Positions 1-32,000 of a stretch of 32,000 bases of DNA are shown here, one piece after another. A program made the position numbers and the translations under genes. Numbering within the stretch: position 1 is the first letter of the stretch; every line of letters starts with the position of its first letter. A model generated the notes under the pieces. The model made no database searches. It saw nothing but the letters and a program-made list of their open reading frames with translations, and was not told where the DNA came from. The stretch lies in assembly GCA_963697905.1 (NCBI GenBank), contig OY969101.1:2358347-2390346 (forward strand), in the 5' to 3' direction. This DNA is from an uncultured Actinomycetota bacterium (GTDB lineage Bacteria > Actinomycetota > Actinomycetes > Mycobacteriales > Jatrophihabitantaceae).

Positions 1-561
1 TACAAAGACGGCATCGTCAACCCGACCGAGGACGAGAATCTGGTGTGGATCACGCCGGATTCCGGCCAGCCGGACTGGGCGGTGGGCGGCACCTTCATGG
101 TGGTGCGGCTGATCAGGATGCTGGTCGAGTTCTGGGACCGGGTCGGGATTCCCGAGCAGAACGCGATCATCGGCCGCAACCGTGACAACGGCGCGCCGCT
201 GGACGGGACGAACGAGACCGACATCCCCAACTACGCCGCGGACCCGGACGGCAAGCTGATCCCGCTGGACGCGCACATCCGGCTGGCCAACCCGCGCACC
301 CCGGAGACCGACCGTAACCGGATCCTGCGTCGTGGCTACAACTACGAGATGGCCGGGATGGACCGCAACGGCAACAGCGAGACCGGCCTGGTCTTCTGCA
401 GCTTCCAGCAGAACATCCAGGACCAGTTCGAGGCCACCCAGGAGCGGCTGCTCAACGAGCCGATGACCGACTACATCCAGCCGTTCGGCGGTGGCTACTT
501 CATCGTGCTGCCGGGGGTTCCGGACTTCGGCGGCGCGCTGGGAGACAGCCTGTTCGCCTAA
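1..561 (+). CDS. efeB: Dyp-type peroxidase / EfeB family, C-terminal part (5' end lies outside the window)
   Basis: Frame 1 is open from nt 1 (YKDGIVNPTEDENLVW...) and runs into listed ORF 43..561. Dyp hallmarks recognised by eye: DAHIRLANPR, RRGYNY, GLVFCSFQ, GGGYFIVLPG. Stop TAA at 559-561. Confidence 0.85.
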   Translation, partial: YKDGIVNPTEDENLVWITPDSGQPDWAVGGTFMVVRLIRMLVEFWDRVGIPEQNAIIGRNRDNGAPLDGTNETDIPNYAADPDGKLIPLDAHIRLANPRTPETDRNRILRRGYNYEMAGMDRNGNSETGLVFCSFQQNIQDQFEATQERLLNEPMTDYIQPFGGGYFIVLPGVPDFGGALGDSLFA

Positions 562-644
562 GCAGTTCTGCTCCTGGCCCGGCTACGGCCATTCTCGAAC
601 GCTTCAGGCGTATGCCCACGAGCGGCCAGCTGGTGTCGGTATTG

Positions 645-662
645 TCTTGCTCGTGAGCAAGA
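645..662. repeat. Inverted repeat tcttgctc-gt-gagcaaga (8-bp arms, 2-nt spacer) 16 nt upstream of the nuclease gene start; possible operator
   Basis: Read directly from the sequence; the arms are exact reverse complements. The function is inferred only. Confidence 0.4.
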
Positions 663-677
663 ACGGCCCGACGGACG

Positions 678-1604
678 ATGAGTGATCTCAAGCTTTTCCG
701 CATAGATGCTGGTGTCGCTACCGAGCTGACCGGCAGCTCCGTTGCGCTCGAAAAGTCGTTGCAGGACGTGATCGAGCGCAACATGGAGACCTTGTTCGGG
801 GTTCACCTGCTCGCATCCGAGTACTCAACCGGTCCGAAGCACGGCGGCCGGCTGGATTCCCTCGGCATCGATGAGGATGGCTCGCCGGTCATCTTCGAGT
901 ACAAGCGAGCCACCAATGAGAGCGTCATCAATCAGGGGCTGTTCTACCTCGACTGGCTGCTTGATCACCGATCCGAGTTCAAGCTGCTCGTCATGGAGAA
1001 ACTCGGCGTCGATCAGGCCGAGATGATCGACTGGCGCAATCCGCGTTTGATCTGCGTCGCGAACGGTTTCACCCGATACGACGAGTACGCCGTGCAGCAG
1101 ATCAATCGCAGCATCGAACTGGTCCGCTATCGCGATTTCGAGGGTCAACTCCTCGCTCTCGAACTGGTCACCGCCGCACGCACGCCCCAGTCCTCGGCTG
1201 CCAGCGCATCGACTACGACGACACCCGGCCCGAGAGTTCCGGCAGCGTACAAGACGGTCAGCGATTACCTCGAGGCCTCGCCCGCTGCTCTGCGCGACCT
1301 CTTCGGGGAGCTCGAAAGCTTCATCGAAGCCCTTGGCGATGACGTCACCAAGAAGACGCTGAAGCAGTACTTCGCCTACCGGAGACTGAAGAACTTCGCG
1401 TGCGTCGAGGTGCACCCACAAACCCAGAACCTGCTGATCTTTCTCAAGGTTGATCCCTCGACCATCGTCATCGAACCTGGCTTCAGCCGGGATGTCAGCA
1501 AGATCGGACACTTCGGTACCGGCGATCTCGAACTGCGGGTCGCCGACCATGCCCAACTCGAACGTGCGTTGCCCCTGGTCTCTGCCAGCTACGAACTCAG
1601 CTAG
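678..1604 (+). CDS. NucS/DUF91-like PD-(D/E)xK nuclease-domain protein with DUF5655-like C-terminal domain
   Basis: Intact 308-aa ORF. The N-terminal half has a nuclease-like core, LGIDEDGSPVIFEYKR (D...E-x-K). The C-terminal half (YFAYRRLKNFACVEVHPQ...LLIFLKVDP) resembles DUF5655 from memory. Composition is visibly less GC-rich than the neighbours. Confidence 0.6.
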   Translation: MSDLKLFRIDAGVATELTGSSVALEKSLQDVIERNMETLFGVHLLASEYSTGPKHGGRLDSLGIDEDGSPVIFEYKRATNESVINQGLFYLDWLLDHRSEFKLLVMEKLGVDQAEMIDWRNPRLICVANGFTRYDEYAVQQINRSIELVRYRDFEGQLLALELVTAARTPQSSAASASTTTTPGPRVPAAYKTVSDYLEASPAALRDLFGELESFIEALGDDVTKKTLKQYFAYRRLKNFACVEVHPQTQNLLIFLKVDPSTIVIEPGFSRDVSKIGHFGTGDLELRVADHAQLERALPLVSASYELS

Positions 1605-1611
1605 TCCACTT

Positions 1612-1740
1612 TCAGCTGCGCTCGGACCGGCGGACCAACTCCCGGGCCGCCGCGCGCACCTCGGTCGCGATCGACTGCGCATCCGCGGTACGCAACTCCT
1701 CGGCCAGCCCGCAGTGCTCGTGGGAGGCCACGTTACCCGC
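1612..1740 (-). pseudogene. Remnant of the 3' end of an amidohydrolase (8-oxoguanine-deaminase-like) gene, paralogous to CDS 27435..28796
   Basis: nt 1628-1698 align with 27451-27521 (65/71 identical by hand alignment). nt 1696-1732 align with 27801-27837 (33/37). The translation NVASHEHCGLAEELRTADAQSIATEVRAAARELVRRSERS* parallels VASNEHSRLAEELR...AELRTADAKSIATEARAAARELVRRADAG* of the full gene. The intervening 279 nt are missing in frame. Confidence 0.75.
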
Positions 1741-2545
1741 GAGCCTCCGGCGGCCGCCCGGATCCGTCCAGCCAGTCGTGCCAGGCGGCCAGCCCGGTGC
1801 CGACGGTCGCCGAGACCGGCAGCACCTGGACGGTCGGGTTGAGCAAAGCGAGGTCGCGCCGGAACCGGTCGGGGTCGAAATCGACATAGGGCAGCAGGTC
1901 GATCTTGTTCAGCAGCACCAGATCGGCGGTACGGAAGATGTGCGGGTACTTCAGTGGCTTGTCCGCACCCTCGGTCACCGAGAGAACCACCACCCGGCCG
2001 CTTTCGCCGAGGTCGAACAGGGCGGGGCAAACCAGATTGCCCACGTTCTCGATGAGCACCAGCCCGTTCGGATCGAGTGCTCGCAACGCGTCGGCCACCA
2101 TCGAGGCGTCGAGGTGGCAGCCGCTGCCGGTGTTGACCTGCAGCACCCGGACTCCCGTCTCGGCAATCCGTTCGGCGTCGAAGGTGGTTTCCTGATCGCC
2201 CTCGATCACGCAGATCGGCAGCCGGTCACCGAGTTCCCGGATGGCCCGTACCAGCAGGGTTGTCTTGCCGGCGCCGGGTGAGCTCATCAGGTTGATCGCG
2301 CGCACCCCGGCCGCGGCGAGCCATTCCCGGTTGGCGGCGGCCAGCTGATCGTTGCCGGCCAGCACCCGCTGTTCCAAGGTCAGCGTGTGGGTTCTGCCGA
2401 CGTGGGAATGCTCGGGTACATGCTCATGGTCGTGCGGATGCTCATGGTCGTGCGAATGCGGATGCTCCTGGTCGTGCGGGTGCTCATGGCCCACCTCGAC
2501 CAGCCGCACCCCGTCCGGGTCGGAACAGCCGCAGGTCGCGCACAT
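1733..2545 (-). CDS. hypB: Hydrogenase nickel-incorporation GTPase HypB
   Basis: 270-aa ORF with an N-terminal CxxCGC motif (MCATCGCS) and a His-rich tract (HEHPHDQEHPHSHDHEHPHDHEH). P-loop SSPGAGKTTLL and LNKIDL GTPase motif are present. The start abuts the hypA stop (2545/2546). Confidence 0.95.
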   Translation of the reverse strand: MCATCGCSDPDGVRLVEVGHEHPHDQEHPHSHDHEHPHDHEHVPEHSHVGRTHTLTLEQRVLAGNDQLAAANREWLAAAGVRAINLMSSPGAGKTTLLVRAIRELGDRLPICVIEGDQETTFDAERIAETGVRVLQVNTGSGCHLDASMVADALRALDPNGLVLIENVGNLVCPALFDLGESGRVVVLSVTEGADKPLKYPHIFRTADLVLLNKIDLLPYVDFDPDRFRRDLALLNPTVQVLPVSATVGTGLAAWHDWLDGSGRPPEARG

Positions 2546-2878
2546 CTAGCTCATCACCTCCACCGACATGATCCGCAGCTCGTCCCCCTCGACGACGGTG
2601 ACGTCGGCACTGCCGCACGGGCAGAGCAGGATCAGGTCGCTCAGTGCGAATTCCTGACCGCACTCGGCGCACTGGGCCAGTCCGGACGGTTCCTCGATGT
2701 CGAGCTGCGCGCCGTCCAGCGTGGTGCCCTGCACCGCCAGCCCGAAGCAGAATCGCAACGAGTCCGCGGAGACGCCTGACAGCTTGCCGATCCGAAGCCG
2801 CACCTCCGCGACGCGGCGCTGGCCGGTTCGGCTGGTAACCGTTTCGACGACGCTCTCCGCGATGGCCAGTTCGTGCAT
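2546..2878 (-). CDS. hypA: Hydrogenase nickel insertion protein HypA
   Basis: Within ORF 2546..2956 the canonical start MHELAIAESVV maps to ATG at 2878-2876. Zn-site CxxC pairs are present (CAECGQ...CPCGS). I prefer the shorter start over the listed 136-aa ORF. Confidence 0.9.
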   Translation of the reverse strand: MHELAIAESVVETVTSRTGQRRVAEVRLRIGKLSGVSADSLRFCFGLAVQGTTLDGAQLDIEEPSGLAQCAECGQEFALSDLILLCPCGSADVTVVEGDELRIMSVEVMS

Positions 2879-2992
2879 CCGACCCACCGCCTTCCGCTGA
2901 TGGAAATCCACCCGGGGTGTCTGCCCACTCCATGAGCTGCGCCAATCAGGAGACATACCCTAGGCGCATCCGCCCCGGATGTCTGCCTCCGC

Positions 2993-3514
2993 TCAACCGG
3001 GCGGCATCGGGCCGAACACGTCGCTGACCCGGCGGACATCGCGCAACCGCGGTTCGGTCTGGCCGTTTACCCAGCGGCTGACCGTGCGCACCGACACCCC
3101 GAGCTGGCGCGCCGCCGCCTCCTGCGACAGGCCCTGTTGGCGCAGCACCTCGGCCAACCAGGTCGCGAAGGAGCCGGTGACCGGCGCCCGCCAGCCCTGG
3201 GTGCCCGCCTCCGGCGCCGCGGCCGAGAGCACCTCCACCTCGGCCTCGCCGGGAAACAGCCGCACCACCACCACGAACGATCCGATGCTGGGATCGGCGG
3301 CCGCCAGCAGCGCGGAGTTGATCGCCTGGGTGATCTCGGCATGCGGCGCCGCCTCAACCGCGGCCGAGGAAAGCGCGGAGCGGACGAAGGCGTGCGCATC
3401 CGGCAACGAGGACGGCCGCGCCGGAAAGCTCTGGGTCAGCACCACCACGGGGAGCACATCGACCTCGACGGGCTCAACCGGCTGCCCAGGATGGCTCGCC
3501 TGCTCGCGCGCCAT
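2993..3514 (-). CDS. XRE-type HTH transcriptional regulator with an N-terminal domain of unclear type (possibly degenerate RsbW/SpoIIAB-like)
   Basis: The C terminus LSQEAAARQLGVSVRTVSRWVNGQTEPR is a typical HTH_XRE motif. I chose the start at MAREQASH (3514); the upstream part of ORF 2993..3652 looks non-coding. It lies divergent to hhyS and upstream of hypA-hypB. Confidence 0.6.
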   Translation of the reverse strand: MAREQASHPGQPVEPVEVDVLPVVVLTQSFPARPSSLPDAHAFVRSALSSAAVEAAPHAEITQAINSALLAAADPSIGSFVVVVRLFPGEAEVEVLSAAAPEAGTQGWRAPVTGSFATWLAEVLRQQGLSQEAAARQLGVSVRTVSRWVNGQTEPRLRDVRRVSDVFGPMPPG

Positions 3515-3797
3515 GACCGCTCCACGCGTTCCGCACGCGACCTTGCCGCGCGACGACAGTAGCGCCGAGCCTAGCCCGTGCACGCAACAAGCCGGGGCTG
3601 CCGTTGTGCTGGAATCCGGGAATCTGGGAATCGGCCTGAACTGACCTGTCACAAGTGTCGCAGCGATCTAGGCGCGCTCGCCCGACCGTCCTAGCCTGGC
3701 AGGGGAAACAGCGGCTGTCGTTGGACGAGCTCGCGCCACAGATGTCTTGACGCAAACCCGAACGCGCCGCCGTCGGCCGATACGGAGGGGTGTCGCC

Positions 3798-4876
3798 ATG
3801 ACAACTGTGTCAGCAGCCGAGGAGAGCGTCGAGACCCCCGTCCTGCACGTGCTCTGGATCAACGCCGGCCTCAGCTGCGACGGTGACTCGGTCTCGCTGA
3901 CCGCGGCCACCCAGCCCAGCATCGAGGAGATCGTGCTCGGTGCGCTGCCAGGGCTGCCCAACATCCAGGTGCACTGGCCGCTGATCGATTTCGAGTGCGG
4001 ACCGGAGACCGGCGCCGACACCTTCATCGAATGGTGGTGGAAGGCCGACCGTGGCGAGCTGGAGCCGTTCGTGCTGGTGGTCGAGGGCTCGATTCCCAAC
4101 GAGTCGATCAAGTCCGAGGGGTACTGGTCCGGCTTCGGCAACAACCCGGCCACCGGGCAGCCGGTGACCACCAGCGAGTGGCTGGACCGGCTGTCGTCCA
4201 AGGCGACCGCGATCATCGCGGTCGGCACCTGCGCCACCTACGGCGGCATCCACGCGATGGCCGGCAACCCGACCGGCGCGATGGGCGTGCCGGATTACCT
4301 TGGCTGGCACTGGAAATCCAAGGCCGGCCTGCCGATCGTCTGCGTCCCGGGCTGCCCGATCCAGCCGGACAACCTGTCCGAGACCTTGGTCTACCTGCTC
4401 TACCAGGTGGCCGGCCAGGCGCCGATGATCCCGCTCGACGACGCGCTGCGGCCGACCTGGCTGTTCGGTGAGACAGTGCACGAGGGCTGCGACCGCGGCG
4501 GCTACTACGAGCAGGGCCAGTTCGCCACCGAGTACGGCAAGCCGACCTGCCTGGTGAAGCTGGGTTGCTGGGGTCCGGTTGTCAAGTGCAACGTCACCAA
4601 GCGCGGCTGGATGGACGGCATCGGCGGCTGTCCCAACGTCGGCGGCATCTGCATCGGCTGCACGATGCCCGGTTTCCCCGACAAGTTCATGCCATTCATG
4701 GACGAGCCGCCCGGTGCCAAGGTGTCGTCCGCCGCGAGTGCGGCGTACGGAACGGTGGTTCGGCGGCTGCGCGACCATCACCGACCAACACGGTCGACAA
4801 GGAACCGAAGTGGCGGCACACCGGCCGCGAACTGACCACCGGCTACCAGCCGCAACTGGTAGGGGAAGCGCGATGA
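3798..4876 (+). pseudogene. hhyS: [NiFe]-hydrogenase small subunit, group 1h (HhyS), no Tat signal; frame interrupted near the 3' end
   Basis: ATG at 3798 is preceded by ggagggg (3784-3790). Sequence MTTVSAAEESVETPVLHVLWINAGLSCDGDS, GTCATYGG, VPGCP and ICIGCTMPGFPDKF carry the FeS-ligand motifs. After ...YGTVVRRLR (about 4770) the conserved tail TVDKEPKWRHTGRELTTGYQPQLVGEAR* continues in another frame (listed ORF 4565..4876). It ends in a TGA overlapping the hhyL ATG (4873). Confidence 0.85.
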
Positions 4877-6678
4877 CCAAGATCCAGGACGCGCCGAGCA
4901 CGCCGCAGCATGCCGACAGCGATGTCGTGGAGATGGCGTGGGATCCGATCACCCGGATCGTCGGCAGCCTCGGCATCTACGCCAGCATCGACTTCAAGCA
5001 GAAGATCGTGCAGCGAGTGCCACAGCACCTCGTCGATCTTCCGCGGCTACAGCATCTTCATGAAGGGCAAGGATCCGCGCGACGCGCACTTCATCACCAG
5101 CCGGATCTGCGGGATCTGCGGTGACAACCACGCGACCTGCTCGGTCTATACGCAGAACATGGCCTACGGCGTCGCCCCGCCGCACCTCGGCGAGTGGATC
5201 ATCAACTGCGGCGAGGCCGCGGAGTACATGTTCGACCACAACATCTTCCAGGAGAACCTGGTCGGCGTGGACTACTGCGAGCGGATGGTCGGCGAGACCA
5301 ACCCGGGCGTGCTGGAGCTGGCCAACAACACCGAGGCACCGCACGCGGCCGAGCACGGGTACAAGACCATCGGCGACATCATGCGCTCGCTCAACCCGCT
5401 CGAGGGTGACTTCTACCGCGAAGCGCTGCAGGTCAGCCGCTATACCCGGGAGATGTTCTGCCTGATGGAGGGCCGGCACGTCCACCCGTCCACGCTGTAC
5501 CCGGGCGGCGTCGGCACGGTCGCGACGGTGCAGCTCTTCACCGACTACCTGACTCGGCTGATGCGCTACATCGAGTTCCTGAAGAAGGTCGTGCCGCTGC
5601 ACGACGACCTGTTCGACTTCTTCTACGAGGCGCTGCCCGGCTACGAGCACGTCGGCGAGCGGCGGATCCTGCTCGGCTGCTGGGGCAGCCTGAACGATCC
5701 CGGCGTACTGCGATTTCAAGTACGAGCACATGACCGACTGGGGCCGGCGGATGTTCGTCACGCCGGGCATCGTCGTCGACGGCAAGCTGGTCACCAACGA
5801 CCTCGTCGACATCAACCTCGGCATGCGGATCCTGCTCGGCCACTCCTTCTACGACGACTGGGAGGGCGCCGGCCACGAGGAGTTCGTCGAACGCGATCCG
5901 TTGGGCAACCCGGTCGACGTGCGGCATCCGTGGAACCAGCACACGCTGCCCAAGCCGGCCAAGCGCGACTTCGACAAGGCCTACAGCTGGACGATGTCGC
6001 CGCGCTGGTTCGACGGCAACGACCACCTCGCGCTCGACACCGGCGGCGGCCCGATCGCGCGGCTGTGGTCGACCGCGCTGTCCGGCCTGGTCGACATCGG
6101 CGGCTACGTGAAGGCGACCGGGCACAGCGTGCAGTTCAACCTGCCGAAGACCGCGCTCAAGCCGGCGGTGAGCTACGAGTGGAAGATCCCGCAGTGGAGC
6201 AACGCCATCGAGCGCAACCGGGCCCGCACCTACTTCCAGGTGTACGCCGCTGCCGCCGCGCTGCACTTCGTCGAGATGGGGCTGGCCGAGGTACGCGCCG
6301 GCCGCACCGACACCTGGACGCCGTTCACCGTGCCGGACGAGGCGATCGCGGTCGGCTTCACCGAGGCGGTGCGCGGCGTGCTCAGCCACCACATGGTGAT
6401 CCGCGACGGCAAGATCGCGAACTACCACCCGTACCCGCCGACACCGTGGAACGGCAGCGTGCGCGACAGCTACGGCACCCCGGGTCCGTACGAGGACGCG
6501 GTGCAGAACACGCCGATCTTCGAGGAGAATCCGCCCGACCGGTTCAAGGGCATCGACATCATGCGCGCGGTGCGCAGCTTCGACCCGTGCCTGCCGTGCG
6601 GGGTGCACATGTACACCGGCAACGGCTCGTCGGTGCCGCCAGGTGCACTCGCCGGCCATCGCCGTCAAGCCGTACTGA
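4873..6678 (+). pseudogene. hhyL: [NiFe]-hydrogenase large subunit, group 1h (HhyL); three 1-nt frame changes
   Basis: The reading path uses three listed ORFs. MTKIQD...IDFKQKIVQ is in the frame of ORF 4579..5124. ECHSTSSIFRGYS...RICGICGDNHA...GSLNDP is in the frame of ORF 4910..7315. AYCDFKYEHMTDWGRR...DPCLPCGVHMYTGNGSSV is in the frame of ORF 5730..6815. The last segment, RQVHSPAIAVKPY*, stops at TGA 6676-6678. Switches fall near 5014, 5700 and 6636. The L1 and L2 Ni-binding motifs are intact. Confidence 0.9.
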
Positions 6679-7241
6679 TGACCGGACGTACGACGAACTG
6701 CCCGGCCGCATCGAGGCGCTGCTGGACGACCTCGCCGCCACCGGCGACCAGCGGGTGGCCGAGGCCGCCGAGGAACTCGTCGCGGCGGTGGTCGGGCTCT
6801 ACGGCGAGGGGCTGACCCGGGTCGATCGACGCTGCTGGCGGCGGCGCCGAACGGGCCGGCGCTGCTGCGCGGCCTGGCCGAGGACGATCTGGTCGGCAAC
6901 CTGCTGCTGCTGCACGGGCTGCATCCGGACGACGCCGACGACCCGGATCCAGCAGGCACTGGACCGGGTGCGGCCCTACCTCGGCGCGCACGCCGGCGGC
7001 ATCGACTATCTCGGCATCGACGCCGACGGCGTCGCCCACCTGCGGCTGGAGGGCAGCTGCGACGGCTGCGCCGGATCGGCGGCGACCGTTCACACGGCCG
7101 TCGAGCGCGCCGTGCTGGAGGCCGCGCCCGAGGTGCGGGCGATCGAGGTCGAGGGCATGGTGGCACCGCCCGACGCCGTCGCCGTTGCTGCAGATCGAGC
7201 TGCGCTGCCCGGACGGCCTGGCCGAGGCGGTCGGCGGATGA
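6678..7241 (+). pseudogene. NifU C-terminal-domain-like Fe-S protein of the hydrogenase cluster (possibly HhyE-like); about 4 frame changes
   Basis: ATG at 6678 overlaps the hhyL stop (TGATG). Recognisable segments: YDELPGRIEALLDDLAATGDQRVAEAAEELVAAVVGLYGEGLTRV; LLAAAPNGPALLRGLAEDDLVGNLLLLHGLHPDD; RIQQALDRVRPYLGAHAGGIDYLGIDADGVAHLRLEGSCDGCAGSAATV...IEVEGMV; PLLQIELRCPDGLAEAVGG*. Switches fall near 6682, 6826, 6942 and 7175. Confidence 0.75.
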
Positions 7242-7903
7242 CGGCGCATCACCGGCGATCCGTTCGGCGTGCTGCGCCGGGTGATGCAGCCGCGCCAGCG
7301 ACCGCGGCCGGGTGAGGCGTGCGAGATGTGCGGCGAGCCGATCAGCCGAGCACAGCCACGTCGCGAGCCTGAGCGAGCGGCGGCTGCTGTGCACCTGCCG
7401 CGCCTGCTACCTGCTGTTCACCGCGCAGGGCGCCGGCGGCCGGCGGCTGCGGGCAGTGCCCGAGCGCTACCGAGAGGCCGACCGAGTTCGCGTTCAGCCA
7501 GGCGCAGTGGGACGACCTGGCCATCCCGGTCGGATCTGGTCTTCCTGTTCCAGCAGAGCGATGCCGAGGATCCAGACCGGCCGCGGTCAAGCTGGTCGCC
7601 TGCTACCCGAGCCCGGCCGGCGCGACCGAGTCGGAGCTCGATCTCGGTCCGCCTGGACCGAGATCGCGGCGGCCAACCCGGTGCTGGCCGACCTCGAGAC
7701 CGACGTCGAGGCGGTACTGCGTGCGCCGGCACGACGAGCGGCAGCTTCACCTGCCTGCGTGGTGCCGATCGACGCCTGTTACGAGCTGGTCGGAGTGGTC
7801 CGCCAGTCACTGGCGCGGCTTCCAGGGCGGCGACCGAGGTGTGGCAGCCGGATCGACGACTTCTTCGCCGACCTGCGGCGTCGAGCCGCCGGGAACGCGC
7901 TGA
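7238..7903 (+). pseudogene. Conserved hydrogenase-cluster protein with two CxxC pairs (DUF5947-like from memory); about 10 frame changes
   Basis: ATG at 7238 overlaps the previous stop (ATGA). Segments seen across frames: GDPFGVLRRVMQPRQRPRPGEACEMCGEPIS; EHSHVASLSERRLLCTCRACYLLFTAQGAGGRRLRAVPERY; TEFAFSQAQWDDLAIPV; LVFLFQQSDAE; AAVKLVACYPSPAGATESELDLG; WTEIAAANPVLADLETDVEAVL...VVPIDACYELVGVVRQ; HWRGFQGGD; EVWQ; RIDDFFADLRR. The TGA at 7901-7903 is followed directly by the next ATG. Confidence 0.7.
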
Positions 7904-8540
7904 ATGGCCGAGCTCGACTTCGCCTGCACCGGCGCGCAGCCGGACTCGGCGCGGCCGCCGCGCCGACGATCGCGCTGCGGCTGCGGATCACCGAGTCGAG
8001 CGGGCACACCGGTGCACGCGATCGCGTTGCGCTGCCAGATCCGGATCGAGCCGCTCCGCCGTCGCTACGACGACAGCGAAGCCGACGCGCTGCGCGACCT
8101 GTTCGGCGAGCGGGCACGCTGGGGCGACACGCTCAAGCCGCTGCAGCTGGCGTTCGTCAACGCAGGTCGGTGCCGAGCTTCGCTGAGCACGATCGACATC
8201 GACCTGCCGCTGCCGTGCAGCTACGACTTCGACGTCGCGGCGAACAAGTACCTCTACGCCCTGGACGACGGCGAGGTGCCGCTGCTGCTGCTGTTCAGCG
8301 GCACCGTCTTCACCACTGGCGCGAACGGTTTCTCGGTGGCGCCGATCCCTGGCACAAGGAGGCCAGGTTCCGGCTGCCCGTGCGGGTTTGGCAGCAGACC
8401 ATGCAGCTGCACTTCCCCGGCACCGCGTGGCTGCGGCTGGACCGAGGACAGCTTCGACGCGCTCACCGCTACCGGGCTCGCACGATCAGCTCAGCTGGGA
8501 TGAGGCGATCGAGCGGCTGCTCAAGGAGGCCGGCGAATGA
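7904..8540 (+). pseudogene. Conserved hydrogenase-cluster protein (DUF6084-like from memory); about 8 frame changes
   Basis: Segments: MAELDFACTGAQPDS; AAAPTIALRLRITESSGHT; VHAIALRCQIRIEPLRRRYDDSEADALRDLFGERARWGDTLKPLQLAFVN; VPSFAE; TIDIDLPLPCSYDFDVAANKYLYALDDGEVPLLLLFSGTVFTTGANGFSVAPIP; WHKEARFRLPVRVWQQTMQLHFPGTAWLRLDR; SFDALT; RYRAR; HDQLSWDEAIERLLKEAGE*. The stop at 8538-8540 overlaps the next ATG at 8537. Confidence 0.7.
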
Positions 8541-9924
8541 AACCTGCCACCGACCGGCCGTCTTCGCTGGAGCAGGCTCGCGCGCTGGCCGACACGGTGC
8601 TGTTCGAGGGCTACATGCTCTATCCCTACCGGGCCAACGATGCCAAGAACCGGGTGCGCTGGCAGTTCGGCGTGCTGACCCCGCCGGGCTATCGCTGGCG
8701 CTCGACCCGTCCGAACGCGCGTGCCTGCAAACTGACTGCCTGCTGGAGGGCACGCGTCACCGGAGCTGACGGTGCGGGTGCGCTTCCTGCACGTGCAGCA
8801 ACGGACCGTCGAGCAGTGCCGGGGCGGCGAGTACGTGCCTGTCGACTCCCTCGATCTCGGCGACGCCAGCTACCTGCCGTGGGACGAGGCGGTGGTCCAC
8901 GAGACGACGAGCACGCTGAGCTGCCCTGGCCACAGCTGGTCGCAGGACACCGACATCGAGGTTGACGGGGCGAGCGAGACCGAGCTGCTGCACGGTCCGG
9001 ATGGCCAGCCGGCCGGCCGGCTGGTCCGGCGGCGGGAAGGTTTGCGGGCAACCCTGACGGTGACCAGCGAACCGATGCCCGGCCCGTACGGCGTGCGCCG
9101 GGTCCGGTTCCGGCTTACCAATACGGGCGATTGGCAGCCGGCCGGCCGGGATCAGCGCCAGGCCGCGTTGCGGCACGCCCTGGTCGCGGCTCACCTGCTG
9201 ATCGACGTCGCCGGCGGCGCGTTCGTCTCGCTGCTGGATCCGCCCGAGTGGGCACGCGGGTACGCCGAGCGATGCGAACAGGTCGGCGCGTTTCCGGTAC
9301 TGGCCGGCCCACCCGGTGATCGCCGGCTGCTGCTCGCCTCGCCGATCATCCTCTACGACCACCCTCAGGTGGCCCCGGAGAGCGTCTCGCAGTTCTGCGA
9401 CGGCACCGAGATGGACGAGATGCTGACGCTGCGCACCAGCACCCTGACCGAGCAGGAGAAGCGACAGGTCCGGGGCAGCGACCCGCGCGCGGCGGCCCTG
9501 CTGGACGAGGTCGACAGCCTGCCGGCGGACCTGTTGGAGCGGCTGCACGGCGCTATCCGCGGCATGACCAGCCTGGCCAAGCCGACCGGGCCGGTGCCGG
9601 ATGAGTGGACGCCCTGGTGGGATCCGGCAACCGACGGCAGCGTCGACCCGGACACCGACCTGGTACTGGTCGAGGGGGTGCCGATCAGCCGAGGCAGCCC
9701 GGTCCGGCTGCGGCCCGGCAGTCGACGGGCCGACGCGCACGATATGTTCCTCGACGGCCGCACCGCGACGGTGCAGGCGGTGCTGTCCGACGTGGACGGC
9801 GGAATCCCACCTGGCTGTGACCTTGGACGAACTGGCCGAGCTCGCCCAGGACGGACCCAACCCGCACGGCCGGTTCCTCTACTTCGCACCCGACGAGGTC
9901 GAGCCGATCCTGGCGGGTTCGTGA
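8537..9924 (+). pseudogene. Conserved hydrogenase-cluster protein of unknown function; about 3 frame changes
   Basis: The path runs MKPATDRPSSLEQARALADTVLFEGYMLYPYRANDAKNRVRWQFGVLTPPGY, then LALDPSERACLQTDCLLEGT. Next comes ELTVRVRFLHVQQRTVEQ...AVLSDVDGG, a 1-kb uninterrupted stretch in listed ORF 8772..10424. The final segment, HLAVTLDELAELAQDGPNPHGRFLYFAPDEVEPILAGS*, is in listed ORF 9601..9924. Switches fall near 8693, 8757 and 9805. Confidence 0.65.
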
Positions 9925-10424
9925 TGCGCACCCTGATCGCCGGACTCGGCAACATCTTCGAGGGCGACGACGGCTTCGGCGTGGCGGTGGCCCGGCAGCT
10001 CATGGAGACCGACTGGCCGGCCGGGGTGGAGGTCCGCGACTTCGGGATCCGCGGCGTCCACCTGGCCTACCAGTTGCTCGACGGCTACGACCTGGTGGTG
10101 ATCGTGGATGCGGCCAGCCGGGAAGGCGAGCCGGGCACCCTGTACGTGATCGACCATGCGGCGGACGGGGTACCGGCGCCCCTGCTCGACGCGCACGACC
10201 TGGGACCGGACGGCGTGCTGGCGCTGGTGCCCACGCTCGGCGGCACGCTCGGACGGGTCGTGGTGGTGGGTTGCGAGCCGGCCTCGCTGGCGCCACAGTG
10301 GGGGCTGTCCCCGGCGGTGGCGGCCGGCGTCGATGCGGCGGCGGCGCTCGTCCGGGACATCGTGCAACGAGCCGGCGGCACGGTGCCGGTGGCGGGGTTG
10401 GAGATCGGAGGTCGGCAGTGTTAG
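9924..10424 (+). CDS. hupD: [NiFe]-hydrogenase maturation endopeptidase (HupD/HybD family)
   Basis: MRTLIAGLGNIFEGDDGFGVAVARQL...LVVIVDAASREGEPGTLYVID...DAHDLG are typical protease motifs. The ATG at 9924 overlaps the TGA of the preceding gene (gtgatg). It appears in the track only as the tail of the fused ORF 8772..10424. Confidence 0.9.
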   Translation: MRTLIAGLGNIFEGDDGFGVAVARQLMETDWPAGVEVRDFGIRGVHLAYQLLDGYDLVVIVDAASREGEPGTLYVIDHAADGVPAPLLDAHDLGPDGVLALVPTLGGTLGRVVVVGCEPASLAPQWGLSPAVAAGVDAAAALVRDIVQRAGGTVPVAGLEIGGRQC

Positions 10425-10522
10425 CTCGAACCTTCTTCCTGGCGGTTGTCGGTGCGGTGACGGCGGTGGTGGTGGGGGCCATCCCGGATATCAAGCGCTA
10501 CCTCAAGATGCGTGCGATGTAA
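10418..10522 (+). CDS. 34-aa hydrophobic small protein (single predicted TM helix) between hupD and hypC
   Basis: GTG at 10418 overlaps the hupD stop (gtgttag). Translation: (M)LARTFFLAVVGAVTAVVVGAIPDIKRYLKMRAM*. It is below the 60-aa track cutoff as an independent gene. I recall similar small proteins in actinobacterial hydrogenase clusters (DUF6893-like); this is unverified. Confidence 0.45.
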   Translation: MLARTFFLAVVGAVTAVVVGAIPDIKRYLKMRAM

Positions 10523-10535
10523 GGGCATTCGACCT

Positions 10536-10793
10536 ATGTGCCTAGGCATTCCGGGACGCATCGTCTCGGTGGAAGCGGCCAACGACCTGGCCCGGGTCGA
10601 GGTCGCCGGAGTGGTGCGCGAGATCAACCTCGCGTTGCTGGACGGCCCGTGGGCAGCCGGCGACTACATCCTGATCCACAGCGGCTTCGCGCTGGAGCGG
10701 ATGACCGCCGAACAGGCGCGCGACGCGCTGCAGGTGTTCGCCGACGGCGACGCGACCGGCTGGGCGCTGCCCAGCGAGCAGGCATTGCCATGA
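10536..10793 (+). CDS. hypC: Hydrogenase assembly chaperone HypC/HupF
   Basis: The canonical N terminus MCLGIPGRIV maps to ATG at 10536 inside ORF 10512..10793. The protein is 85 aa. Its stop overlaps the next ATG (ATGA at 10790). Confidence 0.9.
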   Translation: MCLGIPGRIVSVEAANDLARVEVAGVVREINLALLDGPWAAGDYILIHSGFALERMTAEQARDALQVFADGDATGWALPSEQALP

Positions 10794-11584
10794 CCGCCGG
10801 CCTGCACGCCGAAGCGTCGCTGCCGGGCCCGATCATGTTCGTGCGCTACGCCTTCCCACCGAACTACCACGGCTCGTGCGGGCCGCCGGACTCGCACAAC
10901 CTGTTCGCCTACGGGGCGCACGGGGTCGTCGACAACGGCCTGCGCGACCTGGCCCGGCAGTTCGCCGGCGCCTGGCCGTATCTGGAGTTGATCGCGATGC
11001 GGGCCGGGCTCGGCGACCCGCTGGACCGGCGGGTGGTGGAGGCCTACTGGGTCGGAAATCCGCTGCTCGATCGGGTCGGCGTGCGTCCGATGGGCGACTC
11101 GATGGACGAGCGCTTCCGGATCCGCACCGGCCGGCAGTTCACCCGGCTTGCCGAGTCGGTGGTGGCCGGCGGCATGCCACATCACAGCTATCACGTCTTC
11201 TGCATCTATCCGTGGGTCGGCCTGCTCGGCGACGACCGCCGCTACCAGCAGGCGCTGATGGTGCTGGACCGCTGCCGGATCCGGTGGGGCCAGGTGCGGC
11301 AGGTGCTACCGACAGAGCTGGTCGTCGAATCCCGCCCGCTGGTCTTCGAGGCCGGCCGGTTGCTGCTCGGCGAGCCGAGGTTGGAGACCGTGCAGCGCAC
11401 GCTCGACGGGCACGGGCTGGTGGACGAATTCGCCGTGAACGACTGGGTATCCCTGCACTGGGAGTGGGTCTGCGATCGGCTCACCCCGCGCCAGCTGACG
11501 GCGCTGCGGCACTACACCAGGCTGCATCTGGAGATCGTCAACGAGCGGCTGGATCACCCGGCCGCGATCACCGCGCTCGGCTGA
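10790..11584 (+). CDS. Conserved hydrogenase-cluster protein (DUF6390-like from memory)
   Basis: The start MTAGLHAEASLPGPIMFVRYAFPPNYHGSCGPPDSHNLF is coupled to hypC by an ATGA overlap. The upstream part of listed ORF 10538..11584 overlaps hypC and is Arg/Gly-rich noise. Confidence 0.65.
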   Translation: MTAGLHAEASLPGPIMFVRYAFPPNYHGSCGPPDSHNLFAYGAHGVVDNGLRDLARQFAGAWPYLELIAMRAGLGDPLDRRVVEAYWVGNPLLDRVGVRPMGDSMDERFRIRTGRQFTRLAESVVAGGMPHHSYHVFCIYPWVGLLGDDRRYQQALMVLDRCRIRWGQVRQVLPTELVVESRPLVFEAGRLLLGEPRLETVQRTLDGHGLVDEFAVNDWVSLHWEWVCDRLTPRQLTALRHYTRLHLEIVNERLDHPAAITALG

Positions 11585-12642
11585 GTGCCGACCTGCCGGC
11601 CGGCCGCCGGCAGCGGCCAGACCCGGGACAACCCCCAGCGCAGCCGATCGCCGGTGCGGTAACGCGGCGGACCCGGCAGCGACATCAGCAGGCCGCCGGC
11701 CGCCGAGTCGAGGCAGTAGGCGGTATGCGGGCCGCGGAAGGCCACCGAGGTGATCCGGCCGGCCAACGGGCCGCCCTCGGACACCCAGTCCGGCCGGACC
11801 AACAGCTGCCGGATTCCGTCGGCCGGTGCGGCACTGGCCACCAGGTCGCTTGTGCCGTCCGGTAGATCCACGGCAAGCGTGCCGTCGCCGGCTGGCCGCA
11901 CCGGCGCCTGGAGCACCGCGTACGGCCCGGTCAGCCCCGCCGCGGCCAGGCTGACCGGCTCCTCGTACAGCTGCGCCGGCCTGCCGAACTGGATCACCCG
12001 GCCGCCGTCCAGCAGGGCGATCCGGTGGGCCCTGGCCAGCGCCTCGGCCGGATCGTGGGTAGCCAGCACGACCGCCGCCTCGGTGCGCCGCTGCTCGGCC
12101 ACCACCAGCTCCTGAAACGCCTGTCGCAACGAGGTGTCCAGGTGCGCGGTCGGCTCGTCCAGCAGGTACAGCCTGGCCGCCCGGGCCAGCGCCCGGGCCA
12201 GCCCCACCCGTTGCTGCTCACCGCCGGACAGCGCGGCCGGCCGCCGATCCGCCAGCCGAGCGATGTCGAGCCGGTCGAGCTGGCGCATCGCCTCGGTGCA
12301 GGCGTCCCGCCGAGACCGGCCGGCCCGGCGCAGCGGATAGGCGACGGTGTCGAGCACCGAGAGGTGCGGCCAGAGCGCCGCGTGCTGAAAGACCATGCCG
12401 ATGTCGCGACGCTCCGGGGGCAGGTCGTCGGAAACCCGTTTGCCGTGCAGCCAGATCTCACCGCCGGACGGGCGTACCAGGCCGGCGACGGCGTGCAACA
12501 GGGTCGACTTGCCGGACCCGGAGACGCCGAGCAGGGCGACGATCTCGCCGGCCGCGACCTCGACCGAGGTGCCGGCCAGCGCCGTGACCGATCCGTACCG
12601 GACCACCAACTCCCGACAATGCAGGGCGTTGCTACCAGGCAC
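11554..12642 (-). CDS. ABC transporter ATP-binding protein (FbpC/PotA-like, Fe(III)-type importer)
   Basis: Walker A GVSGSGKSTLL, signature LSGGEQQRVGLARAL and Walker B LYLLDEPTAHLD are present, with a C-terminal regulatory domain. The start overlaps the permease stop by 11 nt. Confidence 0.9.
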   Translation of the reverse strand: MPGSNALHCRELVVRYGSVTALAGTSVEVAAGEIVALLGVSGSGKSTLLHAVAGLVRPSGGEIWLHGKRVSDDLPPERRDIGMVFQHAALWPHLSVLDTVAYPLRRAGRSRRDACTEAMRQLDRLDIARLADRRPAALSGGEQQRVGLARALARAARLYLLDEPTAHLDTSLRQAFQELVVAEQRRTEAAVVLATHDPAEALARAHRIALLDGGRVIQFGRPAQLYEEPVSLAAAGLTGPYAVLQAPVRPAGDGTLAVDLPDGTSDLVASAAPADGIRQLLVRPDWVSEGGPLAGRITSVAFRGPHTAYCLDSAAGGLLMSLPGPPRYRTGDRLRWGLSRVWPLPAAGRQVGTQPSAVIAAG

Positions 12643-14326
12643 CGGTCACCGCCAGCGCGGGTGCCGGTTCGACGGTCCGCTCCGCACCGGTCCGCTCCGC
12701 ACCGGTCCGCTCCGCACCGGTCCGCAGCAGCCACCAGGCCGGCAGTGCGGCCACCAGCACCAGCGCTGTGAGCACCACTGACAGCGCCGCGGTGGGACCG
12801 ATCGCGCCGAGTTCCTGGCTGTTCAGTACCGCCACCGCGAGTGTCTGGTTGCCGCCGGAGTAGAGCAGGCTGGACATGGTGACCTCGTGCAGGGCCGCCA
12901 GGAAGACCAGCATCCAGGCGCCGAGCAGCGCGGGTGCCAGGGCAGGCAACCACACCGTGCGAGCCGCGGTGGCCGGTCCCGCCCCACTGATCCGCGCCGC
13001 CTGCCACTCCGCGGGCGGCAGCCGGTCGGCGGCTCCGGAGATCGTCCGGTGGGCCAGCGCCCAGAACTTGGCCAGGTAGGCGAGCAGGATCAGCGCCAGG
13101 CTGCCGTCGAACCAGCGTCCGTAGGCAACCAGTAGTCCCACCGCCAGGGTGGAGCCGGGGATCGCAAAGGCGACCATGGCCAGCGGGCCGAGCAGCCGGC
13201 CGGCCCGGCGTCGTTCCAGCGCGGTGATCAGCGCGCCCAACCCGGTCAGCACGCAGGCGGCGACCGCGGCCAGTTGCACGCTGTGCCCCAGCGCGACCAG
13301 CGTCGGCCGGTCCAGGGCGCTGCGGAAGTTGTCCAGCGTCCAGTTCGACGGGGTCGGTGGCAGGCCGACCGCCCGGGTGAGCGCGGCGCTGGCCAGCGCG
13401 ACAGTGGGCAGGGCGACCGCGAGCGTCGAGTATCCGATGACGGCGGCGGTGGGCAGCAGGGTGCGCCGATTGGCTGCCTGGCCGAGCCCGGCCGCCGCCG
13501 GCTGGCCGGTGCGAACCGAGCGCAGGCTCGGTGCCAGCAGCAGGTCCGCCGGCAGCAGGATTACCGCGGCCAGCAGCACCAGGCCGAGGGCCAGCGTGAC
13601 CGCGTCGGTGAATGCCGCCGGGTCGCTGGCCAACGCGAGATCCGCATAGATCCGCGTGGTGATCGTCTCGAAGCCGGCCTGGGCACCGAGCACCTGCGGC
13701 ACCGCGAAGCTCTCCAGGGTGGCGACGAAGATGAGCGCCGCCTCGGCCGCAAGCACCGGCCGAAGCAGCGGCAGGGTGACCGTGCGCAGGACCTGCCAGC
13801 CGCCCGCGCCGGACAGCCTGGCGGCCCGTTCGAACTCCGGCGCCGCACGGGTGGCCAGACCAGCCGAGCTGAGCAGGAAGCTCAACGGCACCGCATCGAC
13901 CACCAGCACCGTGACGATGCCGGCCGGACCGGTCAGCCCGCTCCAGTGCAGCCCGAACAGCTGGTCGGTGAAGCCGGCCCGGTCGTAGGCCTGGGTCCAA
14001 CTGTAGCCAAGCACGAACTGGGGAATGACCAGCGGCAGCACCACCAGCACGCACAGCAGGCCGCGGCAGGCGAGTCCGTCCCGCCGCAGGAACAGGGCGA
14101 GCGCGGTGCCCAGTGGCACGGCGAGCAACGGCACCACGCAGGCCAACGCGAGCGAATGGGCGGCCGCCAGGGCAAGACCCGGCGCGTGCAGCGCATGCCG
14201 CAACGAGGAGCTGCCACTGTCGAACACCACCTGGATCAGCCGGACGAGCGGCACCGCAACCAGGCCGACGGCTGCCAGCACCGCGACGGACAACAGCCCC
14301 GTGTCCGCTCCGTCGCGGCGCCGCAT
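12632..14326 (-). CDS. ABC transporter permease, fused double-domain (FbpB-like iron(III) permease)
   Basis: 564-aa hydrophobic ORF with many predicted TM segments and two permease halves. It sits between the SBP and ATPase genes with short gaps or overlaps. Confidence 0.85.
   Translation of the reverse strand: MRRRDGADTGLLSVAVLAAVGLVAVPLVRLIQVVFDSGSSSLRHALHAPGLALAAAHSLALACVVPLLAVPLGTALALFLRRDGLACRGLLCVLVVLPLVIPQFVLGYSWTQAYDRAGFTDQLFGLHWSGLTGPAGIVTVLVVDAVPLSFLLSSAGLATRAAPEFERAARLSGAGGWQVLRTVTLPLLRPVLAAEAALIFVATLESFAVPQVLGAQAGFETITTRIYADLALASDPAAFTDAVTLALGLVLLAAVILLPADLLLAPSLRSVRTGQPAAAGLGQAANRRTLLPTAAVIGYSTLAVALPTVALASAALTRAVGLPPTPSNWTLDNFRSALDRPTLVALGHSVQLAAVAACVLTGLGALITALERRRAGRLLGPLAMVAFAIPGSTLAVGLLVAYGRWFDGSLALILLAYLAKFWALAHRTISGAADRLPPAEWQAARISGAGPATAARTVWLPALAPALLGAWMLVFLAALHEVTMSSLLYSGGNQTLAVAVLNSQELGAIGPTAALSVVLTALVLVAALPAWWLLRTGAERTGAERTGAERTVEPAPALAVTGAW
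12670..12724. repeat. 15-bp tandem repeat (accggtccgctccgc, about 3.7 copies) inside the 3' end of the permease gene
   Basis: Read directly. Copies lie at 12670-12684 (1 mismatch), 12685-12699 and 12700-12714, with a partial copy at 12715-12724. It encodes (RTGAE)x3 at the permease C terminus. Confidence 0.9.
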
Positions 14327-14331
14327 GCCGG

Positions 14332-15303
14332 TCAGTGCCCGAAAACCGAGGCGTATTCGGTCAGCACCGACTGGTAGCTGTCGAACAGGCTCGGCCAGTC
14401 CGGTTGCGCGATCGGGCTGCCCGCCGGGATCGGCGGCCCGTCGAGGCCGGGCAGCGTCGGGTAGGTGTCCTGGGCCGCCATGATCGTCTGCGCGGCGCGG
14501 CTGGCCGCGTAGTCGGCGAACCGAGTCGCCATCGGGGACAGGCCCTTGCTGGTGGTGACCCCGATCGGCGCGTAGATCGCGGCAGCGCCCGGCCGCGGCC
14601 AGCTCACCGTGATCGGCGAGCCCTTGCGCTGGGCGGCGTAGGCGGCGTTGGCCAGCGTCACCCCGGCCAGGTACTTGCCCTGCTCGACGCCGGTCAGCGT
14701 GTCGGCCGGCGCGCTCAACTGCACCGCCCCGTTGCGCTTGAGGTGCCGGTAGTAGTCCAGGCCGTAGCCCGGCGTGGCCGCCAGGTAACCCAGCAGGCCG
14801 AGCGCCGATGCCGCGAAGCTCGGGTTCGGCAGCGCCACCCGGTTGCGGTACTCGGGCTTGGCCAGGTCGGCCCAGCTGGCCGGCGGCTGGACACCGGTTC
14901 GGGTCACCACCGTCAGGTACAGCAGGTCGATGCCGGTGAAGTGCGACGTCCGGTAGGCACTCGGAATGTCGGCGGCGTTGGGCGGGCTCCAGGCTCGCAG
15001 CAGGCCCTGGGCGTCGTAGCCGTGCATGGTCAACGGGTCGCAGGCCCAGATGACGTCGGCCTTGACGCCGCCGGCGCGTTGGTCGGCGGCCACCCGGGCG
15101 TTCAGTTGGCCGGTAGGTGCTCGGAACACGGTCACCTTGGCGCCGTCATTCGCCTTCTCGAAGCCGGCCACCACCGCCTGCTCGACGTTCGCGCTGGCGC
15201 AGGTGTAGAGCGTCAGCGAGGAGCCGGCCTGGGCGCTGGTCGAGGTGCAGCCGGCGATCAGTGTGGCCAGCAGCACCGCCGCTGCGATCAGCCGTACGGT
15301 CAC
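14332..15303 (-). CDS. ABC transporter substrate-binding lipoprotein (Fe(III)/FutA-like family)
   Basis: GTG at 15303 is preceded by ggaagggaggga. The signal peptide plus lipobox reads VTVRLIAAAVLLATLIAGCTS. The mature part is typical of iron(III)-type SBPs. The long N-terminal extension of ORF 14332..15795 is rejected. Confidence 0.85.
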   Translation of the reverse strand: MTVRLIAAAVLLATLIAGCTSTSAQAGSSLTLYTCASANVEQAVVAGFEKANDGAKVTVFRAPTGQLNARVAADQRAGGVKADVIWACDPLTMHGYDAQGLLRAWSPPNAADIPSAYRTSHFTGIDLLYLTVVTRTGVQPPASWADLAKPEYRNRVALPNPSFAASALGLLGYLAATPGYGLDYYRHLKRNGAVQLSAPADTLTGVEQGKYLAGVTLANAAYAAQRKGSPITVSWPRPGAAAIYAPIGVTTSKGLSPMATRFADYAASRAAQTIMAAQDTYPTLPGLDGPPIPAGSPIAQPDWPSLFDSYQSVLTEYASVFGH

Positions 15304-15329
15304 GGCGTCCCTCCCTTCCGGGCAGGGTC

Positions 15330-15740
15330 TCAGTTGCTGCTTCCGGCGGCGAGCCGGCCGGCCCGGTCCGGCACCTCGAGTCCGAGGATCCAGGAATGTG
15401 TTGCTACGGCCACCGGTGAGCCGGTGGGTAGCTCGGCCGCCGGCCGCGGTTGCCGGCCGTGCCGTACGTCCGGCTCCCAGCGGTGGGGGTCGTCGGTGAG
15501 GCCGAGCAGGTAGGTAACGGTGCAGTCGAGCGCGATCGCCAGCTCGGGCAGCTTGGCGACGTCCACCCCCGCGCCGTGCTCCAGGCTGGAGACGGCTCGA
15601 TTGGTGGTCTGCAGGCCGCAGCGGCCGAGCCTGGTCACCACCTGTTTTTGGGTCAGCCCAAGTTCCACACGGCGCTGCCGCAGCCGCCTGGTGATCAGCA
15701 CTTGCCGATCGGGCCACGATTCCGGGTTGATCTGACCCAT
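15330..15740 (-). CDS. XRE-family HTH transcriptional regulator
   Basis: RRLRQRRVELGLTQKQVVTRLG...SSLEHG...LPELAIALDCTVTYLLGL is a classic HTH_XRE domain. The gene ends 27 nt upstream of the SBP gene on the same strand. Confidence 0.8.
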   Translation of the reverse strand: MGQINPESWPDRQVLITRRLRQRRVELGLTQKQVVTRLGRCGLQTTNRAVSSLEHGAGVDVAKLPELAIALDCTVTYLLGLTDDPHRWEPDVRHGRQPRPAAELPTGSPVAVATHSWILGLEVPDRAGRLAAGSSN

Positions 15741-15819
15741 GGTGCCTCCCGTGGGGAGATACCCCGATCCTGAACCGGGTCGGCCGATCCGTCAATACCA
15801 GAGTCCGGGAATGTGTCGC

Positions 15820-16092
15820 CTACGGCTCGGCCGTGCCCATGTCGGCCAGCGCGTGGATCTCGTAGCGAGCGAAGTTGAAGATCGGCGCCCTGGCCAGCAG
15901 CCGCTCGAACTCCTCGTGCGAGTCAACCTGGTAGATCCAGGCACCGCCGTGCGCACCCACCACGTGATAGCGGGCCAGCACCTTGCCTTCGTTCTCCAGC
16001 GTGGCACCGTACTCGGCCATCCGGCCGACCGCCTGAGCCATCTCGCGCGAGAGCAGCGACAGTTCCATCCGCCACAGCACGAGAAACTTCAT
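15820..16092 (-). CDS. Small muconolactone-isomerase-like (ferredoxin-fold) protein
   Basis: 90-aa ORF MKFLVLWRMEL...GGAWIYQVDSHEEFERLLARAPIFNFARYEIHAL. The resemblance to the MIase family is judged by eye only. Confidence 0.5.
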   Translation of the reverse strand: MKFLVLWRMELSLLSREMAQAVGRMAEYGATLENEGKVLARYHVVGAHGGAWIYQVDSHEEFERLLARAPIFNFARYEIHALADMGTAEP

Positions 16093-16329
16093 CGCGCGCC
16101 CTTCCGGTCTGCCCGAGCCGCCAATCTGGAAGCTTCGGCTGCGCGGATCACCTGCGATGCTCGCCAGCTCGCATGATCAAGGCCACGCATGCAGGAATAT
16201 GGCCGATGGTCGAGCTGATTGCAACGGCGAGCTAGCCACAGGGGTCTGGTACGAATGAGCGGCGTGGCGCGCGAAGACCGGGAGTTCGGTAATGAGCCGC
16301 CGGCCATCTCGATCGATCCAGGAGGCATC

Positions 16330-17000
16330 GTGAAGCTTCTTCTCACCTCTGGCGGCGTCACGAACCCGAGCATCACCCGTGCCCTGACCGACCCGCTGGG
16401 CAAACCGACCGAAGAGGCCACCGCGCTGTGCATTCCCACAGCTCAGTGGGGCCACCCCATGTGCGGGCCGGCCTCGGCGCGCGGCTTCGTCAGCGGCCTG
16501 CCCCCGTGGGGCGGAATGACCTCGATGGAATGGAAATCACTGGGCCTGCTCGAACTGTCGGCGCTACCCAGCATCGGCGAGGAGCGCTGGGTGCCCTGGG
16601 TCCGAGAAGCCGATGTCCTGTTGGTGGACGGCGGAGATGCGACGTACCTGTGCCACTGGATGCACGAGTCCGGGCTGGCGCCCTCCTACCGTCACTGGCC
16701 GAGACGGTCTGGGTGGGAGTGAGCGCCGGCAGCATGGTGATGACTCCCCGGATCGGCGCCGCCTTCGTGGAATGGCCGGCGGCGAAAAGCGACAAGACTT
16801 TGGGAGTCGTCAACTTCTCGATCTTTCCCCACCTGGACGTCTTCCCGACGAACACGCTCGCCGAGGCGGAGCGCTGGGCCGCCGAGATCAACGGGCCGGC
16901 GTACGCCCTGGACGACCAAACGGCCATCAAGGTCGCCAGCGGCACGGTCGAGGTCGTCTCTGAGGGCCGCTGGAAGCAGTTCCACAACAGCCAGGACTGA
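16330..17000 (+). pseudogene. Peptidase E / S51 (type 1 glutamine-amidotransferase-like) protein, one frameshift
   Basis: GTG at 16330 follows ggagg (16321-16325). VKLLLTSGGVTN...LLVDGGDATYLCHWMHESGLA is in the frame of ORF 16219..16722. The sequence continues as LLPSLAETVWVGVSAGSMVMTP...FSIFPHLD... in the frame of ORF 16428..17000. The switch is near 16685. Confidence 0.7.
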
Positions 17001-17220
17001 CGAGACGTCGAAGGCGGCGAGTTCAGAAGCTCGTACCGCATCGCGGGCTACCGCACCCGCGTGTCGCGATGTGCTCCAGAAGCCGTCGCTATGGAGCAGA
17101 CTGCCGCGCCGCTCAAGGCGCGCAGATAGACCAGTAGGTCAACCGGTACGACACATAGCTGCCGCTTCGCCTCGAAGGGCATCGCTTGCGCTATTACCCG
17201 AGGTGCTCAAAGGTTAGGAC

Positions 17221-18186
17221 GTGACCGCAGATGAACCTGACGAATTTGGTACTCGGGATACGAACGCGCCGGACGTTCACGGTGGCACCGCGATGCCGCA
17301 GGGTGCCCTCCCTAGAACCCTTCGAGAGTTTGCGTTCTTTCCGCTTCATCGACCAGAGTTCATTGCCGATGGGGGTGAACGTGGACGCGTCGCCTGGGGC
17401 GACGTGCTCCAATCGCTCGCCGACCTCGCTGAGCTAGAGGATTGGACCGGGCAATATGACCTCGCGCGACCGCTGCCGATCCTGGACAGCTACGTCCGTT
17501 ACACCTACCAACGTCTCGTCCTCGAAGACAAAGTCGCCGAGTCGATCGACGGCGAGACAGCGGCGCTAAACACCGGGCTCCTGACTGCCCACGCGGAGGA
17601 CATCTTCGGCCTGTTCACGAAGAACCGCCAGGGGGCTCAGCCCTGGGTATTCCTCAGGTGGGCAGCCGAATCGGACAGGATCCTTCTCAGATCATTCCCC
17701 GATCCGCCGCATATGGCGGAGTACGTGTCAACAGCTGCAGACCTCGTTTACGACTGGCGACGCCCACTGAAACTCGCGTATGAGCACATACTCGTCAACA
17801 ACATCGAACGCTTTCCCGCCGAACTAGCTGAGCATCCAATGCGTGCCCGACAAGCGCTCGACCTCGCAGTCGCTTGGACGCTCAAGAGGGCGCGACGCAA
17901 CTACAAGATCGTCGTGCCTCAGTGGTACCCGCGCCTCGGGGTAGTAAGCGGCGCACAGTTCCTAATGCCGCTTGACCTCTCAGGTCGCGGCCAGGCCGAC
18001 CTGGCGCTAGTGGTCTCAGCGGTTGGCGAGACTGCCTATCGCGGCCATACGGTGCTAACGCTCGACATGGCATACACCAATGCCCGACTGGTCGCGAGGC
18101 CGGACAGCGAGTGGCTTCGGCCTGTTGCGCCGTCGATCCCCTCAGTCGAGGAAGCATTCGCAGACGCCACCGCTCTCGAACATTGA
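17221..18186 (+). CDS. DUF3825-like protein (unknown function)
   Basis: Intact 321-aa ORF in the low-GC island. LNTGLLTAHAEDIFGLFTKNRQGAQPWVFLRW...YEHILVNNIERFP resembles the DUF3825 family from memory. The start is uncertain; alternative M at codon 25. Confidence 0.5.
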   Translation: MTADEPDEFGTRDTNAPDVHGGTAMPQGALPRTLREFAFFPLHRPEFIADGGERGRVAWGDVLQSLADLAELEDWTGQYDLARPLPILDSYVRYTYQRLVLEDKVAESIDGETAALNTGLLTAHAEDIFGLFTKNRQGAQPWVFLRWAAESDRILLRSFPDPPHMAEYVSTAADLVYDWRRPLKLAYEHILVNNIERFPAELAEHPMRARQALDLAVAWTLKRARRNYKIVVPQWYPRLGVVSGAQFLMPLDLSGRGQADLALVVSAVGETAYRGHTVLTLDMAYTNARLVARPDSEWLRPVAPSIPSVEEAFADATALEH

Positions 18187-18340
18187 CCACGGAATAGCAC
18201 CCTTTGCGAGCGTGACAACGCGGCGACGCAAACCGTCGATAGGTGCGGAGGGCATGGACGATCGATCCGCGCAGATACGCCGAAATGGCGTGACGGAACG
18301 ACCGAAGTTGTCGGTCCCCGGATCGTGAGTGGCGTTCCCC

Positions 18341-21142
18341 CTATAGGTTGGCACTACTGTCCGGCGCTTGTGTCTGAGAGTCCGTGGGCGCCGTGACATG
18401 GTCGGAGTTCTTGTGGCTTCGGGGAACCGGCTGAACGTCTACGCCTGCTTCTTTTGCCCAACTCCGGAAGTAATTGCCGATGCTCCGCGTGGATTCGTCC
18501 GCCCATCTTGCACCGATGCTGTCGCGTATGGCTTTGCCGACCTCCCTTGGGGTGGCTGCCGGATCCTCAGCCAGGAGTTGCAGGCCGGCCTTGCCGCCAG
18601 GGGCTCGTGCGAGCAAGGAACGCAGGATCTCCGGCTGGATCTGCCCGTCTTGAATCAATCCCGGGGCGCTGACACGCACCCTGCCATCGGAGTCGACCGA
18701 AACGGCCCCTAGCGATGCGAGCGTGCGAATACCACGACGCTGCGGGTTGTTTCCGGGCTCCAGCATGATCGGCTCACCGGAAGCGAGATTGAGAAGCACC
18801 ACCCTGGCATGGCCGAGCGCCTCCTGAGGGACGCTTGGCCGCACCCTCATTGCCGAGCGTGACGAGAGGAGCAACTGACGAGCAGGCTGATCATCATTTG
18901 TGACCGAGAACATGCCCCCTCGGCGGGCAACTAGTCCCGCATATTCAAACCAGCCGAGGAACACTCGTGCGTACACCCTCCACGTATTCTCAGTAACAGC
19001 CACAGCAGGGAATGCCGTTGGCAGCGCCCGAGCATAATGCTCCACGTCAACTTGGCGATCTAGCTTTTCGTCCAGGTCTTTCAACGTTGTAAACGCGCGG
19101 TGCCGTCGGAGCGACCGGCCGATTTGAGTTCGGATTTCCATCTCGGGATCGTTGGCGCTAATGACCTCCGGGGTGAGACGAACCCGCAGCGGCTCGTAGA
19201 TAGCCACGCCTAGCAATCGAAGTTCGCGCGATAGGTTAAAGATCACCTTGTCGCTTGTTTGGAGCTCCTGAGCCAATTCTCCAACCGAAGCACTTCCGCC
19301 ACTCCGCATCACTGAGGGAAGTAGTCGGGCAACTGAATTTGGGGTCTGCCGGAGGATGTACGAATCCTCGACGGGTACGCGGCCGGTGGTCAGGTAGTCG
19401 CGGAAAGTATCCCAGTACGTGTCGATTCGATCGCCGATTTGCACGAGCAGCCTGCGGTCTACGAGCGACTGTACGGCCTGGTGGTTATACCGTTCTGTGA
19501 CCTCGCTGGCCGCGATCGGCGCATACCTCGCGACGTAGTTCAAGATCTCCCGCTGGCTTGGGGTCAACTCGGCAAGGTCGGCTTCGAAGAGCGACTGAAC
19601 GTTTAGCGCCTCCGCGAGGAGTTTCTCCTGCGTAACTCCCTTGCTCAACTCACTAATGACGTGATCAGACAACTTTTTCAGCAGCCATGGCAAACCCTGG
19701 CTGTACTCGCGAAGTCGGTCGCGCAGATCTCGGACGAGTTTTGCATTCGCTCGTCTTTCCAGACGGTCGATAAGGGTCGAGACTTCTTTGGAGCCGAAAG
19801 GCTCCATAACAAGGACCCTGGCATTGGCGCGGATCTCGTCTCGAAGTTGGTAGGGATGCCCCTCTGTCCACCCAACGAGATCGGTCTTCCAAGCGAAGCC
19901 CACGATAAGGGGGATCCGGAGCTCACGTATGCCCATGCTGAGGTCCCTGAAAGCTCGAGTGAGCTCCTCAGATCGAAAAACGTTTTCGAACTGGTCGAAG
20001 AAGATCAAAAGCCGCTTGGAAGGATCGCCCCAGTCGGCCTTCCCCAACGACTGAAGTGCGCTGGGGAGGCTTGCCCAGCTCGCAGCTGCGGGTTGACGGA
20101 GAATTCCTTTGGCCTCGGCCTCGATCGCTGCCTTCTGGAGAACCTCCACGACGTACCGAGGCGTTGATGCGGTGCGCGTGTCCATGACCAAGGCGTGTCC
20201 GGCCTGGCTTGTGATCATGTCGGCAAATTTCAGCGCAAGGCTGCTCTTACCCCAGCCCGACCTCGCATTGAGGACATACACCAGCTCACCTTGTGCGATG
20301 GCTGCCGCAAGCTTCGCCATCAGCTCGTTACGGCCAACAAAGAATTTCGGCGATGCGGGGAGTTGATATTGGAAGTCCTCGCTGCTTCCTTGCACTGTGG
20401 CCAGGATGTGAGACTCGATGGAGGGCGTGGGAGGGGGCGTTGGTAGCGCTTCTCGTCCATCAACGACACGAAGGCCTTGCGCGTAGGAATCAGACTCCAA
20501 CAGCTCGCGGGTGGGCGCCGGAACATTGCCCGATGCTGCCCAGCACAGGACCTGGATCGGGACCCGAGATTCTGGGTCAAGCTCCAGAACCGCGCTGTAT
20601 GTTCCGTCCGCAGTAATGACGACAGCTGGGTCGCTCGTCGTTCGACTCGTGAACGGGGGACTAGTTATTAAGCCCTCAGATTTCAGCCTTTCAACGATTG
20701 CGTCTGCTGGGAGGTATAAGAACTTGCCGTCCTGTCTGGTAATGGCGCGAGCTTTCTCCTCACCGTCGGGCGTGAGTCTTGGAAGAACCACCATCAGTCC
20801 CAAGGCATCTGCATCGTCGAAGCGCTCCACTGTGAGCTTTCCGTAGAAGCTCGTTAGCTCCGTTGCTTTTACAGCGCGGCCGTAGACCTTGCACTCAGCG
20901 ATCGCGTGGGCTGCAGAGAGCCTATGAGTTGTGGTGACGTCGAGTTCGATTCCTTCAGATGTCACATTGATCTTTGAGGCCGATGGAGGGTCGTAGCCAT
21001 ATATCCGAAGAAGGTTGCCGACGAAGACCTCGAACAGATGCCCTCGAGCGTTGGCGGCCGCCTGCGGCGTCGCACCGTCGGCGAGCACGATGACGCGCAC
21101 CTGCTCCACGGTGTTTTGTTCCACGATACAAAAGCCTGCCAT
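18341..21142 (-). CDS. Mrr-type restriction-endonuclease domain fused to a STAND (NB-ARC-like) P-loop NTPase, winged helix and ~330-aa C-terminal region; candidate defence protein
   Basis: Intact 933-aa ORF in low-GC DNA. Nuclease core at aa 34-86: GHLFEVFVGNLL...EGIELDV...AIAECKVY. Pre-P-loop FVGRNEL. Walker A ARSGWGKSS (aa 293-301; nt 20240-20266). Walker B LLIFFDQFE (aa 378-386). STAND-like motifs VLVMEPFGSKEV and SQGLPWLLKKL. wHTH-like LTPSQREILNYVARYAPIAASEV. Confidence 0.7.
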   Translation of the reverse strand: MAGFCIVEQNTVEQVRVIVLADGATPQAAANARGHLFEVFVGNLLRIYGYDPPSASKINVTSEGIELDVTTTHRLSAAHAIAECKVYGRAVKATELTSFYGKLTVERFDDADALGLMVVLPRLTPDGEEKARAITRQDGKFLYLPADAIVERLKSEGLITSPPFTSRTTSDPAVVITADGTYSAVLELDPESRVPIQVLCWAASGNVPAPTRELLESDSYAQGLRVVDGREALPTPPPTPSIESHILATVQGSSEDFQYQLPASPKFFVGRNELMAKLAAAIAQGELVYVLNARSGWGKSSLALKFADMITSQAGHALVMDTRTASTPRYVVEVLQKAAIEAEAKGILRQPAAASWASLPSALQSLGKADWGDPSKRLLIFFDQFENVFRSEELTRAFRDLSMGIRELRIPLIVGFAWKTDLVGWTEGHPYQLRDEIRANARVLVMEPFGSKEVSTLIDRLERRANAKLVRDLRDRLREYSQGLPWLLKKLSDHVISELSKGVTQEKLLAEALNVQSLFEADLAELTPSQREILNYVARYAPIAASEVTERYNHQAVQSLVDRRLLVQIGDRIDTYWDTFRDYLTTGRVPVEDSYILRQTPNSVARLLPSVMRSGGSASVGELAQELQTSDKVIFNLSRELRLLGVAIYEPLRVRLTPEVISANDPEMEIRTQIGRSLRRHRAFTTLKDLDEKLDRQVDVEHYARALPTAFPAVAVTENTWRVYARVFLGWFEYAGLVARRGGMFSVTNDDQPARQLLLSSRSAMRVRPSVPQEALGHARVVLLNLASGEPIMLEPGNNPQRRGIRTLASLGAVSVDSDGRVRVSAPGLIQDGQIQPEILRSLLARAPGGKAGLQLLAEDPAATPREVGKAIRDSIGARWADESTRSIGNYFRSWAKEAGVDVQPVPRSHKNSDHVTAPTDSQTQAPDSSANL

Positions 21143-21386
21143 AGAGGTATGGATTCGAAAAATCTTGCTCTACTGCGCCGTGGCCTTGAGAGGACCAGCA
21201 AGACAGGCCGATGTGGCGGTGACACCCATCCGTAGGGCAGACCCTTCCGTCTGACGGCAGGAGCCCAGTGAAGTGCATCGCATATCGCCAGGAAGCAGCG
21301 AGGCTCTGATGCACAGAGTCGGCGGTCGCGTGGTCGTGATTGCGGAGCGCCTGCTCCGGGCTAACCTGGTTGCTTCATCCACTTGC

Positions 21387-21404
21387 TGGAGCGTCGACGC
21401 TCCA
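21387..21404. repeat. Perfect 18-bp palindrome TGGAGCGTCGACGCTCCA 40 nt upstream of the recombinase start
   Basis: Verified base by base as its own reverse complement. A role as operator or recombination core is inferred only. Confidence 0.4.
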
Positions 21405-21443
21405 AGGGCCGCCGGGCTCTGGCCTGAAGTCCCGGAGGTCGCC

Positions 21444-22364
21444 ATGACCACCAGTATCCCGTCGACCGACATCGCCGTGTCGGTCGAGCCGCTGTTCACC
21501 TCGAACGAGAGGATCGCGTTGGCCGGCTTCCTGGCCGGCTACAGCGGCCTGACCCGCGACGCCTACGCACTGGATCTCCGGATGTACACCGCCTGGTGTC
21601 AGCAGCACGACCTGCACCTGTTCCAGGCCCGCCGCGCAGACATCGAGTGCTTCGGCCGCGAGATGGAGGCCCGCGGCCGGGCCCGGGCCACCATCGCCCG
21701 CCGGCTGTGCACCATCGCCGGCTTCTACCGCTACGCCGTCGAGGAGGAGCTGCTCGAACACTCCCCTGCCGTGCACGTGCGCAGGCCCCGGCTGGACCAC
21801 GAGTCCCACGCGGTCGGATTGGACCGCAACGAGGTCGGCTCGCTACTGGTCGCCGCCGGCCTCGGCGCACCGAACGAGCACGCCCTGATCTCGCTGCTGG
21901 CGATTAACGGCCTGCGGATCTCCGAAGCGCTCGGCGCCGACATCGACAAGCTGGGACTCGAACGCGGCCACCGCACCCTGACCGTGCTGCGCAAGGGCGG
22001 CAAGATCGTCACCATCCCGCTGGCACCGCGCACCGCCCGAGCGATCGACCTGGCCATCGGCGAACGACTCGACGGCCCAATCTTCCTCAGGCTCGACGGG
22101 CAACGGATGGACCGCCACTGCGCCAGCCGCATCGTGCGCCGGGTCGCCCGCCGCGCTGGCATCGGCAAGCCCATCGGCCCACACACCCTGCGCCACGCCT
22201 TCATCACCGCAGCCCTCGACGCCGGCGTCGCGCTGCGAGACGTGCAAGAAGCCGCCTCCCACGCCGACCCACGAACCACCATGCGCTACGACCGCGCCCG
22301 CGTCTCCCTCGACCGACACGCCACCTACATCGTCGCCGCCTACCTCGCCGGCGCCGCCCGCTGA
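21444..22364 (+). CDS. Tyrosine-type site-specific recombinase/integrase (XerC/D-like)
   Basis: Start at MTTSIPST (ATG 21444) within ORF 21273..22364. SAM-like N-domain (YALDLRMYTAWC, TIARRLCTIAGFYRY). Catalytic residues are in context: NGLRISEAL (R), HTLRHAFIT (H-x-x-R), ASHADPRTTMRYD (H...Y). GC is high, unlike the flanking island. Confidence 0.9.
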   Translation: MTTSIPSTDIAVSVEPLFTSNERIALAGFLAGYSGLTRDAYALDLRMYTAWCQQHDLHLFQARRADIECFGREMEARGRARATIARRLCTIAGFYRYAVEEELLEHSPAVHVRRPRLDHESHAVGLDRNEVGSLLVAAGLGAPNEHALISLLAINGLRISEALGADIDKLGLERGHRTLTVLRKGGKIVTIPLAPRTARAIDLAIGERLDGPIFLRLDGQRMDRHCASRIVRRVARRAGIGKPIGPHTLRHAFITAALDAGVALRDVQEAASHADPRTTMRYDRARVSLDRHATYIVAAYLAGAAR

Positions 22365-22499
22365 GCACACCCGCCCCGCCGGCCGGGCGGCCAACCGCCG
22401 CTCGGCCGCGCGGACGGACAAAGCGCCCGGAGGCCTCGATATGCGCGGCTGGCTGTCTTCGAGGGACTGGCCGATGATCGGTGTAATTGATCATGGCTT

Positions 22500-22769
22500 C
22501 TAGTTGGTGTTGAGGGGGACGATACGGTCTTCGAAGGTGATCGCGAAGGCGTTGAGTGCCGGCTTCCACCGCATCGCCCAGCGGGCCCGGCCGCGGCCGG
22601 TCGGGTCCAGTGATCGGGTGACCAGGTAGAGGCACTTCAGGGCGGCCTGCTCGGTCGGGAAGTGACCGCGTGCGCGGACCGCGCGGCGGTAGCGGGCGTT
22701 GAGCGATTCGATCGCGTTGGTCGAGCAGATGATGCGCCGGATTGAGGTTAGGGGTGTCATCGCCTTCAA
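22500..22769 (-). pseudogene. IS256-family transposase, C-terminal fragment only
   Basis: IRRIICSTNAIESLNARYRRAVRARGHFPTEQAALKCLYLVTRSLDPTGRGRARWAMRWKPALNAFAITF is the conserved IS256 Tnp C terminus. The 5' three quarters of the gene are absent. Sequence composition changes abruptly at about 22765. Confidence 0.85.
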
Positions 22770-22862
22770 TCACTAGTACGCCAGCCAGGGATCGCCCGAC
22801 TGCTTTACTTCTCTTCTGGGCTCTGCACGTGTCGTAACAAGTCTTTCTTAACGGAGTGCTAG

Positions 22863-25667
22863 ATGATCACTTTCGATCCAGAGTCAGCCGATGGTCAGTG
22901 GCTCCATCAACGCCTCGTCGAAGTGGTGGCCGATAAAGTCGTTGCTGCATCCGTGGCGAAAGAAGCCGACCCGGTGCGACGTTTCCTGCTGATTGGAGAC
23001 GAGTGGTCCGGTCGCACACGAGTCCTTCGACTCGTCACGCAGTCGCTCCAAGATCACGACGGGTTTAACGACGTTTCGGTGCTAATCCTCGATCCGTTTA
23101 CCGACTTGCAAGTCTCACCTAGCGGCGGTCCTCCTGGCCGAACCGCCAAGCAGGTCGGAGACCTCCTACTCTTCCTATCGACGATTTTCGCACCGGTTCC
23201 TCACCTCGACATCATGAGCAAAGTGCTCGCCGTGTCGGGCGCTGGAGCCGTGGTAGCGGGCGACAACAGCGAGCGCCGAATGCTAGAGGCACGCCCGCGC
23301 GCGCCTGGTACGGTCAACGAGTTTGTCAACCAAGTGCGTGGGATTATCCGAATGCGACCCACCGTCGTGATCTGCGTGTTAGACGTGGAACGCGTTGGTT
23401 CCCCGGCGGACGCGCGAGAGCTGATAATCAAACTGCAGCTTCTTGAGGCGGTACACGACTGCCGCGTAATCACCGTCCTTGCCTGCAGCATGGAAACTGC
23501 ATCGGAAGTGCAGACGTCTGGTGTCCAACGCTGGACACCGATCGTGATACCCGAGGTTACTGCCGAGCAAGCTGCGCGCTGGCTCGGTCAACCACTCGAC
23601 TTGGCAGCCTCGGTCTGCGACTTGGCCAAAGGCCGGGCAGCTCTGATCGTCGCGTTCTCGCGTGTGCTCGCCACAGCACAATCGCTCCCGTCGGCCGAGC
23701 AGGCAGCCGCGTTCCTCAAGTCCTGGGCCCGCGACTACGTTATCGACACTGTCCTTGACTCTGCACGCGAAGAGGGATTCGACAAGCAGTCTGAGCAACG
23801 TGTGCTGGATTGTCTGGATGCTGCCGCTCTGCTTGCGCTGCAGGGCGATCAGTGCAGACCATCTGTACTCGACGCCGCAGGCCTTGGCGCGGCACGGCGC
23901 GACCTCCAGCGAACCGGTCGCAACGCACTGCCCGAGCGATGGTTGATCGAGCGCATCCTGACCACAGGCTGCAAGGAAGAACAATGGCGCCTACCGCGAC
24001 TGATTGCGACGTTGCTGCGCGAGAACCTGTTCACTCGCATAACGCAGGCACGCGCCGACATGGCATCGGCCGATGCCTCACCCGACATCAAGCCGCCAAT
24101 CATTCAGCGCACAGAACATTATCTCAACGCGCTGTTCACGTCCTGCTGGAACAACTTGGCGTTGATCAGTCCGCACGCAGTGTTCGCGGCAAGTGCCGTA
24201 GGGCGGATGGACTTTGTCGAGTACCACCGACGGGCCTGCGCTCAAGCGGCGCTAGATCGACGCGTCGACGACGCCCACTTGCTCGCCCGCCAGTTGCGTG
24301 GTCACGGATTGAAGCGCTGGGATGACGCGCACCTTATGCAGACGGCGCAAGATGTCTTCAATACGCTCAGCCTAACGCCACAGGAGTACCAGCCCCGGAA
24401 GATTCGTCGCGATCTGCTGGCCGTAGCCACAGCGGCACGAAAGTTACGACAGGATCACCGACCAGACTTGGACACACCGCTCAAAGACCTTAGCAGCGCT
24501 GCGCAGCACCGGATGCGGAGTGGAGTCCGCCCCGAAGCAACGCGACTATTGGCCGATGTGCTGCTCGTGCTTGAATCGCGTGAACAGCCGCTGGACGCCT
24601 TCGTGCCAAGCCGGGAGCTCATCGACCTCGCGCGCGACCTGCCCGACGTTCGGAGGTTGGTACTTTTATGTGTCGTGGGGGCGACCTATAATGCTGCCAA
24701 TTTCGATATCGCTCTTCATTGCATCTTGCACCTGACCAGTGATTTGGCGTTCGGCCCGGGGCCATGCTCCATTCACGGTGGCGCGGCCAGCCGATTGGAG
24801 ATGACTGCATCCTTACTCACCGTCGCGTGCACGGGGTGGAGCGGTGATCGGCAGGCCGCACGCACAGCCAGCGGCAAGTGTGTACGGGCAGCAATGCGCG
24901 CTGCTATGGCAGACCCCGACCCGGCGCGCGGCACCGGCCTAGCTATATCCATCATGCGAACACCTATCAGCTACGACCGAGACTGTGAAGAGTTTTCGAT
25001 CTCGGTCCTCGTACGAATCGCCCGCCGAGCATCGTCAAGCGACCGTGCCCGACTTTCCGCGCTCGCCTACTTGATCTCCCACATGAGATCCCGGGATGAC
25101 TACGTACAACTCGCTACGGCGGCTGTTGCTGATCTGCTGCTACGCGCTGAACGCGCCGTGCCGGAAGATGAATGCTACTACTGGGCCTTCGCTGCCGACT
25201 ATCTTGAACGCGGGGTTAGTCAGCAACACGCCGATGTCTATCGATACATGGCTGCCGCACTAGCGGTCGGCCATGCCAATAGCGCTGCTCCCGCTGAACT
25301 CGCCAACCTGGACTGTGACATCGGCACCCCGAGCACGTGGCCCGCGGCAGGCGCCATCCTCACGGGCGACGGCTTCAATATCCCCATCGACGCCTCGCAC
25401 CGCGACTACGCGTTTTCTCTCGGGAGAGGGACACGTGCATCGTCGGCGGCGCTTGTCGATGAGTGGCTAGACCGCTTGATCGACCTCCTGCCTTTGCCTT
25501 GGTTCGATAACCTCGACCTACTTCGGCTGGAAACCGAAATTCTGGTGCGAGAGGCCCTCGCAGATGCAGGCAGGATAGTAAATTGCGACCCATTTGACAT
25601 CGCAGAACGCTTCGCGCTGCTCGACGCATTGCCGGACTTATTGGGTTCCGCCCCTAGGATCCCGTAG
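22863..25667 (+). CDS. Large STAND-like P-loop NTPase with variant Walker A (GxxxxGRT) and a long alpha-helical C-terminal region; function unknown
   Basis: Intact 934-aa ORF in the lowest-GC DNA of the window. FLLIGDEWSGRTRVL (aa 41-55; P-loop nt 22995-23018). Walker-B-like TVVICVLDVE (aa 167-176). STAND-like IVIPEVTAEQAARWL. No recognisable effector domain. The family was not recognised. Confidence 0.55.
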   Translation: MITFDPESADGQWLHQRLVEVVADKVVAASVAKEADPVRRFLLIGDEWSGRTRVLRLVTQSLQDHDGFNDVSVLILDPFTDLQVSPSGGPPGRTAKQVGDLLLFLSTIFAPVPHLDIMSKVLAVSGAGAVVAGDNSERRMLEARPRAPGTVNEFVNQVRGIIRMRPTVVICVLDVERVGSPADARELIIKLQLLEAVHDCRVITVLACSMETASEVQTSGVQRWTPIVIPEVTAEQAARWLGQPLDLAASVCDLAKGRAALIVAFSRVLATAQSLPSAEQAAAFLKSWARDYVIDTVLDSAREEGFDKQSEQRVLDCLDAAALLALQGDQCRPSVLDAAGLGAARRDLQRTGRNALPERWLIERILTTGCKEEQWRLPRLIATLLRENLFTRITQARADMASADASPDIKPPIIQRTEHYLNALFTSCWNNLALISPHAVFAASAVGRMDFVEYHRRACAQAALDRRVDDAHLLARQLRGHGLKRWDDAHLMQTAQDVFNTLSLTPQEYQPRKIRRDLLAVATAARKLRQDHRPDLDTPLKDLSSAAQHRMRSGVRPEATRLLADVLLVLESREQPLDAFVPSRELIDLARDLPDVRRLVLLCVVGATYNAANFDIALHCILHLTSDLAFGPGPCSIHGGAASRLEMTASLLTVACTGWSGDRQAARTASGKCVRAAMRAAMADPDPARGTGLAISIMRTPISYDRDCEEFSISVLVRIARRASSSDRARLSALAYLISHMRSRDDYVQLATAAVADLLLRAERAVPEDECYYWAFAADYLERGVSQQHADVYRYMAAALAVGHANSAAPAELANLDCDIGTPSTWPAAGAILTGDGFNIPIDASHRDYAFSLGRGTRASSAALVDEWLDRLIDLLPLPWFDNLDLLRLETEILVREALADAGRIVNCDPFDIAERFALLDALPDLLGSAPRIP

Positions 25668-26062
25668 CGCGCTCACGATAACAGCCGATTCTGGCAGCTG
25701 CGCACCTCGGATAGCACCCACTCGCTCTTGTCCTGGCTCACCCCTCAGGCATGCAGCGGTCGCCTGCAATTGCCCATAACGCGTGAGCGCAACTCACAGA
25801 TATCGCTCGGCGAGGTGCACAGAGTCGGCAACTTGTTTGACTCGACCTCGGGAGCCTGGGAGCAGCATCCTCAGGCGTTGGACCTGGTCGGGTTCGCTCG
25901 CGAATCGGCTGCCGTCGTCCTGGCGATGTTCTGGCTCACGAACGGCCCGCGGCTCGATCGGGTCCACCCGGTGAGGTTGTGGCTCAAGAGAGGTCTGCGC
26001 TGCCGGTAGTTGCATTGCCCTCCTCGCCAAGTCCGGTCCGGTGAATTTGAGGAGGCGAGGGC

Positions 26063-27100
26063 GTGGCTGACGATGTGATGATCAGCGTGGATCCGCACAA
26101 GGCGAGCAACACCGCGGCGGTCATGGACCCGGTCACGAAGATCGTGATCGACAGCCGGCGGTTCACGAACACGGCTGCCGGCTACCGGCAGCTGCGTGAG
26201 TTCAGTGGCCGCTGGCAGCAACGCCGGTGGGCGGTCGAGGGCTGCCACGGCGCCGGCCGATCGCTGGCCCAACGCCTGGTCGCCGACGGCGAGCTGGTGC
26301 TCGACGTCCCGGCCAAGCTCGCTGCTCGGGTGCGGGTCTACTCCCAAGGACACGGCCGCAAGACCGACGTCAACGACGCGGTCTCGATCGGACTCGCCGC
26401 GCTGAACAGCGGCAGCGTGGTCCGCGGTCCGCACCGACGACACCCTCGTTAGCCTGCGGCTCTTGTCCGACCGGCGTGACGAGCTCGCTGCCCTGCGGAC
26501 CCAGGCCGTCTGCCGCTTGCACCGTCTGCTGGCCGAACTCACGCCGGGCGGCACCCACCGCGGCCTCAAGGCCAGCCGAGCCCAGCAGCTACTGGACAAG
26601 CTGCGACCCGCGGACCCGGTCGCGCAGGTCCGGCTCCAGCTCGCCGCCCAGCATCTGGAAGACATCTGCGCACTGGACGCGAAGATGAAGGCCGTCCGCG
26701 CTCAGATCGAGGAGCTGGTCAAGACGACCGGCTCGCACCTGGCCGACCTCTACGGAGTCGGCCCGGTGATCGCCGGCCGCATCCTGGCCGAGGTCGAGAC
26801 CATCGACCGGTTCCCCTCAAAGGACCACTTCGCCTCCTACAACGGCATCGCGCCCATCGATGCCTCCTCCGGCGACCACGTCCGACACCGGCTGTCCCGA
26901 GCCGGGAACCGGCGGCTGAACCACGCGCTCCACATGATGGCGGTGACCCAAATCCGCTATCCCGAAAGCGAGGGCCGCCGCTATTACGAACGCAAGCGAT
27001 TGGAGGGCAAGACCCCGAAAGAAGCGCTGCGCTGCCTCAAGCGTCGACTCTCCGACGCCGTCTACCGGCAGCTGCTCGCCGACCGGCCGAGCACAATCGA
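26063..27100 (+). mobile_element. IS110-family transposase gene, disrupted by a 7-bp tandem duplication and probably 3'-truncated
   Basis: The N-terminal part MADDVMISVDPHKASNTAAVMD...GRKTDVNDAVSIGLAAL is listed ORF 26063..26452. It continues as DDTLVSLRLLSDRRDELAALRTQ...LYGVGPVIAGRILAEVETIDRFPSKDHFASYNGIAPIDASSGDHVRHRLSRAGNRRLNHALH...LKRRLSDAVYRQLLAD in listed ORF 26463..27302. ggtccgc is duplicated at 26419-26425 and 26426-26432. The tail after about 27085 is low-complexity read-through. IS ends are not defined. Confidence 0.85.
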
Positions 27101-27103
27101 TGC

Positions 27104-27283
27104 GTGCGGATCACCTACGACCGCGCCGCCAACGCGGCCTACATCTACCTCACCGACGCCGAACTCGAAGCCGGACACACCACCACCCTCGCGGCGCTCC
27201 CTCCCGGGATCGACGGCTTCGTCGCGCTCGACTGGCAAGACGACCGCCTCGTCGGTATCGAAGTCCACATCACGAACGACTAG
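27104..27283 (+). CDS. DUF2283-like small protein (59 aa)
   Basis: My own translation from GTG 27104: (M)RITYDRAANAAYIYLTDAELEAGHTTTLAALPPGIDGFVALDWQDDRLVGIEVHITND*, with TAG at 27281-27283. This matches the MRITYD...AYIYL...LD.D..GRLVGIEV pattern I associate with DUF2283. It is one codon below the track cutoff and is masked by the IS110 read-through ORF. Confidence 0.6.
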   Translation: MRITYDRAANAAYIYLTDAELEAGHTTTLAALPPGIDGFVALDWQDDRLVGIEVHITND

Positions 27284-27434
27284 ATCAGCGACCAACGCTT
27301 GACAGAGAGGAGCCGATCTGTGCGGCCTGTGGATGCCGAGAATGTGGTGCGCGGGGCGCGGTTGGGTGAGTACGCGTGTCCTTAGCCAGGCCGACCAGCG
27401 TTGCGCAACCGAGCGAGCAACGAGGACCGGAAAT

Positions 27435-28796
27435 TTAGCCGGCGTCGGCGCGGCGGACCAGCTCCCGGGCCGCCGCGCGCGCCTCGGTCGCGATCGACTT
27501 CGCGTCGGCGGTGCGCAACTCGGCGCGCTCGACGACCACAGTGCCGCCGACCAGCAGCAGCTCCAGCGGCGCCGGTGGTCCGAACACCAGCGCGCACACC
27601 GGATCGGCGATGTCGGCGTGCCCGAGGCCGTCCAGTCGCCACAGCGCGAGATCGGCCAGCTTGCCCACCTCGATCGAGCCCAGGTCGTCCTGCCGGCCCA
27701 GGCACCGGGCGCCGCCCATGGTGCCCATCGCCAGCGCCTGGCGTGCGGTCAGCGCCTGCGGGCCGCGCCGGTAGCGGGCGGCAAGCACCGCCTGCCGTAG
27801 CTCCTCGGCCAGCCTGCTGTGCTCGTTGGAGGCCACCCCGTCCACGCCGAGCCCGACCGGCAAGCCCGCGTCGAGCAGTTCCGGCACCGGGGCGATGCCC
27901 GAGCCCAGCCGCCCGTTGGAACTCGGGCAGTGCGCCACCCCCGTCCCGGTGGCGGCAAGCCTGGCGATGTCGGGCTCGGACAGGTGCACGCAGTGCGCCA
28001 GCCAGACGTCCTCGCCGAGCCAGCCGAGGGATTCGACGTAGTCCACCGGCCGCGCGCCGTAGTGGGCCAGGCAGTACTCCTGCTCGTCCAGCGTCTCGGC
28101 CAGGTGGGTGTGCAGCCGCACGCCCAGCCGCCGGCCCAGCTCCGCCGAGTCGGTCATCAGCTGCCCGGAGTTGGTGAACGGCGTGCACGGCGCCAGCACG
28201 ATCCGCAGCATGGAATCCGGAGCCGGGTCGTGATGCGCAGCCACCGCGGCCTCGCAGGCGGTGAGGATGTCGTCCGGATCCTCCACCACCGAATCGGGTG
28301 GCAGCCCGCCGGCTGACTGGCCCAGATCCATCGAGCCGCGGGCAGCGTGGAAGCGCAGGCCGATCCGGCGCGCCGCGGAGATCTCGGCGCCGAGGATGTC
28401 GCCGCCGTCGCGGGGAAACAGGTAGTTGTGATCCATCGCCGTCGTGCAGCCGGACAGCGCCAGGTTGGCCAGCCCGGCGCTGGCCGCCCGGTACTCCAGG
28501 TCAGCGTCCAGCCCTGCCCAGATCGGGTAGAGCGTGGTGAGCCACTGGAACAGGGTGCCGTCCTGGGCGAACCCGCGGGTGATCGACTGGCACAGGTGGT
28601 GGTGGGTGTTCACCAACCCCGGCGTCAGCAGGCAGCCGGAACCGTCGAACCTGCTGGCGCCGGCCACCACCGGCGCCGGCCCGGCGCCCACCGCCGCGAT
28701 CCGGCCATCGGTGATCACCACGTAGCCGCTGGCGTGCTCGGTACCGGCGGCGTCCACGGTGGCCAGCGCGCAGCCGTCGATCACCAGGCTGCTCAT
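27435..28796 (-). CDS. Amidohydrolase, 8-oxoguanine deaminase-like (purine catabolism cluster)
   Basis: Intact 453-aa ORF. The metal-binding motif is LTPGLVNTHHHLCQS. Further matches: HLAETLDE, AHCVHL, VGLGVDGVASNE. Its ATG overlaps the uricase stop (TGATG at 28794-28798). Confidence 0.8.
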   Translation of the reverse strand: MSSLVIDGCALATVDAAGTEHASGYVVITDGRIAAVGAGPAPVVAGASRFDGSGCLLTPGLVNTHHHLCQSITRGFAQDGTLFQWLTTLYPIWAGLDADLEYRAASAGLANLALSGCTTAMDHNYLFPRDGGDILGAEISAARRIGLRFHAARGSMDLGQSAGGLPPDSVVEDPDDILTACEAAVAAHHDPAPDSMLRIVLAPCTPFTNSGQLMTDSAELGRRLGVRLHTHLAETLDEQEYCLAHYGARPVDYVESLGWLGEDVWLAHCVHLSEPDIARLAATGTGVAHCPSSNGRLGSGIAPVPELLDAGLPVGLGVDGVASNEHSRLAEELRQAVLAARYRRGPQALTARQALAMGTMGGARCLGRQDDLGSIEVGKLADLALWRLDGLGHADIADPVCALVFGPPAPLELLLVGGTVVVERAELRTADAKSIATEARAAARELVRRADAG

Positions 28797-29689
28797 CAGC
28801 AGAACCCCGGCACGGCGCGCCAGGCCGGCCCGGCATCGGGTGCGTCGTCACGGGCAACGGTGCCCTCGATCAGCCCGTACGGTCTATCGGCGGCGTGGTA
28901 GACCTCGCGGTCGTTGGTCAGCCCGAACGGCGACAAATCCACCAGGAAATGGTGCTTGTTCGGCATCGACATGCGAATCTCGGCCACCTCCGGACGGGCT
29001 TGCAGGACCTGCTCGCCCATGTAGTACAGCGACTGCTGCAGGGCCAGGCTGTGCTTGCGGGCAAAGGATTCCAGCAGGATCCGGCGCACCTCGGCGTAGC
29101 TGGTGCTCCAGTCAAGCCGGCTGTCGGCGTAGCGCCAGCGAGCGGTGACCGCGGTCGCCAGGATCCGGTCGCGGTCCTCGGGCAACGTGGTGTATTCATC
29201 GCGGGGAAACCCGGTGAACTCCGATCCGGTGGTTTTGAGCACGACCAGATCGGTCAACCCGGAAACCACCCAGGAGTTGTCCCGCTCGACGGTGACCACC
29301 GTGGTGCGGGTGCCGCCGCCGGCCCGGCTGAAGGCCGAACCGTGCTCCGCGCCGTCCACGCTGATCCGTTCCCAGCCGTACTCGGAGATGCTCACCCTGG
29401 CCGAGCTGATCCATTCGAAGCCGTCGAGGAAGTGCCGGCCCAGCCGCAGCGCGAAATCCTCGATCTCGCCAACGCCGAACTGCTCGGCGAAGGCGAAGAC
29501 GGTGTTCTTCTGGGTGTCGGTGGCGATCACGTGCGCGTTGTCACCGGCCAGGTGCGCGGCGGCGAAATCGCCGCGCAGCGCGGTGGAAACGTTCAGATCC
29601 TGCAGCCGGTGCCGGTCCCCGTCGCGAGTGACGTGGACCAGGCGCACCTCCGCCTTGCCGTACTGGTTCTCCCCGAAGACGATGGCCAT
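28796..29689 (-). CDS. pucL: Factor-independent urate hydroxylase (uricase)
   Basis: Start at MAIVFGENQYGKAEVRLVHVTRDGDRHRLQDLNV...ATDTQKNTVFAFAE (ATG 29689) within ORF 28796..29746. These are typical bacterial uricase N-terminal motifs. Confidence 0.9.
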   Translation of the reverse strand: MAIVFGENQYGKAEVRLVHVTRDGDRHRLQDLNVSTALRGDFAAAHLAGDNAHVIATDTQKNTVFAFAEQFGVGEIEDFALRLGRHFLDGFEWISSARVSISEYGWERISVDGAEHGSAFSRAGGGTRTTVVTVERDNSWVVSGLTDLVVLKTTGSEFTGFPRDEYTTLPEDRDRILATAVTARWRYADSRLDWSTSYAEVRRILLESFARKHSLALQQSLYYMGEQVLQARPEVAEIRMSMPNKHHFLVDLSPFGLTNDREVYHAADRPYGLIEGTVARDDAPDAGPAWRAVPGFC

Positions 29690-29693
29690 GTCG

Positions 29694-30020
29694 CTAACTC
29701 CCGCGGTAAGTCGTGTAGCTGAACGGGCTGAGCAGCAGCGGCACATGGTGGTGCCGGTCGGGCTCGGCGATCTCGAACACCACGCTCACCTCGGGATAGA
29801 AGGTCGCGGTGCCGAGCGCGGAGTAGTAGCCGCCGGTGTCGAAGGTGAGCCGGTGCCGGCCGGTGTCCGGATCGCCGAGTTCGGCGATCCGGCCGTTGGC
29901 GTCGGTGACCGCCTCGGCCGAGAACGCCCAGCCGTTGCCGGTCCAGAACTCCAGCCGCACCGCGACGCCGGCTGCCGGCCGGCCGGCCTGCGCGTCCAGC
30001 ACGTGGGTGGACAGGCTCAT
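29694..30020 (-). CDS. uraH: 5-hydroxyisourate hydrolase (transthyretin-like)
   Basis: MSLSTHVLDAQAGRPAAGVAVRLE...HHHVPLLLSPFSYTTYRGS* (108 aa) has the canonical HIUase start and the YRGS end. ATG at 30020. Confidence 0.9.
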   Translation of the reverse strand: MSLSTHVLDAQAGRPAAGVAVRLEFWTGNGWAFSAEAVTDANGRIAELGDPDTGRHRLTFDTGGYYSALGTATFYPEVSVVFEIAEPDRHHHVPLLLSPFSYTTYRGS

Positions 30021-30036
30021 CGCACTCCTTCGGTGT

Positions 30037-30621
30037 TCATTGCTCGGCTCCACGCTCGCTGCGCTCCTCGTCGCTGCGCTCCTCGTCGCTGCGCTCCTTC
30101 GTTGCTCGCTCGCTGTCGCCTTCGGTGTGGGTAGCCAGCAGCTTGGCGAGCCGGAGCCGGTTGATCCTGGCCAGCTCCACCAACACCACCGCACGCTCGG
30201 CGGCGGGGTCGTTGGCCAGCCTCGATCGGCAGAGGTCCAGCAGTTCCTCGGCCGACCGATCGGTGGCACACACCAGGTAGACCTGTCCGAACCGCCGTTC
30301 GTAGGCGGCGTTCGCGGCAGCCAGTTCGGCCCGGACGTCCGCCCCGGCCGAGGCCACTCCGGCCTGCTCCTGCCGGGACCACTCCCCCGCCGGCCGGTCG
30401 CCGATCCGGGGATGGGCGGCGAGCGCCGCGGCCAGCCCGGCGTCGGTCAGCTTCGCGACGGCCAAGTCAGAGGTGGCGAACAGCTCGTCCTCGTCCCCGT
30501 ACGGCCGTCCGGCGGCCATCGCCGCCACCCACTCCGGCGCCGCGCAGCAGGCAGCGAGGTCGGCGCGCAGCCGCTGCTCCGATGCGCCGTTGAGTACGGC
30601 AACTCCGCGGCCGGCCATCAT
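30037..30621 (-). CDS. uraD: 2-oxo-4-hydroxy-4-carboxy-5-ureidoimidazoline (OHCU) decarboxylase
   Basis: LAACCAAPEWVAAMAAGRPY...AAHPRIG...EQAGV...YERRFGQVYLVCATDRSAEELL are typical UraD motifs. The C terminus is extended by the tandem repeat. Confidence 0.85.
   Translation of the reverse strand: MMAGRGVAVLNGASEQRLRADLAACCAAPEWVAAMAAGRPYGDEDELFATSDLAVAKLTDAGLAAALAAHPRIGDRPAGEWSRQEQAGVASAGADVRAELAAANAAYERRFGQVYLVCATDRSAEELLDLCRSRLANDPAAERAVVLVELARINRLRLAKLLATHTEGDSERATKERSDEERSDEERSERGAEQ
30057..30102. repeat. 15-bp tandem repeat (cgctgcgctcctcgt, 3 copies, the third with a 1-nt insertion) inside the 3' end of the OHCU decarboxylase gene
   Basis: Read directly. Copies lie at 30057-30071, 30072-30086 and 30087-30102. 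It encodes the (ERSDE)-type tail ...KERSDEERSDEERSERGAEQ*. Confidence 0.85.
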
Positions 30622-30657
30622 CCCTCCCGATGCTCGTCGAAACCGATGCCCGCAGGC

Positions 30658-31755
30658 CTACCCGGCCCCGGCCCCGGCGCCGGGCCCGGCCAGCGACTGG
30701 CGCAGCGTTTCCGGCATCGCACCGAGGTCCGGATAAGGCCGGTCCGAACCCGGCCCGTCGAGCAGTCCGGCCAGCTGGCTTTTCGGCAGCGTGTTGGCGA
30801 ACCGCAGCGCCAGCGCCGCCCGGCCGGCCTCGGTCGGCGCCCCGAAAATCCGCAACCTGCCGACGCCGCCGTCCGGGAAGACGTCCAGCCGCACCCGGCT
30901 CACCTCGCGACCGCCGAGCACGAACCGGTGGCGGGTATCCGGCTGCAGCCGGGTTCTCGGCAGCAGCACCACCCCGTCGTCCCCGGTGAGGCCGGCCCAG
31001 CCCGGCGCGTTGCCGACGAAGTGGCTGGTGTCGATCTCGGCCAGCACAGGGCGGCCGGCGCAGGCCAGCTGCAGGCTGACCCAGTCGTTGCCGTCGTCGC
31101 GGCGGCGCGCGGTTTCCCAGCCGTCGCCCATCGCCCGGCCGAGGCCTGGCTTGATCAGGTTCTGCGGTGCGGAGTAGAAGCTGTTGCTGCAGTCGAGGAC
31201 CCGCCCGCCATGCTCCAGCGCGGCCAGGTCGAGGACCGGCGGCAACAGCCGCGGATCGGCCACCACCTCGCCCAGCACCCGGAGCCGCGCGACCCCGCCG
31301 TCCGGGTAGATCGACAGCCGGACATGGCTGAACCGGCGCTCGTCGGACACCGGGAACTCGTGCACGGTGTCGCCGGCGAGCTTGCCGCGCGCCACCAGTG
31401 GGATCCAGTCGGCCTCGGCCAGCTCCGCCGGCGAGGGGTAACCGTCCACCCCGCAGGCTTCCACCGACGCCTCCGGCGGGTAGTTGCCGGTGAAGAAGGC
31501 GGTGTCGATGACGATCGTGCGCACCAGGCCCGGGCAGCCGAGCCGGACGATGGCATGGTCCTGGCCCGGCTCCCGCCGCCGGCGGGTTTCCCAGCCGTCC
31601 ATCACCTGGCCCTTCGGCCCGAACGTGTGCGGGGAGAACACCGGCGGCTCGGCCTTGATCAGATTCTCCCGGCTGGCGAACAGCTCATCGGTGGCCGCGA
31701 CCACCGATCCGCCGAGCCCACGCGAGGCGAGATCACACAGGAATTGCTGGCTCAT
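30658..31755 (-). CDS. alc: Allantoicase
   Basis: Start at MSQQFLCDLASRGLGGSVVAATDELFASRENLIK (ATG 31755). It has two allantoicase repeats (DGWETRRRR...FTGNYPP and DGWETARRR...FVGNAPG). The N-terminal extension of ORF 30658..31938 is rejected. ATGA overlap with the allantoinase stop. Confidence 0.9.
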   Translation of the reverse strand: MSQQFLCDLASRGLGGSVVAATDELFASRENLIKAEPPVFSPHTFGPKGQVMDGWETRRRREPGQDHAIVRLGCPGLVRTIVIDTAFFTGNYPPEASVEACGVDGYPSPAELAEADWIPLVARGKLAGDTVHEFPVSDERRFSHVRLSIYPDGGVARLRVLGEVVADPRLLPPVLDLAALEHGGRVLDCSNSFYSAPQNLIKPGLGRAMGDGWETARRRDDGNDWVSLQLACAGRPVLAEIDTSHFVGNAPGWAGLTGDDGVVLLPRTRLQPDTRHRFVLGGREVSRVRLDVFPDGGVGRLRIFGAPTEAGRAALALRFANTLPKSQLAGLLDGPGSDRPYPDLGAMPETLRQSLAGPGAGAGAG

Positions 31756-32000
31756 CCGTCTCCTCGCCTCAGCAACCGACCTGTCGCGCAGCCGGTCTCG
31801 CCAGTGAGCCGCCGGCCGCGCAGCCAGGTTCCGCGCACGGCTCCGGACAGCCGCCGGCCAGCGTACGGGGTGACCGGGTGCCGCTGCCGCAGCCGAGCCG
31901 GCTCGACGGTGAACCACTCGTCCGGAGCGAGGACGCACAGGTCGGCGTCCGCGCCCACCGCGAGTTTTCCCTTGGCCGGCAGGCCGGCCAGCACGGCCGG
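31752..32000 (-). CDS. allB: Allantoinase, C-terminal part (5' end outside the window)
   Basis: The minus-strand frame is open to the window edge. ...GKLAVGADADLCVLAPDEWFTVEPARLRQRHPVTPYAGRRLSGAVRGTWLRG is typical of a cyclic amidohydrolase/allantoinase C terminus. Stop TGA at 31752-31754. Confidence 0.75.
   Translation of the reverse strand, partial: PAVLAGLPAKGKLAVGADADLCVLAPDEWFTVEPARLRQRHPVTPYAGRRLSGAVRGTWLRGRRLTGETGCATGRLLRRGDG

Follow-up and report, generated by a model that had tools for sequence, protein, structure and literature searches.

The question raised by this locus is whether a single long gene, lying in DNA that differs in composition from that of its host, encodes a complete defence system. 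The first-pass annotation of the window (the whole 32,000-nucleotide stretch of DNA from an uncultured Actinomycetota bacterium that was analysed) had described the gene as an Avs-like candidate, in which an Mrr-type nuclease and a STAND NTPase precede an unrecognised C-terminal sensor. The observation itself is confirmed here, and the interpretation is partly supported. As had been claimed, the 2.8-kb ORF is intact; a mechanical ORF listing gives 933 aa from an ATG start on the minus strand (Table 1), and the translation agrees with the peptides quoted earlier. An identical protein is already annotated in a public contig of 4.74 Mb, where an alternative start (V7/GTG) yields 927 aa. A protein database search returned 710 relatives, the best 120 of which share 47-100% identity over 86-99% of the query, and the target is therefore a real gene and not a chance ORF. 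Promoter and terminator signals at the locus did not rise above shuffled expectation.

The base composition of the gene is foreign to the host. Its GC content is 58.8%, compared with 72.0% and 71.7% in the flanks (positions 6000-15000 and 27300-32000, respectively), and its GC3 is 0.66 versus 0.85-0.95 in host-like genes. The GC counts given previously for individual lines were reproduced exactly (58.3% for line 19261, 55.0% for 19981, and 80.0% for 13001). The surrounding region is a low-GC mobile island that also includes a split peptidase S51 pseudogene and a DUF3825 gene. The recombinase and IS debris reported as neighbours could be identified as a tyrosine recombinase, an IS256 remnant, and a split IS110 transposase. 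Host-like genes border the island, encoding ABC transporters on one side and uricase/amidohydrolase proteins on the other, and its boundaries showed no tRNA, no convincing flanking att-like direct repeats, and no Rfam family. The neighbouring 934-aa ORF was considered as a paralogue of the target and rejected (BLASTP E 0.52).

Table 1. Positions of the gene, its domains, and the surrounding features within the window.
Feature	Residues	Position	Strand	Basis or remark
Whole gene		18341..21142	-	933 aa; 927 aa from V7/GTG; 710 relatives
Mrr-type PD-(D/E)xK nuclease core	16-137	20732..21097	-	putative catalytic E38, D68, E83, K85
Small beta-rich domain	141-230	20453..20722	-	AF2; no Pfam match
P-loop nucleotide-binding domain (NBD)	263-450	19793..20356	-	nSTAND1 match, motifs, AF2
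Helical lid domain	451-525	19568..19792	-	invariant G483-L-P485-W486 (GxP), H494
First winged helix (WHD of NTPase module)	526-590	19373..19567	-	Y576-W-D-x-F-R581 motif; AF2
wH2 + helical hairpin + wH3	598-748	18899..19351	-	conserved half of C-terminal array
Disordered linker + wH4	749-834	18641..18898	-	most variable folded segment
Terminal four-helix bundle	835-900	18443..18640	-	invariant W880; AF2
Low-GC (62.9%) mosaic island		15800..27300	.	context, outside the system itself
Tyrosine recombinase		21273..22364	+	Phage_integrase 8e-23; divergent from target
IS256/Transposase_mut C-terminal remnant		22500..22769	-	IS remnant in island
Orphan 934-aa ORF		22863..25667	+	in island
Split IS110 transposase		26063..27302	+	in island

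Domain organisation of the protein

The AF2 model of the whole protein has a pLDDT of 86.6 and a pTM of 0.70. The N-terminal domain is modelled as an alpha-beta-beta-beta-alpha-beta nuclease core (pLDDT above 90). Its four predicted catalytic residues are invariant in a 64-member alignment, as are all of the motifs named in the first-pass annotation. In a broader conservation set of 73 members that share 22-55% identity, E38, D68, and E/D83 are each kept in 72/73 sequences and Lys85 in 70/73, with Arg in two more. For the query, the motif residues of an Mrr-type core are thus in place, although its own match to Mrr_cat (PF04471) scores 18.5 bits (E 2.3e-3), under the Pfam cut-off of 21. The assignment holds at the level of the family, as 42/42 relatives match Mrr_cat at E <= 0.1 (best 2.6e-10), and the family profile finds the PD-(D/E)xK protein 1y88 among PDB sequences (E 0.009), and the E-C-K triplet aligns in this match. 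The following segment, previously taken for a linker of ~170 aa, is in the AF2 model a folded beta-rich domain (strands 141-145, 169-177, 180-188, and 195-201; pLDDT about 90) that is succeeded by a linker of ~30 aa. This domain is acidic, with a family mean net charge of -4, and variable, with a mean pairwise identity of 0.26.

Residues 264-478 match nSTAND1 (PF20703) with 46.7 bits (cut-off 27.1; E 4.6e-12), a match that spans only positions 12-216 of the 379 in the profile; 40/42 relatives also match, the best at 6.8e-15. The NBD contains the motifs F268-V-G-R271, Walker A G296-W-G-K299-S-S, Walker B LLIFFD383-Q-F-E386, and W418...D421. The GxGKSS sequence, Asp383, Glu386, and GxPW occur in 73/73 members, and both F268-V-G270-R271 and G483-L-P-W-L-L are invariant in the 64-member alignment. 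An hhGRxxE-type motif before the P-loop and a GxP motif in the helical domain are features of STAND NTPases, reportedly recognised by Leipe et al. in 2004, and the target has both. AF2 models a five-stranded NBD, a helical lid, and a winged helix with pLDDT values mostly of 85-95, and the domain scan of the relatives gave a weak MarR_2 match in the WHD region (525-562). The lid and this first winged helix are the most conserved parts of the protein (mean pairwise identities of 0.50 and 0.51), and strong purifying selection acts on the nuclease and NTPase residues throughout the 73 members. The above-threshold nSTAND1 match, the Walker motifs present in 73/73 members, and the winged helix that follows them bear out the proposed STAND NTPase. 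In its fold, the module is nearer to classical AAA+ proteins than to solved STAND receptors: a Foldseek search against solved structures placed RuvB, ORC/Cdc6, RFC, and PAB2304 at the top, and no STAND receptor among the top 50.

The C-terminal ~330-340 residues, which the first-pass annotation could not assign, fold confidently (pLDDT 89.8 for this region alone) and can now be placed, by the AF2 model and Foldseek, as an array of three further winged helices and a four-helix bundle. The earlier view that the region does not resemble TPR sensors is upheld by the same two analyses. The wH2-wH3 pair is conserved to the same degree as the enzyme core; Trp721 and Trp731 are kept in 73/73 members, and what is presumed from the model to be the recognition helix of wH2 bears Ser630, Asn636, Arg639 (Arg or Lys in 72/73), and Arg642. 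A sub-threshold AAA_assoc_C match (E 0.0039) covers this pair over 2-117 of the 119 profile positions, and the sub-threshold Pfam matches of the tail are all to DNA-binding wHTH families. The linker and wH4 show a mean pairwise identity of 0.22-0.23 across the family and 0.30-0.34 among close relatives, with a column entropy of 2.0-2.8 bits versus 0.4-1.5 in the NTPase, and the wH4 segment is a candidate specificity determinant. Foldseek searches of the tail model against PDB and BFVD returned generic winged-helix arrays only, with nothing at E <= 1e-3. The top PDB matches are tandem winged-helix arrays such as SelB WH1-4 (5.6e-3), together with the DNA-recognition domain of the nickase N.BspD6I; others include the winged-helix proteins ESCRT-II, UFL1, and cullin-type. 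The C-terminal domains each have a small positive net charge of +2 or less. We infer that the tail acts as the sensor. It is short, and its wH2-wH3 pair is conserved like the core, unlike the large TPR-like sensors of most Avs proteins, an observation that speaks against an Avs-like reading.

Family distribution and gene neighbourhoods

The C-terminal module is confined to the architecture of the target, with 448 representatives among 1.84 billion proteins, and no shuffling of effectors or sensors was seen across the family. Among Avs families, exchange of effectors is common. The idea that the tail might move between proteins as a shuffled module or exist by itself was rejected, because full-length matches all lie at about residues 585-915; short tail matches are N-truncated fragments that begin inside the WHD motif. 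The 185,579 species genomes covered contain at least 173 relatives, a rare and patchy distribution over at least eight phyla that include Actinomycetota, Pseudomonadota, Planctomycetota, Acidobacteriota, Chloroflexota, and Desulfobacterota. The family is frequently encountered in Actinomycetota (Streptomyces, Rhodococcus, and Mycobacterium among them), and relatives are found on 15 plasmid records, among them the conjugative pBVIE01.

None of the neighbours in the window (DUF3825, the tyrosine recombinase, and the 934-aa ORF) recurs beside 80 relatives, and de novo clustering of the neighbouring ORFs produced no family in more than 13 of these 80 loci. The commonest neighbour families are mobile-element genes, namely GntR (13 loci), integrase (10), FtsK/Tra (9), and resolvase (5). 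A dedicated methyltransferase partner was also rejected: Eco57I-type methylases lie beside just 5/88 relatives (directly upstream in L050, L056, and L084) and are mutually unrelated. With no conserved partner gene, the target is a single-gene unit, as had been proposed.

Locus by locus, relatives are found beside Septu-like PtuA/HNH and SIR2 genes, in a type IV secretion conjugative element, within a DISARM-like operon adjoining GmrSD, in an IS91/integrase island, and in an AICE adjoining AbiEii. Further neighbours are TrwC relaxases, a TIR-CHAT-STAND-TPR protein, and Eco57I/MmeI-type methylases, and PADLOC matches among neighbouring genes comprise dGTPase, DRT UG29, Type I/II/IIG R-M, parts of MADS, and HEC-05. 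The relatives thus reside in defence islands and mobile elements and not in housekeeping contexts, an association that reflects qualitative inspection of the loci and not a matched-background statistic. The association with ICEs and plasmids fits a function in the service of the element equally well.

A PADLOC scan of the protein matched 0 families at E <= 0.01, Avs1-5 included, and scans of NCBIfam and PHROGs gave no matches. In PDB sequences, the single protein retrieved only chance amphiphysin matches and the family profile nothing beyond the nuclease match to 1y88, so no solved chain of an Avs or other STAND protein was matched. Literature searches found no paper describing the family, and the databases name its members only "restriction endonuclease" or "nSTAND1 domain-containing NTPase". 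Given these generic names and its absence from PADLOC 2.0, the family is missed by the detection models tested. The label of an Avs-like candidate stands for the nuclease-STAND-C-terminal architecture and the stand-alone gene, and falls for membership in an Avs family (PADLOC Avs1-5) and for a TPR-type sensor. The fixed architecture, the lack of PADLOC, NCBIfam, and PHROGs matches, and the top 50 folds, which are not STAND receptors, run counter to an Avs-like reading.

A proposed defence nuclease and its alternatives

We place the probability at about one half that the target is a stand-alone, NTP-switched defence nuclease that follows an Avs-like logic outside the Avs1-5 families of PADLOC. 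The nuclease would be carried as cargo of mobile DNA and most likely acts against phages or incoming plasmids. In the proposed mechanism, the N-terminal nuclease would be held inactive in a resting monomer until a ligand made or introduced by an invader binds the C-terminal array, with its winged helices, two conserved and one variable, and its helical bundle. Once released by this binding, the nSTAND1 NTPase would bind ATP and oligomerise, and the nuclease domains gathered in this way could cut DNA, such that either the invader is destroyed or the infected cell is killed. Because the family is widespread and resides largely in defence islands and conjugative elements, a single-gene anti-phage or anti-plasmid system is credible but unproven.

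The trigger could be nucleic acid, which leads to a possible, albeit doubtful, alternative: an NTP-dependent restriction enzyme, Type IV-like or modification-dependent, that reads nucleic acid directly. Here the winged-helix array would bind foreign-modified, structured, or ended DNA or RNA, the NTPase would license assembly, and the Mrr domain would cut the bound molecule, so that the invader is destroyed without suicide of the host. The defence-nuclease core is common to both accounts, which differ in the trigger (nucleic acid and not protein) and in the outcome. The winged helix is the commonest nucleic-acid-binding fold, and Mrr itself is a Type IV restriction enzyme. A tail built on winged helices throughout, with its matches to RNA-binding SelB, the N.BspD6I domain, and DNA-binding Pfam families, is consistent with such a ligand, as are the Asn636, Arg639, and Arg642 kept in the presumed recognition helix and the slightly positive charge. 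The invariant architecture and conserved wH2-wH3 pair suggest, in addition, a ligand that does not escape by evolving away. However, the fold matches are all weak, the charges are small, and winged helices also mediate protein contacts, as the ESCRT-II, UFL1, and cullin-type matches illustrate; moreover, the NTP-dependent Type IV enzymes known to us use translocating GTPases or helicases and not STAND switches. Prokaryotic winged helices fused to nucleases are documented to sense adenine methylation (PMC11037411), and a recent survey leaves open the sensing of molecules other than proteins by some STANDs (Lee et al., Nature 2026, PMC13581612). We tentatively entertain an immune nuclease of the bacterial NLR-like (STAND) kind, with a winged-helix receptor that recognises nucleic acid and not phage protein. 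Foreign structures in DNA or RNA, DNA ends, or modifications could serve as its target; the backbone would be held by the conserved wH2-wH3 pair, and specificity would come from the hypervariable wH4. If true, this would be a STAND with a non-protein ligand that links Type IV restriction to NLR-type switching.

We judge it unlikely that the protein serves the mobile elements themselves, whether in exclusion, addiction, or competition among ICEs, AICEs, and plasmids (for example, by destroying competing elements or cells from which the element has been lost) or as an ORC/MuB/TnsC-like ATPase that selects DNA targets. Such a role would account for the frequent AICE-like and type IV secretion contexts, the carriage on plasmids, the TrwC relaxase directly downstream in two loci (L003 and L019), the divergent arrangement with the recombinase in the window, and the resemblance to the DNA-loading AAA+ proteins ORC/Cdc6, RuvB, and RFC. 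Yet the gene is not fixed in position with respect to integrase, relaxase, or replication genes and has no constant partner among them, many loci without element core genes have R-M, Septu, or DISARM genes, and AICEs and ICEs bring replication and transfer proteins of their own. A STAND switch that carries a conserved nuclease of active appearance is the signature of a conflict effector and not of a target selector. Very improbable is a housekeeping protein of DNA repair or regulation, or a functionless gene decaying in a recombination-prone region. STAND NTPases with HTH outputs do include ordinary regulators of the LuxR/MalT/AfsR types, one of which adjoins a relative (L015), but the family is rare and patchy, its composition in the window is foreign, its neighbourhoods are those of mobile elements or defence, and the frame is intact and full length with every predicted catalytic residue present.

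For the preferred reading of an NTP-switched defence nuclease, the consequence would lie in the receptor. Nearly all characterised antiviral STANDs read phage proteins through large helical-repeat sensors, and the target family pairs a compact, evolutionarily fixed architecture with a predicted receptor made of winged helices. If defensive, it would constitute a new sensor class for bacterial NLR-like immunity and a tractable test case for the triggering of STAND switches by nucleic acid. Defence systems of Actinomycetota affect phage therapy, strain engineering, and the efficiency of conjugation.

Comparison with known systems

The Avs families reportedly described by Gao et al. in 2022 include Avs2 and Avs4, with N-terminal Mrr-like nucleases. 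Like Avs2 and Avs4, the target carries in one polypeptide an N-terminal PD-(D/E)xK effector, a STAND NTPase (NBD, helical, and WHD), and a C-terminal region; like Avs genes, it stands alone in defence islands and mobile elements, and the same mechanism of ligand-induced oligomerisation that activates the nuclease would be expected. In contrast, it matches neither the PADLOC Avs1-5 models nor solved Avs/STAND chains, neither its effector nor its tail varies within the family, its NTPase is of the nSTAND1 clade, and its tail consists of ~340 residues of winged helices in place of a TPR-like solenoid at least 400 residues long. In most Avs proteins the sensor is a large TPR-like array, and the sharing of sensors across clades is reported from the survey of 589 clades (PMC13581612). 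As at least 198 STAND clades already count as defence-associated, another nuclease-STAND fusion is expected and not surprising.

The nSTAND1 clade takes its definition from conflict systems that counter invaders (Kaur, Burroughs, Iyer and Aravind, eLife 2021, PMC8195603), and the NTPases of the target and of nearly all relatives scanned belong with it by the Pfam match given above. Described nSTAND1 proteins have effector-associated or death-like adaptor domains and FGE/C-lectin or repeat sensors, and their systems are often multi-gene and found in multicellular bacteria (PMC8195603). The target NTPase, unlike these, adjoins an Mrr nuclease and a winged-helix array directly in one polypeptide, without an adaptor or partner gene.

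The BrxC/DUF499 ATPases of BREX and BREX-related systems likewise place a run of wHTH domains after a STAND/ORC-Cdc6-type ATPase, and some DUF499 proteins have an N-terminal HEPN nuclease (NAR 2026, PMC12839542). The target shares the order of ATPase and wHTH series, and its nearest solved NTPase folds are ORC/Cdc6 and RuvB. It differs in that its effector is a PD-(D/E)xK nuclease and not HEPN, in giving no PADLOC match to the BrxC/PglY models, and in having no obligatory methyltransferase, helicase, or PglZ partner, none of which is present in the window.

The pairing of an Mrr-type catalytic domain with winged helices is finally reminiscent of Mrr/Type IV enzymes and of winged-helix-fused restriction endonucleases. 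Relative to these enzymes, the order of domains in the target is reversed, with the nuclease N-terminal; a STAND NTPase of ~330 residues is situated between the nuclease and the winged helices, and these number four instead of one.

The gene and its low-GC island

The Mrr–nSTAND1–winged-helix gene was taken to be intact in the first-pass annotation, and the ORF listing of the window bears this out: the frame comprises 933 codons from an ATG start, and every peptide quoted from it is found in the translation. A public protein (P0001) on a 4.74-Mb contig is identical to the product, at 927 aa from a GTG at codon 7. The GC counts reported earlier were reproduced exactly (58.3% in line 19261, 55.0% in line 19981 and 80.0% in line 13001). 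The gene has a GC content of 58.8% versus ~72% in the host-like flanks, and a third-position GC of 0.66 versus 0.85–0.95 in the flanking genes. Mosaic in make-up and ~11.5 kb long (~15.8–27.3 kb of the window), the low-GC stretch separates ABC-transporter/hydrogenase genes from uricase/amidohydrolase genes. As had been proposed, a recombinase and insertion-sequence debris share the island; the IS256 remnant and split IS110 transposase point to the decay of insertion sequences around an orphan 934-aa ORF. The peptidase S51 frames look like a frameshifted pseudogene. No tRNA, convincing flanking repeats or Rfam family was found for the island.

Features of the window, predicted domains of the target (aa numbering, AlphaFold2 model) and loci of relatives
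Feature	Position	Strand	Remark
DUF5655 gene	678-1604	+	second small low-GC patch (~60%)
Peptidase S51 homologue, split	16219..16722 and 16428..17000	+	homology over two overlapping frames; left island edge
DUF3825 gene	17221-18186	+	7e-66; low GC
Target	18341..21142	-	in low-GC island
Tyrosine recombinase			in low-GC island; Phage_integrase 8e-23; host-like composition
IS256/Transposase_mut C-terminal remnant	22500-22769	-	only profile positions 327-373 of 379
Orphan 934-aa ORF	22863-25667	+	GC3 0.66
IS110-family transposase, split	26063-27302	+	DEDD_Tnp_IS110 ORF and Transposase_20 ORF
PD-(D/E)xK core	aa 16-137		alpha-beta-beta-beta-alpha-beta
Small acidic beta-rich domain	aa 141-230		without assignment
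Linker	aa 231-262
P-loop domain	aa 263-450		five-stranded
Helical lid	aa 451-525
First winged helix	aa 526-590
Second winged helix (wH2)	aa 598-657		then helical hairpin
Third winged helix (wH3)	aa 698-748
Disordered linker	aa 749-774
Fourth winged helix (wH4)	aa 775-834
Four-helix bundle	aa 835-900		then disordered tail
Rhodococcus sp. PAMC28707 (L084, CP039254.1)	2480-21680		relative inside same-strand DISARM-like operon
Streptomyces justiciae (L021)	5168-9424		1419-aa TIR-CHAT-STAND-TPR gene directly upstream of relative
Frigoribacterium locus			Septu-like ATPase/HNH pair and SIR2 protein (annotated neighbourhood)
Arthrobacter locus			conjugative element with type IV secretion (annotated neighbourhood)
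Paludibaculum locus			IS91/integrase island (annotated neighbourhood)
Dactylosporangium locus			AICE, AbiEii alongside (annotated neighbourhood)

The 934-aa ORF lacks a Pfam, PADLOC, NCBIfam or PHROGs match, and in a search of 5.8 billion protein clusters it retrieved only itself, making it an orphan. Near its N-terminus, 'LLIGDEWSGRTRVL' resembles a degenerate P-loop and 'VVICVLDVE' a Walker B motif. Kinship with the target was rejected (BLASTP E 0.52), and the ORF never adjoins the target's relatives. The DUF3825 gene, convergent with the target at a distance of 155 nt and absent beside its relatives, encodes a protein matching phrog_11623 (2.5e-32), a functionally uncharacterised family of phage proteins. 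Elsewhere in the window, the DUF5655 protein has a weak NucS_C-like (PD-(D/E)xK) N-terminal match, and its gene may be another foreign nuclease gene.

Domain layout and the C-terminal winged helices

The domain layout was derived from an AlphaFold2 model built on an alignment of 64 relatives (mean pLDDT 86.6, pTM 0.70). The proposed order of nuclease, STAND NTPase and C-terminal region holds across the family, with Pfam Mrr_cat matching 42/42 relatives (best 2.6e-10) and nSTAND1 40/42. The target itself scores 18.5 bits against Mrr_cat, just below the cut-off of 21, and 46.7 bits against nSTAND1 (cut-off 27.1) in a match limited to the first half of the profile. A search of PDB sequences with the family profile aligned the E-C-K triplet with that of the PD-(D/E)xK protein 1y88 (E 0.009). 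The NTPase motifs comprise F-V-G-R before the P-loop, a Walker A GxGKSS, a Walker B in which D383 is followed three residues on by E386, and G-L-P-W in the lid. Among 73 full-length members from species-representative genomes (22–55% identity to the target), all keep Walker A, D383, E386, GxPW, W418, D421, H494, W721, W731 and W880, and the nuclease residues are nearly as constant (E38, D68 and E/D83 in 72/73, K85 in 70/73). This retention of catalytic and nucleotide-binding residues indicates strong purifying selection on both predicted enzymatic activities.

Modelled alone from 20 sequences, the C-terminal tail (aa 592-912) reached a pLDDT of 89.8. In a Foldseek search of the PDB no match reached E <= 1e-3; those that ranked highest were all multi-winged-helix proteins, led by SelB WH1-4 (5.6e-3) and including the DNA-recognition domain of the N.BspD6I nickase, RPC62, UFL1/DDRGK1, ESCRT-II, IdeR and the N-terminal winged helix of O-methyltransferases. 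A viral structure library gave generic winged-helix proteins only, and Pfam gave only sub-threshold wHTH families, of which AAA_assoc_C aligns weakly, almost full-length, over wH2-wH3 (E 0.0039). These results describe a winged-helix array rather than a TPR solenoid or a curated family, in agreement with the earlier remark that the region is unlike TPR sensors. Searching 1.84 billion representative proteins with a tail profile yielded 448 matches at E <= 1e-3. In full-length matches the module always lies at approximately residues 585-915 of 900-950-residue proteins, and the short matches are N-truncated fragments whose start falls within a conserved motif in the first winged helix, Y-W-D-x-F-R-D-Y-L; the tail is thus confined to this architecture. 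Alignments to the 80 genomic relatives start at target residues 1-21 in all but one, which aligns only from residue 309, and no swapping of effector or tail was seen in either set. Mean pairwise identity is ~0.50 for the lid and first winged helix, ~0.40 for the nucleotide-binding domain and nuclease, and 0.32-0.36 for wH2 and wH3. The linker and wH4 are the most variable folded part (0.22-0.23); comparing close relatives, the entropy of their columns is 2.0-2.8 bits. What is new here is that the unassigned tail is, as modelled, a family-specific winged-helix array with a hypervariable fourth unit.

Distribution and neighbourhoods of the relatives

In a motif-seeded scan covering 185,579 species, each by one genome, at least 173 relatives came to light. 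Their hosts belong to Actinomycetota (Streptomyces, Micromonospora, Rhodococcus, Mycobacterium, Microbacteriaceae and others), Pseudomonadota (Pseudomonas, Achromobacter, Lysobacteraceae, Rhodocyclaceae), Planctomycetota, Acidobacteriota, Chloroflexota, Desulfobacterota and others; the distribution is rare and patchy. None of the target's neighbours in the window recurs beside the relatives examined, and clustering of all neighbour ORFs gave no family beyond 13/80 loci, so the suggested single-gene status stands. The recurrent families (GntR regulators, FtsK/Tra proteins, tyrosine integrases and serine resolvases) are hallmarks of actinomycete integrative conjugative elements. Other large neighbours include TrwC relaxases, a TIR-CHAT-STAND-TPR protein and Eco57I-type methylases. 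A methylase encoded directly upstream was rejected as a partner: such genes occur at only 5/88 loci and the enzymes are unrelated to each other, which marks them as island neighbours.

PADLOC, run on 276 neighbour ORFs from 36 loci, identified a dGTPase, a UG29 reverse transcriptase, Type I/II/IIG restriction-modification (R-M) components, MADS-like genes and HEC-05. Relatives are present in 15 plasmid records, among them the conjugative Burkholderia plasmid pBVIE01, where a full-length copy is annotated "restriction endonuclease"; the same search found none in phage records. The family includes WP_168430625.1, WP_136171535.1 and ABO59599.1, and its proteobacterial homologues include Bcep1808_6711 on pBVIE01 and those of Pseudomonas sp. 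MIACH and Achromobacter deleyi. With R-M, Septu, DISARM-like, AICE and plasmid settings, the anticipated defence and mobile context is consistent, the evidence being qualitative. In the Rhodococcus operon the relative lies between a 1527-aa Eco57I/MmeI methylase, itself preceded by an SNF2 helicase, and a 2122-aa DEAD/DUF1998 helicase, with GmrSD and UvrD following; here it may be an accessory or backup nuclease within a multi-gene system.

Two further arrangements were observed. In S. justiciae, the upstream gene (AAA_16/NACHT/nSTAND6 in its STAND region) places two different STAND conflict genes side by side. In Desulfobacterales MAGs (L067-L079), a conserved same-strand ORF of ~140-160 aa lies 60-800 nt downstream of the relative at 13/13 loci; confined to that divergent subclade and absent elsewhere, it could reflect lineage synteny or a clade-specific partner.

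Proposed mechanism and comparison with known systems

The folds, conserved catalytic residues, fixed single-gene architecture and context are computed. We propose, with a probability of about 0.5, that the target is a self-contained, NTP-switched nuclease on mobile DNA, in conflict with phages or plasmids, whatever its trigger. If the analogy to STAND immune proteins already characterised holds, the C-terminal array would bind a ligand, the NTPase would exchange nucleotide and then oligomerise, and the clustered Mrr domains would cut DNA. Autoinhibition, oligomerisation, substrate and phenotype are read from this analogy, and we infer the defence role.

The main alternative keeps that role and supposes direct recognition of nucleic acid by the winged-helix array; the target would then be a restriction enzyme of a Type IV-like kind, dependent on modification or structure. 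We entertain it tentatively: the winged-helix fold of the tail, its SelB and N.BspD6I matches, an N/R/R helix kept in wH2, a slight positive charge and the unshuffled modules all point this way, but every fold match is weak, the charges are small, and winged helices bind proteins too. Association with ICEs and plasmids, together with ORC/RuvB-like fold matches, would also suit service to the mobile element itself (exclusion, addiction or target selection); this we consider unlikely, given that the position relative to element core genes varies and that many neighbourhoods are of R-M, Septu or DISARM type. Distribution, composition and conservation all contradict a reading as a housekeeping or decaying gene, which is very improbable. 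The remaining probability allows for an explanation not considered.

By sequence criteria (nSTAND1 above threshold, motifs and a three-subdomain module), the target belongs to the STAND superfamily. Among the 50 best Foldseek matches to the NTPase fold there was no STAND receptor; of the structures solved, those closest to it belong to the classical AAA+ DNA-handling proteins RuvB, ORC/Cdc6, RFC and PAB2304. The label "Avs-like" suits the putative working logic (architecture, single gene) but not membership: the target has no PADLOC match and falls outside the modelled Avs1-5, the family profile found no solved Avs chain among PDB sequences, and the tail is not a repeat-type sensor. BrxC/DUF499 proteins of BREX-type systems share the layout of an ATPase with a wHTH array, and some DUF499 ATPases carry an N-terminal HEPN nuclease (PMC12839542); the target, however, has neither a match to their profile nor an obligatory partner. 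With Mrr/Type IV enzymes it has the catalytic domain and winged helices in common, although the domain order is reversed and a STAND switch inserted.

In our literature search no account of this family came up. Lee et al. (Nature 2026, PMC13581612) defined 589 STAND clades, 198 of them defence-associated; because Mrr-containing proteins were among the seeds and sensor clustering was restricted to >= 400 residues, the family may lie inside their tree yet outside the sensor catalogue, if the region measured after the NTPase is < 400 residues. In view of the diversity already known, a nuclease-STAND fusion as such was to be expected; what is unusual is a putative receptor made of winged helices in an architecture that does not vary. 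The discussion of Lee et al. (PMC13581612) left non-protein sensing by some STANDs open, and the target makes the question of whether a bacterial STAND can sense nucleic acid directly testable.

Follow-up and report, generated by a model that had tools for sequence, protein, structure and literature searches.

A 934-residue orphan protein with an arginine-bearing, P-loop-like N-terminal region, encoded in an IS-rich island of an uncultured actinobacterium

The window analysed here is the whole stretch of 32,000 nucleotides, taken from an uncultured Actinomycetota bacterium of the Jatrophihabitantaceae. It carries two giant genes among mobile-element genes. One encodes a 933-aa protein with an Mrr-like nuclease and an nSTAND1 NTPase; the other encodes the 934-aa orphan protein that is our subject. 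The genes and features are the following:

18341..21142, minus strand: gene of the neighbouring 933-aa protein, Mrr-like nuclease plus nSTAND1 NTPase (Pfam), unrelated to the 934-aa protein
21273..22364, plus strand: tyrosine integrase gene, between the giant genes (Pfam Phage_integrase, 8.2e-23)
22500..22769, minus strand: C-terminal fragment of an IS256-family (Mutator-type) transposase, directly upstream of the 934-aa gene (Pfam Transposase_mut)
22853..22856, plus strand: Shine-Dalgarno-like GGAG, 6 nt before the ATG (direct sequence reading)
22863..25667, plus strand: gene of the 934-aa orphan protein, stop codon within the end coordinate (ORF list, translation, coding-type GC)
22863..23672, plus strand: residues 1-270, putative diverged P-loop NTPase-like alpha/beta domain and first lid helices (homology to P0003, AF2, Foldseek)
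22884..22904, plus strand: SADGQWL, residues 8-14, invariant in both family members (alignment A1)
22995..23018, plus strand: Walker-A-like loop G45-D-E-W-S-G-R51-T52, Arg for the canonical Lys (translation, alignment)
23151..23267, plus strand: conserved hydrophobic insert between Walker A and Walker B, residues ~97-135 (pattern L..LS...APV)
23361..23390, plus strand: Walker-B-like strand TVVICVLDVE, residues 167-176 (predicted strand 167-174; hydrophobic positions conserved)
23547..23585, plus strand: IPEVTAEQAARWL, residues 229-241, strand 5 and first lid helix (alignment A1, AF2)
23673..25664, plus strand: residues 271-934, predicted all-helical region (low-confidence models)
26063..27302, plus strand: IS110-family transposase in two frames, 26063..26452 and 26463..27302 (DEDD_Tnp_IS110 and Transposase_20 in separate ORFs)

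The coordinates and the length of 934 aa given in a preliminary description of this DNA agree with the ORF list and the translation. The ORF starts with ATG and has a coding-type composition (GC1/GC2/GC3 of 0.68/0.48/0.66). The chance of 934 stop-free codons at the same composition, calculated from base frequencies, is around 1e-13. The N-terminus of the protein is collinear with that of its relative P0003 (see below), which backs the start. The ORF is a real, intact, horizontally acquired gene. The foreign composition that had been ascribed to both giant genes is indeed common to them, as GC3 is 0.66 in each versus 0.81-0.93 in host genes. Their codon usages are closest to each other (L1 distance of 0.31 versus ~0.6 to host genes), and the foreign codon usage extends to a DUF3825 gene. 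The integrase gene is host-like in codon usage (GC3 of 0.87). Line 24661-24720 has a GC content of 43.3%, in line with the 43% claimed, but the ORF does not have the lowest GC of the window: it stands at 60.9% versus 58.8% in the neighbour, and line 19621 ties with the 43% line.

The integrase gene and the IS256 fragment between the giant genes, and the frame-split IS110 after the ORF, were missed in the preliminary description. The IS256 fragment matches positions 327-373 of the 379 in the Transposase_mut profile (6.2e-14), and is ~85% identical in DNA to IS256 copies on actinobacterial plasmids. The joined frame of the IS110 transposase holds stop codons, and this element is probably a pseudogene. 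A peptidase S51 gene nearby is also split. The ORF at 25871..26665 on the minus strand, downstream of the 934-aa gene, runs antisense to the IS110 transposase and was discarded as a shadow ORF. We found no convincing att-like direct repeats or tRNA bounding the island, no PADLOC match within it, and, with Rfam, no RNA family anywhere in the window. Scanning for promoters and terminators gave no informative result.

An exhaustive HMMER/phmmer search of 1.84 billion representatives returned one true relative, P0003 (680 aa), which is 28% identical to the 934-aa protein over residues 4-270. BLASTP between the two gives 28% identity over 275 columns, with an E-value of 2e-16 (2.1e-8 database-wide). 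The other phmmer match, P0002, is an Ala/Gly-rich repeat protein and was rejected as spurious. In the word-indexed set of 5.8e9 sequences, the 934-aa protein and P0003, used as queries, each returned only themselves. The search with a two-member profile gave 0 matches, and its sensitivity is doubtful because its own members went unreturned. Locus searches with the profile and P0003 revealed no relatives in genome, metagenome, or viral contigs, and neither did tblastn against plasmids and phages. A look-up of contigs by the exact protein returned no record. Hence, the 934-aa protein has only one distant relative among ~15 billion public proteins, and on sequence comparison they form an orphan family, a tiny one of which these two are the known members. 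The preliminary description had been unable to place the protein in any family, and neither could we: neither the whole protein nor its split halves, the latter even at E <= 10, have a match in Pfam, NCBIfam, PADLOC, or PHROGs, and the sequence search of the PDB gave nothing below an E-value of 1.6. As had also been reported, no effector domain is detectable in the Pfam, PADLOC, and NCBIfam scans.

Residues 1-270 are the only part of the protein clearly homologous to P0003. The most conserved 14-residue window of alignment A1 (71% identity) includes SADGQWL. The second most conserved block is the P-loop-like region, where residues 42-55 are 57% identical, compared with a mean of 28%. The motifs lie where they had been placed: FLLIGDEWSGRTRVL spans residues 41-55, with R51 at the position of the Walker-A Lys, VVICVLDVE spans residues 168-176, and IPEVTAEQAARWL spans residues 229-241. 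The loop reads GDEWSGRT in the 934-aa protein and GQPGSGRD in P0003, with Arg at the Lys position in both and, in P0003, Asp where Walker A normally has Ser or Thr. The canonical STAND Walker A, GxxxxGK[ST], is absent from both. Since P0003 shares the Arg and only one block is more conserved than that of the P-loop, the Arg would be ancestral and constrained rather than a recent decay; this argues for long-term constraint on the loop, although two sequences are too few for proof. The Walker-B-like strand aligns with VVLLVSGTD in P0003, and its acid is not conserved in register, because P0003 has Gly opposite D174 and Asp opposite E176.

We take IPEVTAEQAARWL to resemble the STAND/ORC motif 'LxPLsxxEaxxL'. 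P-x-V-T-A and W are conserved between this region and P0003. In the AF2 model of the N-terminal part a strand is predicted at residues 224-228 and a helix at 234-241; the helices at 234-327 that follow strand 5 include the conserved PxVTA...W and GRxxLI blocks (alignment and low-confidence AF2 model). The order of elements in this model, b1-loop-a1-b2-...-b3-a3-b4-a4-b5, is that of an AAA+/STAND core plus lid, but the model is of low confidence (pLDDT of 56.7, pTM of 0.48). The preliminary description had proposed a Foldseek search with a predicted structure. The resulting list is dominated by AAA+ ATPases (~45 of the top 50 PDB matches, with TnsC, Cdc6/Orc1, ORC4, BrxC, RdrA, RFC, Cdc48, and Hsp104 among the names), in keeping with the AAA+-like order, but none is significant: the best E-value is 2.9e-3 (TnsC) and the TM-scores are at most 0.30. 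The search of BFVD with the same model had no significant match either (all E >= 1.5e-3), nor did that with the full-length single-sequence AlphaFold model (pLDDT of 41). As both models are of low confidence, the AAA+ likeness could be an artefact seeded by the P-loop-like motif.

Weak sequence matches point in the same direction. Five of the 6 sub-threshold Pfam matches of P0003 belong to the P-loop clan, with AAA_22 and AAA_16 covering Walker A to Walker B. Its other weak matches are also P-loop proteins (PADLOC PDC-M54A, midasin AAA domains, and the NCBIfam MeaB and CMP-kinase models). The weak PDB matches of profile A1 all place the loop on the GxxGxGK[ST] of P-loop proteins, and R51 falls on the Lys of GKT/GKS in these and in the nSTAND1 profile alignments. 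This evidence, weak but concordant, suggests that residues 1 to ~270 resemble a strongly diverged ATP-binding domain of the P-loop, AAA+/STAND type. Of the STAND-like NTPase of the preliminary description, the P-loop-like signature with Arg for Lys is upheld, with the Arg kept in P0003, but the membership in STAND is not: none of the STAND or AAA models gave a significant match, and hhalign against a profile of 43 nSTAND1 NTPase sequences aligned 33 columns around the P-loop with a probability of 1.8%. Neither an Arg finger nor sensor residues could be assigned in the 934-aa protein, and no winged helix or sensor-His motif of the NOD module could be identified in its low-confidence models.

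Residues 271-934 contain no domain detectable with Pfam at E <= 10, and show faint collinear similarity to P0003 around residues 437-556. This part had been described as some 650 residues of helical, repeat-like sequence. Its helical nature is predicted and is also given by DSSP, on low-confidence models only. The repeats did not materialise: self-comparison with BLASTP or phmmer revealed none, and Pfam at E <= 10 revealed no repeat family (TPR, WD40, LRR, HEAT). This region may nevertheless contain structural repeats without sequence similarity.

The layout of the protein resembles several known systems in part. It resembles the bacterial antiviral STAND NTPases (Avs/AVAST, bNACHT, and nSTAND clades) in being a large single polypeptide with a putative N-proximal P-loop-type domain, predicted lid-like helices, and a long, fast-evolving C-terminus predicted to be helical, and in its location in a foreign, mobile-element-rich island, here beside an nSTAND1 protein. 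Unlike them, it has Arg for the Walker-A Lys, no detectable effector and no TPR, WD40, or LRR-type repeats, and no significant match to STAND models in Pfam, PADLOC, or NCBIfam; to the nSTAND1 profile, only the 33 columns align. Like the initiator-clade and related AAA+ proteins (Cdc6/Orc1, ORC4, TnsC; also BrxC, RdrA), it is predicted to carry a helical insertion after strand 2, ahead of the Walker-B strand, and to have a lid helix behind strand 5. However, the matches of the low-confidence N-terminal model to these proteins are not significant (E-values of 3e-3 to 1e-2, TM-scores of 0.23-0.30), and the protein differs from them by the lack of the canonical Lys and of an assignable Arg finger or sensor 2, and by an unrelated C-terminal architecture. 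Degenerate Walker motifs are also found in KpAvs8, a functional antiviral STAND in which they suggest that there is no ATPase activity (PMC13581612).

The reading that we favour, to which we give a little less than an even chance, is that of a nucleotide-binding switch protein that stands alone, is impaired in hydrolysis, and travels as cargo of an IS-rich variable island. Residues 1-14, with SADGQWL, would form a short conserved N-terminal cap, followed by a helix at residues ~15-31. Residues ~39-232 would make up a strongly diverged P-loop NTPase core whose strands follow the AAA+/STAND-type order, with Arg51 substituting for the Walker-A Lys and with the conserved hydrophobic insert, presumably helical, between Walker A and Walker B. 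Lid-like helices would follow at residues ~234-330, and the last ~600 residues would be non-repetitive, fast-diverging alpha-helical sequence. Engineered Lys-to-Arg mutants of the Walker A of RecA and Rad51 keep ATP binding and lose most of the hydrolysis. The Arg-bearing loop might likewise still bind the nucleotide phosphate with little or no hydrolysis, which would make the protein a nucleotide-bound conformational or oligomerisation switch, not a motor. The variable helical C-terminal region may bind the ligand, and the output may come from assembly or sequestration and not from an enzymatic effector domain. The protein would act independently of the neighbouring nuclease-STAND. As to its setting, a role in conflict or defence would be the likeliest given the neighbourhood, an IS-rich island of foreign composition beside a nuclease-STAND gene.

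The best surviving alternative, though an unlikely one, is that the protein is not an NTPase at all, its GxxxxGR[ST/D] loop and strand pattern being a chance or convergent likeness in a different, possibly new, fold with a different function. The protein has no significant match in sequence or structure, its models are of low confidence, and the relaxed motif [AG]x4G[KR][ST] occurs in 10% of shuffles of its sequence. Neither member has the canonical Lys, P0003 lacks the Ser/Thr, and the acid of Walker B does not align in register. However, only 0.2% of shuffles contain this motif once a hydrophobic strand is required before it, the motif falls in the second most conserved block, the weak matches of P0003 are nearly all in the P-loop clan, and the predicted b-a-b order agrees with the AAA+-dominated Foldseek lists. 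We also consider it rather improbable that the gene is a non-functional relic, i.e., a once-canonical ATPase gene on foreign DNA that lost catalysis and is drifting, still intact because recently acquired. It has decayed genes around it (the IS256 fragment, the split IS110 transposase, and the split peptidase S51), its Walker motifs are non-canonical, and the family is extremely rare. Against this, the ORF of 934 codons is fully intact, with its Shine-Dalgarno-like site, and the Arg, which recurs in a relative that is 28% identical, and the above-average conservation of the loop both argue for long-term constraint, not recent decay.

At a still lower probability, the two proteins may represent a hitherto unseen and extremely rare family of NLR-like proteins that have no effector and are silent in catalysis, in which the ancestral Arg P-loop locks the nucleotide-bound state. 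Their function in immunity or another conflict would then require no enzymatic domain. It could consist of stoichiometric capture of invader proteins by the hypervariable helices, or of an assembly driven by the SADGQWL cap and the conserved hydrophobic hairpin in the NTPase core.

It is very unlikely that the protein belongs to the KAP or YobI/Tmn kind of membrane-associated P-loop NTPases, with the insert as a membrane hairpin and the helical C-terminus as sensor arms. Its layout fits the description of Tmn, in which transmembrane helices lie inside the P-loop domain and the C-terminal region behind it is variable and alpha-helical (PMC13001434), and the context is also defence-island-like. 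The most hydrophobic segment of both family members falls in the insert (Kyte-Doolittle value of 2.12 in P0003), and a polytopic membrane protein is encoded next to P0003. However, the 19-residue Kyte-Doolittle maximum of the insert is 1.54 in the 934-aa protein, within the range of soluble proteins of the window (0.8-1.63) and far under that of true transmembrane segments (2.4-2.6). The two hydrophobic halves of the insert are just ~15-17 residues long, with charged residues interrupting them. The Tmn, YobI, and KAP models of PADLOC and Pfam have no match at E <= 10 to the 934-aa protein or P0003, and Tmn requires its Walker-A G66/K67 (PMC13001434), whereas both proteins have Arg in place of this Lys. 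The hydropathy controls lend no support to the transmembrane, KAP, or Tmn reading of the insert.

The preliminary description had suggested that the protein might be a sensor, regulatory partner, or decoy for the neighbouring protein, whose 933 aa and distance (its start lies 1,720 nt from the ORF) it gave correctly. In plants, paired NLRs lie head-to-head, and the P-loop of the sensor member can be degenerate. The two giant genes are similarly divergent, 1.7 kb apart, with near-identical codon usage, and the neighbour has a canonical GKS P-loop and a nuclease, as opposed to the non-canonical loop of the effector-less 934-aa protein. Yet the integrase gene and the IS256 fragment separate the genes, and the proteins lack mutual homology. 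We also rejected their paralogy, as hhalign aligned only the 33 columns mentioned above, and the near-equal size is a coincidence. Among 46 loci with homologues of the neighbour, inspected over up to 10 kb (28 of them with at least 6 kb on both sides), none encodes a relative of the 934-aa protein or P0003. There is no conserved partner gene across these loci, where no flanking family is common to more than 10. On the 3.2 kb contig of P0003, the gene upstream encodes a polytopic membrane protein, and there is no nSTAND1 gene. The neighbouring Mrr-nSTAND1 gene is widespread and stands alone, and, judging from these loci, the 934-aa gene is not its conserved partner. The preliminary description had itself named a lack of conserved co-occurrence as refuting its proposal, and this lack is what the loci show. 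Hence, the idea of a two-gene system akin to paired NLRs is largely refuted, and we hold it to be highly improbable; the option of an independent system, also raised in the preliminary description, still stands.

A large ATP-dependent regulator of the MalT/LuxR/AfsR type (AAA_16 plus HTH) or a TnsC/IstB-like AAA+ transposition helper is barely credible: P0003 has a faint AAA_16 match (E-value of 0.56), TnsC tops the Foldseek matches, a MalT structure is in the non-significant list of the full-length model, and IS elements adjoin the gene, but the 934-aa protein has no HTH or other DNA-binding domain and no AAA_16 match in Pfam, it far exceeds the matched TnsC chain (461 residues) and the much smaller IstB, and the flanking IS256 and IS110 are truncated or split and belong to single-transposase families that are not known to use an AAA+ helper.

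Resting on two sequences only, and lacking a structural match of significance, the finding offers little to build on, and its present value is modest. It does remove a tempting but unsupported annotation as 'paired STAND'. If the favoured assignment is true, the 934-aa protein would be a natural hydrolysis-impaired P-loop switch protein whose non-canonical Arg loop has persisted through deep divergence, in a very rare lineage with only two members among the ~15 billion public proteins. It would add to the evidence, such as that from KpAvs8, that some NLR-like prokaryotic proteins function with no turnover of ATP. It would also allow the classic K-to-R substitution in Walker A, known from engineered proteins, to be examined in a natural case.

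The 934-residue protein is encoded by an open reading frame whose ATG start has a GGAG 6 nt on its 5' side. The GC1/GC2/GC3 of the frame (0.68/0.48/0.66) are of the coding type, with a GC3 far under that of the host genes (0.81-0.93) in a window of around 68% GC overall. Calculated from base frequencies, the chance of 934 stop-free codons at this composition is about 1e-13. Hence, this is a real gene. Its translation contains the motifs quoted in the preliminary description: FLLIGDEWSGRTRVL at residues 41-55, with R51, VVICVLDVE at residues 168-176, and IPEVTAEQAARWL at residues 229-241. The same description gave the gene the lowest GC of the window, which is partly right: its line 24661 has 43% GC, but line 19621 ties with it, and the neighbouring gene is lower when taken whole (58.8% against 60.9%). 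A terminator-like hairpin with a T-run lies within the frame (24643-24660, plus strand) and precedes the 60-nt line with the highest AT content in the gene (to 24720), which has a TATAAT. The stretch 24643-24720 encodes residues ~595-620, which rank second in hydrophobicity among the segments of the protein, and is probably a local composition effect.

The gene lies in a variable region between two blocks of host chromosome. The left half of the window carries an ABC transporter and a gene cluster for a NiFe-hydrogenase and its maturation, and the right side carries purine-catabolism genes (amidohydrolase, uricase, OHCU decarboxylase, allantoicase). The hydrogenase large-subunit gene seems to be frame-split between ORFs 4910-7315 and 5730-6815, both on the plus strand. 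The first (801 aa) carries positions 1-81 of the NiFeSe_Hases profile N-terminally and a NifU domain C-terminally, and the second (GC3 0.94) has positions 262-508 in another frame. The split suggests a frameshift, a pseudogene, or a sequencing error. The genes of the variable region are the following.

16219-17000 (+), peptidase S51 gene, split into 16219..16722 and 16428..17000, two ORFs that overlap in different frames
17221..18186 (+), gene of a DUF3825 protein (Pfam E 7e-66)
18341..21142 (-), gene of the neighbouring 933-aa protein, with Mrr-like nuclease and nSTAND1 NTPase domains
21273..22364, tyrosine-integrase gene, with host-like GC3 (0.87)
22500..22769 (-), truncated IS256 (Mutator-family) transposase, C-terminal fragment
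22863..25667 (+), gene of the 934-residue protein
26063..27302 (+), IS110-family transposase in two frames (DEDD_Tnp_IS110 26063..26452, Transposase_20 26463..27302)

The split peptidase gene stands at the left edge of the region of foreign composition and may mark the boundary of the island. The DNA of the IS256 fragment is ~85% identical to IS256 copies on plasmids of Pseudonocardia and Mycolicibacterium, and the low-GC block with the gene under study starts at the truncation point of this fragment (~22775). Since the IS110 transposase is split over two frames, it is probably inactivated. The upstream non-coding end of this element matched no RNA family of Rfam, and an ORF on its opposite strand (25871..26665, minus) was rejected as a shadow ORF of the transposase. 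We found neither a tRNA nor convincing att-like repeats bounding the island, and the window matched no family of Rfam. In codon usage, the genes of the 934-residue, Mrr-nSTAND1, and DUF3825 proteins cluster together (L1 distances of 0.31-0.42, against ~0.6 to host genes), and the integrase and IS genes fall outside this cluster. The foreign composition previously said to be shared by the two large genes is thus real, and would allow for their origin in the same donor. The 1.7 kb separating them is occupied by the mobile-element genes.

Relatives of the protein are extremely rare. It has no match in Pfam, NCBIfam, PADLOC, or PHROGs, even when searched as two halves at E <= 10, nor among the sequences of the PDB, and in a word-indexed set of 5.8 billion proteins it matched only itself. 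When 1.84 billion representatives were searched exhaustively with phmmer, three matches appeared: the protein itself, a spurious hit to a repetitive Ala/Gly-rich protein (P0002), and one homologue (P0003), a 680-aa protein on a 3.15-kb Logan contig. The latter is 28% identical to residues 4 to 270 (E-value of 2e-16 in pairwise BLASTP, 2.1e-8 database-wide) and is itself a singleton in the word-indexed set. No further relatives emerged from genome, metagenome, and viral contigs scanned by profile or by protein, or from plasmids and phages searched by tblastn. The 5.8-billion set, when searched with the profile, likewise gave nothing, which is weak evidence since that search missed the family's own members too. 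As all further searches were empty, the family, as delimited by sequence similarity, has two known members among about 15 billion proteins.

The alignment of the two members shows which parts are constrained. Their N-termini align collinearly. This supports the start as annotated, and it indicates that the protein lacks no effector domain at this end. Three blocks stand out: SADGQWL(+) at residues 8-21, the most conserved (71% identity, for a mean of 28%), the P-loop at residues 42-55 (57%), and residues 99-112, part of a hydrophobic insert. In P0003, LLLVGQPGSGRDTVL aligns with FLLIGDEWSGRTRVL; both proteins have Arg at the position of the Walker-A lysine, and P0003 has Asp at the canonical Ser/Thr position. 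The hydrophobic residues of the Walker-B-like strand are kept in both, with the acid out of register (D174 faces Gly and E176 faces Asp). Past residue 270, faint collinear similarity is found only at ~437-556; the C-terminal parts differ in length and are nearly unrecognisable as related.

Is the N-terminus a P-loop NTPase? Five of the six sub-threshold Pfam matches of P0003 belong to the P-loop clan (AAA_17, MeaB, AAA_22 over residues 40-204, AAA_5, and AAA_16 over residues 24-178), and its weak matches in PADLOC, PDB, and NCBIfam are P-loop proteins, e.g. midasin AAA domains, MeaB, and CMP kinase. The weak PDB matches of a two-sequence profile (midasin, adenylate kinase, EccC3, Rho) all align the loop with GxxGxGK[ST], as does hhalign against an nSTAND1 profile of 43 sequences built from related loci. 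A Walker-A-like motif after a hydrophobic strand occurs in 0.2% of shuffles of the protein. The AlphaFold2 model of the N-terminal 330 residues, made from the two-sequence alignment, is modest (pLDDT 56.7, pTM 0.48). It predicts a strand (40-46), the loop, a helix (51-63), a strand (71-76), a helical insert, a strand (167-174), a helix (181-197), a strand (200-208), a helix (210-218), a strand (224-228), and lid-like helices, which in this model is the order of AAA+/STAND proteins. In a Foldseek search of the PDB, ~45 of its best 50 matches are AAA+ ATPases (TnsC, Cdc6/Orc1, ORC4, BrxC, RdrA, RFC, Cdc48, Hsp104, FtsH, proteasomal Rpt subunits), with none reaching E 1e-3 and every TM-score <= 0.30. 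These tests are individually non-significant, and that the protein is no NTPase at all is the heaviest of the rival explanations, even if unlikely. Yet, they are concordant, and we therefore accept, with moderate confidence, that the N-terminus is most likely a P-loop NTPase-like domain, diverged and with the AAA+/STAND topology. The proposed membership in STAND proteins, or in any other named family, is not demonstrated. The motifs PxVTAxxxxxW and GRxxLI resemble STAND/ORC lid motifs, which we take to be a lead.

An altered Walker A could also mean that the gene is a non-functional relic. This second explanation in weight is rather improbable: the Arg appears from the alignment to be ancestral to the pair and lies in a constrained block, which speaks against recent decay. 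Engineered RecA and Rad51 mutants with a Walker-A Lys-to-Arg change keep nucleotide binding and lose most hydrolysis. In KpAvs8, a functional antiviral STAND protein, degenerate Walker motifs are thought to abolish the ATPase activity (PMC13581612). By analogy, we propose that the 934-residue protein would be a nucleotide-binding, hydrolysis-impaired switch. A ligand would bind to its variable, helical C-terminal region, and the output would be assembly or sequestration rather than catalysis. This C-terminal region, predicted to be helical throughout in low-confidence models, had been called repeat-like; we found in it neither a repeat family nor internal sequence repeats, and it may be a structural solenoid.

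Between Walker A and Walker B, residues ~97-135 form the most hydrophobic segment of both proteins (Kyte-Doolittle maximum of 1.54, and of 2.12 in P0003). This insert recalls the YobI/Tmn and KAP NTPases, of which Tmn is described with two transmembrane helices within its P-loop domain and with a C-terminus that is helical and variable (PMC13001434). A membrane-associated protein of the KAP/Tmn kind, the third explanation in weight, is nevertheless improbable: the value of 1.54 falls among those of the window's soluble proteins (0.8-1.63) and far under those of true transmembrane segments (2.4-2.6), and the models of Tmn, YobI, and KAP give no match. The Orc/Cdc6/TnsC-type AAA+ proteins carry a helical insert, the initiator-specific motif. 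An alternative reading of the model is that the insert is of this type, which fits the top Foldseek matches, in a region where the model is unreliable (pLDDT below 50).

The preliminary description suggested that the protein could be a partner of its neighbour. The two are not homologous by sequence comparison: hhalign gives a probability of 0.07% between the sequences and of 1.8% against the neighbour's family profile, where the alignment covers the P-loop only. The neighbour has 46 homologues in a set of species-representative genomes, spanning Actinomycetota (57% identity in Frigoribacterium), Pseudomonadota, Desulfobacterales, Dehalococcoidia, Acidobacteriota, and one Heimdallarchaeota MAG. 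Within flanks of up to 10 kb (>= 6 kb on both sides in 28 loci), none of the 46 loci has a relative of either family member, the DUF3825 protein, or the window's integrase, and no flanking gene family is common to more than 10 loci. Hence, the Mrr-nSTAND1 gene is a stand-alone module. It matches no PADLOC 2.0 model, and looks like a widely transferred one-gene system. A partnership, fourth in weight, is thus very improbable: conserved co-occurrence, whose absence the preliminary description had named as refuting the idea, was not found. On the contig of P0003 (L001), the divergent upstream gene (4-795, minus strand) encodes a polytopic membrane protein of 263 aa, which shows four peaks of hydropathy and has no Pfam or PADLOC match and no counterpart in the window. 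Lightest of all, a role as regulator or transposition helper hardly deserves credence.

The hydrolysis-impaired switch would then be a single-gene cargo amid IS remnants in a variable island, a context which suggests that it may act in defence or conflict. The paired system, the most eye-catching part of the initial view, is unsupported. The rarity of the family is curious and the structural assignment weak. The description that fits the protein best is a new and very rare form of the large P-loop switch proteins of mobile or defence islands, one in which the P-loop has a conserved, non-canonical Arg and neither an effector nor a repeat sensor can be recognised.
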